This document shows, piece by piece, positions 1-64,000 of a stretch of DNA of 64,000 nucleotides. The position numbers were made by a program, and so were the translations under genes. How positions within the stretch are numbered: position 1 is the first letter of the stretch; the number at the start of each line of letters is the position of its first letter. Source of the DNA: Escherichia coli (GTDB lineage Bacteria; Pseudomonadota; Gammaproteobacteria; Enterobacterales; Enterobacteriaceae); NCBI RefSeq assembly GCF_044324785.1, contig NZ_CP172127.1; one strand, written 5' to 3'. Below the pieces are notes generated by a model. That model saw nothing but the letters and a program-made list of their open reading frames with translations. It was not told the origin of the DNA and made no database searches.

Positions 1-11993: not shown

Positions 11994-12201
11994 AGCGGCA
12001 ACCTTCTGCAAATGTGCATCGAATGAAGCATAAGTGTAGTTTGCTTTTGCCGCTCTCATCATGCTGTACGAAAGGTGTTTGCGTGGTCAGTAAGAAGTGC
12101 CAGTTTTATATACCTTTTTCTTCTATTCGATAGCTTTTCGTTTTTTAAATCGGAGTGATCTTGCCATTATAGTCAGTTAACGATTAAAAAAGGATAAAAA
12201 A

Positions 12202-13020
12202 GTGAAACTGACAACACATCATCTACGGGCGGGGGCCGCATTATTACTGGCAGGAATTCTGCTGGCAGGTTGCGACCAGAGCAGCAGCGATGAAAAGCAC
12301 ATTAAAGTGGGCGTTATTAATGGCGCAGAACAAGATGTCGCGGAAGTCGCTAAAAAGGTGGCAAAAGAGAAATATGGCCTCGATGTTGAACTGGTAGGAT
12401 TTAGCGGTTCGTTGCTACCGAACGATGCGACAAATCATGGCGAGCTTGATGCGAATGTCTTCCAGCATCGACCCTTTCTTGAACAAGATAATCAGGCGCA
12501 TGGTTATAAACTGGTAGCGGTGGGAAATACGTTTGTCTTCCCCATGGCGGGTTATTCCAAAAAAATCAAAACCGTGGCGCAAATAAAAGAAGGCGCGACA
12601 GTGGCGATCCCCAACGACCCGACCAACCTTGGTCGCGCGCTTTTACTGTTGCAAAAAGAGAAGCTAATTACTCTGAAAGAGGGAAAAGGGTTACTACCTA
12701 CCGCGCTGGATATAACCGAGAATCCTCGTCATTTGCAGATTATGGAACTCGAGGGGGCGCAGCTCCCGCGCGTACTGGATGATCCCAAAGTTGATGTGGC
12801 GATTATCAGCACCACTTACATTCAGCAGACCGGGCTTTCTCCGGTGCACGACAGCGTATTTATTGAAGATAAGAATTCGCCGTATGTGAATATTTTGGTG
12901 GCACGGGAAGATAATAAGAATGCAGAAAACGTGAAGGAATTTCTGCAATCTTATCAATCGCCCGAAGTCGCTAAAGCGGCAGAAACCATCTTTAACGGTG
13001 GCGCGGTGCCTGGCTGGTAA
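12202..13020 (+). CDS. nlpA: Lipoprotein-28 (NlpA), methionine-binding-protein family
   Basis: 272 aa with lipobox LLAGC and the NlpA/MetQ fold signature; conserved position between yicS and yicL. Confidence 0.9.
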   Translation: MKLTTHHLRAGAALLLAGILLAGCDQSSSDEKHIKVGVINGAEQDVAEVAKKVAKEKYGLDVELVGFSGSLLPNDATNHGELDANVFQHRPFLEQDNQAHGYKLVAVGNTFVFPMAGYSKKIKTVAQIKEGATVAIPNDPTNLGRALLLLQKEKLITLKEGKGLLPTALDITENPRHLQIMELEGAQLPRVLDDPKVDVAIISTTYIQQTGLSPVHDSVFIEDKNSPYVNILVAREDNKNAENVKEFLQSYQSPEVAKAAETIFNGGAVPGW

Positions 13021-13023
13021 TTC

Positions 13024-13947
13024 TCACTCATCCCGCGCCGGACGATTTATTTTTCTGGCGCGGCGACGGGAATCCATTGAAATCAAAATCACTGATGACA
13101 GAATCAGAAGCGTTCCCAGCCAGTCCGGTAATGTGAATGTGATCCCCAGCAACAGCAAAGAGAGCAGCGCGCTACTTAATGGTTCTGCACAGCTCAAAAT
13201 GCTGGCTTTTGGACCGCCAATTAATTGTGCTCCTTTCAGGTACAGACTAAATGTCAGGGACGTACCAATGACCACCAAATAAAAAAACGCCAGAATCAAA
13301 CTGCCGTTAACGACAAAGTTTGTTCCTTGTCTGGCATAAAAAGGCAACAGAATCAGACCGCCGATCAGCATACTCCAGCCGACGACCGGTAACGTGCCAT
13401 AGCGGGCAATCAGCGTTGAGGGATAGGTGGTATAGAATGCAGCAGCAAATGCCGAGGCAATGCCCCAGAATAACGCGGCAGGAGAGATCGATAATGACGT
13501 CGGATTACCGTGTGTCACCAATAAAAAAGTCCCGATCAGCGATGTCAAAATAGCGCAGAAAACCAGAATGCCCGGGCGAGATTTACGCACCAGTGAGAAC
13601 CAGGCGACGATAATCGTCGGTGAGAGGAATTGCAGCACTGTTGCCGTGGCAGCATTCGATTTTTCAATGGTTAGCAAAAAAGTGAGCTGTACAGTTAGCG
13701 CGCCAACCACGGAAAAAATCAGCAGACTAATGGCATCTTTGTGATTGTTAATAATAGAAAAGATTTTATCGCCATGAACAAATGACAGCGTCAGCAGAAT
13801 CAAACCGGCGAATATCAAACGCGTCATAGTCAAAAACTGCGACGACATCTGGCTTTGCTCCATGATGTATTGCGCGCAGACCCCTGAACTTCCCCACAAC
13901 ACGGCGGCAATCAGAACGTTCAGCATCCCCTTTCTGGTGGAACCCAT
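13024..13947 (-). CDS. yicL: EamA/DMT-family inner-membrane transporter YicL
   Basis: 307 aa, multiple transmembrane segments, conserved synteny with nlpA and setC. Confidence 0.8.
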
Positions 13948-14057
13948 TTTTCCCTCTGCATACTGTTTTGTCGTTTATCTATGCAGGCATGATAGCAAAA
14001 ATGGCGAGGATGGCTCTGTTTGCGCCACGCCGATTTTTCTTAGCTCAGACTGGTGAG

Positions 14058-15242
14058 CTAAATATCTTTAATAAACAGCAGACAAATCATCGCAATACCC
14101 AGCATTCCTATCGCCAGCCAGAACAACGCGTGGTAGCTCCAGATTTCAACCATAATTCCGTCAACAGAGCCGGCGATAATCCAGCCGACACGTGAGGTAT
14201 TTGCATATAACGTTGTCGCAGAGCCTATTTTTTCAGGCATCAGATCCTGAAAATAAAGCATGCCGATACCACAGAGAATACCAAGGAAGATGGCATTTAG
14301 AATTTGCAATTCCAGCTCAACTGCCGGAGTTGTCGCCATGAGTACGCTGGTGTAAAAACACATTCCACTCACGATAGCAATGAGCATTAATAGTCGCTTA
14401 CCAATACGTTTCATGTAATAGCCTGCGATTAACATCATCGGAATTTCCAGACCGGCAGCGATACCAATCATTTCTCCAGCCAGTTTATCGGTTAGATGCA
14501 GTTCATCAATAATAAATAGCGGCATATTTATCATGTAGAGATTATTCGCCGCCCACATCATTGAACAGACCACAAAAAGTAGCCGCGTATCCCGCTTCCT
14601 ATGGGTGGAGGGTAAAATTTCTATGGGTTGGGTAACGACAGGAATATTTCTTTGTATTGATGGCAAAAACAACCAGACTATCAGTCCGCAAACAACAAAT
14701 GCGATGGCAGCGGTGAGATACATCACTTTAAAACTAAATCCCATTGCCAGTTCATAAGCGAGCGGTGGCCCGATAACCCAGGCAAGCGAGATCTGAGCAC
14801 GTAAAAATGTACTGAACATGACCGTCTCACGGCCTGTTCTGTCGGCGTGTTCACGGGCGAGGGCGAACATTTGCGGGTTTGCAGTGGAAGCAAAACTACT
14901 CAGAAGTACGCCCGTTGAGAGGAGAATGAAGTAGTTGCGATTCCACGCAAAAAGCGTGCAGGCCAGCACTCCAAATAAGCAACATAGCAGGATCAGTAAT
15001 TTACGGTCGCCTTGTTTATCGGAGTGTCTTGCCAGAAATTGACTGACCAGAATTCCCATAATAGCGCTACCGGTGAAGAAAAAACCTACCATTATAGGAC
15101 GAGCTTTCAGTTCATCTGCGAGGAATATACTTAGGGTAGGAGTCTGAAGAGCGCCCGCAATACCAGTCAGAAAGGCGACAAGTAAAAATGCCGCGGCAGT
15201 GAGATCAAGTATTTTTGATGGAGTGGTAGCCGTTTTTTGCAT
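14058..15242 (-). CDS. setC: MFS sugar efflux transporter SetC
   Basis: 394 aa, 12-TM MFS profile, immediately adjacent to the selC-side attachment region as in K-12. Confidence 0.8.
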   Translation of the reverse strand: MQKTATTPSKILDLTAAAFLLVAFLTGIAGALQTPTLSIFLADELKARPIMVGFFFTGSAIMGILVSQFLARHSDKQGDRKLLILLCCLFGVLACTLFAWNRNYFILLSTGVLLSSFASTANPQMFALAREHADRTGRETVMFSTFLRAQISLAWVIGPPLAYELAMGFSFKVMYLTAAIAFVVCGLIVWLFLPSIQRNIPVVTQPIEILPSTHRKRDTRLLFVVCSMMWAANNLYMINMPLFIIDELHLTDKLAGEMIGIAAGLEIPMMLIAGYYMKRIGKRLLMLIAIVSGMCFYTSVLMATTPAVELELQILNAIFLGILCGIGMLYFQDLMPEKIGSATTLYANTSRVGWIIAGSVDGIMVEIWSYHALFWLAIGMLGIAMICLLFIKDI

Positions 15243-15639
15243 TCTTCTGAATCACCGGGCGACAAAATATAACTGAGTTACAAATAAGTACCAGTCGAAT
15301 GAGTATTGTATTAAGAATTTTTGAGTATCGCTGATACAACCAGAAATCAATGCTAGCGCAATATTATAGGGCCAGCAATTGAGATTATTAGCAAAAGCAT
15401 GTTAAGAATTAATTACCGAATTTATATATTAATTATATTAAGGCATTGAGCTATTTTTGATAGTAAAAATAAAACAAGTTGATTTGATATATTAAATGAA
15501 TAAATTAATCTTGATGGCAGTCTGATTATTGGTGAAGTTTATAGGTCAGTTTTTTCGCCAGCGGTTAAAGAAATAGAATCGTCGTATAAAAAAGGGTGTT
15601 CTGGGGCGAGTAAAACAACATCTTCACCTTAATGGCGAT

Positions 15640-15860
15640 ACAGTTGGCTGAGAGTCAGCAGGGGGGCAAACCACCTGCAAATAAACACGGCGCATGCTGG
15701 CGCGAATATCGCGGATGCGTTCGAGGACAGAAGAACCGACAGGCGGATTCTTCAGTCGCTCATCGTCCATCACAAAACCTTTGATCAGGTATTCCTGAAG
15801 CCGATTGAATATTGAGCAGTAGAAAATCTCTGGATTGACAGTATTACAAGGGGTTGGAGA
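15640..15860 (-). pseudogene. Short coding-like remnant, possibly RhuM-family (minus strand: …NRLQEYLIKGFVMDDERLKNPPVGSSVLERIRDIRASMRRVYLQV…)
   Basis: Open frame without a proper start; the peptide resembles the RhuM virulence-protein family known from selC-associated islands. Recognition is from memory only. Confidence 0.3.
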
Positions 15861-15868
15861 ATGTCAGA

Positions 15869-15892
15869 AGAGGCATTTTGGCGGAAGATCAC
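15869..15892. repeat. Distal attachment-site direct repeat: 24-bp copy of the selC 3' end (tggcggaagatcacaggagtcgaa)
   Basis: Exact 24-bp identity with 57010..57033, which is the 3' end of tRNA-Sec. Confidence 0.8.
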
Positions 15893-16037
15893 AGGAGTCG
15901 AATATGAATGTTAATGTTTTGATTTTAAATGATTAATCTGTGTTGGATAAATGAGTAACCCCCATAAGAACCCCCAAATAACTTTGTGTAAGGGAATGAA
16001 GCTAAAATACACAATCGAATCAATTCTTAGAGCTTTA

Positions 16038-16880
16038 TTATGAAGGTAACACTCCCGGATAGTGTTTCGCAATAATATCATTCAGCCTGTCAACCAGTTC
16101 TGGTTTCCTGAACCTGATGTGCGCGGAGCCTTTCTTAAAGTATCTGATGCTGAACATCTCATCTTCATAGCATTCTTTACCCTGAACAGACCGGATGTGA
16201 TCATCCAGACGAATAGTGATGTTTTCCCGGTTGTCGGGGATCGGTTTGCCGCTGAACAGATGTAGCATTCTTTCCAGGTCGACGAGTCGGTCAGTCTGTT
16301 GCCCGGTGATAAGATGAAACCCCCACCGGTCCCACCTCACCAGGTTGTTGACGATAATTTTACTGCCAAATTTGCAGGGGCAATTGGTTTTGTAATTCCA
16401 GCTCAGTCCCCTGAAGACGTTGATCACCCCTCGCTCAAACACCTCATCCTTATTCTGGTGTAGTTGTTCAAATGTGATCAGAATGTTCGCTTCACTGATT
16501 TCCGGAAAATTATCGTACTCCAGTGACCGGTACCATGTATCACGGGCCTGTGCATCCATTAAGGAAAGCATCCCTGAACGTTGCATCAGGTCACGCCAGA
16601 TTTCGCGATCGAGATTGCGTGTGATGGCTTTCATTGCGGTTTCCGGTTTCTCCATCAGCCAGCAGCCGCAGCGAAAATCCTGTTTCATGGCCCAGCCCGG
16701 GGCGGCTTTACCGCCAATACTTTCTGTCATTGCTGATATTTCAGCCAGTTGCCGGATAAGTGTGTCGATTTGCAGCAGTGTACTCTTTCGTACAGCCAGA
16801 ATGTGGCGGATACTGGTTGAGCAGATAACGTCCGTATGCCCGGTGACCACTTCCGGACGGGAGATTGTGATGTCTGACAT
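16038..16880 (-). CDS. Conserved island-end protein (DUF4942-like, methyltransferase-like)
   Basis: 280 aa; terminal gene of the yeeP…cbtA-type module; a truncated second copy of its 5' end is at 30782..30940. Confidence 0.5.
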   Translation of the reverse strand: MSDITISRPEVVTGHTDVICSTSIRHILAVRKSTLLQIDTLIRQLAEISAMTESIGGKAAPGWAMKQDFRCGCWLMEKPETAMKAITRNLDREIWRDLMQRSGMLSLMDAQARDTWYRSLEYDNFPEISEANILITFEQLHQNKDEVFERGVINVFRGLSWNYKTNCPCKFGSKIIVNNLVRWDRWGFHLITGQQTDRLVDLERMLHLFSGKPIPDNRENITIRLDDHIRSVQGKECYEDEMFSIRYFKKGSAHIRFRKPELVDRLNDIIAKHYPGVLPS

Positions 16881-16964
16881 TATCGGTTTCCCTTTTGGTT
16901 TATAAACGAAAACGCCAGCCCTGTTCAGGCTGGCGTCAGTGGAATGAAGTATGGTGAGTGAGGC

Positions 16965-17390
16965 TCACGCGCTCAGGTGAATGAGTTGCAGGTGACGCAG
17001 GGTGCGGACATCCTCCCTGGCCTGTTCGATACAGGGCAACAATGCTGCCGAATCCGTTTTATCCTCATCGTTGTCGAAAATAATTCCGGACCCGCAGTCG
17101 ATATTGTCCTGCAGCCACGCAATGAGGATATCCAGCGCTGTTTCAGTGGTTAATGGCATCACGCTCTGTATCACTGTATTGTCTTCCGGCAACTGATGAG
17201 AGCTGGCAGAAGTCGCCGGTGTTTCGGTAGCGTCACGTTCATCCACCACGCGGAGTGAATAACCGTTTTCAGCGACCTTGTTAATCAGTTCAGTGAGCTC
17301 AACACCATCAATGTCAACGACAATTCGCCCTATATTCAGTGCCTGTACGTTAACGCTGTCTGCTTCCAATGTCAGGGCCAGTTTCATCAT
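16965..17390 (-). CDS. Hypothetical protein downstream of cbtA (YeeW-like position)
   Basis: 141 aa, acidic; overlaps the cbtA stop by 4 bp; its 3' end is duplicated at 30616..30705. Confidence 0.55.
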   Translation of the reverse strand: MMKLALTLEADSVNVQALNIGRIVVDIDGVELTELINKVAENGYSLRVVDERDATETPATSASSHQLPEDNTVIQSVMPLTTETALDILIAWLQDNIDCGSGIIFDNDEDKTDSAALLPCIEQAREDVRTLRHLQLIHLSA

Positions 17391-17761
17391 TTCGCCTCCG
17401 GATACTTACCCAGGGTAATGTTATTTACCGTTCTGTAATTGTCGCGGGTCATCAGGCCGGTCGCCCTGCGAGCCCGGAGGATATCGATGCTGTTTATTAA
17501 CTGAGAGCGGGTACAGGCGCTGAATCCCGGCTGGTTGGTACGCACCAGCGCGTATTTTTCCACGAGAAAGTTCACCGCATCACACAGTGAAATGCCTGCC
17601 TCAATATGCAGCTCAATCACGCGTTCATCCGCGAACGGTGTGTCATTCAGCGTAAGGCTGTAATGCTGGTCCAGTAACCGGGTGAGCAGTGTCTGCCAGA
17701 TGGTGACGGGAGACGGGCAGCACGATGCCTCCCGTACATGCGTGTCGGGTAATGTTTTCAT
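17387..17761 (-). CDS. cbtA: CbtA/YeeV-family type IV toxin (cytoskeleton-binding toxin)
   Basis: 124 aa; …WQTLLTRLLDQHYSLTLNDTPFADERVIELHIEAGISLCDAVNFLVEKYALVRTNQPGFSACTRSQLINSIDILRARRATGLMTRDNYRTVNNITLGK… matches the family. Confidence 0.85.
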   Translation of the reverse strand: MKTLPDTHVREASCCPSPVTIWQTLLTRLLDQHYSLTLNDTPFADERVIELHIEAGISLCDAVNFLVEKYALVRTNQPGFSACTRSQLINSIDILRARRATGLMTRDNYRTVNNITLGKYPEAK

Positions 17762-17850
17762 AATGAAGATTTTCCTGATATGCAGAGATAAAAAATGGGA
17801 CAGTGGCGTGGTGAAAACACCAGGCCGGAGCAGAAGATTATTCTGATGAT

Positions 17851-18219
17851 TTACTTTTTCGTTTCGGGCGTCGGATAAACAGCCAGATAAACGTAACCAC
17901 AGGAGCCGAGGGTGTCGGCTTCACAGGTCAGCCCCTTCGCATACAGTGTCACGGTATGCTGATGGCGGGGATTCAGTTCACCGCTGGTGAGCATGAGCTC
18001 CAGTTGTTTCATCGGCAGCGGAAAGGCCTGGTCCGGATGGTACGCATCCGCATCTCTGAACCGGCCTCTGATACCGGCACGGTCGGCAAGGTAATGCAAC
18101 CGGTTACCCTCCTGCACCAGACGTGCCCCGAAACAGGGCGTCACGGTGCAGGGCAGTCCCCACCAGAGGCGGTCGTGATTGTCGTCGTGATGCGTTGTCC
18201 CGGGGAGTGTGTCTGACAC
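17851..18219 (-). CDS. cbeA: CbeA/YeeU-family antitoxin
   Basis: GTG start (VSDTLPGTT…) gives 122 aa matching YeeU; the track ORF 17851..18339 has an unsupported N-terminal extension. Confidence 0.8.
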   Translation of the reverse strand: MSDTLPGTTHHDDNHDRLWWGLPCTVTPCFGARLVQEGNRLHYLADRAGIRGRFRDADAYHPDQAFPLPMKQLELMLTSGELNPRHQHTVTLYAKGLTCEADTLGSCGYVYLAVYPTPETKK

Positions 18220-18268
18220 GATAAAATCCTCACAGAAAATCGTTGAATGATAGTTTAACTTTGACAGG

Positions 18269-18913
18269 TCAGCCGGTGCGCAGACCGGCTTCGGTGAAGG
18301 TGTATTCGTTGATGAGAAGGGCCTCATCCACAGGGGCATCTGAGGTCAGCCTGTTGTGCTCGTTTTCCAGTTGACGGTACAGCCATAAGGCCAGGTCGCG
18401 CAGGGCTTCGCTGACAGCGGCTTCCGCATCTGTTGTCATAGTCTGACCAGTCGGACTGTTCCGGGTAACAGTGATATCCATGCTGTACGGATGGCAGTAG
18501 CGTCCCCGGCGGTGGATTTCAGCCTGCAGTTGCCAGAAGTTACGCTTCTGCACCGCCTGCAGGGCATCCGCGATACGATGGAGTTCATGCTCCTGTGGGG
18601 CATACTTCCGGATTATCCGGGCTGTCGCCGGCTGCCAGTGCCAGCGTCCTTCAAAACAGGCTCCGTCCCCCTGGCTGCAGCATCCGCTGAACCAGATGCA
18701 CGGCTCTTCCATAAACCTGCCGTTGCTGAGCCGGAAAACGCGCTGGCGGAGGTCAATTCCGAAAATGTCACAGACCGCCCTGAAGTCCTCATACACGTTT
18801 TCATACCAGTTGCTGTCAGCATGATGCTGACGGTACCCGTCGCGGGCTTTTCCCCGTACCGGGCAGGAAAGTTCATCCAGCGTATACACTGTGATGGTGA
18901 TAATGCTGCTCAT
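18269..18913 (-). CDS. Hypothetical protein (214 aa) between the DUF987 gene and the antitoxin
   Basis: Long ORF in operon orientation; Cys/Trp-rich segment CIWFSGCCSQGDGACFEGRWHW; no family recognised. Confidence 0.5.
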   Translation of the reverse strand: MSSIITITVYTLDELSCPVRGKARDGYRQHHADSNWYENVYEDFRAVCDIFGIDLRQRVFRLSNGRFMEEPCIWFSGCCSQGDGACFEGRWHWQPATARIIRKYAPQEHELHRIADALQAVQKRNFWQLQAEIHRRGRYCHPYSMDITVTRNSPTGQTMTTDAEAAVSEALRDLALWLYRQLENEHNRLTSDAPVDEALLINEYTFTEAGLRTG

Positions 18914-18931
18914 CAGAATCCCCTTTCTGAT

Positions 18932-19153
18932 TCAGTTCAGGGTGACGCTCATCAGCCGGACATACGGGCCAAAACTGTCCTTACGGCGTTCAGCAAACAC
19001 GGCCAGCACACCGGGAATATCCTGTACTTCACGACCGGTATACGTCTCAGCACTGCCGTGCCAGCGGTACTTACCGGTGCAGAACGGAAATAGACGGGAT
19101 GCAGGATGCTGTTGGTGAATACGCATGGCTTCACCACGGGTGATAATTTTCAT
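18932..19153 (-). CDS. Small YeeT-like protein (DUF987)
   Basis: 73 aa; conserved position between the RadC-like gene and the toxin-antitoxin pair. Confidence 0.65.
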   Translation of the reverse strand: MKIITRGEAMRIHQQHPASRLFPFCTGKYRWHGSAETYTGREVQDIPGVLAVFAERRKDSFGPYVRLMSVTLN

Positions 19154-19215
19154 AATGGGATACCTCTGAAGACAGAAGATAAAAGTGAAAACAGGTGTGA
19201 TGTGGTTGTGACGGG

Positions 19216-19692
19216 TTAAAGCAGACCATGTTCGGCAAAGGAGAAAACCTGGCTGCCACCGACTATCAGATGGTCCGGCACCCGGATATCCACCAGGCCC
19301 AGTGCCTGTACCAGACGTTCCGTGATAAGGCGGTCTGCCTTGCTGGGTGTGACTTCACCGGACGGGTGATTGTGCGCCAGCACCACGGCAGCGGCATTGT
19401 GGTACAGGGCGCGTTTAATCACTTCCCGGGGATGGACTTCCGTGCGGTTGATGGTGCCGGTGAAGAGGGTTTCACCGGCAATCAGCTGATTCTGGTTGTT
19501 CAGATACAGCACCCGGAATTCTTCACGCTCCAGTCCCGCCATGTTCAGAATCAGCCATTCCCGTGCCGCATGCGTGGAGGTGAAGGCCACGCCGGGTTCA
19601 TGAAGATGGCGGTCCAGGGCTTTCAGGGCCCGCTGAATGAGGCTGCGCTCTCTGGTTGTCATTTCTCCGGGCAGAAAGGAAATCTGTTGCAT
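19216..19692 (-). CDS. RadC-like JAB-domain protein (YeeS/YfjY family)
   Basis: 158 aa; JAMM motif region …VVLAHNHPSGEVTPSKAD…. Confidence 0.85.
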   Translation of the reverse strand: MQQISFLPGEMTTRERSLIQRALKALDRHLHEPGVAFTSTHAAREWLILNMAGLEREEFRVLYLNNQNQLIAGETLFTGTINRTEVHPREVIKRALYHNAAAVVLAHNHPSGEVTPSKADRLITERLVQALGLVDIRVPDHLIVGGSQVFSFAEHGLL

Positions 19693-19707
19693 TGTTCCGG
19701 CCCCCTT

Positions 19708-20193
19708 TCAGTCAATGATGCGCATAATGGCGCTGCATTCCGGATGCTGCAGGGCGTAATCCCGCAGACGGTAATAATGAACCGTCATGGCATAACACTC
19801 CGTACGGCAGGCGTGATGACTGTACGTCATCAGACAGGCAGCAATGCCGGCGGCTTCCGGGCTCATTTCAGCGCGGTTACCGTTCATGGCATTGAACAGT
19901 ACCCATGTTTCGTCATCATCATCATCCGGTTCGGGGGCCATAAATGCCCCGCCGTTGTTCAGGGTGTACAGATTCCAGATACCACCGCAGTAGTCTTCGC
20001 ACAGACGGTCCATCCAGCCGAAGACACGGGGCTCCAGGGTCACCCACTGTGGAATGAGGCCAAAATGCTGCGGCCAGAAGCTGATGCGCTGTTCATCAGG
20101 GACGGGAGTGGCAACCAGTTGAGACTGGTTATTCCCTGATGCAGTAGTTACGGAAACAGAAGGTGTGGTGGAGCTATGCGAAAAGGTTGTCAT
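19708..20193 (-). CDS. Antirestriction protein, KlcA/ArdB family
   Basis: 161 aa; acidic stretch PEPDDDDDETW and characteristic position upstream of the RadC-like gene. Confidence 0.7.
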   Translation of the reverse strand: MTTFSHSSTTPSVSVTTASGNNQSQLVATPVPDEQRISFWPQHFGLIPQWVTLEPRVFGWMDRLCEDYCGGIWNLYTLNNGGAFMAPEPDDDDDETWVLFNAMNGNRAEMSPEAAGIAACLMTYSHHACRTECYAMTVHYYRLRDYALQHPECSAIMRIID

Positions 20194-20284
20194 GAGATGA
20201 TTCCTTATAAAAAGTAAATGAATGGAAGAATGCCTGGGGACTGGTACAGACGTGAGTCAGGGCTGCACTTTCAGGGAAACAGCA

Positions 20285-21103
20285 TCAGCGCATGCTCTCC
20301 AGCAGCGTTTCTGCCATCACCCACAATGCGCGGTTGAGTTTTATATCGGTATCAATGCTGTGAATGGCCCGGGTATGGATACGTTTTCCTTTTGCACTGC
20401 GACCGGAAATCCCGCCTTTCAGCATATTCTCCTGGATGGTCTGATAAGCACTCCACAGGTCCTTACCGTAATCCTCCCGGCGTCGTGGTGTCAGAATGTC
20501 GGCGGTGGTGACGGGCTGATGTTCGTCACCATAACGGTAAGTCAGTGCCGCCTGTGCCAGCGCCTGGCGTGCCGGTGGCGGCAGGACCAGCGACTGCATG
20601 GCATCACGCTTCTCCTCTATCCGGTCAAACACGCCCACCACCTCGTAAGCCCCTTCAATGACTCTGTCCACCACATTTCCCCGGTGCGGAACACGCACTT
20701 CCCCCAGAGACTGACCGCAGACGCATCCGTTCTGGCAGACGAACCTGAAGTAACCCGGCAGCATCTGGTAGCTGGAGGTACCGTCATGAGAGTTGAGCAG
20801 AATAATTTCAGGGACATGTTGTCCGTTTATCTCCCCGTCACGGCGCAGACGCAGCATGTGTTTGGTATACCCCCGGCGGCCCGGGTCACGTACGCGGGTC
20901 TGGCAGGCGAAGAATGGCTGAAAGCCTTCCCGCTGCAGGCTTTCCAGCACGGTGATGGTGGGGATGTATGTATAGTTCCGGCTCCGGGAGGTGTGTTTAT
21001 CTTCCCCGAAAATCCCGGGCACATGGTGCATCAGCTCTTCACGGGTCAGCGGACGGTCACGGCGTATCTGGTTCGCATAACCAAAACGACTGGCTAATCG
21101 CAT
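20285..21103 (-). CDS. DUF932-family protein (YfjQ/YafZ-like)
   Basis: 272 aa; immediately downstream of the GTPase gene, as in CP4-type elements. Confidence 0.7.
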   Translation of the reverse strand: MRLASRFGYANQIRRDRPLTREELMHHVPGIFGEDKHTSRSRNYTYIPTITVLESLQREGFQPFFACQTRVRDPGRRGYTKHMLRLRRDGEINGQHVPEIILLNSHDGTSSYQMLPGYFRFVCQNGCVCGQSLGEVRVPHRGNVVDRVIEGAYEVVGVFDRIEEKRDAMQSLVLPPPARQALAQAALTYRYGDEHQPVTTADILTPRRREDYGKDLWSAYQTIQENMLKGGISGRSAKGKRIHTRAIHSIDTDIKLNRALWVMAETLLESMR

Positions 21104-21288
21104 ACTTTGCTCCTTATCAGTGGTTAAGACTGAATGACGTAATCAATGAAAAAGCCGCGTCTCACGGAGAAGACGCGGCCTGATGGATGAAATGAATGAG
21201 GGTTTACCGAAGCCCTTCAGCATTGTGGTGACGCAACCGGAAATGCGTTTCCTGGTTATCGCCGGGGCCGGTCAAAAAGCGGGGACAT

Positions 21289-22173
21289 TCAGAACAGGCG
21301 ATCCCACAGTGTGATCAGCAGGCGGATAATGCGATCACGGGCTTTGCGCAGAAGCTGCAGCATCCAGGCCGGAAAGCTGAACCGGGCAATGGCAGCGTCA
21401 AAACTCTGGCCGATGGCGTCACCAAAAGCCTGCTGTGCGTGTTGCTGATCCTGCGCAGTGCGCTTTTCATTCCGGATATGCGAATAAACCGCGCTGGTTG
21501 CCTGTGGTGGCAGGGCGTGGATCATCAGAGACACAAATGCCGGAAGATTCCAGCCGGCAGGAGCGGCAACGGGGAGTACCGGAAATGATGAAGGGAACAG
21601 GGTTGCCACCCGGGCTGTCACCGTCGCCAGCGAGAGTTCCTGGTGACGGGACGGGCATTTTTCTGTGTCGTTCCATTCTTCAGCAGGAAATACGCGATCG
21701 GCATGGCTGAGAACAAACAGAAAACGCGAGGGATCTGCACCTTCATTCAGTAAAAACTGATGCATGGCGATGTCGGCAGCATACGCACGTTCATCAGCCC
21801 GCAGGATCCAGATAATCAGATCCAGTTCGGGCAGTAACTGACTGTAAAGTGCCCGGTATTCCTGATCATGCTGTGGTGTTTCGCCAGTGCCGGGCAGATC
21901 GACCAGCGTCATTCTTCGTTCACCGGGCTGAAAGGTAAGACGATGAGCCTGACGGGTGCAGCCGTTCAGCGGATGCGTGGCGCAGACACGGGACTGAAAA
22001 ATGGCATTGCACAGGCTGCTTTTTCCGGCACCGGATTTACCCATAATGCCAATCACGGGCTCGTAATGAATAACACTGTGGAGATGTTCAAGGATTTTCT
22101 GGCGAATTTCTTCAGGAAGAAACGTCAGATATGATTTCACTTGTGCGGAGAGGGAAGAATGGCTGAATGACAT
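21289..22173 (-). CDS. GTPase-family protein (YeeP/YfjP/YkfA-like, P-loop)
   Basis: 294 aa; Walker A GIMGKSGAGKSSL and G-motifs DLPG…; first gene of the CP4-like module. Confidence 0.8.
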   Translation of the reverse strand: MSFSHSSLSAQVKSYLTFLPEEIRQKILEHLHSVIHYEPVIGIMGKSGAGKSSLCNAIFQSRVCATHPLNGCTRQAHRLTFQPGERRMTLVDLPGTGETPQHDQEYRALYSQLLPELDLIIWILRADERAYAADIAMHQFLLNEGADPSRFLFVLSHADRVFPAEEWNDTEKCPSRHQELSLATVTARVATLFPSSFPVLPVAAPAGWNLPAFVSLMIHALPPQATSAVYSHIRNEKRTAQDQQHAQQAFGDAIGQSFDAAIARFSFPAWMLQLLRKARDRIIRLLITLWDRLF

Positions 22174-22275
22174 ACCGGTATCCTGTTGATTTCACTGAAC
22201 CGGATCACACTAATCCGGTTTATCATTCAGGTAATATGGGCGTGAAAAAATCTGGAGTGACAAAGTTCGGGAGGA

Positions 22276-23229
22276 GTGATGGCATCACTGTCGATTAATA
22301 CGCTACGCCGAATGAGCATTTGTAAAAGTCAGGCCTGGAAAGATACCCAGCGAATACTGAAGCGTAGTGGACTTGTGTACAGAGGGGAACGGTCAGAATC
22401 GTTTGATCCTGAGAAACATTTTAATCGTTATACGGTGCGTTATCTGTACCTGCTTAACATAATTGCGCTTAAGATAAGGTCGGTTAGTAAATTTTCCTGT
22501 TGGATCGAGGTGGGACAATGCCATCGTATGACTGGTAAACATTTATCTCTTAATGCCCCGCCTTTTATGCTGATTCCGCGTAGTATCCGGAGAAAAGTGG
22601 ATGGATTCAGACAGTCAAAAGGTGAAGCAACCCCAAAATCGGCTCAACCGTTCACGGGCAGTTTGTATGAGGTTTTGAGAAAGGAGAGCGATTCAGCTAA
22701 GCTGGACGCATGGATTGCTGAACTGCCTCTGAACTTGCAGGAGGAGGGAAAGGAAATCTCAGTCATGGGATTTAGTCCACGGGCTGTGGCCCGACCTGTT
22801 CTTCGGTCAGCATCCCCGACGTTTGAACTGTTTTATCAGGAGTATCAATCCCTAAGATTAAAATCTGTTTTTAAATTTGAACCAAGATTTGAACAACTTT
22901 TAACAAGACTGAGCTTTAGAAAACAATCAATTCTCAGAAAACAACAATACAGGGTTAAATCGCAATTACTGGAGAGACTGGGGAATGTGTTGTTTTTCAC
23001 GTCGCTTTATAACCAGGGATGTTTAGAGGAGTTTATAAATGCACTTGTGGAAAAGGAGGACATTTATCTGAAAATGTCCCCTGGGGAGGAAAAGGTGAAA
23101 GCACACCAGAAAATGGTTAACTACATTGAAGCGTTCTGCAACAAAATGACGGAAAAATACCTGATGCCCGCAGCAAGCAGACACTACAAAAAGAAGAAAA
23201 TCGCCAGGAGCGAAAGTGGTGAAAGTTAA
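22276..23229 (+). CDS. Hypothetical protein (317 aa, basic), cargo gene of unknown function
   Basis: Long ORF divergent from the GTPase gene; no recognisable motifs; start codon uncertain. Confidence 0.5.
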   Translation: MMASLSINTLRRMSICKSQAWKDTQRILKRSGLVYRGERSESFDPEKHFNRYTVRYLYLLNIIALKIRSVSKFSCWIEVGQCHRMTGKHLSLNAPPFMLIPRSIRRKVDGFRQSKGEATPKSAQPFTGSLYEVLRKESDSAKLDAWIAELPLNLQEEGKEISVMGFSPRAVARPVLRSASPTFELFYQEYQSLRLKSVFKFEPRFEQLLTRLSFRKQSILRKQQYRVKSQLLERLGNVLFFTSLYNQGCLEEFINALVEKEDIYLKMSPGEEKVKAHQKMVNYIEAFCNKMTEKYLMPAASRHYKKKKIARSESGES

Positions 23230-24101
23230 TCCAGTCTACCGTACAGAATCAGTTGTTCCAGAATAGCCTGCTGTGTTGTTTTCCGCTCTCTGGTCAGTCT
23301 GTCCAGAGCGCTTTTTGCGGATGGCGATATCTTTACGTTGATTTGTACCCGTTTATCTTTTTTTCCATCGATAAACTGTTTTCTGAATGCATTGTGCATC
23401 TTGTCGAAAAATCTTTCTTTTGCAGCGAATCCTAGGTGAAATTCTTTTGGCGTCAGTAAACAGGGTGTGTCTGTGGGGAATAACATTTTTAGTAAAACTA
23501 CAATGGCAATATATCTTTCGTTATCATTTACAGGATTAAACCAGGAAAGATATGTGGGTGAGATACGTGCATCAATATATTCCCATGCCCATTTCAGTTG
23601 TTCGGTATTCTTTTTAAGCCATTTGGCTTCGTTTCTCTTTTCGAGTCCCAGCCAGTTTTGATGCATTATTGAGATAATCCGATCTGCTTCCCCATAAAGG
23701 ATTAACGCATTAATCCATTTCCCTATAACATTCAGTCGTGTTTCATGACTTGAAGGAATAATTGTCATGGGGTTATCCTTCATAACGATCACCCCCTTCA
23801 AGGCAGAGTTGAACTCAGATTCATTATTAAGTTTAAGTTTTTCGGGAACTGTATGAGACATAATTAACCAGAACCAGAATGCTGCAATTTCATTTTTTCT
23901 GATCCATTCAGGTATGTGATTATCTGCCAGATTATTATCATTCAATAAATGCTCAGTTGTTTTATTTTTCCAGTCATATCTATTCACGTTATAACCGCCT
24001 TTATATTGTTTCATCTGATTACGCCTCAATCGTTTTCTTTTCTGGTGATTTTCACCATCACATGTCAGTTGTATATGCAAGGGGATCAATAAAAATATCA
24101 C
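23226..24101 (-). CDS. Hypothetical protein with a C-terminal ribbon-helix-helix-like segment (start probably the internal Met at about 24014)
   Basis: 291-aa ORF; C-terminus KRVQINVKISPSAKSALDRLTRERKTTQQAILEQLILYG resembles CopG/RHH DNA-binding motifs; convergent with and overlapping the previous gene by 4 bp. Confidence 0.5.
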   Translation of the reverse strand: MIFLLIPLHIQLTCDGENHQKRKRLRRNQMKQYKGGYNVNRYDWKNKTTEHLLNDNNLADNHIPEWIRKNEIAAFWFWLIMSHTVPEKLKLNNESEFNSALKGVIVMKDNPMTIIPSSHETRLNVIGKWINALILYGEADRIISIMHQNWLGLEKRNEAKWLKKNTEQLKWAWEYIDARISPTYLSWFNPVNDNERYIAIVVLLKMLFPTDTPCLLTPKEFHLGFAAKERFFDKMHNAFRKQFIDGKKDKRVQINVKISPSAKSALDRLTRERKTTQQAILEQLILYGRLD

Positions 24102-25711
24102 CCTGCAAGCACTTCAAAGCTGATTATGGGGATATTCTAGAACTATTCACAAAACTATTCCAGACATATCAAGAACTATTTCTTGACCTATTCATAATAA
24201 AATAAAACATGCTATCAACTACGGCTCATATTCTCCTTGGGGGTGTCGTTGTACTGTTCGACTGTTCTTGTGGTCAGATTAACAATCTGAAGAGTAAAAG
24301 CGACAGTAATCTGTCTGTTATAGTGGCGATAAAAACACTGAATGCGCATCCTGTATGTGAAATCCTGTCATGTAGAGCAGTAAGCAATGACAGACATGCA
24401 TGTTATATGTGAAGGGGGCCGGGAGACGACATAATCAGTATGGCTGTCATTCTGGTTGTAAAACGCGATCACTTTCCGGGGGTAAAAGATGATATGGAGG
24501 TTGACAAACGGTTTGCTTCGGATTGTCTTTTCTGGGGCCTGAAATACGAGGGCAGAAAAATAATTCCAGAGTAAATCTGCTCTGTTTTTAGGACAGAAAA
24601 CTCCATGCTGGCTGTAAAAGTGAAAAATTAACACCCAGTATGTATGGAAGTCTGAAGATGTTGAGAATGTCGGTATGATACTATATACACATATTTTACT
24701 AAGTATTTTTACTAAGCATTTCAGTAAGTGTTATACACGTATTTTCTACTAAGTGTTTTACCAGACATACACGTGTTTTCATAAACAGCCCTATAAGTGT
24801 TTTCATTAAGCATTGCTGTACACATTGCTTTGTCTGAAACACATCCAGTTTAGTAAATCTTTACGTTAGCTAAAATCAGTTTAAAGCTGCTGTAAAACCT
24901 TTCTGTTTAAGCAATCAATCTGCTATTCGATTTTACTGATGTTGCGTTTAACCTTTTCTGAGATTTCGAGTTTCGACGTTAGCATGAGAAAAGTATCTTT
25001 ACGCTAAATCAACCCGAACTTTCCTGAAGTAATCTGACGTTTTTTTCGATGTGCTTACGACGATTCTGTTAAACGACTTTCTGGATGTTTTGATAACAAT
25101 CAGATTGAGGCATTAACGATTCCTGACGTTTTCTTTTCCGTGTAAGGTCATTCTTTTTGTCATGAGGTTTCTTCTTGCATTGCGAAAGTGTGATGAACGG
25201 TTTTGGTGTTTTTGATTCAGATAAGGTTTACGTTATCGATGGTTAATCGTTTTTATGGTGCGTAGTGAAACGTAACTTTTTCAGGATGAGAAAATCGATT
25301 CTGATGTTGGTGATTTTTGTTCTTGTGGCGGGGTTTATCTGTAAACAGGTTTTAAACGTGTCATTCACATCCGTGATTGAGTTGTGTGATTAAGCTGTAG
25401 GTTTTGGGGTTGTTGTTGATTTGCATTACCAGGAAGCGTTCTGGTTGCGTTTCTGGTGTTTTGTTCGAATGTTCTGTGGATCCTTTTCCCTTCTGACTTT
25501 TCTCGTTGTCCATGTCGTTTTTAAATCCATTCGCTGTTCTTGAGTGTTTTTACCCTGCGTGTAGAATTATCTTTTCGTTCCGGGATGGTTTGTTCCGTTT
25601 CAATCACTCTTAATCAGAGAGTTGTAGCATTGCTCAATGCCGGATGCCGTAAAGTTTTACCGCGGTGATTAATGATGTGAAGTCAATCCAAATCAACGGA
25701 GATCTCTCATC
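24102..25711. other. About 1.6-kb non-coding, AT-rich region with short direct repeats upstream of Gp2-like genes
   Basis: No ORF above 90 aa on either strand; repeated TACTAAG motifs within 24690..24770 and two copies of GTGTTTTCAT. Confidence 0.5.
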
Positions 25712-26443
25712 ATGAATCAACCAATACACAATGCTTACTGGTTATCCCGTTTTGAAAGTATTCTCAACAGTGCCCTGGCGCAGCACCGTGCCGTCTCGTT
25801 AATCCGGGTGGATTTACGTTTCCCTGAGTATATGCCTGCCACCATCATGGATACCGATTTAGATTCAGCGGTGATTTCTCGTTTTTTTGCATCCCTGAAA
25901 GCAAAAATTCAGGCTTACCAGCGACATAAACGACGTGCCAACAAGCGTGTGCGTGCAACCACTCTGCGTTATTTCTGGTGTCGGGAGTTTGGCAAGGAAA
26001 AAGGCAGGAAACATTATCACGTGATATTACTGCTCAACAAAGATACCTGGTGCTCGCCAGGGGATTTCACCGTTCCTTCTTCGCTGGCGACACTGATCAA
26101 GCTGGCATGGTGTAGTGCTCTGCATCTTGAGCCCTGGCAGGGTAATGGACTGGTTCATTTTTCCAGGCGGACGCCTTTCCGTAAACCGACATCATCTGAT
26201 GCTCGCCCTTCTTCCGATGATACGCCTTTGTCGGGTGGATGTTCTGAAACCAGGAAGGCTTCAGACAAAAAGCCGGGTGAAGCCGCTGTTCTCTGGATCA
26301 AGCGTGGTGATGTGGAAGCGCTGCAGAAAGCCCGGAACAGAGCCAGTTATCTCGTGAAATATGAGACGAAGCAGCATGACGGTTCCGGGCAACGTAATTA
26401 TGGTTGCAGTCGTGGGCCGGGGCGTCTGCTGGATGGCAGGTGA
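25712..26443 (+). CDS. Inovirus Gp2-like / YagK-YfjJ family protein (HUH-type)
   Basis: 243 aa; HYHVILLL motif and family-typical N-terminus (AYWLSRFESILNSAL…). Confidence 0.7.
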   Translation: MNQPIHNAYWLSRFESILNSALAQHRAVSLIRVDLRFPEYMPATIMDTDLDSAVISRFFASLKAKIQAYQRHKRRANKRVRATTLRYFWCREFGKEKGRKHYHVILLLNKDTWCSPGDFTVPSSLATLIKLAWCSALHLEPWQGNGLVHFSRRTPFRKPTSSDARPSSDDTPLSGGCSETRKASDKKPGEAAVLWIKRGDVEALQKARNRASYLVKYETKQHDGSGQRNYGCSRGPGRLLDGR

Positions 26444-26769
26444 GCCCTGTAAAACGACATCCGGTGCCTGAGCTTATGCTACAGGACGTTGGCTGACGCC
26501 CTTAGCTCGTTTTCTGAAAAAGTCGTCCTGAAGTCATGCAACGGTATTTTTCTCTGCTTTCGCTCCTGGAAACACTCCGTCGGTAAAACCTTACTGTCCT
26601 GCTTAATGATGTGAACCGAAGTCAACGGAGAGCATTCATTCTGAACCTGCATCCGGTGTTCTGTCCCTTGTCGGTTACCTGATCTTCCCGTTCTGCCGCG
26701 GTTTTTCACTTATTCCATCAACCCCATACGCAAGCCATAACACGTCAGCGCATCCACGGGCAGGACGCG

Positions 26770-27372
26770 TTGTGGGCTGCGTATAACGGAACATATCTTA
26801 TGAATGCTATCCCTTATTTCGACTATAGCATGGCGCCCTTCTGGCCATCTTATCAGAACAAAATCATCGGCGTTCTCAACCGTGTGTTGCGCGAGCAGTC
26901 CTGCTCCCGAATACGGCGGATCCTGCTTCGTCTGCCGGGGGAACATGGCAACATCTTCAGCGACAGAAAAACCTGGTTCGGTATGGCCTTTATCGAAACC
27001 GTCAGTGCGCTGATGAATGCAACCCCCGGACGCGACCTCTGCTGGCTCCTGACACGTCATCCTGAAAAACCGGAATACCACGTGGTGCTGTGCGTCAGAC
27101 AGGAATATTTCGACGGCCCTGAGCTGGACCGGTTGATTCTGGATGCCTGGAGCAACGTACTGGGCTTCGCGTCACCGGGTGAAGCAGCACCGTACCAGAA
27201 ACAGATAACCCGGGATGTGGTGCTGGACAGTTGTTCACCGGACTGCGAAGAGAGACTCAAAGAGCTGATATGGGCGTTCAGTGATTTCGCCCGCGATCGT
27301 CGTGGTGTGCGCGATCCGGAAGCCCGTTACCTCGCCGGTAATCCCTGGTATCCCGTAGCAGGCCAGCTCTGA
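26770..27372 (+). CDS. Second Gp2-like/YagK-family paralogue (putative)
   Basis: 200 aa; EYHVVLCV motif in comparable position. Confidence 0.5.
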   Translation: MWAAYNGTYLMNAIPYFDYSMAPFWPSYQNKIIGVLNRVLREQSCSRIRRILLRLPGEHGNIFSDRKTWFGMAFIETVSALMNATPGRDLCWLLTRHPEKPEYHVVLCVRQEYFDGPELDRLILDAWSNVLGFASPGEAAPYQKQITRDVVLDSCSPDCEERLKELIWAFSDFARDRRGVRDPEARYLAGNPWYPVAGQL

Positions 27373-27440
27373 AAGCTCAGCTCAGCAGATTCACCCGCAT
27401 TTGCCCAACATTCATAAATCTCACAGAGGACATTCTGACC

Positions 27441-27677
27441 ATGTTGACCTCAATGACAGGTCACGACAGCGTATTGCTGCGTGCCGACGATCCCCTGATC
27501 GACATGAACTACATCACCAGCTTCACTGGTATGACCGACAAATGGTTTTACAAGCTGATCAGTGAAGGCCATTTCCCTAAACCCATCAAACTGGGGCGCA
27601 GCAGCCGCTGGTACAAAAGTGAAGTGGAGCAGTGGATGCAGCAACGAATCGAGGCATCACGAGGGGCAGCAGCATGA
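27441..27677 (+). CDS. alpA: AlpA-family phage/island regulatory protein (excisionase-like DNA-binding)
   Basis: 78 aa; …NYITSFTGMTDKWFYKLISEGHFPKPIKLGRSSRWYKSEVEQWM… typical AlpA helix-turn-helix. Confidence 0.8.
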   Translation: MLTSMTGHDSVLLRADDPLIDMNYITSFTGMTDKWFYKLISEGHFPKPIKLGRSSRWYKSEVEQWMQQRIEASRGAAA

Positions 27678-27877
27678 AACGTGTTGTAATGCCGGTACGC
27701 TGGCAATGTGCAAAATACCAGCGTTGGTATTGTGGAAATCAGCCCTGTCCCTGGTGCTGGCGACCTGCTGCCCCCGTCTGTCATTCCTCGTTCTTCGCTG
27801 TAACAGGCATCGTACCGGTCTCGGCGTGCTTTCCTGCGTACCGACACCGGTTCAGCAACATTCAAGGGGATCAAATC

Positions 27878-28426
27878 GTGCAAATAACCGAAACCGTACT
27901 TTCAGAGCCGGTGGAAATCCGGCGTTTTATTCAGCAGGCGGTGGATCACTGGCCGCGTCTGCTGGCCGTCCACTTCACACTCCATTCGGCAGAAGGAAAC
28001 ATCAACGGACAACAGATTCATGCATTCTGTACTTCCTTTTACCGACAGGTGCACGAGCGTATTACTGAACGTAATCACACGGCCAGTCCAGCACCACCGG
28101 TGGTATTACGCTGGTTGCGGGAACAACATGGAGGAGCAACAATGCGATGCCTGTTGCTGCTCAGCCAGACGAGCATTTGCCATCCACGGGTCAGTGCCAC
28201 GGTTGATGAAGAATGTTCGCAACGGGTGGATTTATTGCAACAGACATGGCGGGTGATAAGTGCTGACGGACAATGCCGGGTGGAAAGGTGTTTTCAGGCT
28301 GCCCGGGGTGATACATCCGGCCAGTATATTGCGTTAAAAACAGTTGCATTGTCTCTGGGGTTACCGGTTGTGACCGGTATTACCCATCGCCCGGTACAGC
28401 GCTGTACATTGATTACAGCTCAGTGA
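27878..28426 (+). CDS. Hypothetical protein (182 aa from GTG start with AGGGGA ribosome-binding site)
   Basis: The track ORF 27632..28426 overlaps alpA; a GTG at 27878 preceded by aagggga is a more plausible start. Confidence 0.4.
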   Translation: MQITETVLSEPVEIRRFIQQAVDHWPRLLAVHFTLHSAEGNINGQQIHAFCTSFYRQVHERITERNHTASPAPPVVLRWLREQHGGATMRCLLLLSQTSICHPRVSATVDEECSQRVDLLQQTWRVISADGQCRVERCFQAARGDTSGQYIALKTVALSLGLPVVTGITHRPVQRCTLITAQ

Positions 28427-28443
28427 ACAGCGCTGTTGTGCAG

Positions 28444-28746
28444 TCAACGAGGTTTTCTGTCTTTTCGTCGGTCATTCAGCATCATTAAACGGGTCTCTGC
28501 CTCTTTCTGTTCCTGTGGTGTCACTTCCCCGCACGGCTGACCGTTCAGGTTGTAACGGGCGCCACCTGCTATTAACGCACGGTAATAGCGCGGAGACTGC
28601 ACATAAGACGCCACTGCTGCATGTAATGTACCAGCGCCAAACGCCAGTTCTCGGATGGCGATATCCTGTATCAGGTCGTCAGGTATCCCCACTTTAAGTG
28701 GTTTTGTTTTTTTCCCGGTTGAATGACTCAGGCCAGAGTTCCACAA
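28444..28746 (-). CDS. Hypothetical small protein (100 aa)
   Basis: ORF only; possibly one gene with the upstream ORF 28761..28955 split by a frameshift. Confidence 0.3.
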   Translation of the reverse strand: MWNSGLSHSTGKKTKPLKVGIPDDLIQDIAIRELAFGAGTLHAAVASYVQSPRYYRALIAGGARYNLNGQPCGEVTPQEQKEAETRLMMLNDRRKDRKPR

Positions 28747-29295
28747 GACGAATAATGCGCTTACGGTTTTTGCTCTGGCGTTTTGTCATGTCGCCACGGT
28801 GTTTTATCAGCAGGTTTCTGTTTATCGTTCAACTGTGGTATCTGGTCACCGGCCTTCATTTTGTATGCTGTGTCCGTTTTATTCTGCAGCGGCGTTGCCG
28901 GTGATTTACTGAAAATACCCTGCGGTTTACGGTTAATGGTCAGAGTTACCATCAATTTTGTTACCTCGCGCTGTCAATGGAAGTAGTACCTCATCCGATA
29001 TCTGAAAATGTTTTCCGGTGGATGTTACAGCGAATTTCATGTAAGACATGTTGTTGTCGGTATTGTTCAGTACTGTGCGTTGTGAGCGTATTCGTTATCA
29101 GACAGAGGGGCAGGGAACAAATGGCGTGTGAAGCAATCAGCAGGTAATATTAATGGCAGGACCAGCAGGTTCTTTAAACAAACGAACATGCTGTAATTGA
29201 TATTTTGCTTATTGTATTTTCTTTTTAGTTATTAAATTAATTTATTTACGAAAAATTTTCTGCAGATACAGGATGGGAATTCAGTGGATTTGCCC

Positions 29296-30201
29296 CTATA
29301 TTTCCAGACACCTGTTATCACTTAACCCATTACTGGCCTGCTGCCGCAGATATTCCCGTGGCGAGCGATAACCCAGTGCACTATGCGGATGCCATTCGTT
29401 ATAATGCTCGAACGCCTCTGCAAGGTTCTTTGCTGCCGTTAACCCGTCTGGTTTAGGCATGATACTGATGTAGTCACGCTTTATCGTTTTCACGAAGCTC
29501 TCTGCTATGCCGTTACTCTCCGGACTCCGCACCGCCGTGTTCTTCGGTTCAAGCCCCAACATCCGGGCAAACTGCCGTGTTTCATTAGCCCGGTAGCATG
29601 AACCATTATCCGTCAGCCACTCTACTGGAGACGCCGGAAGCTCGTTGCCGAAGCGGCGTTCCACCGCTCCCAGCATGACGTCCTGTACTGTTTCACTGTT
29701 GAAGCCGCCCGTAGTGACCGCCCAGTGCAGTGCCTCACGGTCACAGCAGTCCAGCGCGAACGTGACTCGCAGTTTTTCTCCGTTATCACAGCGGAACTCG
29801 AACCCGTCAGAGCACCATCGTTGATTGCTTTCTTTCACGGCCACTTTGCCAGTATGTGCCCGTTTCGATGGCGGTACAGCGGTTTTTCGCTCAAGCAACA
29901 GCGCATTCTGGCGCATGATCCGGTAAACACGTTTGGCATTGATCGCAGGCATACCATCAAGTTCGGCCTGTCTGCGAAGCAGCGCCCATACCCGACGATA
30001 ACCATACGTGGGCAGCTCTCCGATAACATGGTGTATACGGAGAAGCACATCCGTATCATCTGAGTGACGGCTGCGGCGACCATCTTTCCAGTCATCGGTT
30101 CGTCTGAGAATTACGTGCAACTGCGCACGCGACACCCGGAGACAACGGCTGACTAAGCTTACTCCCCATCCCCGGGCAATAAGGGCGCGTGCGCTATCCA
30201 C
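29296..30201 (-). CDS. insD: IS2 transposase InsD (orfB)
   Basis: 301 aa with integrase-core motifs; recognised as IS2 InsD. Confidence 0.9.
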
Positions 30202-30524
30202 TTTTTTGCCCGTCCATATTCAACGGCTTCTTTGAGGAGTTCATTTTCCATCGTTTTCTTGCCGAGCAGGCGCTGGAGTTCTTTAATCTGCTTCATGGCG
30301 GCAGCAAGTTCAGAGGCAGGAACAACCTGTTCTCCGGCGGCGACAGCAGTAAGACTTCCTTCCTGGTATTGCTTACGCCAGAGAAATAACTGGCTGGCTG
30401 CTACACCATGTTGCCGGGCAACGAGGGAGACCGTCATCCCCGGTTCAAAGCTCTGCTGAACAATTGCGATCTTTTCCTGTGTGGTACGCCGTCTGCGTTT
30501 CTCCGGTCCTAAGACATCAATCAT
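30159..30524 (-). CDS. insC: IS2 InsC (orfA)
   Basis: 121 aa from [40 protein letters not shown]…; overlaps insD in the usual -1 frameshift arrangement. Confidence 0.9.
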
Positions 30525-30615
30525 CTGCTCTCCAATGACTAGTCTAAAAACTAGTATTAAGACTATCACTTATTTAAGTGATATTGGTTGTCTGGAGATT
30601 CAGGGGGCCAGTCTA

Positions 30616-30940
30616 TTCGGCAGCACTGTTGCCCTGTATCGAACAGGCCAGAGAGGATGTCCGTACCCTGCGTCATCTGCAGCTTCTGCACCAGAACCGG
30701 TGAATATCACTCACCACGCTTCATTACCCTGACGCCAGCCTGAATACGGCTGGCGTTTTCGTTTATAAACCAAAAGGAAAAATGATGATGTCAGATACCA
30801 CACTCTCCCGCCCGGAGGTGGTCAGCGGGCATACGGACGTTATCTATTCCACCTCAGTCTGCCACATTCTGGCTGTACGAAAGAGTACACTGTTGCCAAT
30901 CGACACAATTATCCGGCATCAAGTGAGCGATATCAGTTAA
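30616..30940 (+). pseudogene. Inverted partial duplicate of the module end: 3' fragment of the yeeW-like gene plus truncated 5' part of the DUF4942-like gene
   Basis: 30616..30780 is near-identical to the reverse complement of about 16880..17050; 30782 ATG gives MMMSDTTLSRPEVVSGHTDVIYSTSVCHILAVRKSTLL… then stops at 30938. Confidence 0.7.
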
Positions 30941-31340
30941 CCGATATAGATGGGGAAGATGCTTTTATCCGGATTGGATCTATCGCGATGGTGCGAGTAC
31001 CACTTGATGCAATGGAGCCTGTCGAGGCAGATGACGAGTAACAGAGCTCGGTATCTCAATCAGGACCTGATTGTCCTGGTTCGATGCCGAAAACCAGTGA
31101 TTTTTCGTGTTGGTATCTGTGTTGGTATAGGATGGTGTTGTTTATTATTAACAATTTTAAATCATGAGGTTAAATCGCATGTTTGAGTCAGGCCTTCGCA
31201 TCAATATCAAAACAATCAATAAATAAGTCCTTTAACCTAGCCACGACCAATCATTGATCAACCACGAAATCCTCTCCGAAACACAGTCCCAATCCCTAAA
31301 CCCTACGCTCAACATCGAAACCCGCTTATCACCATCCCCC

Positions 31341-32210
31341 TCATCCCCTGAACACCTCCCGCCGGTGCCACGCCACAAACCCCTCCTGGGGATAGCATTC
31401 TTTCCCCATCGGCAAGGTAATCGGCTTACCATCAAAATCCCAGAACAACCTGCCAACGATGCCTCCGCCGTTCACCGCCGGCGAAACCTGGATGCGCATA
31501 TCCTCATCCAGACCAATGGATCCTTTATCAAAAGCCTTATGGTGAATCGCGCAGAGCGCCAGGCCGTTAGGGATTTCGCAGGGGCCGCCGTGCTGCTTCC
31601 ACTTGATATGGGCCGCTTCCAGGGCGACGGAGGTATTATCATGGCGCATATTGAAGCCGCAGATAGCGCACTCATAGTTATAGGCGCGCAGCACCTGCTG
31701 GCGAAAATGCGGGTCGCGCTCTTTGCGGATCTGCAGCAGATCAAACCCCATCTCTTCAGCCAGTTCTTCCTGAATACTCTCCGGAAAGTGCGCCTCGAGG
31801 ATCTGATGGGCGAGGGTATTGATCAGCTTCTTATTTCTGTTAAGTAACGCAAAATGCTGCTCATCAAAGCCGCCGGCGACGTGGCAGAGCTCCAGCTCTT
31901 TGCCGGGCGGCTGTCGGCTGCCCTGGGTTGAGCACTGTTCGCTGTTGTGTAGCTCCCAGAAGCCGTCGCCTTTCAGGCGCCAGAAGGGCATGTCCGGCCG
32001 GTACTGGCGGCGCTGCGGGCCAAAGCGTTCCAGCAGGCTATGCAGCTCATCACGTATCTCCGAGGCGTAGTCGAACATCCGCGCATGGCCGCGCTGGTAT
32101 TGCGAGAGGACGTACAGCAGCAATAGTGGTTTATGCGGCGCACGCTGTTCGCCTTTGCGCCAGATGGTGATGTTCTCGATCGCGTGTTGCAGGGTCGTGC
32201 TGGAGGGCAT
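31341..32210 (-). CDS. HNH endonuclease-domain protein, putative modification-dependent (type IV-like) restriction nuclease
   Basis: HNH core YECAICGFNMRHDNTSVALEAAHIKWKQHGGPCEIPNGLALCAIHHKAFDKG in the C-terminal half; N-terminal about 180 aa unassigned. Start taken at the second Met (MPSSTT…). Confidence 0.6.
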   Translation of the reverse strand: MPSSTTLQHAIENITIWRKGEQRAPHKPLLLLYVLSQYQRGHARMFDYASEIRDELHSLLERFGPQRRQYRPDMPFWRLKGDGFWELHNSEQCSTQGSRQPPGKELELCHVAGGFDEQHFALLNRNKKLINTLAHQILEAHFPESIQEELAEEMGFDLLQIRKERDPHFRQQVLRAYNYECAICGFNMRHDNTSVALEAAHIKWKQHGGPCEIPNGLALCAIHHKAFDKGSIGLDEDMRIQVSPAVNGGGIVGRLFWDFDGKPITLPMGKECYPQEGFVAWHRREVFRG

Positions 32211-32389
32211 AGCGTTACATTGGCAGCTAAATAAATGCGATGATGCTCGCAAAATCCTTGCCGATCAACCTACCAGATGCGGCGATTCTACGTGGATCGC
32301 GATTTAATTATCACTGCCAGTTATTTGTTCGAAAAGACCATAGCTTTCTATTTATACTCAAGCTTCGCGCCATCAGATAGCTATGTCTT

Positions 32390-33028
32390 ATGAAAAAACT
32401 ACCGGACCATTTATCCAGGGAATGCATCATCGCCGCCATTCGCGCTTACGATGCAGGCGTTGCGCATCAGTTTAAAAGCGCGCGTCTGTATGAGATCGAG
32501 TTTGAGGGGCGTCGGTATCCTTCAAAAGCCATCGTCGGGTTAGCGGCCACGCTTGCGACGGGAACGGAATTTACCCCGGCGGATTTCAGCGGGGGGATTA
32601 AATCAAAATGCGTGCGTCTGTTACTGGAGCAAGGATTTACGATCGCGTCGCAGGGCGCTGGCGATGACGAGGTTGCGCTTTTCCCCGATGAGGGGCAGAC
32701 GACCATGGAGTACGTGGAAGGGGCGGCGTTGCAGGTGGTGGTCAATCGCTATGAGCGCGACCGTCAGGCTCGTCAGGCGGCGCTTCGCCTGCATGGCTGC
32801 CAGTGTCAGGTATGCGGTCTGGATATGGCCAGCCGCTATGGCGATATCGGCCAGGGCTTTATCCATATCCACCATCTCATCCCGCTGGCCGGGATAAAGC
32901 AGGACTACCGCCTGAACCCTGAAACCGATCTGATCCCGGTATGTCCCAACTGCCATGCGATGCTGCACCGGCGAGATCCGCCGTTTACCCCCGAAGAGCT
33001 GAAGGCCCGGCTGCGCCCCACAGACTGA
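32390..33028 (+). CDS. McrA-like HNH endonuclease with a distinct N-terminal domain
   Basis: C-terminus CQCQVCGLDMASRYGDIGQGFIHIHHLIPLAGIKQDYRLNPETDLIPVCPNCHAMLHRRD parallels the E. coli McrA HNH motif (C.NCG…HHVIPLS…CPNCH..LH). Confidence 0.65.
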   Translation: MKKLPDHLSRECIIAAIRAYDAGVAHQFKSARLYEIEFEGRRYPSKAIVGLAATLATGTEFTPADFSGGIKSKCVRLLLEQGFTIASQGAGDDEVALFPDEGQTTMEYVEGAALQVVVNRYERDRQARQAALRLHGCQCQVCGLDMASRYGDIGQGFIHIHHLIPLAGIKQDYRLNPETDLIPVCPNCHAMLHRRDPPFTPEELKARLRPTD

Positions 33029-33072
33029 CATCCGACAGCGCTCGCTTTAATTACATCAAACACACCACAAAC

Positions 33073-33099
33073 CCCACGCTACCTTACCGGTAGCGTGGG
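33073..33099. terminator. Hairpin between convergent genes (HNH + / GH43 -)
   Basis: Perfect 11-bp stem CCCACGCTACC / GGTAGCGTGGG with TTACC loop; T-rich flanks are modest. Confidence 0.45.
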
Positions 33100-33110
33100 C
33101 CCACTCTCTT

Positions 33111-34790
33111 TTACTTATCCCGCGTCTCGCCAGCCTCCCAGCTGTAGCTGCCATCGGCCGCTAAGCTATCGCCCAGCTCCTGATACTCGAACTGATAAAA
33201 CTCAGCCTGGGTGCCGTACCCGGCGTAGTCTACCGCCGCCAGGCCGACGAACGCCCCGGTAAAGAACCCGCCGTAGCTCTGCAACACATAGTCATCGGAC
33301 AGCACCGCGGCATCCAGCTGGACCGGGATCTCGGTGAACGTCACGCCATCGAAGCTGTATTCATAGCTGTAGGTCTGCTTGCGGACTTTGGTCCGGAACC
33401 AGACGTATTCCACGCCGTCCGGCACCTTGATGGCGTTATCTTTCAGGTACGACGTGTATTTCCCGCGGTTATTTTCGCCGACTTCGATGACCTTGCCGTT
33501 AATTTCATTCCAGGTCAGGAAGACGAAGCTCCAGTGGCGGTCGTTATAGTAATTCGTTAACCCGGCCATCTGCTGGTAGCTGAAGGGCTCGAATTTCACC
33601 TTCACCGCGGCGTCAAAATAGAAGGCCTGCCAGCGGCGGGCAATCAGCGACAGATCATGCGTATTGGCTAACGAGCCCTGGCCGATTAAGGTTAATTTGC
33701 CGTTACCGGTGGTGCCCATTTTGGCCGTAAACGGCACCCGCAGGGTATTCCAGTTCGGGTCGAGGGCTGGCGACGTAAAGTCATCCTGCTGGCTATTATC
33801 GCTGGCGCTTTCGGTGAAGATGGCGTCTTTCGGTCCTTCGACGAAGGTTTTCCCGCCGTGACCGCCTTCAATACGCGGCCAGCCCTCGTCATCCCAGTAC
33901 ACTTTCTGGATCGCGGTTTCCCGGCCGAGGGTTGACCAGCCGCGCGGGTCGTAGATGGATTCCCCCGGGCGATTCCACGGCCGGGCGCAGAGCGAGGCGT
34001 AATACCATTCGCCTTCCGGGGTGGAGACCAGCGCGCCATGGCCCTGTTTCTGGATGTAGCTGTCCGGGGTGTCGACGTTGGTTAAGAACACGTCGCCCGG
34101 CTCGGTTTCAAAGCTGTCGGCCTCGAGGGTTTTCGACCGCGCCACCACCTCCTGGTGGGTAAACACGGTGCCGCCCTGGGCGGCAAACAGGTAGTAGTAG
34201 CCGTTCAGTTTATAGAGGTGCGGCCCCTCGACCAGCGCTACGGCGGTGCCGCGGTAGATGGTGCGCGCGGTTTCCGGCATTAACTTCAGCGTGTTGGTAT
34301 CCAGCTCCGTTAAGGTAATGCCATCGAAGGGGTGATGGTACTCCCGGTGATCCCAGGTTTGCTGGACGATATATTTCCGGCCATCGTCGTCATGGAACAG
34401 CGAGGCGTCAAACCCGACTCCGTTCAGCTTGATCGGGTCGCTCCACGGGCCCCGAATATCCTTCGCGGTGGTCAGGTAGTTGGTCATGTCTTTGAAGGCG
34501 CCTTCGGTGACCTTCACATCGGTATACACCAACCAGAATTGCCCGTCGGCCCAGGAGAGCGCCGGCGCCCAAATGCCGCCGGAGGAGGGGTTGCCCTTCA
34601 TGTCCAGCAGGGTGGTGGTGGAGAGCGGCGAAGGCAGCAGGTTCCAGTTTTTCAGGTCTTTCGACTCATGTAAACGCACGCCCGGAAACCACTCAAACGT
34701 CGAGTTGGCAATATAGTACGTATCCTCGACGCGAATAATACTGGGGTCGGCATTAAAGCCGCGTAATATCGGGTTTTGAATAAGTGACAT
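33111..34790 (-). CDS. xynB: Glycoside hydrolase family 43 beta-xylosidase / alpha-L-arabinofuranosidase
   Basis: 559 aa; N-terminal five-bladed propeller catalytic signature (…GFNADPSIIRVEDTYYIANSTFEWFPGVRLHESKDLKNW…) and C-terminal beta-sandwich typical of XynB-type enzymes. Confidence 0.8.
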   Translation of the reverse strand: MSLIQNPILRGFNADPSIIRVEDTYYIANSTFEWFPGVRLHESKDLKNWNLLPSPLSTTTLLDMKGNPSSGGIWAPALSWADGQFWLVYTDVKVTEGAFKDMTNYLTTAKDIRGPWSDPIKLNGVGFDASLFHDDDGRKYIVQQTWDHREYHHPFDGITLTELDTNTLKLMPETARTIYRGTAVALVEGPHLYKLNGYYYLFAAQGGTVFTHQEVVARSKTLEADSFETEPGDVFLTNVDTPDSYIQKQGHGALVSTPEGEWYYASLCARPWNRPGESIYDPRGWSTLGRETAIQKVYWDDEGWPRIEGGHGGKTFVEGPKDAIFTESASDNSQQDDFTSPALDPNWNTLRVPFTAKMGTTGNGKLTLIGQGSLANTHDLSLIARRWQAFYFDAAVKVKFEPFSYQQMAGLTNYYNDRHWSFVFLTWNEINGKVIEVGENNRGKYTSYLKDNAIKVPDGVEYVWFRTKVRKQTYSYEYSFDGVTFTEIPVQLDAAVLSDDYVLQSYGGFFTGAFVGLAAVDYAGYGTQAEFYQFEYQELGDSLAADGSYSWEAGETRDK

Positions 34791-34848
34791 TTCATTACAC
34801 CTTTTAAAATGGAAAGTGACGAATCGGTCTGATTTATAATTTTTTTAA

Positions 34849-36342
34849 CTACACGCGGATCTCATCCAGCTGACGGTTGATGTCGGTAACATGTTTATCG
34901 GAGATCGGATAAACCTGGATAATCACCATCGAAATAGCGGCCAGCGCGATCGGGATCCACACCGCGGTCATAATGATCCCGTCGATGGCGCTGGCGCTCT
35001 GCACGGCGCCGCTTTCATTAAAGCCATACACCGCCAGCAGCCACAGCGGGATCGCGCCGCCGATGGTGAAGCCGATCTTGAAGAAGAGTCCCATAATGGC
35101 ATTGATAATGGCGGCATTGCGTTTGCCAGATTTTAATTCGCCGTACGCGATGACTTCCGGTACCAGCGCCCACATAAAGCCGGTGGCGGAGGTTAAGCCC
35201 CACTGTTTAATAAAGGTGGCGATGTAGGCCAGCCACAGGGCGTCGTGCATCCCTTCGCGGGACCAGACGTAGGTCAGCAGTTCGCCGACGATAAACATGG
35301 CGAGGAACAGATGGAAGAAGCCTTTTTTACCAAAGATTTTTTTCAGTTTCGGCCAGAAAATCGGGAAGGCGATGCCGGGAATAGACGCGACGAGACCCAC
35401 CGCGCCCATCCATTCGGAGTGGCCGACGACGTACTGGTTGAAGAAGCCGTTAACAGTGTTCATGAAGAACATGAAGGTAAAGGCCAGCATAAAGAACATG
35501 CCCAGAATAACCAGCGGGCGGTTATGTCGGAGCTCGTGGAAAAGGTCGGTGGTTTTGACGTTGGCGGTCTGCTCGGCGGTCGCGACAACGCGTTCTTTGG
35601 TGAATTTATAACAGATAAACAGAGCCACCGCGCCGATGATCATATAGATGGCGTACACGCCAAACCAGGCGTAATTTGCCGACGGATCGGTATAATTCCC
35701 CAGATTCAGCTCAAGGCCAAAAAAGCCGGTGTCTTTCAGGCTGCGATCTTTCGGCGCCGCCATCTGCACAAACATCGGGAACAGGGTATAGACCAGCAGG
35801 TTGGCGCTGTTGGCCAGCATCATGCGGGTACTGGTCAGTTTATCGATCGATTCCGGGTCGCGGGTCAGCGACGCATTCAGCGAGCCATAGGGAATATTGA
35901 CTAAGGAATAAACCAGGTCCAGCGCCAGATAAATAATAAAGGCGAAAGCCACCGAACCTTTCACTCCGGGGATGGGCGCGAACAGTAATGCCGAGAGGAT
36001 CACCAGCGGCACGCCGGCTCGTAACAGCCACGGACGATATTTCCCTGCCTTCGAGGTTCGTTTATCCACGTAGGTGCCGACCATCGGATCCCAAAACACG
36101 TTAATTATGCGGACAAAAAGAAAAATAAAGCCTGCCGTTGCCGTGCTGATGGTATTTACCGTCAGCATATGCAAAGCCAGAAAACCCCCAATTGTGCCGA
36201 AAACCAGGTTTTGCGCAAAGTCGCCCATGCCATAACCAATTCGTTCTCCACGGGTTAATTTATGATATTCATCATGCCGACTGTGCATTATGTTTTTACT
36301 CATTCTAAGCAGACTCCGGTTTGTTTTGTGTAGGTGAAACAC
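34849..36342 (-). CDS. Glycoside-pentoside-hexuronide (GPH) family cation symporter, probable xyloside transporter
   Basis: Up to 497 aa (start uncertain); motif GERIGYGMGDFAQN and 12-TM profile; operon with the GH43 gene. Confidence 0.8.
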   Translation of the reverse strand: MFHLHKTNRSLLRMSKNIMHSRHDEYHKLTRGERIGYGMGDFAQNLVFGTIGGFLALHMLTVNTISTATAGFIFLFVRIINVFWDPMVGTYVDKRTSKAGKYRPWLLRAGVPLVILSALLFAPIPGVKGSVAFAFIIYLALDLVYSLVNIPYGSLNASLTRDPESIDKLTSTRMMLANSANLLVYTLFPMFVQMAAPKDRSLKDTGFFGLELNLGNYTDPSANYAWFGVYAIYMIIGAVALFICYKFTKERVVATAEQTANVKTTDLFHELRHNRPLVILGMFFMLAFTFMFFMNTVNGFFNQYVVGHSEWMGAVGLVASIPGIAFPIFWPKLKKIFGKKGFFHLFLAMFIVGELLTYVWSREGMHDALWLAYIATFIKQWGLTSATGFMWALVPEVIAYGELKSGKRNAAIINAIMGLFFKIGFTIGGAIPLWLLAVYGFNESGAVQSASAIDGIIMTAVWIPIALAAISMVIIQVYPISDKHVTDINRQLDEIRV

Positions 36343-36714
36343 TTTCTGACACAGTTGACATGGAAGAATCTATTACGTTTTTAAATTAAGTAATTATGTT
36401 TTTTTACTTCTGTGATCCTCGAAGCAAAGACCTGTATCACTTGCGTTGAGCCGCCATCCGCCGCTAATTTTTTGGCAGACAGGCAATGTGACAAAACCGG
36501 CATTTTAATTCGCTATGCCCACCTGAATTCCCCAGGAAGTGTACTCTATACGCGCGCGAAGCGAGATATTTAAAATAGTTTTATTTGCGAGATGGCTCAC
36601 ATTTGAGCATTTTCTCAATCGCTGAGTGAAATAACGTAATTGAGCAACCGACGATGAGAATACACGATGTGTCACAGTTGTTAATTTTCGGCTTCCTCAA
36701 TTTCGGAGTTCATC

Positions 36715-38034
<1,320 letters not shown>

Positions 38035-38364
38035 ATTTGGCTGACATGCCCCTGCGGGGGCATGTATTCCGCCGTGTGCCCGCTGCCGGGAAATAGCGTT
38101 TATTTGTTCGTGTTGTATTTATGCTGTCTGTGCCGAAAGGCTATCTGTTTGACTGTCTATAGAGGAACAATCCGCCGCGCGGATGGTTCTGCCATTGTGC
38201 CACCTTTTTAATATCAGTGAGGGAGGGCGAGTAGCGATAATTGTGTAATGCCTCTGTGACCGTACAAAATAAAAAATAACTTGTTCTGATGATAGCGACA
38301 TATTCTGTCAGCTCAGAATAGGCTGGTTATTGTCTGAATAAAATTAACCTATATTGAGAAACTC

Positions 38365-39747
38365 ATGACAATGATAAAAAAACTTCCATTAACCATGGCG
38401 GTTATCGCCGCGTTTTTTCCGCTTACCTCTGTAATGGCGCAAGAATTTACTCAGGAACAGATCGACGCCATCGTCGCCAAAGCCGTTGATAAAGCGCTGG
38501 CCGACCGCCAGGCGAAAATTGACGCCGCGGCCGACAAAAAGGTCGACGTCATTACCAACCCACAGACCACCGCCGCCTCGCCGGATATGGCCATTCCGTT
38601 CGGCCTCAAGTTCAGCGGCTATGCCCGCTATGGCGCCCATTTCCAGACCGGCGACCAGAAATATGTCGGCGTCGACGGCTCCTATAACGGCGCCTCGGCG
38701 ATCGGCCGTCTGGGCAACGAAAGCAACGGCGGCGAATTCCAGATCAGCAAAGCCTTCAAAAGCGCGCAGGGGGCTATCTGGGATCTCAACGTCATGTTCG
38801 ACCACTGGAGCGACGAGGTTAACCTGAAGAAGGCCTACGTCGGCGTCACCAACGTGCTGGAATCCAATCCCAACGCCTATATCTGGGCCGGCCGCGACTT
38901 CCACCAGCGTCCGCAACAGGGGATCAACGACTACTTCTGGATGAACCACGACGGCCAGGGCGCCGGGGTGAAGAACTTTGATATCGGCGGCGTGCAGTTC
39001 GACGTGGCGGCGGTGTCGCAGGTGAAATCCTGTAGCCCGGAAGTGATGGCCGACGAGACCAACCCGTCGCGTATCACCTGTACCGGCAGCTCCGACACCG
39101 GGGACAACGGCCACTACGCGCTGACCACCAAAACCCACAACATCAAGGCCGGGCCGATCGACGTCGAGGTGTACGCCAACTACGGCTTTGACTCGAAGGC
39201 GGTGGACAGCGACGCGCGTCTCGAAGCCTGGCAGGGCGGCCTGGTGCTGAGCCACACCAACGACAGCGGGGTGAACAAGGTGATCCTGCGCTACTCCGAT
39301 AACTCGGATAACAGCGTCTACAACAAAACCGACGACCTGACCACGGTCTACGCTAGCTTCGAGGGCAGCCATAAGTTCACCCAGCAGGCGCAGGTGGAAT
39401 ATCTGCTGGCCTTCCACGACTACGACAACGGCAAAGATAATACCGACAACCGCAAAAACTACGGTGCCATCGTGCGGCCGATGTACTTCTGGAACGACGT
39501 GCACTCCACCTGGCTGGAAGCGGGCTACCAGCGCGTGGACTACGACCAGGGCGGGGATAACCACGGCTGGAAGCTGACGCTGTCGCAGAACATCGCCATC
39601 GGCATGGGGCCGGAGTTCCGTCCGATGCTGCGCTTCTACGTGACCGGCGGTCAGGTGGACAACGAGCATACCGCTAAGGTCAACGGCACCAAAGACCAGC
39701 AGCTGGATTCGCTGAACGTCGGCGGGATGTTTGAGGCGTGGTTCTGA
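38365..39747 (+). CDS. Carbohydrate-selective outer-membrane porin (LamB/ScrY family) with N-terminal coiled-coil extension
   Basis: 460 aa; signal peptide, ScrY-like N-terminal helical extension, C-terminal aromatic end (…MFEAWF). Confidence 0.65.
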   Translation: MTMIKKLPLTMAVIAAFFPLTSVMAQEFTQEQIDAIVAKAVDKALADRQAKIDAAADKKVDVITNPQTTAASPDMAIPFGLKFSGYARYGAHFQTGDQKYVGVDGSYNGASAIGRLGNESNGGEFQISKAFKSAQGAIWDLNVMFDHWSDEVNLKKAYVGVTNVLESNPNAYIWAGRDFHQRPQQGINDYFWMNHDGQGAGVKNFDIGGVQFDVAAVSQVKSCSPEVMADETNPSRITCTGSSDTGDNGHYALTTKTHNIKAGPIDVEVYANYGFDSKAVDSDARLEAWQGGLVLSHTNDSGVNKVILRYSDNSDNSVYNKTDDLTTVYASFEGSHKFTQQAQVEYLLAFHDYDNGKDNTDNRKNYGAIVRPMYFWNDVHSTWLEAGYQRVDYDQGGDNHGWKLTLSQNIAIGMGPEFRPMLRFYVTGGQVDNEHTAKVNGTKDQQLDSLNVGGMFEAWF

Positions 39748-39819
39748 TGCGATAGCGTTGTCGAAGGAGCGTTCCCGGCTGGCGCTACGCTTAGCCGGGC
39801 TACGACTGGTGCGCTCCAT

Positions 39820-40045
39820 TTATGCCGGATGGCGGCATACATGCCTTATCCGGCCTACGTTTCTGAGGAGGCCTGCGGGATACCCCCCAGGCCCGGCAGG
39901 CGCAGCGCCGCCGGGCAGGACACTTCAAGCTCCATACCTGTGGTTGTGCCGGATGGCGGCATAAATGCCTTATCCGGCCTACGTTCCTGAGGAGGCCTGC
40001 GGGATCCCCTCCCAGGCCCGCGCAAGCGCAGCGCCGCCGGGCAGC
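39820..40045. repeat. Two tandem copies of a REP-type palindromic unit (about 95 bp each)
   Basis: …tgccggatggcggcata(c/a)atgccttatccggcctacg…gaggaggcctgcggga…caggcccg…gcgccgccgggcag appears twice (about 39823 and about 39948). Confidence 0.6.
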
Positions 40046-40059
40046 TGGCCCAGGTTCCC

Positions 40060-41019
40060 TCAGTTCACCGTCAGGCGCAGGGCAAGATCCTGCGGGTAGG
40101 GGTCAAAATAGTTCTGCGCCTGCAGGTAGCGATCCGGATACTCGGCCAGATAGTGCTTAAGCAGCGTCAGCGGCGCGAGGATCGGCAGCAGCCCGGCGCG
40201 ATAGTTGAGGATCACCTCCCGCAGCTCGCCGCGCTGGCGGCTGTTCAGCTGGTCGCGGAAATAACCCTGAATATGCATCAGCACGTTGGTGTGGTTTTTC
40301 CGAGAGGCGGGCCGCTTGAGGATCGCCATCAGCTTTTCGCGATAGACCTCGAAGAAAGCCTCCAGATCCTCCCATTCATGCAGCGAGGCGACGAAGGGGC
40401 CGATCTCGCGGTAGCCCGCCTGGTGGTGAGCCAGCAGCTGCAGCTTGTAGCGGCTGTGAAAGGCCAGCAGGCCGTGGCGGGTCAGGCCGCGGGCGCGCAG
40501 GGCGTTGAGTTCATGCAGGGCGAAGACGCGCTCGACAAAATTCTCCCGCAGCAGCGGATCGTGCAGCCGGCCATCCTCTTCCACCGGAAGCCACGGGTAG
40601 CGCGCCATCAGGGCGCCGGTAAACAGCCCCACGCCTTCCTTACGCCCGCGATTGCCTTTTTCATCATACAGCCGCACGCGCTCCATCCCGCAGATCGGCG
40701 ATTTGGCGCAGACGATAAAGCCCGACAGCTCGCCCAGGGTTGCCAGATGGGCGTTGGCGAAATCGGCCATCTTCTCCGTCACATCCTCGTGCGGGGCGTG
40801 GCTGAAGCGCATGCGGATCTCCCCGACCGGGGTCTGCACCAGCCGGAGCGCCGGGCGGGGAACGGGCAGGCCGATCGCCATCTCCGGGCAGACGGGCTTA
40901 AACGCCACCCACTGCGCGAGCTCATCCATCACAAAGCCCATACGCTTATGCCCGCCGTCGAATCGCACGGCTGAGCCGGTTAAACATCCGCTGATCCCAA
41001 TGACAGGTTGCGTGTTCAT
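40060..41019 (-). CDS. YbgA-family protein (DUF523 plus DUF1722)
   Basis: 319 aa; N-terminus MNTQPVIGISGCLTGSAVRFDGGHK… is typical of the family. Confidence 0.65.
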   Translation of the reverse strand: MNTQPVIGISGCLTGSAVRFDGGHKRMGFVMDELAQWVAFKPVCPEMAIGLPVPRPALRLVQTPVGEIRMRFSHAPHEDVTEKMADFANAHLATLGELSGFIVCAKSPICGMERVRLYDEKGNRGRKEGVGLFTGALMARYPWLPVEEDGRLHDPLLRENFVERVFALHELNALRARGLTRHGLLAFHSRYKLQLLAHHQAGYREIGPFVASLHEWEDLEAFFEVYREKLMAILKRPASRKNHTNVLMHIQGYFRDQLNSRQRGELREVILNYRAGLLPILAPLTLLKHYLAEYPDRYLQAQNYFDPYPQDLALRLTVN

Positions 41020-41567
41020 GGCGCTGTCCTCTCTTCTGCTGTGGTTCGGGTAAAGAAAAGGGTCACGGTGGCCACCGTAATGCCGAATTTCTTCATCTCG
41101 GTTTTGTTAAACAAATGGCTGCCGTCCTGCAGGAACATCCAGTCGTCAAAGTGCAGCAGCCACCGGCTGCCGCTGGCCTCGACGTTCATGCTGTAGCGCC
41201 AGTGAAAGGCATTGCCTGCCGCCTGGCCGCTGGCCACGCCTTCGATATCCCCGGCGGTGCCCTGATAATGGTTATCGCCGGTGCGGCGAATGCGCCACAC
41301 CCGCTGCTGTTTCTCGCCATCGTCATAGACAAAGCGCTCATGGAGCGTCAGGGTGTCGCCGACGACGTCGCCATCGATCGCTACATGGAAGCGGCGCAGC
41401 TGTTTACCGCGGCGATCCTGCACCATCCCCCACGCCTCGGTTCGACCCTGAAAATAGTGGAAGATGTCGAGGGCGGGCTGCTGCTGCCGGTACTCGGTGA
41501 CCTCGATGCTGCAGCCGGCGAGCATCAGCATCAGCAGCGCCAGGCCACGGGTCAGAATGCGTTTCAT
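41016..41567 (-). CDS. Putative lipoprotein (DUF3833-like)
   Basis: 183 aa; lipobox LAGCS after signal peptide; translationally coupled to the YbgA-family gene. Confidence 0.5.
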   Translation of the reverse strand: MKRILTRGLALLMLMLAGCSIEVTEYRQQQPALDIFHYFQGRTEAWGMVQDRRGKQLRRFHVAIDGDVVGDTLTLHERFVYDDGEKQQRVWRIRRTGDNHYQGTAGDIEGVASGQAAGNAFHWRYSMNVEASGSRWLLHFDDWMFLQDGSHLFNKTEMKKFGITVATVTLFFTRTTAEERTAP

Positions 41568-41606
41568 GGTGTACCTCCGATCAACTGCTGACGCAGTTCG
41601 GGATAA

Positions 41607-43691
41607 GTGGTGCGCGGATCGAGCCAGAACTCGCTGACGCTGAGCGCAGGAGATGTGACCAACAGCGGCCGGATTCAGGGGCAGAACATTACTCTGGATG
41701 CCAGCAGCCTGACCAGCAGCGGTGCTGTTCAGAGTGCGCTGGAGTTGGCTCTGACCCTGAGTGGCGATGTTATTGCTGCCACCGGCAGAAAAATTACCGC
41801 CCTGGGCGATGCCCGCCTTACCGGGAAAGTGCTGGGTAACCAGGGATTAATCAGCGCGAAGACGCTGGAAGTGAATGGTGATTCGCTCAGCAACGGTGGC
41901 GAAATCAGTGGTGTTAACAGCCTGAATGTGACACTCAGTGGTAATCTGCAACAGCACGGTAAAATGCTGACAGGCGGTACATTAAACGTCAACGCCAGAG
42001 ACATCAGCAATAGTGGGCAGCTTCAGGGGGCGGATAACCGAATCACCGCCAGTTCGCTGACCAACTCAGGTCGTGTGCAGGGCGACAGCGGGCTGACTCT
42101 TACATTGCTGAATGCCCTGACCAACCAGACCAGCGGTGTGCTTCTCAGTCAGAACGTATCAGCGCTTTCTGCACCTGTGCTGACTAATGACGGCACCATT
42201 CAGGGCAACGGTAAAACCACGCTCAGCGCGGCAACGCAGGCCCACAACAGTGGCAAGATTCTTTCCGGCGGTGAGCTGACGTTCACCACGCCGGACTACA
42301 GTGGCAGTGGCTGGCTACAGGCCACTGACCTGCTGCTGAACGTGGCGAAGCTTGCCGGTAATGGCACTGTGATGGCGGCGAATCAGGCAACGCTCACAGG
42401 TAACAGTCTGACCAACCGTGGCCTGTTCCAGGCTGCACAACTGAACGTCAACACGCAGACCATCACCAACAGCGGCACGCTGCTGGGTAATCAGGGCCTG
42501 ACAATAAAAGGGAACAGCCTGAACAACGCCGGCGGGAAGGTGTTCAGCGGCGGTGATATGCTTGCTGAAATGGTCTCGCTCAGCGGCGCGGGCCAGCTGG
42601 TTACACTCGGTAACCTGACGCTGAAGCTCACACGTGGTTTGACCGCACAGGGCGTTATCGCCGCGAATAAACAACTCTCCGTCAGCAGCCAGGGTGATAT
42701 TACCAATGGCGCCACATTGCAGGGCAACGGTATCACGCTGAATGCTGCAGGCAGGCTGACCAACAATGGCCAGTTGACCGCCGGCAACGGCACCACGGCA
42801 CTGAGCGGCAGCGGGATTGCGATGAATGCCAGCGGCAGCCTGCAGGCAGGCGGGGACGTCAGCCTGACCAGCAGGGGAGATATCACTCTCGACGGTTTTA
42901 CCGGCACGACGGGTAGTCTGGTGTTAACGGTCGCCGGGGCAGTCATTAACACCGCACTGTTGTATGCGGGCAATAACCTCTCGCTGTTTGCCAGCACCAT
43001 CCGGAACCATCACGGCGATATGCTGGCGGGTTACAGCCTGGTGATGCAGAAAGATGTCAGTGGTGCCGCGAATGCTGAAGTGATTAATACCTCCGGGAAT
43101 ATCGAAACCACCCGCGGTGATATCACCATCAGAACCGGACATTTACTGAATCAGCGGGAGGGTATAAATGAGACAAAATCATACATTCCGGTTGAGAATG
43201 TCGCAGTACCTGATGGTGTAAATTCTGTTTCAGTCAGAGTGGGCGATTTAGGTGAAAATGGATGGGGATATTATGTGAAGTCCTGGAGCGGTACTGCCGG
43301 TGGTGGTTTTGAGGCATGGGCCGTTCCGACTGAAAAGGGAGCCACCCGGAAATTTCTGACTGGCACAACACGCGTCGATGTTGGTGCAACAGGGGGGGAT
43401 GCCAGAATTTCGGCCGGTAATAATCTGCTGATTGACGCGAACAAACTGGATAATACGGGAAGTCATCTTCTTGCCAGCGAGTTTGTCAGCCTGTCGGGTT
43501 CACAACTGAATAATCAGTCCTTCTTTGGCTATACACAGGATGAATACAATGTGTATCGCTATTACGGCAAACTGGCCATGATCCCCAACGACGGGCATCT
43601 GCAGTATGGAGATGCTTCTGCCGATGATCGCGTTACCTTTACTCTCTCCGGAGCTCCGGAATATGTCACCAGAGACACCGGTCAGGCGTAA
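41607..43691 (+). pseudogene. Internal fragment of a CdiA/FhaB-family two-partner-secretion exoprotein (beta-helical repeat region only)
   Basis: 694-aa frame with no credible start or TPS domain; repetitive motifs (…LTNSGRVQGDSGLTL…, …ITNSGTLLGNQGLTI…); the stop codon is contributed by the adjacent IS66-family end. Confidence 0.7.
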
Positions 43692-43758
43692 GCGTACAGC
43701 CTGAACCGTCTGGTCAGAATCTGACGAATTAGACAAAGTGGTGTCCACCAAATAAGTA

Positions 43759-44160
43759 GTGGGAACCAAAGTGTCAGATATGCAGAAAAATGTGACTCCC
43801 GGCAGGCGAAAAGGCTGCCCTAATTATCCTCCCGAATTTAAACAGCAGCTCGTTGCTGCCTCCTGTGAACCCGGGATATCCATCTCAAAACTTGCTCTTG
43901 AAAATGGCATTAACGCCAATCTGTTGTTCAAATGGCGACAACAATGGCGCGAGGGAAAGCTGCTATTACCTTCTTCAGAGAGCCCCCAGCTACTTCCTGT
44001 GACTCTCGATGCAGCTGCCGAACAGCCAGAATCGCTCGCAGAGGGCCCGGAAACCCTCAGTATCAGCTGTGAGGTAACGTTCCGGCACGGGACGCTCCGC
44101 TTCAATGGCAATGTCAGCGAAAAGCTCCTGACTCTGCTGATACAGGAACTGAAGCGATGA
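43759..44160 (+). CDS. IS66-family accessory protein TnpA (orfA)
   Basis: 133 aa; first of three overlapping IS66-type ORFs. Confidence 0.8.
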   Translation: MGTKVSDMQKNVTPGRRKGCPNYPPEFKQQLVAASCEPGISISKLALENGINANLLFKWRQQWREGKLLLPSSESPQLLPVTLDAAAEQPESLAEGPETLSISCEVTFRHGTLRFNGNVSEKLLTLLIQELKR

Positions 44161-44504
44161 TCCCGTTACCTTCCGGGACCAAAATTTGGCTGGTTGCCGG
44201 TATTACCGATATGAGAAATGGCTTCAACGGCCTGGCTGCGAAAGTACAGACGGCGCTGAAAGACGATCCCATGTCCGGCCATGTTTTCATTTTCCGGGGC
44301 CGCAGCGGCAGTCAGGTTAAACTGCTGTGGTCCACCGGTGACGGACTGTGCCTCCTGACCAAACGGCTGGAGCGTGGGCGCTTCGCCTGGCCGTCAGCCC
44401 GTGATGGCAAAGTGTTCCTTACACAGGCGCAGCTGGCGATGCTGCTGGAAGGTATCGACTGGCGACAGCCTAAGCGGCTGCTGACCTCCCTGACCATGCT
44501 GTAA
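44157..44504 (+). CDS. IS66-family TnpB (orfB)
   Basis: 115 aa; [28 protein letters not shown]… typical TnpB; 4-bp overlap with orfA. Confidence 0.85.
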
Positions 44505-44553
44505 ATCTCTTTATCCTGGTTGTCACAGAATAAGCCCGGTAAAATACGGGCTT

Positions 44554-46092
44554 ATGAACGACATCTCTTCTGACGACATCTTCCTGCTGAAACAGCGCCT
44601 GGCCGAACAGGAAGCGCTGATCCACGCCCTGCAGGAAAAGCTGAGCAACCGGGAGCGCGAAATAGACCATCTGCAGGCGCAGCTGGATAAACTCCGCCGG
44701 ATGAACTTCGGCAGTCGTTCCGAAAAAGTCTCCCGCCGTATCGCACACATGGAAGCCGATCTGAACCGGCTTCAGAAAGAGAGCGATACGCTGACTGGTA
44801 GGGTGTATGACCCGGCAGTACAGCGTCCGTTGCGTCAGACCCGCATCCGTAAGCCGTTCCCTGAATCACTACCCCGTGACGAAAAGCGACTGTTGCCTGC
44901 GGCGCCGTGCTGCCCGAACTGCGGCGGTTCACTGAGCTATCTGGGTGAGGATACCGCCGAACAGCTGGAGTTGATGCGTAGCGCCTTCCGGGTTATCCGG
45001 ACGGTACGGGAAAAACATGCCTGTACTCAGTGCGATGCCATCGTGCAGGCACCTGCACCTTCGCGGCCCATCGAGCGGGGTATCGCCGGACCGGAGCTGC
45101 TGGCCCGCGTGCTGACCTCGAAGTATGCAGAGCACACCCCGCTGTATCGCCAGTCAGAAATATACGGCCGGCAAGGTGTGGAGCTGAGCCGTTCACTGCT
45201 GTCGGGCTGGGTGGATGCATGCTGCCGGCTGCTGTCTCCGCTGGAAGAGGCGCTTCATGGCTATGTCATGACTGACGGCAAACTCCATGCCGATGATACC
45301 CCGGTCCAGGTACTGCTGCCGGGTAATAAGAAGACGAAGACCGGGCGGTTGTGGGCGTATGTTCGTGATGACCGCAATGCCGGGTCAGCGTTGGCACCTG
45401 CAGTGTGGTTCGCTTACAGCCCGGACAGAAAAGGCATCCATCCGCAGACTCATCTTGCTTGCTTCAGCGGTGTGCTGCAAGCGGATGCGTACGCCGGGTT
45501 CAACGAGCTGTATCGCAATGGTGGGATAACGGAAGCTGCCTGCTGGGCTCATGCCCGCCGAAAGATCCACGATGTGCACGTCCGCATCCCGTCAGCACTG
45601 ACGGAAGAAGCCCTGGAGCAGATCGGTCAGTTGTACGCCATAGAGGCGGATATAAGGGGAATGCCGGCAGAGCAGCGGCTTGCTGAACGTCAGCGAAAAA
45701 CGAAACCGCTGTTGAAATCCCTGGAAAGCTGGTTGCGTGAAAAGATGAAGACCCTGTCGCGACACTCAGAGTTGGCGAAGGCGTTCGCGTACGCACTTAA
45801 CCAGTGGCCGGCACTGACGTACTATGCGAACGATGGCTGGGTGGAAATCGACAACAACATCGCTGAAAATGCCCTGCGGGCGGTAAGTCTGGGTCGTAAA
45901 AACTTCCTGTTCTTCGGCTCTGGCCATGGTGGTGAGCGGGGAGCGCTACTGTACAGCCTGATAGGGACGTGCAAACTGAATGACGTGGATCCAGAAAGCT
46001 ACCTTCGCCATGTGCTTGGCGTCATAGCAGACTGGCCGGTCAACCGGGTCAGCGAACTGCTTCCGTGGCGCATAGCACTGCCAGCTGAATAA
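44554..46092 (+). CDS. IS66-family transposase (orfC)
   Basis: 512 aa; N-terminal leucine-zipper-like region, CxxC…CxxC zinc motif (CPNCGG…CTQCD) and DDE core. Confidence 0.9.
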
Positions 46093-46129
46093 CACATCCC
46101 CGTCAATACGGCCCTCGCTGTACGCTTAC

Positions 46130-46892
46130 TAATCCGCCGTGAATATAAATCAACAACGAGTGCGAGATAACACCATTTGTCCTGCAGGCGAATAAAACTG
46201 ATGTTGCCGCACCAGACGCGGTTTGGTGCGGCGGGGTGAAATTGCCGGTTCAGTAAATTTGGCAATGGCGGACTTTTGTCTTCGTTTACCCGGTAGTGAT
46301 GTTTAACTGGCTGTCGACTTGTCAGCCCGCATTCCCGCATCAGTCGTCGTGCCAGCCACCGGCCTGCATCAACGCCACTATGGCGCAACATCTGACTGAT
46401 TGCCCGGCTACCGACTGCGCCACGACTGAGAGCATGGACAGCCCTCACCCGACTTCGTAATTCAATTCTTTGCACATTAACAGGACGCTTCACCTGCGCG
46501 TAATAAATGCTACGGTGAATACCGAATAAATGACAAAGAACCCGCACTGGCCACTTTGCTTTCAGCCGTGTGATTAGCGCGACAGTTTCCCCGGGGATTT
46601 CGCTCATCAGCACGGCAGCCTGCTTTAGTATTTCTTTTTCCATCTCAGGGCGCTTTATCTGCGCTTTAAGCTGCTTAATTTAGCGTTGTTCAGGAGTAAT
46701 AGCATTACCAGCGGGCTCAATACCCTGAAGTTCCTGCTTATACAACTGTATCCATTTACGCAAATGGTCAGGGTTGAGCTCGAGTGCCAGCGCGACTTCT
46801 CTGACATCACGCTGGTATTTAACCACCTGTTCGATAGCTTCAAGCTTGAACTCCGGGGAAAAGGTACGTTTAGTCCGACGAGTTTTGATCAT
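46130..46892 (-). pseudogene. IS3-family element remnant: orfA (46680..46892) plus 5' portion of orfB (46130..46643), truncated by the IS66-family insertion
   Basis: The orfB frame runs into the IS66 terminal repeat, where the track ORF 45999..46643 finds its stop. Confidence 0.7.
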
Positions 46893-47031
46893 GCATCACC
46901 TCATTTTCACTTTTTAACATTAACAGTGAAAATGAGGTGTCCTGAATTACCGATCCACTACACAGAGAGTGACCAAAGGATAACGTGTCCTGAGTTTCCC
47001 TATTATAGAGAACTGTTCAGGGAGTCTGACA

Positions 47032-47304
47032 TCAAGAGTGCAGTAGCCTTTTTAATATTTCATTCTCCATTTCAATGCGTTGTAGCTTTTTCCTCAGCTC
47101 ACGTATTTCGATTTGTTCTGGTGTCATCGGAGAGGCTTTTAGTGTTTTGCCCTGACGCTCATCACGCAGTTGTTTGACCCATCTTGTCATTGTGGAAAGG
47201 CCGATATCCATAGCTTTGGCGGCATCTGCCACCGTATAGTTCTGGTCAACAACCAGTTGGGCGGATTAGCGTTTAAACTCTGCGCTAAAATTTCTTTTTT
47301 TCAT
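47032..47304 (-). pseudogene. IS911 orfA remnant carrying a nonsense codon
   Basis: Minus strand reads [32 protein letters not shown]…; TAA replaces the expected GAA at codon 13; the run of A before G is one A shorter than the A6G frameshift motif; IS911-like terminus at about 47376. Confidence 0.7.
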
Positions 47305-47376
47305 TAGGGCACCAGTCTTGTTCTGAGGTGAGCATATCACCTCTGTTCAGGTGACCAAATTCAGTGTGCCATTTCA

Positions 47377-47560
47377 GTCTGTAATGCGCTGTGTGAAAAA
47401 GCTCACTGACAGTCTGAGTATTTGTCTGCAAAGGATGGAGGCCCGTCGAGGGTTCCTGAAAACCACTGGTGTGCTGGCGAATAAGCTGACAAGAATCATC
47501 TGGCGTGTTTTGAGCGATAGTATTGATTTTAATATGCAGAAGGCCGTTGTGATGAATTAA
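47377..47560 (+). pseudogene. Possible C-terminal fragment of an IS110-family transposase
   Basis: …TTGVLANKLTRIIWRVL… resembles IS110-family C-termini; only about 60 codons. Confidence 0.35.
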
Positions 47561-47982
47561 ATAAAAACAGTAAGTTATAGAAAATATTTTTAACTGAGTT
47601 TACATTCACTGATGAGATAACGGCTACCGCCCCTGTAACAGTCTGAAGTTGACCTGGGTAATCAAATACCGGTGTAGTGATTAGGAAACAGGGCCCGGAT
47701 AACATCATGGCGCAGGTCATTGAACCTACTAACGACGCCGGATATATGGTCGCAAACCGCATCGAACCAGTACTTGCCTCATCTGGGACGTCCATATATG
47801 CTCAACAAAAGAGAGCGTTCAGAATCCTAGCCTCACATCATACCTGAAACCGCGTCCCGACCATAGATGATTTTATCGCCGGTTTTTTATGACAATTGTT
47901 ATATTTCCGTAACAATCTTTCCGTAGACTCACGTGCATAAAAATGATTCCCCTTGAAATCGATTTTTTGAAAGGAAACCGCA

Positions 47983-49962
47983 ATGGGCAGACCGTTAAAA
48001 ACTTTATTCAAACGTGAGCATAGTGAAGAAATCAGTAACCCGAGCGATAACCGCGCGTTTTCGCAGGTGGCGGAAGTTTATTTGTCACGCCGCCGTCTGT
48101 TACAGGCCGGCACGGTCGCCGGTGCCGCGGCAGCGTTCCCATTTCTGCTGAAACAGGAAAACGCGCTGGCGAAAGTGGTCTCCAAAGCAAGCGGTAACCT
48201 CGGCAAAGCGACGACGCTCGGTTTCACCAGCCTGCCGGTTTCCACGGAAGATACCGTTATCGTGCCGGAAGGATACATCGCGAAGCCCTTCTACAAATGG
48301 GGCGACGCCACCGGGATTGCCGGAAATCTGCCGGTTTTTAAAACCGACGGTAGCAACACCACGGAAGAACAGGCGGCGCAGGCCGGGATGCACCACGACG
48401 GCATGGCGTGGTTTAGCCTGCCGCAGGGCGGGAACAGCTCCGATCACGGCCTGCTTGCCATAAACCATGAATACATCGATAACGGTCTACTGTTTAAAGA
48501 TGGCGATGCCAACTGGAGCGCCGATAAAGCTCTTAAAGGCCAGAACGCGATGGGCGTGTCGGTCATTGAAGTAAAAAAAGTGCCCCTGGGCTGGGAAGTG
48601 GTGCGCCCGTCATCGTTCGCACGCCGCATCACCGTTAACACGCCGATGAAAATCACCGGTCCGGCGCTGCATAACCCACTGATGCAAACAGTTGACGATC
48701 CGAAAGGCGAAATCATTCTCGGCACCATGCAGAACTGTGCCAACGGATTTACGCCGTGGGGCACCTATCTGACGTGTGAAGAGAACTGGTCCGATATTTT
48801 CGTAAAAAAAGCAGAGATGAACCCGCTGGAAAAACGTTACGGTATCAGCGGGAGCGACGACTCTTACCGCTGGAACGAAGTGGATAAAAGGTTCAGCGTC
48901 GACGCCACGCCGAACGAGCCGAACCGCTTCGGCTGGGTGGTGGAAATCGATCCATACGATCCGCATTCAGTGCCGCGCAAGCACACCGCGCTTGGTCGCA
49001 TCAAACACGAAGGCGCGGCGGTGACAATTGCCCCGGATAACCGCGTTGTGGTCTATATGGGCGATGACCAGAAATTCGAATACATATATAAATTTGTCTC
49101 GGAAGGAAAATTCAACCCGCAGGATCGCAAAGCCAACATGCACCTGCTGGAAAAAGGCACTCTGTACGTGGCGAAATTTAACGACGACGGCAAAGGCGAG
49201 TGGCTACCGCTGGTGTTCGGACAAAATGGGCTCGACGCCAGTAAAGGGTTTGAAAACCAGGGCGACCTGTTGATTAAAACCCGTCTGGCGGCAGACGCCG
49301 TGGGGGCCACTAAAATGGACCGCCCGGAGTGGATTGCGGTCGATCCATATCACGCCGGCAGCGTTTACTGCACGCTCACCAACAACAGCGATCGCGGTAC
49401 GGAAGGAAAAGCGCCAGTGGATGCGGCCAACCCGCGCGCCAAAAACGTTTACGGCCACATCATTCACTGGCTGGAGCATAACGGCGACCCGACCGCGCTG
49501 CAGTTTGCCTGGGATATTCTTGTGATGGGCGGTCGCACCGATACGGACAAACCGGAAACCAAAGGCAGCATGAAGGGTGCGGAATTCGGCAGCGCCGATG
49601 GCCTGAGCTTCGATCACCGCGGCGTGCTATGGATCCAGACCGACGTGTCGTCATCAACCATCAATAGTAAAGATTACAAAGGCATGGGCAACAACCAGAT
49701 GGTGGCGACGATCCCCGGTACCAATGAGTTCCGCCGCTTCCTGACCGGCCCGCGCGGCTGCGAAATCACCGGCATCGCGTTCACTCCGGATAATCGGACG
49801 CTGTTTATTAACATCCAGCACCCTGGCGAGCCAAGCGAAGGGCTTAGCGATCCGCAGCATCCGACGGCAGTATCAAGCTGGCCTGACGGCGATAAGGCTG
49901 GTCGTCCGCGCTCCTCAACTGTCGTTATCGTAAAAGCCGACGGCGGCATAATCGGCACCTGA
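47983..49962 (+). CDS. phoX: PhoX-family alkaline phosphatase (Tat-secreted)
   Basis: 659 aa; twin-arginine signal SRRRLLQAGTVAGAAAA; PhoX/DUF839 architecture. Confidence 0.8.
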   Translation: MGRPLKTLFKREHSEEISNPSDNRAFSQVAEVYLSRRRLLQAGTVAGAAAAFPFLLKQENALAKVVSKASGNLGKATTLGFTSLPVSTEDTVIVPEGYIAKPFYKWGDATGIAGNLPVFKTDGSNTTEEQAAQAGMHHDGMAWFSLPQGGNSSDHGLLAINHEYIDNGLLFKDGDANWSADKALKGQNAMGVSVIEVKKVPLGWEVVRPSSFARRITVNTPMKITGPALHNPLMQTVDDPKGEIILGTMQNCANGFTPWGTYLTCEENWSDIFVKKAEMNPLEKRYGISGSDDSYRWNEVDKRFSVDATPNEPNRFGWVVEIDPYDPHSVPRKHTALGRIKHEGAAVTIAPDNRVVVYMGDDQKFEYIYKFVSEGKFNPQDRKANMHLLEKGTLYVAKFNDDGKGEWLPLVFGQNGLDASKGFENQGDLLIKTRLAADAVGATKMDRPEWIAVDPYHAGSVYCTLTNNSDRGTEGKAPVDAANPRAKNVYGHIIHWLEHNGDPTALQFAWDILVMGGRTDTDKPETKGSMKGAEFGSADGLSFDHRGVLWIQTDVSSSTINSKDYKGMGNNQMVATIPGTNEFRRFLTGPRGCEITGIAFTPDNRTLFINIQHPGEPSEGLSDPQHPTAVSSWPDGDKAGRPRSSTVVIVKADGGIIGT

Positions 49963-49985
49963 TTCTGTTTATCCGTCATTAAAAA

Positions 49986-50011
49986 CGCAGGCGCGGTTAG
50001 CCTGTGTTTTT
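49986..50011 (+). terminator. Putative rho-independent terminator after phoX
   Basis: Short GC stem (cgcaggc…gcctgtg) followed by TTTTT. Confidence 0.35.
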
Positions 50012-50091
50012 ATGGTAAAGTCCTGTCAGTCCGCGCGCTGGCTTCCTTCAACGCTTTGTCGTAATTTTTGTCAGTCTGCTCGTAGTCTGGA

Positions 50092-50455
50092 ATGCCCGGA
50101 ATTCCTCAACGCTATGCCACTGTTCAGGCGCGGTGTGATGAGAGGGGCGTCGCTGGGTTATGCCTTTCCGGGCACGATTCTGGCGATTGGTTTTCTGACT
50201 CCCTAAATGACCGCTGGCTGTCGGAACTACTGGATTACAGGGGGTTACCTTTAATGTCTGTCGGTGTCCTGTTGGTGATTTGCTGTACGATGCGATTTCA
50301 GGCAATAGCCATCGGCGCACTTGATGTCCGGCTGGGACGTATACCAGAGTCACTGGAACAAGCCTCACGTCTGCTGGGAGAAAATGGTACAGGAACTTTT
50401 GTTCGGGTTCACTTTCCTGTGTTGCTCTGGTGAGCAGTGCCCTGCTGGTTTTCAC
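50092..50455 (+). pseudogene. Fragments of an ABC-transporter permease (EAA-loop region), frameshifted
   Basis: …RIPESLEQASRLLGENGTGTFVRVHFPVLL… and …GASLGYAFPGTILAIGF… in different frames without a credible start. Confidence 0.5.
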
Positions 50456-50801
50456 TGATGCGATGAAAGAACTGCCAGTAACACTTCTTTATTCCGAATC
50501 GCTCTTCCGGACGATTAAGTATTGTTCATGGTGGCCGGAGAATGGTTTTCGAACCATAGATGAAGCCAGAAGTTGGTTAAGCAAGTTCACGCAATGGTAC
50601 AACCTGGAACACAAGCACAGCGGTATTAAGTATGTTACTCCGGATGAACGCCATCGCGGAATTGATGCACAAATACTGGAAGCCAGAAAAAAAGTTTATC
50701 GCGAAGCTCGCAAGCGTCATCCTGAGCGCTGGAGCAAACAGTTGCGTGACTGGGAACTCATTCAGGCAGTTTATCTGAATCCAGAAAAAGAAGCGACATA
50801 A
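50430..50801 (+). pseudogene. C-terminal fragment of an integrase-core (rve-type) transposase
   Basis: …WYNLEHKHSGIKYVTPDERHRG… resembles transposase C-termini; the reading frame continues from the permease fragment with no start. Confidence 0.45.
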
Positions 50802-51311
50802 CGTAATTTTATTACATCAGGCGACAACTACCTTGAAAAACGCCGGAAATAACTGACTCTTTACCCGCTGCCATGCAGTGGGCTTTTTTATATCCCCCCT
50901 TCACAAACTCTGCTCACTGGTTATACCGGTTCACCTTTCCGGCTTGTAACCGCATGCACTCTGGACTGCCAGTCAGCTCATGTATGTCTCTTCCTTAATT
51001 GTGTTCATGAACAGGTGACACCTTATCTCCTGACAGAATAAACAAATTTTATTAATTCTGCTCTTCGCCAGCCCACTGCTACCATCTGTCGCGACGGGGC
51101 ATGGCTGCCTGCATGGCATGCATTTGTTGTGTCTGTGCTGACTGAACACGATAAAATTTTCCGGTTAATGAAGATCGATATCATCGATCGATTCGATCGA
51201 AATTATTCTATTGAGAATATCTGTTACCCGCTTTTAAAATATTCAAAGTACTATTTGCAGCAACGGAACAATAGCGGAGGTAATTGAAATAAAAAGATTT
51301 TTGCTGTTTCA

Positions 51312-52028
51312 GTGGTAGCCGCAGCCTGTGTATTTGCAGCAAATGCAGGTGCTGAGGAAGGTAAAAGCGGTTTTTATCTGACCGGTAAAGCCGGTGCCTC
51401 TGTGATGTCACTTTCAGACCAGCGTTTCCTGTCAGGAGATGAGGAAGAAACGTCAAAGTATAAAGGCGGCGATGACCATGATACGGTATTCAGTGGTGGT
51501 ATCGCGGCTGGTTATGATTTTTATCCGCAGTTCAGTATTCCGGTTCGTACAGAACTGGAGTTTTACGCTCGTGGAAAAGCTGATTCGAAGTATAACGTAG
51601 ATAAAGACAGTTGGTCAGGTGGTTACTGGCGTGATGACCTGAAGAATGAGGTGTCAGTCAACACACTAATGCTGAATGCGTACTATGACTTCCGGAATGA
51701 CAGCGCATTCACACCATGGATATCTGCAGGGATTGGCTACGCCAGAATTCACCAGAAAACAACTGGTATCAGTACCTGGGATTATGAGTACGGAAGCAGT
51801 GGTCGCGAATCGTTGTCACGTTCAGGCTCTGCTGACAACTTCGCATGGAGCCTTGGCGCGGGTGTCCGCTATGACGTAACCCCGGACATCGCTCTGGACC
51901 TCAGCTATCGCTATCTTGATGCAGGTGACAGCAGTGTGAGTTACAAGGACGAGTGGGGCGATAAATATAAGTCAGAAGTTGATGTTAAAAGTCATGACAT
52001 CATGCTTGGTATGACTTATAACTTCTGA
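51312..52028 (+). CDS. Outer-membrane beta-barrel protein (opacity/Ail/OmpX-like superfamily); start uncertain
   Basis: Alternating amphipathic strands and C-terminal …LGMTYNF; a better signal peptide (KKIFAVSVVAAACVFAANA) is encoded in frame upstream but lacks an ATG. Confidence 0.55.
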   Translation: MVAAACVFAANAGAEEGKSGFYLTGKAGASVMSLSDQRFLSGDEEETSKYKGGDDHDTVFSGGIAAGYDFYPQFSIPVRTELEFYARGKADSKYNVDKDSWSGGYWRDDLKNEVSVNTLMLNAYYDFRNDSAFTPWISAGIGYARIHQKTTGISTWDYEYGSSGRESLSRSGSADNFAWSLGAGVRYDVTPDIALDLSYRYLDAGDSSVSYKDEWGDKYKSEVDVKSHDIMLGMTYNF

Positions 52029-52208
52029 CGACACTGCTCCTGAACGATAATTGCGTATATTCTGTAATTAAGATAATTGCATATCTTCTGCAATTAAACA
52101 GAAATACCCTGCAGTCTATTACTGCAGGGTTGTCTGTTATCTGTTTTACAGATAATTCTGATTTTTATTATCTTGTTCTCTTCATAATAATGTTGTCGAT
52201 ATACTCCG

Positions 52209-53711
52209 ATGAATATCAGAAAACTGTTTTGTCCGGGAAACACCCCCCGGATTTTATTGTTTTTATTCTTTTTTGTTGTTTCTGTAATAACCACAATTGC
52301 ATGCGGATACACTGAGAAGAATGCCACCGGGAATGTGTTGCTGCTGTTCCTTCTTCTGCTCCTTGCACACAGAAATACCCTCACATCCATTACAGCGCTG
52401 TTATTTCTGTTCTGTTGTGCACTGTATGCGCCTGCCGGTATGACGTACGGTAAAATCAACAACAGTTTTATTGTCGCGTTGCTGCAGACCACAACTGATG
52501 AGGCAGCGGAGTTTACCGGGATGATTCCTGTTTATCATTTTCTGGTCAGTGCCGCGATTCAGGTATTCATGGTGATTTTCTGGCGAACACACCGCCGTGG
52601 TCACCGTAACTGGCTGGCACTGCTGCTGTTCGTATTATGCTCAGTAAACAGCTGGCCGTTGCGGATGGTTAAAGGAACTGTTGTGGGGACAACTGACACA
52701 TTGCGTGAAATGCAACATTATAAACAACTGAGTCAGCACGGGGCTGACAACTGGAAAATCCTGCCGGGAACACCGTTATATGACACAATTGTTATTGTCA
52801 CTGGTGAGAGTGTGCGCAGGGATTATATGTCGGTATATGGCTATCCCGTGCCAACCACGCCGTGGCTGAATACAGCTCCCGGTTTATTTATTGACGGCTA
52901 TACATCGGCAGCAGCCAGTACCGTACCTTCCCTGAGCCGGACACTGATTTATGACTATGAGCAGAACCCTGACTCCGGCAACAACGTGGTGGCGCTGGCA
53001 GCAAAAGCAGGATACAGCACATGGTGGATATCCAATCAGGGAAAGCTGGGGGAGCATGATACACGCATCTCTGTTATTGCTTCTGATGCGGAGCATACCG
53101 TTTTCCTCAAGAAAGGCAGCTTTGCTTCCCGTAAAACGGATGACATGTTGTTGTTACAGGAAACAGAACGTGCACTGGCGGATAAATCCTCTCCGAAGGT
53201 GATTTTTCTGCACATGATGGGGTCTCATCCGAACCCGTGTGACCGGCTTCACTCCTGGCCGAATCATTACCTGGAGCAGTATCCCCGAAAGGTTGCCTGT
53301 TACCTCGCCAGCATCAGTAAACTGGATAACTTTCTCTGTCAGCTTGATGGTATCCTTCGCCGGCATTCCCGTCATTTCGCCATGCTTTACTTTTCTGACC
53401 ATGGTCTGTCGGTCAGCGACAGTGCTAATCCTGTTCATCATGATGGCCATATACAAGGAGGCTACAGCGTTCCCCTGATTATTACCGCCAGTGACATCAC
53501 GTCTCATCAGTCCGTCAGCAGAAAAATCAGTGCCCGTCATTTCGCAGGTATTTTTCAGTGGCTGACCGGCATTCGTACTGAAAATATACCGCCATTCAAT
53601 CCGCTGACAGACGAAGATAATGAACCCATTATGGTTTTTAACGGAGACAAGAATGTACCGACAGACAGCCTTGAGTCACAGCCTCTGATTCTTCCGGGCA
53701 AGGGAAAATAA
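52209..53711 (+). CDS. Inner-membrane sulfatase-fold phosphoethanolamine-transferase-family protein (EptA/OpgE/YhbX superfamily)
   Basis: 500 aa; N-terminal TM helices, then …TIVIVTGESVRRDYMSVYGY… and …VIFLHMMGSHPNPCDRL… resembling the PEtN-transferase HxxGSH motif region. Confidence 0.6.
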   Translation: MNIRKLFCPGNTPRILLFLFFFVVSVITTIACGYTEKNATGNVLLLFLLLLLAHRNTLTSITALLFLFCCALYAPAGMTYGKINNSFIVALLQTTTDEAAEFTGMIPVYHFLVSAAIQVFMVIFWRTHRRGHRNWLALLLFVLCSVNSWPLRMVKGTVVGTTDTLREMQHYKQLSQHGADNWKILPGTPLYDTIVIVTGESVRRDYMSVYGYPVPTTPWLNTAPGLFIDGYTSAAASTVPSLSRTLIYDYEQNPDSGNNVVALAAKAGYSTWWISNQGKLGEHDTRISVIASDAEHTVFLKKGSFASRKTDDMLLLQETERALADKSSPKVIFLHMMGSHPNPCDRLHSWPNHYLEQYPRKVACYLASISKLDNFLCQLDGILRRHSRHFAMLYFSDHGLSVSDSANPVHHDGHIQGGYSVPLIITASDITSHQSVSRKISARHFAGIFQWLTGIRTENIPPFNPLTDEDNEPIMVFNGDKNVPTDSLESQPLILPGKGK

Positions 53712-54070
53712 GCGTAATGTTCATCACCAGGTTATGTACGATGAGTTTTCCACTGTTTATAGCAATTATCTTGCTAATAACCAGACAGGAGTAACCAGAC
53801 CAACCGAAAACACCGGGGAGGTGATTACCCGCTGGCAGAGGAAATCCGGTTTTTTTTGATGTCAGCCATAACGTGTTTGACAATAAAGCATTATGAAAGG
53901 GTGTTAATGAGTCCATGGGATAATTCATAAAAATAATTTACTGTGTTGTCCTTTTCAAAAGAAATATTCAGAAGATAACCCCTGGCTGACAACCAGGGAA
54001 AGGGGACATTAACAGTATTATTATTGGTGGATAAATTATTACTTGTGTGCAGGATACACTAATGCAATAT

Positions 54071-55114
54071 CTACTGATACTGTATGCCAGAATGTTTCCT
54101 GCCTGCTGCTGAAAACGGCAATATCCAGGGCCAGACATATTCACCATTCATATTTCTGCATTTCTGTACAATTTTCTCAGAAAGCGTCTCATCAATTCTT
54201 TCACGCAACTTCTCCTGCTGTCTTAAAATACTTTCGTATATTTCGAAATCATCTTCCTGCATCAGCATTTCGGCGCATTTAATGATTTCTGCCCGTTCAT
54301 GCAGCACAGAGGAATGGTTATAGAGCCAGTTTACAAACAGCAATGCTTCCGGATATTGTCCCCATAATGGTGAGTATGTTGTATAATAATCTTCGGCAGT
54401 ATCCGGCCCTGCAGAATAGTTATGCCATACAGCAAGAGGAAATGGATGCAGATTTCCGCACAGCATTTCCGCGATGTAAGTATTTGCCGCAAATCCGCGA
54501 CGAAATGCAGTTGCAGCTTTTACCAGTTCCCCATTAAGAAAATGCAGAAGACCAAGTTCATACCAGTAAGGTGAAAATTCATCAGCATGTTTTTTCAGTA
54601 CACTGAAGGCTCGCTCATGATCACCTGTTCGTAACAGTTCTGAACCCAACAACCAGCGGGCACCCTGATTATCTTCAGGATTGTATGCCAGTATTTTATC
54701 AGTAAGCATAACCGCATCCTGATGACGCTGTAAGTGCACATTTGCGAGAATTGCTGCATAAAGCGCGCGCAGATAAGGCCGGTTTTCGGGATGCATCCAG
54801 ATGATTTCACCACTGAAACTTTCCGGGATGAGACGATTACCGGCCGCCAGTCCTTTAAGCGCGGCGTTCAGAGCCTTACGCGGGGCATTCTGCTCCAGAA
54901 ATGCATATGCCAGATGAGCGTGTATATCAATAAAGTCAGGCTCCCGTTGAGCAAGATGCCTGAGTTTGTTGATGTAACTCGTCTCGCTGATTTCATCAGT
55001 GTCGTATGCATCAAGCACTTCTTCAAACTCCCCCAGTAATGGGCCAAACCAGGTATCCGGAAATACGAAATAACCCTTGTTATCGTGCACTTCAAAGCAT
55101 AATCTATCGTTCAT
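54071..55114 (-). CDS. Hypothetical alpha-helical (possibly TPR-like) protein adjacent to the integrase
   Basis: 347 aa; no recognisable catalytic motif. Confidence 0.5.
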   Translation of the reverse strand: MNDRLCFEVHDNKGYFVFPDTWFGPLLGEFEEVLDAYDTDEISETSYINKLRHLAQREPDFIDIHAHLAYAFLEQNAPRKALNAALKGLAAGNRLIPESFSGEIIWMHPENRPYLRALYAAILANVHLQRHQDAVMLTDKILAYNPEDNQGARWLLGSELLRTGDHERAFSVLKKHADEFSPYWYELGLLHFLNGELVKAATAFRRGFAANTYIAEMLCGNLHPFPLAVWHNYSAGPDTAEDYYTTYSPLWGQYPEALLFVNWLYNHSSVLHERAEIIKCAEMLMQEDDFEIYESILRQQEKLRERIDETLSEKIVQKCRNMNGEYVWPWILPFSAAGRKHSGIQYQ

Positions 55115-55525
55115 TTTCTGAGCCTGTAAAACATGTGGTGATATAGTCTGAGAGCATAAAAGTTGAGATTCTGTGTATCAAGTCCTGTCTTGGCACCGAA
55201 TGAATATTGCTTACGAAGCCCCTTCATGCTTTCCTTGAGAACAATAATTTTATCTTTATGTGAATCTCATTTTTTATAATGATGTCAGATGATTGAAATG
55301 CTAAATTATATCTGAATCAACTTTTCCTTTGCTAAAGGTATCGAAATAACTGCAAGATTGTATTTTGTAATTGCCAATTTAAAAATGTCAATTTGTTTTT
55401 AATTATGTTTTTGTAATAAGTTTGAAGACACAAAAAAATAATATAATAACAAAAATCCTCCAGCCTTGTAGGCCAGAGGATAAAATACTTAATTGAGGAA
55501 AACATCAGGGAAAAGTATTTCTGAC

Positions 55526-64000: not shown

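Follow-up and report, generated by a model that had tools for sequence, protein, structure and literature searches.

ISEc8 was first described in E. coli O157:H7 (ISfinder), and by ISfinder convention two copies are assigned to the same IS at a threshold of roughly 95% identity. ISKpn37 is annotated on plasmids of Klebsiella and Raoultella. Members of the IS1111 family (IS110 superfamily), such as ISEc11 and the IS4321/IS5075 elements that target Tn21 ends, are RNA-guided by a seekRNA of their 3' non-coding region. Their subterminal repeats are accompanied by extensions of 7 nt on the left and 3 nt on the right, and the target is not duplicated (PMC11187229). For ISEc21, the target reported is a site inside IS3-family transposase genes and not the repeats of these elements.

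Pieces related to ISEc8, ISKpn37 and the IS1111 family were found in the window, which is the whole stretch of E. coli DNA analyzed here (64,000 nucleotides of contig NZ_CP172127.1). The block they form in a genomic island is an ordinary scar consisting of a structurally intact ISEc8 and three truncated elements. A first-pass annotation had listed an IS66-family, an IS3-family, an IS911 and an IS110-like piece, and we confirmed all four, in this order and at essentially the same coordinates, with sequence identities far above chance. RefSeq already annotates transposase pseudogenes here. Scars of this type are commonplace in islands of E. coli, and the finding as originally submitted carries little weight.

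Composition of the IS block

The following features were located.

41606-43687, plus strand: internal cdiA fragment, left flank of ISEc8 (nt 2614-4694 of the 9471-nt gene)
43688-46129, plus strand: ISEc8 (IS66 family), 2442 bp, structurally intact (Pfam, RefSeq names, ends, length)
43780-44160, plus strand: tnpA of ISEc8 (Pfam HTH_Tnp_1)
44157-44504, plus strand: tnpB of ISEc8 (Pfam TnpB_IS66, 1e-38)
44554-46092, plus strand: tnpC of ISEc8 (Pfam DDE_Tnp_IS66, 3e-106; zf-IS66, LZ_Tnp_IS66, IS66_C)
46130-46962, minus strand: ISKpn37-like IS3-family element, nt 1-832 of 1253
46963-47376, minus strand: IS911-like remnant, nt 1-415 of 1251
47377-47798, plus strand: last 422 nt (3' remnant) of an IS110-family element of the IS1111 type
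47378-47560, plus strand: last 60 codons of its transposase (residues from 47378-47557)
47561-47784, plus strand: its 3' non-coding region, completely kept
47785-47798, plus strand: its right-end motif, the right subterminal repeat GGGACGTCCAT and the 3-nt extension ATA
47799-47810, plus strand: 12-nt stub TGCTCAACAAAA, similar to an IS3-family terminal inverted repeat (positions 6-17 of the repeat)

The left flank of ISEc8 is a piece of the contact-dependent inhibition toxin gene. It shares 98.1% identity with L007 10920-13000, which lies inside an annotated intact cdiA, it matches Pfam Fil_haemagg, and in RefSeq it is a pseudogene lacking N- and C-terminus. When we searched the window, we found neither a downstream part of cdiA nor further pieces of ISEc8, ISKpn37, IS911 or the IS1111-type element.

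The description of the IS66-family element as intact was correct. In ISEc8 the genes tnpA, tnpB and tnpC follow each other with all three frames open, and an IS66-type DDE transposase is present. The same three genes are annotated as intact by RefSeq in strains ES1 and A65EC, the loci of which are 100% identical to the window. The window copy resembles the RefSeq-labelled ISEc8 of O157:H7 in length (2442 bp), gene order, IS66 Pfam domains and GTAAGCG termini, and it differs from two O157:H7 copies by 17-19 mismatches (99.2-99.3% identity). Its ends read GTAAGCGTACAGC...GCTGTACGCTTAC and the terminal inverted repeats begin with GTAAGCGTACAGC (GTAAGCG) at both sides. However, it carries six private substitutions. 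Four of these are non-synonymous, the changes being D89G, Q65H, G181E and M255L, and thus "intact" refers to open reading frames and activity is only putative. The copy may still be mobile.

Unlike the O157:H7 copies, the window copy is not flanked by an 8-bp target-site duplication, which had been pointed out before and held when the exact ends were compared (GGTCAGGC vs TAATCCGC). The duplication length for ISEc8 was set empirically from the two O157:H7 control copies, which carry perfect 8-bp duplications (GTTCGGCG/GTTCGGCG and AGTAGCTC/AGTAGCTC). Since these controls, which are of the identical length (2442 bp), do carry duplications, their lack in the window copy is real. We used the 8-bp duplication as a mark of simple insertion and not as a mark of IS66-family membership.

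The adjoining IS3-family piece shares 97.2% identity with an ISKpn37-annotated reference (L004 1501-2753, 1253 bp). Like ISKpn37, it carries a TG-initiated IRL (TGTAGTGGATCGG...), nt 1-832 and the orfA/orfB organization, and Pfam detected HTH_Tnp_1 in orfA as well as HTH_21 and a partial rve domain in orfB. As proposed from the sequence, its orfB is truncated by the IS66-family element: the right end of ISEc8 cuts it within the rve domain, and the truncated IS3-family element has lost its own right end together with the DDE core. Unlike ISKpn37, the piece lacks the 3' 421 nt, its orfA involves a stop codon at E71 (46680-46682), and frame analysis showed that its two frames are fused by an indel within the frameshift region.

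The IRL of the ISKpn37-like element in turn cuts the next piece, which had been taken for an IS911 remnant. Its remnant nature, orientation and truncation were confirmed, but the identity to the RefSeq-labelled IS911 reference L010 is only 93.7% over 415 nt with one gap. Since this value is below the convention of about 95%, we call the remnant IS911-like and not IS911 itself. It is nearer to IS911 than to ISEc52 (about 89% identical). With IS911 it shares the IRL (TGAAATGGCACACTG...), orfA and the position of the frameshift site, and it is colinear from nt 1 to nt 415 with that single gap. It differs from IS911 in that it ends at nt 415, carries a stop codon at codon 13 of orfA (GAA to TAA, E13, 47266-47268) and has a slippery site that reads A5G instead of A6G (ATTAAAAAAGG to ATTAAAAAGG, 47047-47053). 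The stop codon and the shortened site had both been noted by the first-pass annotation.

For the last piece, a possible IS110-type C-terminal fragment had been suggested. Here, the 60 residues encoded at 47378-47557 matched the C-terminus of a plasmid-borne transposase from Klebsiella aerogenes, annotated as IS110 family, in tblastn (85% identity, E = 8e-26). The piece does not end with the coding sequence at 47560, as had been assumed, but extends to 47798, about 240 nt further. At the DNA level, 93% identity to L009 was found over 47377-47805, but the last 7 nt are already target flank and the element's own right end is 47798. In L009, the full K. aerogenes element occupies 1573-2921. On the left, the IRL of the IS911-like piece truncates the window remnant, whose own left end is therefore missing here. 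The NCBIfam profile transpos_IS110 gave E = 0.004, far below cutoff, at profile positions 304-340 of 343. Pfam did not return any match in the IS110-like reading frame because the kept 60 residues lie after both family domains (DEDD_Tnp_IS110 and Transposase_20), which are present in the full-length 85%-identical relative. Judged from its sequence features, the IS110-family piece is of the IS1111 type.

Spread of the block and variation at the ISEc8 termini

A genome search indicated that the block is common to 40-41 of 5,426 complete E. coli genomes with the same junctions, and the junction coordinates are identical in L001, L002, L003 and L008. It is part of a mobile island module, which consists of the IS scar, phoX, an outer-membrane protein gene and a phosphoethanolamine transferase gene. 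In the window, this module lies in the tRNA-Sec (selC) island of an ES1/ST38-like E. coli. The carriers represent at least three chromosomal contexts (the selC island, a position beside an S6 peptidase gene and a position near yjgR-lptG). As 41 of the 5,426 genomes share the very same junctions in differing contexts, each junction is a single old event, which was carried along with the phoX island module. Accordingly, the block is no local hotspot, and the previous term hotspot does not stand for repeated local insertion in the window genome.

The second part of that proposal, a breakpoint for past deletions, was borne out by strain comparison. Among the genomes sharing the right-hand scar, the left flank of ISEc8 exists in three forms, and in the window lineage there is an extra 37-bp deletion, which starts exactly at the right terminus of ISEc8. 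The variable left flank and this flush deletion together support the breakpoint reading. In strain Ch1, ISEc8 is flanked by nt 983-1253 of ISKpn37 on its left side and by nt 1-870 on its right side; 112 bp are missing and there is no duplication. Since both halves of the host are present there, ISEc8 is truly nested in the ISKpn37-like element. Strain AR_0085 has a tnpC frameshift in common with Ch1 but a different left flank, and thus the left flank of ISEc8 has been replaced at least twice. GF60 carries the cdiA flank and still keeps the 37 bp, so that the 37-bp deletion came last.

Serial nesting of the whole block had also been proposed, but true nesting is seen only where ISEc8 has entered the ISKpn37-like element. 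At the other two junctions, the elements abut on one side. In Ch1, the missing half of the IS911-like element is absent beyond the right end of the ISKpn37-like element, and we did not find any genome keeping the other half for the IS911-like/IS1111-type or the ISKpn37-like/IS911-like junction. At these two junctions, deletion-fusion therefore looks the same as insertion followed by deletion. Nor did we find a form in which an intact 8-bp duplication flanks ISEc8 within the ISKpn37-like element, and the most complete form is that of Ch1 with its 112-bp loss. The scar has no cellular function and its biological effect is that of a recombination and deletion breakpoint. It documents the ISEc8 termini as recurrent rearrangement breakpoints, which join the phoX-bearing island module to different neighbors.

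The IS1111-type element and its putative target

No full-length copy of the IS1111-type element was found in the 5,426 E. coli genomes, and its ends were looked for in eight relatives. Sources of the element include K. aerogenes YD-K10 and Rahnella ZF458. All six left ends found follow TGTAG, and all six right ends found are followed by TGG and IS3-family repeat sequence, which represents at least five different sequence types. Thus, every relative with a readable end is located 5 nt inside an IS3-family terminal inverted repeat, and the target TGTAG^TGG is split without duplication. The left end of the relatives consists of TGATGTG (7-nt extension) followed by ATGGACGCCC. In the window, 11 of the 12 positions of the stub TGCTCAACAAAA agree with the sequence that follows the right end in the relatives L012 and L013, and the sequences diverge beyond. 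The stub probably represents a truncated IS3-family repeat (TGTAG^TGGTCAACAAAA...) rather than a look-alike site.

When compared with the IS1111 family, a number of similarities become apparent. The window remnant has a non-coding region downstream of its transposase gene, followed by an 11-nt subterminal repeat and a 3-nt right extension, and the relatives have the 7-nt left extension. There is no target duplication, and insertion is strictly site-specific and directed at the end of another mobile element. A putative seekRNA may be encoded in the 3' non-coding region, where guide-like segments match both target strands and change along with the target in L014; GTTGACC and ATATGGTC are the candidate guide segments of the element. 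An Rfam scan of 41-52 kb (E <= 1) did not yield any match, and a single-sequence fold of the 3' non-coding region was no more stable than shuffled sequences (z = +1.38). RNAalifold gave one compensatory pair and little covariation because the homologues are too similar, and hence we do not claim a structure for this region.

The difference from the known IS1111-family elements concerns the target, which is here the tip of IS3-family inverted repeats (TGTAG^TGG...). In the literature and its supplements, no IS110/IS1111 element aimed at IS3-family inverted repeats was found and only ISEc21 was encountered; ISfinder was outside this scope and novelty is unproven. We lean slightly towards the view that the remnant belongs to an apparently unnamed IS1111-type element, the guide RNA of which would be directed at the outermost nucleotides of the inverted repeats of IS3-family elements (TGTAG^TGGTCAAC...). 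Such an element would home into other IS and decapitate them, and the window would retain its orphaned 3' guide region. If this is true, homing to IS3 ends would explain why the IS1111-type remnant is buried among IS3-family debris, and the block would illustrate that some IS-in-IS nesting is programmed and not accidental. The pairing of an IS1111-type element with IS3 ends would also add a natural guide-target pair to those of the IS110/IS1111 recombinases, which are in development as genome-editing tools.

Order of events and alternative explanations

The block is best explained as an old composite IS scar, which was inherited as one unit after layered insertions and subsequent deletions flush with IS termini (probability about 85%). 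The order of events, which we rebuilt from one-sided junctions, would be as follows. As the oldest step, the IS1111-type element may have inserted 5 nt inside an IS3-family terminal inverted repeat by RNA-guided site-specific recombination, and of this host 12 nt would remain. An IS911-like element would then have entered the IS1111-type transposase gene, followed by insertion of the ISKpn37-like element into nt 415 of the IS911-like element and of ISEc8 into orfB of the ISKpn37-like element. From each older element, the far half would subsequently have been lost by deletions or rearrangements beginning exactly at IS termini, and so would both copies of the target duplication of ISEc8. In the window lineage, the left end of ISEc8 would have been joined to mid-cdiA and a further 37 bp would have been lost at its right end. 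Presumably, these flush deletions go back to the transposase (adjacent deletion) and not to another route.

Alternatively, ISEc8 might be a hybrid: a copy in cdiA and another in the ISKpn37-like element would have undergone homologous recombination, and the intervening DNA would have been lost or inverted. The lack of a duplication and the two unrelated flanks are consistent with this scenario, related genomes are rich in ISEc8 (in GF60, nine places match the ISEc8 core), and the copies of the window and of GF60 differ only between IS positions 358 and 1629. However, the predicted reciprocal junction (right end of ISEc8, then GGTCAGGC and downstream cdiA) is present in none of the 5,426 complete genomes, and A65EC has the identical locus without a second ISEc8. 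Moreover, the six differences are private to the lineage and correspond to none of the other ISEc8 alleles sampled, and recombination within the IS cannot yield losses of 37 bp and 112 bp starting exactly at IS termini. Thus, we consider the hybrid origin unlikely. An active hotspot with several independent recent insertions in the window genome is far less probable still. Four to five IS layers within 4.1 kb would fit such activity, and IS66-family and IS3-family pieces adjoin at other loci, too. This scenario is at variance with junctions that are nucleotide-identical in 41 genomes of different lineages and chromosomal positions, and truncation as well as nonsense or frameshift mutations are seen in three of the four elements. 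One layer may also be accounted for by sequence-programmed targeting of IS3-family ends and not by local preference.

Gene conversion from a common ISEc8 allele was considered as source of the six substitutions and was rejected, since the allele occurs in no other genome. Together with the 37-bp deletion, these substitutions define the ES1/A65EC/ST38 form of the block and can serve as lineage marker.

Composition of the insertion sequence block

Pfam, RefSeq labels and alignments to reference elements recovered all elements that had been named in the first-pass annotation of this region. All parts of the block belong to well-known IS families, and the RefSeq annotation already lists one intact ISEc8 together with transposase pseudogenes. 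The sole candidate novelty is the target specificity of an IS1111-type element. The mapped pieces and the tRNA gene of the surrounding island are as follows:

43688-46129, plus strand: ISEc8 (IS66 family), 2442 bp, three open genes
46962 down to 46130, minus strand: ISKpn37-like IS3-family piece, nt 1-832 of a 1253-bp element, 97.2% identity
47376 down to 46963, minus strand: IS911-like piece, nt 1-415 of an IS911-labelled copy, 93.7% identity, one gap
57010-57104: tRNA-Sec (selC)

The Pfam domains of ISEc8 are HTH_Tnp_1 for tnpA, TnpB_IS66 for tnpB and, for tnpC, DDE_Tnp_IS66 accompanied by the zinc-finger, leucine-zipper and C-terminal domains of IS66. In RefSeq, the transposase bears the label 'IS66-like element ISEc8 family', and tnpA, tnpB and tnpC are all free of pseudogene flags. 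However, six substitutions (44045, 44204, 44748, 44946, 45095, 45316) are private to the lineage of strains ES1, ST38 and A65EC and were seen in no genome outside it. Since four of them are non-synonymous (tnpA D89G; tnpC Q65H, G181E and M255L) and only two are silent (tnpB I16, tnpC G131), "intact" should be read as open frames, as judged from the sequence. These changes form a cluster within ISEc8; the 1 kb of cdiA (contact-dependent inhibition toxin gene) beside it is 100% identical to that of strain GF60.

The ISKpn37-like orfB ends within its rve domain at the right end of ISEc8, which bears out the proposed truncation of an IS3-family orfB by this element. Codon 71 of the corresponding orfA is a stop codon, and an indel joins this frame to that of orfB. 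The terminal repeats of the ISKpn37 reference (RefSeq name) match, and it carries a GAAC duplication. For the neighboring remnant, both the suggested orfA nonsense codon (codon 13, GAA to TAA, 47266-47268) and the shortened frameshift motif (A6G heptamer region to A5G through the single gap, 47047-47053) were found, but because of its 93.7% identity to IS911 the piece is better described as IS911-like than as IS911. ISEc52 is about 89% identical, so that IS911 is the nearer relative.

The reverse nesting was observed in E. coli Ecol_656 and about 6 similar genomes, where a full-length 1253-bp ISKpn37-like element (97.4% identity) lies inside an IS66-like tnpA (locus L006, 4749-6260). Elsewhere, IS66-family pieces likewise lie directly against IS911-like ones (the IS911-labelled reference L010; hits H99, H206), and debris of the IS66 and IS3 families tends to co-occur in E. 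coli.

Inheritance of the block and rearrangements at ISEc8

The window region is colinear and 100% identical with the chromosomes of ES1, ST38 and A65EC. Since tRNA-Sec is located at 57010-57104 and a tyrosine integrase gene adjoins it (ES1 annotation), the block lies inside a selC-associated genomic island. The island gene order is a xylA/carbohydrate porin/YbgA/DUF3833 module, a cdiA fragment, the IS block, phoX, an outer-membrane protein gene and a phosphoethanolamine transferase gene. The four genes of the first module (40060-41567 area) have about 60-65% G+C, which is atypical for E. coli DNA. The left edge of the cdiA fragment (41606) is an abrupt start at cdiA nt 2614 that immediately adjoins the DUF3833 gene, and no IS was found at this junction. 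Additional IS debris is present downstream of phoX (50058-50801), where the C-terminal part of another IS3-family orfB (Pfam rve_3) is joined to a partial iron ABC transporter permease gene; this orfB piece shares no DNA similarity with either the ISKpn37-like or the IS911-like piece.

The whole block was found in 40-41 of 5,426 complete E. coli genomes. BLAST against the reference elements placed the internal junctions at identical nucleotides in four loci from other genomes (L001, L002, L003, L008), and the right side is constant, with the ISKpn37-like, IS911-like and IS1111-type pieces followed by phoX and the genes beyond. Comparison of L002, L003 and L008 with the window right of 47983 indicated that phoX and the outer-membrane protein and phosphoethanolamine transferase genes co-travel with the IS scar, and the chromosomal context of this module varies (beside an S6 autotransporter peptidase gene in strain Ch1, near yjgR-lptG in strain AR_0085). 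The block is thus rare yet conserved. Because its junctions are shared across genomes, the "hotspot" of the first-pass annotation is wrong for this genome, and single old events travel with the island module. The observed arrangement is confirmed and its interpretation is supported after some refinement, in that the scar is inherited and its IS110-family remnant is of the IS1111 type.

The suggested deletion breakpoint is the right picture, as indicated by variable ISEc8 left flanks among block carriers and by a small loss flush with the ISEc8 end. ISEc8 inserted into the ISKpn37-like element. In Ch1, it lies between ISKpn37 nt 983-1253 (left) and nt 1-870 (right), with 112 bp and the duplication gone. 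On the left of ISEc8, AR_0085 has unrelated DNA beside a GTPase-family gene, and GF60 and the window have mid-cdiA sequence (nt 4694 of 9471). A 1-nt tnpC deletion is common to AR_0085 and Ch1 and absent from GF60 and the window; therefore, at least two independent events replaced the left flank. On the right, GF60 keeps 37 bp (ISKpn37 nt 833-869/870) that were lost from the window lineage, and this deletion begins exactly at the last ISEc8 base.

The termini of the window copy are GTAAGCGTACAGC...GCTGTACGCTTAC, and the 8 bases flanking it (GGTCAGGC and TAATCCGC) do not form a duplication. As positive control we used two ISEc8 copies from O157:H7 genomes, each 2442 bp long with 17-19 differences from the window copy, and both carry perfect 8-bp duplications (GTTCGGCG and AGTAGCTC). 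Thus, the ISEc8 boundaries in the window are exact and the missing duplication, which had been noticed before, is real. Transposase-mediated adjacent deletion yields deletions that start precisely at an IS terminus, and the terminus-flush losses may well have been made in this way. Alternatively, ISEc8 without duplication could be the product of recombination between two ISEc8 copies, but the reciprocal junction predicted by such an event was present in 0 of 5,426 genomes and A65EC does not carry a second ISEc8.

Identity and target specificity of the IS1111-type remnant

Pfam gave no match in the 60-69 residue reading frame of the presumed IS110-type C-terminal fragment, and the NCBIfam IS110-family model aligned weakly over its last 40 positions (E = 0.004). 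In tblastn, all 60 residues matched a transposase that is encoded on a Klebsiella aerogenes plasmid and annotated as IS110-family (85% identity, E = 8e-26), which upholds the family assignment. The full-length relative (345 residues) carries DEDD_Tnp_IS110 and Transposase_20, both upstream of residue 290, and this explains the Pfam miss. Its DNA (L009 1573-2921) is 93% identical to window 47377-47805, the final 7 nt being target flank and not element. The true right end is 47798 and not 47560 as first annotated, and the remnant keeps the complete 3' non-coding region without the transposase gene.

We compared the insertion sites of the relatives (L009 1573-2921, L012, L013, L014, L015, L016, L017, L018) with window 47561-47810. 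Directly before all six locatable left ends stands TGTAG, and the sequence ahead of this pentamer is unrelated. All six right ends continue with TGG and then the remainder of a terminal repeat of the IS3 family, either TGGTCAACAAAAACTGGCCAC and its variants or, once, an IRL, TGGCATAGTGAATTTGGCCACC; the repeats fall into at least five sequence types. From these TGTAG left and TGG right flanks, the insertion point of the element lies between nt 5 and nt 6 of the inverted repeats of IS3-family elements (TGTAG^TGG), and no duplication is formed. At its left end the element has a 7-nt extension followed by ATGGACGCCC; its right end consists of GGGGCGTCCAT followed by ATA. In the window, the right flank TGCTCAACAAAA (47799-47810) matches an IS3-family repeat at 11/12 positions before similarity ends, and probably represents what is left of a fifth, older IS3-family element upstream of phoX. 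In literature and supplement searches outside ISfinder, no description of an IS3-family-repeat target class was found.

In the IS1111 family, a non-coding region encodes a target-selecting seekRNA (PMC11187229), and relatives of the window element share with this family the end architecture and a long non-coding region downstream of the transposase gene (PMC11187229). The guide-like segments in the window are:

47648-47654: GTTGACC, antisense to GGTCAAC
47673-47679: TGTAGTG
47742-47751: ATATATGGTC

In the Scandinavium copy the target is TGGCATAG and the corresponding segments are CTGTGCC and ATATATGGCA, so that guide-like segments and target have changed in step. Rfam gave no match to the remnant region, and structure predictions of the non-coding region added little.

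Relatives of the remnant reside on plasmids of Klebsiella aerogenes, K. pneumoniae, Rahnella (two species), Scandinavium, Yersinia ruckeri, Raoultella terrigena and E. coli. No full-length copy was present in 5,426 complete E. coli genomes; its short derivatives have a wide distribution. One of about 233 bp, which matches both element ends, occurs on Klebsiella plasmids (L015 1501-1733, K. pneumoniae plasmid), and about 1,000 plasmid records match this two-ended derivative with 95-99% identity. Many E. coli F-type plasmids carry 157 bp from the 3' non-coding region at 88% identity, for example pUTI89 (NC_007941.1, 42410-42566).

Follow-up and report, generated by a model that had tools for sequence, protein, structure and literature searches.

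The phoX gene in the window, the whole 64,000-nucleotide stretch of Escherichia coli DNA that was analysed, appears to be an autonomous, working-looking single-gene unit between IS scars in a mosaic piece of a tRNA island, with non-functional debris downstream. We give this reading a probability of roughly 85%. The case is ordinary and already known. RefSeq annotates phoX, the permease debris and the transposase debris in NZ_CP133856.1 (E. coli ES1, ST38), which is 100% identical to the window and in which the gene is named as a PhoX family protein. The identical protein (WP_000533458.1) of APEC BEN2908 is already listed as PhoX (GR 34, tRNA-Leu island, 4848866-4850845) in the S2 table of PMC12928451, where it is given as an alkaline phosphatase for use during phosphate starvation. 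The literature search on extraintestinal E. coli turned up no mention of PhoX other than that supplementary table.

The island is associated with selC and covers 15879..57104 including its bounding repeats and tRNA-Sec, with an insert of approximately 41 kb (15903-57009). The tRNA-Sec gene (57010-57104, minus strand) forms the island end and is adjoined by an integrase gene (approximately 55526-56710, minus strand; RefSeq annotation). The tRNA 3' end is present twice, as a perfect 24-bp direct repeat, at 15879-15902 and 57010-57033, and the core genes setC and yicJ flank the island on either side in the RefSeq annotation. GC content within the island ranges from 0.35 to 0.65. The locus thus shows the features of a tRNA-associated island, namely insertion at a tRNA 3' end, an adjacent tyrosine recombinase, direct repeats and atypical composition. 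A preliminary description of this DNA had called phoX island cargo, and the tRNA-Sec gene, integrase and 24-bp repeat bear this out.

The gene itself lies at 47983..49962 on the plus strand and encodes 659 amino acids. Its product matched Pfam PF05787 across positions 2-515 of the 515-position profile (E = 6.4e-166; 553.9 bits, cut-off 24), and residues 70-658 aligned to residues 2-585 of chain A of 3ZWU, the Pseudomonas fluorescens PhoX (E = 1.7e-167). All 195 of the 195 columns invariant in 78 homologues are retained, including R36, R37 and C252 of the QNCANG motif; the invariant columns were used here, in place of mapped metal ligands, to stand in for the metal-binding active site. PhoX thus looks intact, as first described. 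The start codon at 47983 is supported because the long N-terminal region preceding the RR motif is conserved in relatives. A putative Tat-type signal, as attributed to the protein, was recovered as a twin-arginine motif, S35-R-R-R-L-L-Q41 (codons 35-41, 48085-48105), in which R36 and R37 are invariant in 78/78 homologues, with the Pfam TAT_signal match below threshold (16.7 bits vs 22.7). A hydrophobic stretch follows, and then A-L-A (residues 61-63), a possible signal-peptidase site.

By homology, PhoX would be a monomeric Fe3+/Ca2+-dependent phosphomonoesterase, the family being described as Ca2+- and Fe3+-dependent (PMC5768637). We infer that it folds in the cytoplasm, is exported by Tat and frees phosphate from organic esters in the periplasm under phosphate scarcity. 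The model for this putative export route is a distant relative, the C. jejuni PhoX, which PMC3197622 describes as Tat-translocated and contributing to phosphate metabolism. The P. fluorescens enzyme (PDB 3ZWU, 4A9V, 4A9X, 4ALF) is homologous across the whole mature protein and shares motifs including QNCANG-TPWGTYLTCEEN, but differs in host and context, the E. coli gene being horizontally acquired island cargo known here from sequence.

Closer relatives are the chromosomal PhoX proteins of Franconibacter, Siccibacter, Enterobacter, Leclercia, Citrobacter and Buttiauxella, which are of equal length and show 75-81% amino-acid identity. They have in common with the island PhoX the N-terminal extension, an SRRRF/LLQ motif, a Pho-box-like promoter element and a ribosome-binding site, but their genes lie in ordinary contexts without IS debris, for example downstream of a TonB-dependent receptor. 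No copy above 81% identity was found in the sampled species as a donor of the island gene. Around phoX, the BEN2908 module matches the window in its IS debris, permease fragment, outer-membrane protein gene and phosphoethanolamine transferase gene. It differs in lying at leuX with a different integrase, in carrying T at the equivalent of position 47908 and in keeping ugpB and a phytase-like gene, and it has been annotated by computation only. Another E. coli protein, the Ec42 PhoX (WP_004175379.1, asnT island), likewise adjoins a tRNA-island integrase and lies upstream of a metal ABC transporter. It differs in having 74% nucleotide identity and a neighbouring transporter that is intact and of another family (zinc AztABCD). 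Other enterobacterial islands also place this second PhoX type next to the aztABCD zinc importer, a hint at a connection with zinc that is taken up below.

A candidate promoter (47896..47929, plus strand) precedes phoX. It consists of a Pho-box-like site, TTGTTATATTTCCGTAAC (47896-47913), and, 10 bp further on, the -10-like hexamer TAGACT (47924-47929). The Pho box consensus is CTGTCATAWAWCTGTCAY, placed approximately 10 bp upstream of the -10 hexamer, and the site matches it at 13/18 positions. A search of the window for Pho boxes allowing up to four mismatches over the 14 specified bases gave no match. In approximately 25 Enterobacteriaceae phoX loci a homologous site, TGTTATAAAAnTGTAAC, with TACACT-like hexamers lies at the same distance to the ATG and matches the consensus better. 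The candidate promoter in the island is homologous to these chromosomal Pho-box promoters. At 47908 the window and four other E. coli alleles carry C; BEN2908 and every relative carry T, the consensus base. With this C in place of T, any PhoB control may be weakened.

The preliminary description had also given phoX its own terminator. Right after the stop codon we found a terminator-like 12-bp hairpin followed by a U-run, AAAAACGCAGGC-GCGGUUA-GCCUGUGUUUUU (49981..50011, plus strand), which folds at a dG of -20.2 kcal/mol (z -2.86). The G+C-rich stem, U-run and position fit the pattern of an intrinsic terminator, which is thus predicted from sequence, and the phoX transcript probably ends there. 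A pattern-based terminator scan listed 49981-50011 for the minus strand alone; the stem is preceded by an A-run and followed by a U-run, and the hairpin looks bidirectional. It contains no variable sites among the six E. coli alleles. Rfam detected no structured RNAs between 46800 and 51400 at E values up to 1.

The alkaline phosphatase on which E. coli K-12 relies is PhoA, a zinc enzyme. Approximately 2% of complete E. coli genomes carry on mobile islands a second, mechanistically different alkaline phosphatase, which, if active, could add zinc-independent phosphate scavenging and may matter in host niches. A more specific proposal is that PhoX is a zinc-independent (Fe/Ca) substitute for PhoA, selected in extraintestinal and avian pathogenic E. 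coli as host zinc sequestration impairs PhoA while phosphate is being scavenged, with the C/T difference at 47908 tuning or uncoupling regulation. We regard this proposal as speculative and unlikely to hold as it stands. The stakes are modest and the locus reveals no new kind of system, but it illustrates cleanly how a single gene can survive amid a patchwork of IS scars.

Upstream, the nearest scar is IS3-type transposase debris (46002..47232, minus strand) with Pfam HTH_Tnp_1, HTH_21 and partial rve fragments, called frameshifted, truncated IS3 family transposase pseudogenes by RefSeq. The same debris is present in other E. coli copies of the phoX module. Between it and the promoter lies a spacer (47233..47895) that accompanies phoX in every E. 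coli copy, at 98.9-99.2% identity in five other E. coli loci; it had no match in the loci of other species and none in Pfam or Rfam. An ORF within the spacer (47351-47560) was considered as an IS110 transposase fragment, a guess made from its C-terminal sequence, and rejected as it has neither a Pfam match nor similarity to the IS110 pseudogene of CM2.

Purifying selection on phoX is supported by the differences among the six E. coli alleles. Across 452 synonymous and 1525 nonsynonymous sites we counted 12 synonymous and 4 nonsynonymous differences (pN/pS approximately 0.1), against a neutral expectation of approximately 1 to 3.4 (binomial p = 1.4e-5); the estimate is based on 16 variable sites in six alleles, and some of the divergence may be older than the entry into E. 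coli. This ratio speaks against phoX being neutral cargo that arrived too recently to decay and is under no selection in E. coli. Such an origin would fit the rarity of the gene, which occurs in 98/5426 complete E. coli genomes, and the non-consensus C at 47908 in 5/6 alleles. It would also fit the incomplete retention of the gene: in approximately 375 other E. coli records, chromosomes and plasmids alike, a relic of approximately 112 bp is the sole remainder of a related phoX copy. However, every family-invariant residue is kept, adjacent sequence of the same age has multiple frameshifts, and the module persists at several chromosomal sites in different lineages (selC here, leuX in BEN2908). 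Taking both sides together, we consider a neutral recent arrival improbable. The CM2 phoX allele is annotated as frameshifted by a 2-bp loss in an A7 run. We considered this as a sign of decay and set it aside; with the loss in such a run and many frameshift-flagged neighbours, it is probably an assembly error.

Downstream of phoX, the decay reported in the preliminary description was evident. The region 50066..50492 (plus strand) is a fragment of a two-domain ABC permease pseudogene, corresponding to residues 365-510 or thereabouts of 562 in tblastn and blastn alignments to the intact CX21 homologue. It belongs to the BPD_transp_1 family and is named 'iron ABC transporter permease' by RefSeq. 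Only about a quarter of the gene (approximately 145/562 codons) is present and the N-terminal two thirds are absent. Three 7-bp deletions and an in-frame stop split the fragment over three reading frames, and these lesions are common to 6/6 E. coli alleles. A complete permease ORF of approximately 560 amino acids with adjacent binding-protein and ATPase genes was not found, and the region is thus a pseudogene fragment. No binding-protein or ATPase gene, no ATPase debris and no remaining part of the permease were found elsewhere in the window; ugpB and the phytase-like gene are likewise absent from the rest of it.

The proximity of this fragment to phoX might suggest that both descend from one phosphorus-acquisition operon, comprising phoX, binding protein, permease, ATPase and perhaps ugpB and the phytase-like gene, in which an internal deletion took out the binding-protein gene and the N-terminal two thirds of the permease and left the phosphatase alone functional. 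The two lie in the same orientation, and permease homology begins 55 bp past the phoX hairpin. The debris of CM2 and NRZ14408 runs on into an ATPase pseudogene, followed directly in CM2 by ugpB and a phytase-like esterase, and both ugpB and the phytase-like gene are retained in the BEN2908 island. Among named NCBIfam models, those scoring best for the binding protein, permease and ATPase of the intact homologue are components of a 2-aminoethylphosphonate transporter, but at 50-257 bits against cut-offs of 310-593, far below what would allow a substrate to be assigned. The genomic distribution also argues against a common operon. We scanned 100,044 species genomes for PhoX and compared the 80 loci kept with the permease. 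Among the phoX loci fetched from other species, none had this permease adjacent to phoX; three had weak permease matches (approximately 22-25% identity) several kb upstream. The genes beside phoX differ between genera in the 13 loci examined. Conversely, no phoX gene was found within 8 kb of intact operons of binding protein, permease and ATPase in three lineages (Buttiauxella, E. coli and Pectobacterium). In addition, phoX has its own promoter element and putative terminator. An ancestral operon is thus, in our view, a distinctly unlikely origin for this arrangement.

With PhoX relatives lacking the transporter and intact transporter operons lacking phoX, the adjacency looks like island mosaicism, and there is no support for a functional partnership. 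All E. coli copies have the permease truncated mid-gene at the same point past the phoX hairpin, indicating that the transporter was no longer functional by the time the module started to spread in E. coli. On the mosaic reading, rearrangement probably fused a piece of an unrelated ABC importer permease to phoX before the spread of the module among E. coli islands. The selective retention proposed in the preliminary description is therefore upheld as far as selection on the phosphatase is concerned; the contrast it drew with the loss of a functional neighbouring transporter is not.

It is almost out of the question that errors of sequencing or assembly produced the permease and transposase fragments and hide an intact gene: nothing was found in favour of this, the same three 7-bp deletions, 5' truncation and junctions recur in six independent complete assemblies and must therefore be real, 93 E. 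coli records carry the stretch of phoX plus debris at 99% identity or more, and about three quarters of the permease codons are missing. Reassembly of the fragments into an intact permease, which the preliminary description had named as the outcome that would overturn it, is thus ruled out by cross-genome comparison.

The permease fragment is truncated by the 3' remnant of an IS3-family element (50493..50856, plus strand), which retains the last 100 or so transposase codons (stop at 50799-50801) and approximately 55 bp of IS end. A Pfam rve_3 match (E = 1.9e-8) identifies the coding part. The element is incomplete, without a whole transposase or both terminal inverted repeats, and consists of its final 364 bp only, with the C-terminal rve_3 part and one end. 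Its left boundary is marked by the CM2 and NRZ14408 copies, which part from the window exactly at 50493, and the IS3 tail was probably gained later, in one sub-lineage. The right boundary is set by matches of 93-96% to IS3 family transposase copies, which stop at query position 364, and the remnant thus extends approximately 55 bp beyond the end at 50801 given previously.

The phoX gene lies on a mobile insertion. ARAGORN identified a tRNA-Sec gene on the minus strand at 57010-57104, and 24 bp of its 3' end recur without a mismatch as a direct repeat at 15879-15902. The inserted island is thus delimited at 15903-57009 (~41 kb); selC borders it on one side and the core genes setC and yicL on the other, and phoX is confirmed as island cargo. 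In the RefSeq annotation, from which gene order was taken, IS66 and IS3 debris comes first, followed by the PhoX family protein (WP_000533458.1), a frameshifted and N-terminally truncated ABC transporter permease pseudogene, genes for an outer-membrane protein, a phosphoethanolamine transferase and a TPR protein, and finally a tyrosine recombinase and tRNA-Sec. Strain ES1 (E. coli ST38, NZ_CP133856.1) carries the region 47400-51300 on its chromosome at 100% identity, and at least 80% of it is present in 57 complete E. coli genomes. The combination of phoX and downstream debris is ordinary and already annotated. The S2 table of PMC12928451 gives the name PhoX to the identical protein of APEC strain BEN2908, encoded in the leuX island (GR 34), and our literature search found no experimental work on E. 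coli phoX.

The phosphatase gene itself is intact. Its 659-aa ORF spans 47983-49962, the Pfam PhoX match covers the whole profile (E=6e-166), and residues 70 to 658 align with the solved P. fluorescens enzyme (E=1.7e-167). It was compared with 80 PhoX loci of other species (59-81% identity), 78 of which supplied full-length proteins for alignment. All 195 columns invariant among these 78 homologues are kept in E. coli PhoX, among them the twin arginines R36 and R37 and the cysteine C252 of the QNCANG motif. The E. coli gene clearly belongs to the PhoX family. Relatives share an unusually long conserved stretch ahead of the RR motif (MGRPLK...EHSEEISN...), indicating that the start codon at 47983 is right. 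The Pfam TAT_signal match was sub-threshold; Tat dependence is predicted from the twin-arginine motif and from family knowledge, of which C. jejuni PhoX is an example (PMC3197622).

By contrast with the phosphatase, the downstream permease and transposase fragments are decayed, as the preliminary description had stated. The intact homologue in E. coli strain CX21 belongs to a three-gene operon encoding a binding protein, a 562-aa permease and an ATPase, and of this permease the window keeps just residues ~365-510. Protein matches (83-85% identity) are spread over three reading frames, and the DNA is interrupted by a TAA stop and, at three separate places, by 7-bp deletions. The frame-breaking lesions lie at ~50112, 50211 and 50424, each exactly 7 bp deleted relative to the intact homologue; a chance origin of three deletions of equal length seems unlikely. 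In the longer permease copies of strains CM2 and NRZ14408 a 39-bp deletion comes next. The same 5' truncation and frame-breaking lesions are common to all six aligned E. coli copies, those of ES1, GF60, CM2, NRZ14408, TUM1886 and BEN2908, which rules out assembly errors as their source and indicates that the transporter was no longer functional by the time the module diversified in E. coli. CM2 and NRZ14408 part from the window sequence exactly at 50493, their permease continuing to its end and being followed by a frameshifted ATPase pseudogene. At this point the window switches to an IS3-family element (rve_3), whose last 364 bp occupy 50493-50856, overrunning the described end of the feature by ~55 bp. 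As read from these alignments, the IS3-family truncation at 50493 is later than the permease lesions. By membership tests, neither the permease nor the IS pieces class as functional genes.

The preliminary observation is confirmed, and its interpretation, selective retention of the phosphatase against loss of its neighbour, is partly supported. Of the 16 sites that vary among six phoX alleles, 12 are synonymous and 4 nonsynonymous (one of the 4 private to CM2), giving a pN/pS of ~0.1 (452 synonymous and 1525 nonsynonymous sites; binomial p=1.4e-5); the flanks vary at ~1.5%. These counts, from few alleles (six), support purifying selection on phoX. The annotated frameshift in CM2 phoX, where 2 bp are missing from an A7 run, was discounted as a probable assembly error; the assembly is full of frameshift flags. 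Retention is not universal. In ~375 E. coli records, including strains B and BL21, ATCC 8739 and many plasmids, all that remains is a ~112-bp relic (codons ~288-326), annotated as a 141-bp 'alkaline phosphatase' pseudogene (4000-4140 in comparison locus L005, 6000-6140 in L091). Its counterpart in the window is 48845-48956 (91-93% identity), and this phoX is nearer to it than the gene of any other species is. Thus, in an element of far wider distribution, a sister copy of phoX was destroyed. In both loci examined the relic lies just 3' of a 3.5-kb autotransporter gene.

A functional link of PhoX to the lost transporter was not borne out. This permease adjoins phoX in none of the PhoX loci of other species, and the neighbours vary across the 13 loci whose flanks were examined (a TonB-dependent receptor 5'; an amino-acid permease, adenylate kinase or AztA 3'). 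No PhoX gene lies within 8 kb of the intact transporter operons of Buttiauxella, another E. coli lineage and Pectobacterium. The RefSeq name 'iron' for the permease is generic, the nearest named NCBIfam families being putative 2-aminoethylphosphonate transporter components, far below threshold. The transporter was probably not PhoX's partner. A looser phosphorus theme around the module has one point in its favour: in CM2 an orphan ugpB and a phytase-like esterase gene follow the debris, and both are kept in the phoX island of BEN2908. Neither is in the window.

Upstream, BLAST similarity to relatives starts merely 15 bp 5' of the ATG. Inspection of upstream regions revealed a shared element ~77 bp 5' of the start in about 25 Enterobacteriaceae, consisting of TGTTATAAAAnTGTAAC, then AA, a short spacer and a TACACT-like hexamer. 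The homologous site in the window is Pho-box-like (TTGTTATATTTCCGTAAC, 47896-47913), with a -10-like hexamer, TAGACT, 3' of it at 47924-47929. We take this arrangement to be the geometry of PhoB promoters, with the Pho box in place of the -35 element. PhoB control of phoX is plausible on this basis, and may be weakened. The site is imperfect (13/18 consensus positions), and at position 47908, in its second half-site, five of the six E. coli alleles (ES1, GF60, CM2, NRZ14408 and TUM1886) have C where BEN2908 and every relative from other genera have the consensus T. The ~660-bp spacer further 5' (47233-47895) is 99% conserved in all E. coli copies and contains a 69-aa ORF, 'hypothetical' in the GF60 annotation; it had no Pfam or Rfam match and no counterpart in other species. 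PhoX was also said to have its own terminator, and a 12-bp hairpin with a U-run is predicted 3' of the stop codon at 49981-50011 (-20.2 kcal/mol, z -2.9). A simple terminator scan reports it on the minus strand only, and the hairpin looks bidirectional. An Rfam search of 46800-51400 gave no match.

The same phoX module occurs at differing chromosomal sites among E. coli strains: at leuX adjoining a different integrase (BEN2908), beside sitABCD (CM2), near an rRNA operon (NRZ14408) and near an S6-family autotransporter (GF60 and TUM1886). Its behaviour is that of a shuffled island module, not of part of one fixed island. A second, Klebsiella-like PhoX type (WP_004175379.1) is present in the asnT island of strain Ec42 (L003, 6785-12899), its gene sharing 74% nucleotide identity with the window phoX. 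It directly follows the tRNA-Asn island integrase and precedes an intact zinc importer, aztABCD; the PhoX-then-AztA order recurs in Superficieibacter and Phytobacter loci.

The integrase-proximal cargo at 51312-55114 comprises three genes, a set that accompanies phoX in several islands: a 238-aa beta-barrel outer-membrane protein (OMP_b-brl; NCBIfam adhesin Adr subfamily match sub-threshold), a 500-aa phosphoethanolamine transferase (Sulfatase and EptA_B_N; distant matches to CptA, EptA and MCR) and a 347-aa TPR protein. Also inside the island (~31341-33028), RefSeq annotates a phosphorothioated-DNA-binding restriction endonuclease adjoining an HNH endonuclease, which may be a defence pair. 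On the core side beyond the island (~4454-11416) are type III secretion-related genes, for which the RefSeq annotation gives a SycD/LcrH chaperone, a YopB/SseC translocon subunit, an IpaD/SipD-like tip protein and the HilA-family regulator EilA, with the inverse autotransporter IatC farther left.

What the first reader, a model, noticed from the sequence alone, without database searches (positions are those of the whole stretch)
51312..53711. Island-borne envelope pair: outer-membrane barrel with a doubtful start, and a PEtN-transferase-family enzyme
A horizontally acquired phosphoethanolamine-transferase-family protein could modify lipid A, LPS core or glucans, with possible effects on polymyxin susceptibility or phage receptors. 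It does not resemble MCR-1 at its N-terminus. For the barrel protein, the best signal peptide is encoded in frame upstream of the called GTG but without an ATG, so the start codon may be mutated or non-canonical.
Basis: partly seen in the sequence, partly recalled or inferred. Interest (0 to 1): 0.4.

Follow-up and report, generated by a model that had tools for sequence, protein, structure and literature searches.

The report
Start-damaged Hek adhesin plus OpgE-like transferase
The two genes are a well-known pair at the integrase end of E. coli tRNA-linked pathogenicity islands: a Hek/Hra1-type adhesin gene that has lost its start codon in this lineage, and an intact but uncharacterised phosphoethanolamine transferase most similar to the periplasmic-glucan enzyme OpgE, not to colistin-resistance enzymes.

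Summary
The window is E. coli ES1/ST38 DNA. Both genes lie in a 41-kb island at selC, in a conserved module: tRNA, P4-type integrase, SisA/ShiA-like TPR protein, transferase, Hra-family barrel.

**Barrel protein.** It is a Hek/Hra1 allele, 64% identical to Tia and in the same 90% cluster as proteins named 'adhesin/virulence factor Hek'. Intact alleles read GGAG-N8-ATG AAA AAG. This allele is one base shorter and reads ATAAAAAG, so no start codon remains in frame behind the Shine-Dalgarno site. The annotated GTG has no Shine-Dalgarno site and leaves a 14-residue, uncharged signal peptide. Seven other assemblies carry the identical lesion, so it is not a sequencing error. The gene is probably silent or weakly expressed.

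**Transferase.** It is intact: five-helix membrane domain, Thr238 nucleophile and zinc ligands all present. Its closest K-12 paralogue is OpgE (31% identity, 236 bits); EptA (44 bits) and MCR are far. K-12's yjgX pseudogene is a decayed copy. A full-length copy is in 27% of complete genomes. It is already noted in the literature as 'sulfatase', 'YjgX' or 'putative opgE'. Its acceptor is unknown, and polymyxin resistance is unlikely.

The parts
51312..52028 (+). Hek/Hra1-type outer-membrane adhesin ORF as annotated (GTG start, 238 aa). The body is intact and ends in ...MTYNF.
   Evidence: It is 98.4% identical to the intact ECCNB12-2 allele and 64% to Tia. It falls in the same 90% cluster as proteins named 'adhesin/virulence factor Hek'.
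51288..51311 (+). In-frame remnant of the ancestral signal-peptide N-terminus (N-K-K-I-F-A-V-S). It contains no ATG, GTG or TTG. ATT at 51297 is the only near-cognate codon.
51289..51291 (+). ATA at the position of the ancestral ATG, out of frame with the ORF. Intact alleles read ATGAAAAAG here; this allele reads ATAAAAAG, one base shorter.
   Evidence: Alignments. The sequence is identical in eight assemblies.
51276..51280 (+). Shine-Dalgarno GGAGG that served the ancestral ATG. The spacer is 8 nt to the ATA, 16 nt to ATT 51297 and 31 nt to GTG 51312.
   Evidence: duplex energy -10.8 kcal/mol here, against -0.9 upstream of the GTG.
51211..51240 (+). Sigma-70-like promoter candidate for the adhesin gene (TTGAGA-18-TAAAAT, 10 of 12 matches).
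   Evidence: This is a consensus match only.
52046..52097 (+). Two tandem 26-bp repeats, the second containing the palindrome TAATTGCA-N7-TGCAATTA, just after the adhesin stop codon. Possibly a regulator-binding site.
   Evidence: Conserved in E. coli alleles; the Tia locus has a single copy.
52106..52130 (+). Hairpin with a 10-bp perfect stem between the two genes. It resembles a terminator but has a weak T tract.
52209..53711 (+). Intact YjgX-type (OpgE-sister) phosphoethanolamine-transferase-family enzyme, 500 aa. It has five transmembrane helices and a periplasmic alkaline-phosphatase-fold domain.
53638..53928 (-). Small ORF overlapping the 3' end of the transferase gene. PGAP marks 53701-53928 as an incomplete hypothetical pseudogene. 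No family match.
54071..55114 (-). TPR protein of 347 aa, the SisA/ShiA-type island protein.
   Evidence: PMC13340028 identifies the 1,044-bp TPR gene in this module as sisA.
55526..56710 (-). P4-type tyrosine integrase.
57010..57104 (-). tRNA-Sec (selC), the island's attachment site. Its 3'-end repeat lies at 57018-57033.
15887..15902 (-). Distal direct repeat of the selC 3' end, marking the far boundary of the ~41-kb island.
50430..50801 (+). IS3-family integrase-core remnant fused to an ABC-permease fragment, immediately upstream of the adhesin promoter region.

Best explanation
The finding covers two adjacent cargo genes of the conserved integrase-proximal module of E. coli tRNA-associated islands. 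The module order is tRNA, P4-type integrase, SisA/ShiA-like TPR protein, PEtN-transferase-family gene, Hra-family barrel adhesin. Here it sits in a 41-kb selC island of an ST38-type strain.

(1) The barrel gene is a Hek/Hra1 allele whose translation start has been destroyed. Shown: intact alleles read GGAG-N8-ATG AAA AAG; this lineage is one base shorter and reads ATAAAAAG, so the Shine-Dalgarno site now faces an out-of-frame ATA and no canonical start remains in frame upstream of the signal-peptide core. Inferred: the annotated GTG (no Shine-Dalgarno site, 14-residue uncharged pre-sequence) or the ATT at 51297 could at best give weak expression and poor export. The adhesin is therefore probably silent or strongly reduced in this strain, although the barrel-coding body is still intact.

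(2) The enzyme is an intact inner-membrane phosphoethanolamine transferase of the YjgX clade, with a complete catalytic set. Shown: the fold, the catalytic residues, and that OpgE is its nearest K-12 paralogue. Inferred: it takes phosphoethanolamine from phosphatidylethanolamine through a Thr238 phospho-enzyme intermediate and places it on a periplasmic or outer-membrane glycan (an OPG-like glucan or an LPS core sugar) rather than on lipid A. It is therefore not expected to confer polymyxin resistance.

A terminator-like hairpin separates the two genes. Published work shows that Hra-family adhesins function when expressed alone in K-12, so the pairing probably reflects shared island history rather than obligatory cooperation.
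For: **Identity and context**
- The window is 100% identical to E. coli ES1; module annotation is.
- selC, the integrase and the direct repeats are.
- The same module flanks Tia, a Salmonella homologue pair and the pheU copy in strain 317.
- Literature on the module: LAA ORF4 'sulfatase' next to hes (PMC5539235); TPR=SisA, PEtN transferase, barrel=Hes (PMC13340028); 'YjgX or YhbX' at all pheU/pheV/selC sites examined (PMC6174562); 'putative opgE' beside integrases and pap (PMC8946752).

**Barrel**
- OMP_b-brl at E=7e-21.
- 62% identical in the search to a cluster NCBI names 'invasion outer membrane protein Tia'; 63.9% to the Tia of locus L013.
- Its 90% cluster includes proteins named 'adhesin/virulence factor Hek'.

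**Start lesion**
- Shine-Dalgarno energies and spacings, and signal-peptide lengths (22, 19 and 14 residues), are.
- The exact 5' allele occurs in only 2 of 5426 complete genomes. The same 238-aa product is on 55 contigs.
- Eight assemblies (ES1 and seven others) show the identical upstream sequence.

**Enzyme**
- Sulfatase domain at E=7.6e-36.
- OpgE 31% identity, 236 bits, over residues 20-478. YhbX 102 bits, EptC 97, EptB 55, EptA 44.
- A neighbour-joining tree places it as sister to the OpgE clade.
- E200, T238, H335, H340, D397 and H398 are invariant across 25 sequences that include EptA, EptB and EptC. H411 is conserved in at least 90%.
- The AF2 model has pLDDT 88 and pTM 0.78, with five long N-terminal helices.
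- The best PDB folds are EcEptC, full-length MCR-1 and NmEptA.
Against: - No expression data exist for either gene in this strain.
- The four deletion-bearing alleles differ from each other at 4-7 codons. Synonymous changes (23) outnumber non-synonymous ones (12), and all keep the 238-codon frame open. This could mean residual expression and selection, although recombination of the 5' segment onto older variation explains it equally well.
- The hairpin between the genes has a poor T tract, so co-transcription is not excluded.
- 31% identity to OpgE does not fix the acceptor.
- A 36%-identical Acinetobacter homologue sits among LOS-type glycosyltransferase genes. This points to an LPS/LOS core sugar rather than OPGs.
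- The pair is syntenic from E. coli to Salmonella at about 55% identity, which is also compatible with functional coupling.
Confidence: 0.8

Rival explanations
1. The barrel gene is still functional. Translation starts at a non-canonical or downstream codon (ATT 51297 or GTG 51312, as PGAP annotates), and the shortened hydrophobic pre-sequence is sufficient for Sec export, so the strain still displays the adhesin, perhaps at a lower level.
For: - The ORF body is intact and identical on 55 contigs.
- The deletion-bearing alleles show more synonymous than non-synonymous differences and no secondary stops.
- The hydrophobic core VAAACVFAA and the ANA-G cleavage motif are retained.
- PGAP calls the gene as a CDS, not as a pseudogene.
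- In VTB97379v the out-of-frame ATG mini-ORF ends at a TAG overlapping the GTG, an arrangement that could allow termination-reinitiation.
Against: - There is no Shine-Dalgarno site before the GTG (-0.9 kcal/mol), and the spacing to the ATT is 14-16 nt.
- Both Lys residues of the signal peptide's N-region are lost.
- In this window the upstream ATG that could drive coupling has itself become ATA.
- ATT and ATA initiate very poorly in E. coli (general knowledge, not tested here).
Confidence: 0.25
2. The transferase is a lipid A or Kdo modifier (EptA/EptB/MCR-like) that lowers polymyxin susceptibility.
For: - It has the same superfamily, fold and catalytic residues as MCR-1 and EptA.
- NCBI names some homologues 'lipid A phosphoethanolamine transferase', but this is an automatic name.
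Against: - It scores 58.6 and 38.5 bits against EptA equivalog cutoffs of 561 and 660, and 19-33 bits against MCR cutoffs of 1225-1250.
- It scores 44 bits to K-12 EptA and 55 to EptB, against 236 to OpgE.
- The tree places EptA and EptB furthest away.
- A full-length copy is present in about 27% of complete E. coli genomes, and no association of this gene with colistin resistance turned up in the papers read here. This last point is an absence of evidence only.
Confidence: 0.07
3. The barrel and the transferase are a functional unit. The enzyme decorates an envelope glycan, or the barrel itself, in a way that the Hra-family adhesin needs or that compensates for its presence. This would explain why the two genes travel together.
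For: - 1053 of the 1104 genomes carrying the barrel gene have it next to the enzyme gene.
- The synteny is kept when the barrel is swapped for Tia: barrel 64% identical, enzyme 95% identical.
- The synteny is also kept in Salmonella at 54% and 57%.
- A second, diverged pair sits at pheU of the same strain: a Hra-family OMP with a YhbX-like transferase.
- In K-12 the core opgE lies beside ompX, another 8-strand PF13505 barrel.
Against: - Hes and Hra1 expressed alone in E. coli HB101 give haemagglutination, autoaggregation, biofilm and adhesion (PMC5539235). Whether HB101 has a working YjgX-type enzyme was not checked; the K-12 strains examined carry only the yjgX pseudogene.
- About 390 genomes carry the enzyme gene at full length without a closely similar barrel gene.
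- Providencia barrel homologues are not linked to any transferase.
- More distant enzyme homologues (Erwinia, Pantoea, Aquitalea, Acinetobacter) lack an adjacent barrel.
- A hairpin and a promoter-like region separate the two genes.
- In this lineage the barrel start is lost while the enzyme stays intact.
Confidence: 0.12
4. The missing ATG is a sequencing or assembly artefact, or one state of a phase-variable homopolymer switch.
For: The lesion lies in or next to a short A run (A4/A5), a sequence type prone to slippage and to long-read errors.
Against: - The 45 nt upstream are identical in eight assemblies (ES1 and seven others), including short-read Logan assemblies, an ENA metagenome and NCBI drafts.
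- The deletion-bearing alleles share linked SNPs (GGAGGTAATT, AAGATT), so they are related by descent.
- No intact allele with that 5' haplotype appeared among 256 matching genomes.
- A run of 4-5 A is too short for efficient phase variation (general knowledge).
Confidence: 0.03

Closest known systems
Hek / Hra1 (heat-resistant agglutinin 1), with Hes, Hra2 and Tia: the Hra family of E. coli outer-membrane adhesins/invasins
   Same: - It is a ~246-aa barrel protein of the same family (PF13505).
- It is 97-98% identical to intact E. coli alleles.
- It is in the same 90% cluster as proteins named Hek and 64% identical to Tia.
- It has the same island position next to the PEtN-transferase, TPR and integrase genes as Hes in LAA and as Tia.
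   Different: This allele has lost its ATG and the N-region of its signal peptide through a 1-nt loss at the start codon/A run. It is probably not made, or made poorly. Its adhesin activity was not tested here.
OpgE (YbiP), the E. coli phosphoethanolamine transferase for osmoregulated periplasmic glucans (PMC3818809)
   Same: - It is the nearest K-12 paralogue: 31% identity over almost the full length, 236 bits.
- The two proteins are similar in size (500 vs 527 aa).
- Both have an N-terminal membrane domain followed by a periplasmic sulfatase-fold domain.
- The two clades are sisters in the tree.
   Different: - It is a separate clade, not an orthologue. These strains presumably also have core opgE (not checked in ES1).
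- It is island-borne next to an integrase.
- Its acceptor is unknown. One 36% homologue lies in an Acinetobacter LOS-type glycosyltransferase locus.
yjgX (b4575), a K-12 pseudogene in the island beside leuX/intB
   Same: It is about 90.5% identical in DNA over 78% of the gene. It occupies the same position next to a P4-type integrase and a tRNA gene.
   Different: The K-12 copy is truncated at the N-terminus, frameshifted and has an internal stop. The window copy is full-length with all catalytic residues.
EptC/CptA, EptA and MCR-1 (LPS core and lipid A PEtN transferases)
   Same: It shares their fold and catalytic residues. EcEptC is the best solved-structure match, by sequence (5zzu, E=8e-18) and by fold (6a82, E=5e-18).
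   Different: It falls far below every curated family cutoff and scores only 44-97 bits in direct comparison. There is no evidence for a lipid A or Hep-I-phosphate acceptor.
LAA module I, the SHI-2 5' end and selC/pheU/pheV islands of LEE-negative STEC and ExPEC
   Same: The order is the same: integrase, sisA/shiA, 1503-bp 'sulfatase'/PEtN transferase, Hra-family gene.
   Different: The cargo beyond the module differs. Here it includes PhoX, a xylose/GH43 carbohydrate block, a phosphorothioate-sensing restriction enzyme and a CP4-type backbone.

Membership tests
Hra family (Hek/Hra1/Hes/Hra2/Tia) outer-membrane adhesins | High sequence identity to named members over the whole mature protein | tested here: met
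   64% identical to Tia. Same 90%-identity cluster as 'adhesin/virulence factor Hek'. 97-98% identical to intact E. coli alleles.
Hra family (Hek/Hra1/Hes/Hra2/Tia) outer-membrane adhesins | Small beta-barrel OMP domain with a C-terminal aromatic residue | tested here: met
   PF13505 at E=7e-21 over residues 9-246. The protein ends ...MTYNF.
Hra family (Hek/Hra1/Hes/Hra2/Tia) outer-membrane adhesins | Canonical start codon and a complete Sec signal peptide (MKK/MNK N-region, hydrophobic core, AxA site) | tested here: not met
   There is no in-frame ATG, GTG or TTG between the stop at 51285 and GTG 51312. The N-region lysines cannot be included in any product.
Hra family (Hek/Hra1/Hes/Hra2/Tia) outer-membrane adhesins | Haemagglutination, autoaggregation, adhesion or invasion activity | not testable with these tools
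   These are known only for family members expressed in the laboratory (PMC5539235).
Phosphoethanolamine transferases of the alkaline-phosphatase superfamily (EptA/MCR/EptC/OpgE type) | Periplasmic sulfatase-fold catalytic domain | tested here: met
   PF00884 at E=7.6e-36. The AF2 model matches EcEptC, MCR-1 and NmEptA at probability 1.00.
Phosphoethanolamine transferases of the alkaline-phosphatase superfamily (EptA/MCR/EptC/OpgE type) | N-terminal five-helix membrane domain | tested here: met
   AF2 helices 12-31, 39-53, 57-80, 108-127 and 135-145, with two short bridging helices. EptA_B_N scores 24.7 bits against a 22.3 cutoff. Full-length alignment to 9nww and 5fgn.
Phosphoethanolamine transferases of the alkaline-phosphatase superfamily (EptA/MCR/EptC/OpgE type) | Thr nucleophile and metal-binding Glu/Asp/His set | tested here: met
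   E200, T238, H335, H340, D397 and H398 are invariant, and H411 is at least 90% conserved, in a 25-sequence alignment that includes EptA, EptB and EptC. T238 aligns with the corresponding Thr of EcEptC.
Phosphoethanolamine transferases of the alkaline-phosphatase superfamily (EptA/MCR/EptC/OpgE type) | Transfer of PEtN from phosphatidylethanolamine to an acceptor | not testable with these tools
   This requires biochemistry or mass spectrometry.
EptA / MCR lipid A PEtN transferases | Score above the curated NCBIfam equivalog/exception cutoffs | tested here: not met
   58.6 vs 561 and 38.5 vs 660 for EptA; 19-33 vs 1225-1250 for the MCR families. 44 bits to K-12 EptA.
CptA/EptC heptose-I-phosphate PEtN transferases | Score above the curated NCBIfam cutoff | tested here: not met
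   110.4 bits against a cutoff of 404. 97 bits and 23% identity to K-12 EptC.
OpgE (OPG phosphoethanolamine transferase) | Orthology to E. coli OpgE | tested here: inconclusive
   It is the best K-12 paralogue (31%, 236 bits) and the sister clade. But the two clades are distinct, and no OpgE-specific model appeared among the matches. It is a paralogue, not an orthologue.
P4-type-integrase tRNA genomic island | Integrase next to the 3' end of a tRNA gene, with a direct repeat of the tRNA 3' end at the far boundary | tested here: met
   Core genes yicJ/yicI and setC flank the island.

The most novel reading that the evidence does not exclude
PEtN-transferase-family genes and Hra-family barrels sit side by side repeatedly. 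A YjgX-type enzyme accompanies Hek/Hra1 or Tia at the selC and selC-like islands examined and in Salmonella. A YhbX-type enzyme accompanies a Hra-family OMP at pheU of the same strain. In the K-12 core genome opgE lies beside ompX. This could reflect a real functional partnership, in which island-encoded PEtN decoration of an envelope glycan tunes the display or activity of short-barrel adhesins, or the surface charge around them. If so, the YjgX clade would define a new acceptor specificity in E. coli.
Probability: 0.1. Interest if true: 0.55.

Novelty: already known. Interest (0 to 1): 0.2.

Why it matters
There are two practical points.

- In-silico virulence typing (VirulenceFinder-style 'hra'/'hek' calls, as used for ST38 in PMC10654095) would score this lineage as adhesin-positive. 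Yet the allele has no usable start codon. PGAP also hides the defect by choosing a downstream GTG.
- The island transferase should not be read as a cryptic mcr-like colistin determinant. It is an OpgE-sister enzyme of unknown acceptor.

The enzyme is carried at full length by about a quarter of complete E. coli genomes, and a bloodstream-infection GWAS flagged it because of its linkage to pap. It is a reasonable, though not urgent, target for acceptor identification.

Tried and rejected
- **Sequencing error.** Rejected: the 5' sequence is identical in eight assemblies, ES1 and seven others.
- **Phase variation.** Rejected: the alleles share a linked haplotype, the run is only 4-5 A, and no intact allele with this 5' haplotype was found.
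- **Programmed frameshift from the out-of-frame ATG/ATA.** Rejected. A -1 slip would need tRNA-Lys to re-pair on GAA. A +1 slip on AAAA lands in the wrong frame. In this window the ATG is gone altogether (reasoned).
- **MCR/EptA/EptB/CptA membership.** Rejected: all curated cutoffs are missed by a large margin.
- **Close relative on plasmids.** The nearest plasmid-borne relatives are a 52% paralogue on large E. coli plasmids, ~31-33% homologues on Klebsiella and Citrobacter plasmids, and a 26% cptA-like gene on pO157-type plasmids. A PEtN transferase on one 5.5-kb plasmid is only 25% identical. None is characterised.
- **RNA elements.** Rfam found no RNA family in 50500-57300 except tRNA-Sec. 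One match far below the gathering score (rli40, 23 vs 100 bits) was dismissed.
- **OmpX as a relative of the barrel.** They share only the Pfam family and one 25-residue local match (E=3e-4), too weak to argue for a duplicated ompX-opgE block.
- **Selection test.** Synonymous and non-synonymous codon differences among the deletion-bearing alleles were counted, but there are too few substitutions to decide.
- **Keio yjgX mutant data (PMC4808223).** Uninformative, because K-12 yjgX is a pseudogene.
- **Exact named allele.** I could not obtain reference Hra1 (EAEC 042), Hek (RS218) or Hes (B2F1) sequences, so I did not determine which named allele is closest.


Full report
**What is there**

One runs 51312-52028 (+), starts at GTG and encodes 238 aa. 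The other runs 52209-53711 (+), starts at ATG and encodes 500 aa. The window is 100% identical to the chromosome of E. coli ES1 and to a near-identical record named 'ST38'. RefSeq annotates the same two CDSs there as 'outer membrane protein' and 'phosphoethanolamine transferase'.

Downstream on the minus strand lie three further features:
- a 347-aa TPR protein at 54071-55114;
- a P4-type tyrosine integrase at 55526-56710;
- tRNA-Sec at 57010-57104.

The 16-nt 3' end of selC (TTCGACTCCTGTGATC) occurs at 57018-57033 and again at 15887-15902. This delimits a ~41-kb island between selC and setC. The rest of the island holds a CP4-type backbone, a xylose/GH43 carbohydrate block, a PhoX gene and IS remnants.

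**The barrel protein**

It matches Pfam OMP_b-brl at E=7e-21. Its relatives are almost all from E. coli, and one cluster at 62% identity is named 'invasion outer membrane protein Tia' by NCBI. The window's own 238-aa sequence falls in a 90%-identity cluster whose named members include 'adhesin/virulence factor Hek'. The published Hra family comprises Hra1, Hek, Hes, Hra2 and Tia, with Tia and Hra2 about 65% identical to the Hra1/Hek/Hes group (PMC5539235). That fits the 64% I measured to Tia. The barrel is therefore a Hek/Hra1-type adhesin allele. I could not obtain reference Hra1, Hek or Hes sequences to say which named allele is closest.

**The start codon**

The frame is open from the TGA at 51285-51287 and encodes N-K-K-I-F-A-V-S before the GTG, with no ATG, GTG or TTG.

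Comparison with other genomes explains the defect:
- The closely related selC island of isolate ECCNB12-2 reads GGAGATAATTGAA-ATG-AAA-AAG-GTT, giving MKKVFAVSVVAAACVFAANAGA.
- The pheU copy of strain 317 reads ATG-AAT-AAG, giving MNKVFVV....
- Three genomes (GF60, VTB97379v, LR-33) read ATGAAAAG. They are one A short, so the ATG is out of frame.
- The window reads ATAAAAAG.

The window allele can be described in two ways: as the GF60-type deletion plus a G-to-A change, or as loss of the G of ATG from an intact allele. The four deletion-bearing alleles share linked SNPs (GGAGGTAATT, AAGATT). No intact allele with that 5' haplotype appeared among 256 matching genomes. That favours the first route. 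Either way, the strong Shine-Dalgarno site (GGAGG at 51276-51280, -10.8 kcal/mol) now faces an out-of-frame ATA.

The remaining candidate starts are poor:
- The in-frame ATT at 51297 lies 16 nt after GGAGG (the script, which scores a longer duplex, gives a spacing of 14).
- The annotated GTG has no Shine-Dalgarno site (-0.9 kcal/mol). It would give a 14-residue pre-sequence without either lysine, against 22 residues in the intact form.

The lesion is not an assembly error. The 238-aa product is recorded on 55 contigs. All eight places fetched carry the identical 45 nt upstream. These were ES1 itself, short-read Logan assemblies, an ENA metagenome scaffold and NCBI drafts.

I conclude that the gene is a recently start-disabled allele, probably silent or weakly expressed. 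One caution applies. The four deletion-bearing alleles differ at 4-7 codons, with more synonymous (23) than non-synonymous (12) changes, and none has a secondary stop. Residual expression therefore cannot be excluded. I give that rival about 25%.

The strain is not left without a family member. Its pheU island carries a second Hra-family barrel, 63% identical to the selC one and 67% to Tia, with a normal MKK start.

**The enzyme**

It has a Sulfatase domain (E=7.6e-36) and a marginal EptA_B_N match. Against NCBI's curated models it reaches none of the cutoffs:
- CptA: 110 bits against 404;
- EptA: 58.6 against 561, and 38.5 against 660;
- EptB: 49 against 493;
- MCR families: 19-33 against 1225-1250.

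I fetched the five K-12 paralogues and compared them directly:

| K-12 paralogue | Bits | Notes |
|---|---|---|
| OpgE | 236 | 31% identity over residues 20-478 |
| YhbX | 102 | |
| EptC | 97 | |
| EptB | 55 | |
| EptA | 44 | |

A rough neighbour-joining tree puts the window protein in its own clade, sister to the OpgE clade, with EptA and EptB most distant. That clade contains:
- E. coli proteins at 67-93% identity;
- a Salmonella protein at 57%;
- a plasmid-borne E. coli paralogue at 52%;
- an Erwinia protein at 50%;
- proteins from Pantoea, Aquitalea, Acinetobacter and Snodgrassella at 35-39%.

The catalytic set is complete. E200, T238, H335, H340, D397 and H398 are invariant, and H411 nearly so, across 25 sequences that include EptA, EptB and EptC. 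T238 aligns with the corresponding Thr of EcEptC. An AlphaFold2 model (pLDDT 88, pTM 0.78) shows five long N-terminal helices, two short bridging helices and the periplasmic domain. Its best solved-structure matches are EcEptC, full-length MCR-1 and N. meningitidis EptA.

The protein is thus a bona fide, apparently functional PEtN-transferase-family enzyme. It is not an EptA/MCR, EptB or CptA orthologue. OpgE, the enzyme that puts PEtN on osmoregulated periplasmic glucans (PMC3818809), is the closest characterised relative.

The acceptor remains open. OpgE similarity points to glucans. A 36% Acinetobacter homologue embedded among LOS-type glycosyltransferase and deacetylase genes points to a core sugar. 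Lipid A is the least likely acceptor.

**How common and how known**

| Feature | Complete genomes (of 5426) |
|---|---|
| The pair, ≥80% of the 2.8-kb query covered | 1053 |
| Enzyme gene at ≥80% length | 1447 |
| Enzyme gene, any part | 2731 |
| Barrel gene at ≥80% length | 1104 |

The partial enzyme copies include K-12. A copy 90.5% identical over 78% of the gene lies beside IS2, intB and leuX. MG1655 annotates it as the pseudogene yjgX (b4575). The enzyme is therefore not a core paralogue, but it is one of the commonest island genes in the species.

The module is conserved across different contexts:
- Tia loci show barrel, 500-aa sulfatase-family gene, TPR protein, integrase. The enzyme is 94.8% identical to the window's, while the barrels are only 63.9% identical.
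- A Salmonella island keeps barrel then enzyme at 54% and 57% identity.

The literature already describes it:
- ORF4 'sulfatase' (1503 bp) lies next to hes in the LAA island.
- A survey of pheU/pheV/selC insertions notes that all carried 'YjgX or YhbX'.
- A bloodstream-infection GWAS found 'putative opgE' genes beside integrases and the pap operon.

**Are the two genes a functional pair?**

They are separated by 180 nt. This spacer contains two 26-bp tandem repeats, a perfect 10-bp-stem hairpin and a weak promoter-like site. Hra-family adhesins work when expressed alone in HB101. Distant homologues of either gene are not linked to the other. Here the barrel's start has decayed while the enzyme is intact.

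Against that stands the persistent synteny, including a second pair at pheU built from a different transferase subfamily (YhbX-like, 65% to K-12 YhbX). The core ompX-opgE adjacency in K-12 is also curious. I rate true functional coupling at about 10-12%.

**Verdict**

- The polymyxin angle is weak.
- The pair is a well-known, widely distributed island module.
- What this analysis adds is the exact nature of the start lesion, its reproducibility across assemblies, and the placement of the enzyme next to OpgE rather than EptA/MCR.
- Interest is low.

Noticed in passing
L031 27804-36564 (NZ_CP133856.1 417804-426564, outside the window): The same strain's pheU island repeats the architecture with diverged parts. 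The order is: a Hra-family OMP (245 aa, normal start, 63% identical to the selC copy); a four-gene insertion; a 557-aa YhbX-like PEtN-transferase-family protein (65% to K-12 YhbX, 27% to the window enzyme); the integrase; tRNA-Phe.
   Followed up: partly
L031 28964-33206; the same cassette occurs in L018 6162-10404, and a similar WYL-led cassette in L029 5743-8951: The insertion between the pheU barrel and transferase is a WYL/HTH regulator plus two proteins. The two proteins match the PADLOC candidate defence families PDC-M09A (E=9e-22) and PDC-M40B (E=2e-42). This is a probable anti-phage cassette occupying the barrel-transferase gap.
   Followed up: partly
L031 18032-27347 (outside the window): A complete type I-E CRISPR-Cas locus (cas3, casA-E, cas1, cas2 and an array) lies inside the pheU island of ES1, just upstream of the second Hra-family gene.
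   Followed up: no
L020-L025 (E. coli K-12 MG1655): Several K-12 PEtN-transferase genes lie directly beside tRNA genes: yhbX-leuU, eptB-proK and yjgX-intB-leuX. In addition, opgE lies convergent with ompX, another 8-strand PF13505 barrel. This may be a trace of old island-type acquisitions, or coincidence.
   Followed up: partly
window 52046-52097 and 52106-52130: Two tandem 26-bp repeats (88% identical; the second contains TAATTGCA-N7-TGCAATTA) and a perfect 10-bp-stem hairpin lie in the intergenic region. Both are conserved across E. coli alleles; the Tia locus has one repeat copy. They could form a regulator-binding site and a terminator.
   Followed up: partly
L028 4001-5479 (Acinetobacter sp. 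contig): A 36%-identical homologue of the enzyme lies between an ilvE-like aminotransferase gene and a run of glycosyltransferase and polysaccharide-deacetylase genes. This looks like an LOS outer-core locus and hints at a core-sugar acceptor for this clade.
   Followed up: no
L010 6001-7536; plasmid hits H152-H157: A 52%-identical paralogue (511 aa; cluster of 1955 member sequences) sits on large E. coli plasmids, next to hok/gef repeats, an exclusion-determinant gene and a DotM_C-domain transfer gene. Its function is unknown.
   Followed up: no
window 47983-49962 and 50012-50801: An intact PhoX-family alkaline phosphatase gene (659 aa, Pfam E=6e-166) is followed by a frameshifted ABC-permease fragment fused to an IS3 integrase-core remnant. 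These lie immediately upstream of the adhesin gene.
   Followed up: partly
window 31341-33028: RefSeq annotates an HNH endonuclease gene next to a gene for a 'phosphorothioated DNA-binding restriction endonuclease' inside the island.
   Followed up: no
window 33111-39747: A carbohydrate-utilisation block is present: GH43 glycoside hydrolase, MFS transporter, a second xylA and a carbohydrate porin. It recalls the 49.6-kb avian selC island with carbohydrate-metabolism genes mentioned in PMC6174562.
   Followed up: no
window 1-11416: Beyond the island and the setC, yicL, nlpA and yicS genes lie ETT2-related genes: a SycD-like chaperone, a YopB/SseC-type translocon protein, an IpaD/SipD-type tip protein and eilA. 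The start of the very large inverse autotransporter gene iatC is also there.
   Followed up: no
L004 6949-9128 (E. coli VTB97379v): In one genome carrying the A-deletion adhesin allele, the neighbouring transferase gene is also disrupted, by an IS3-family insertion. In that strain both members of the pair are damaged.
   Followed up: no
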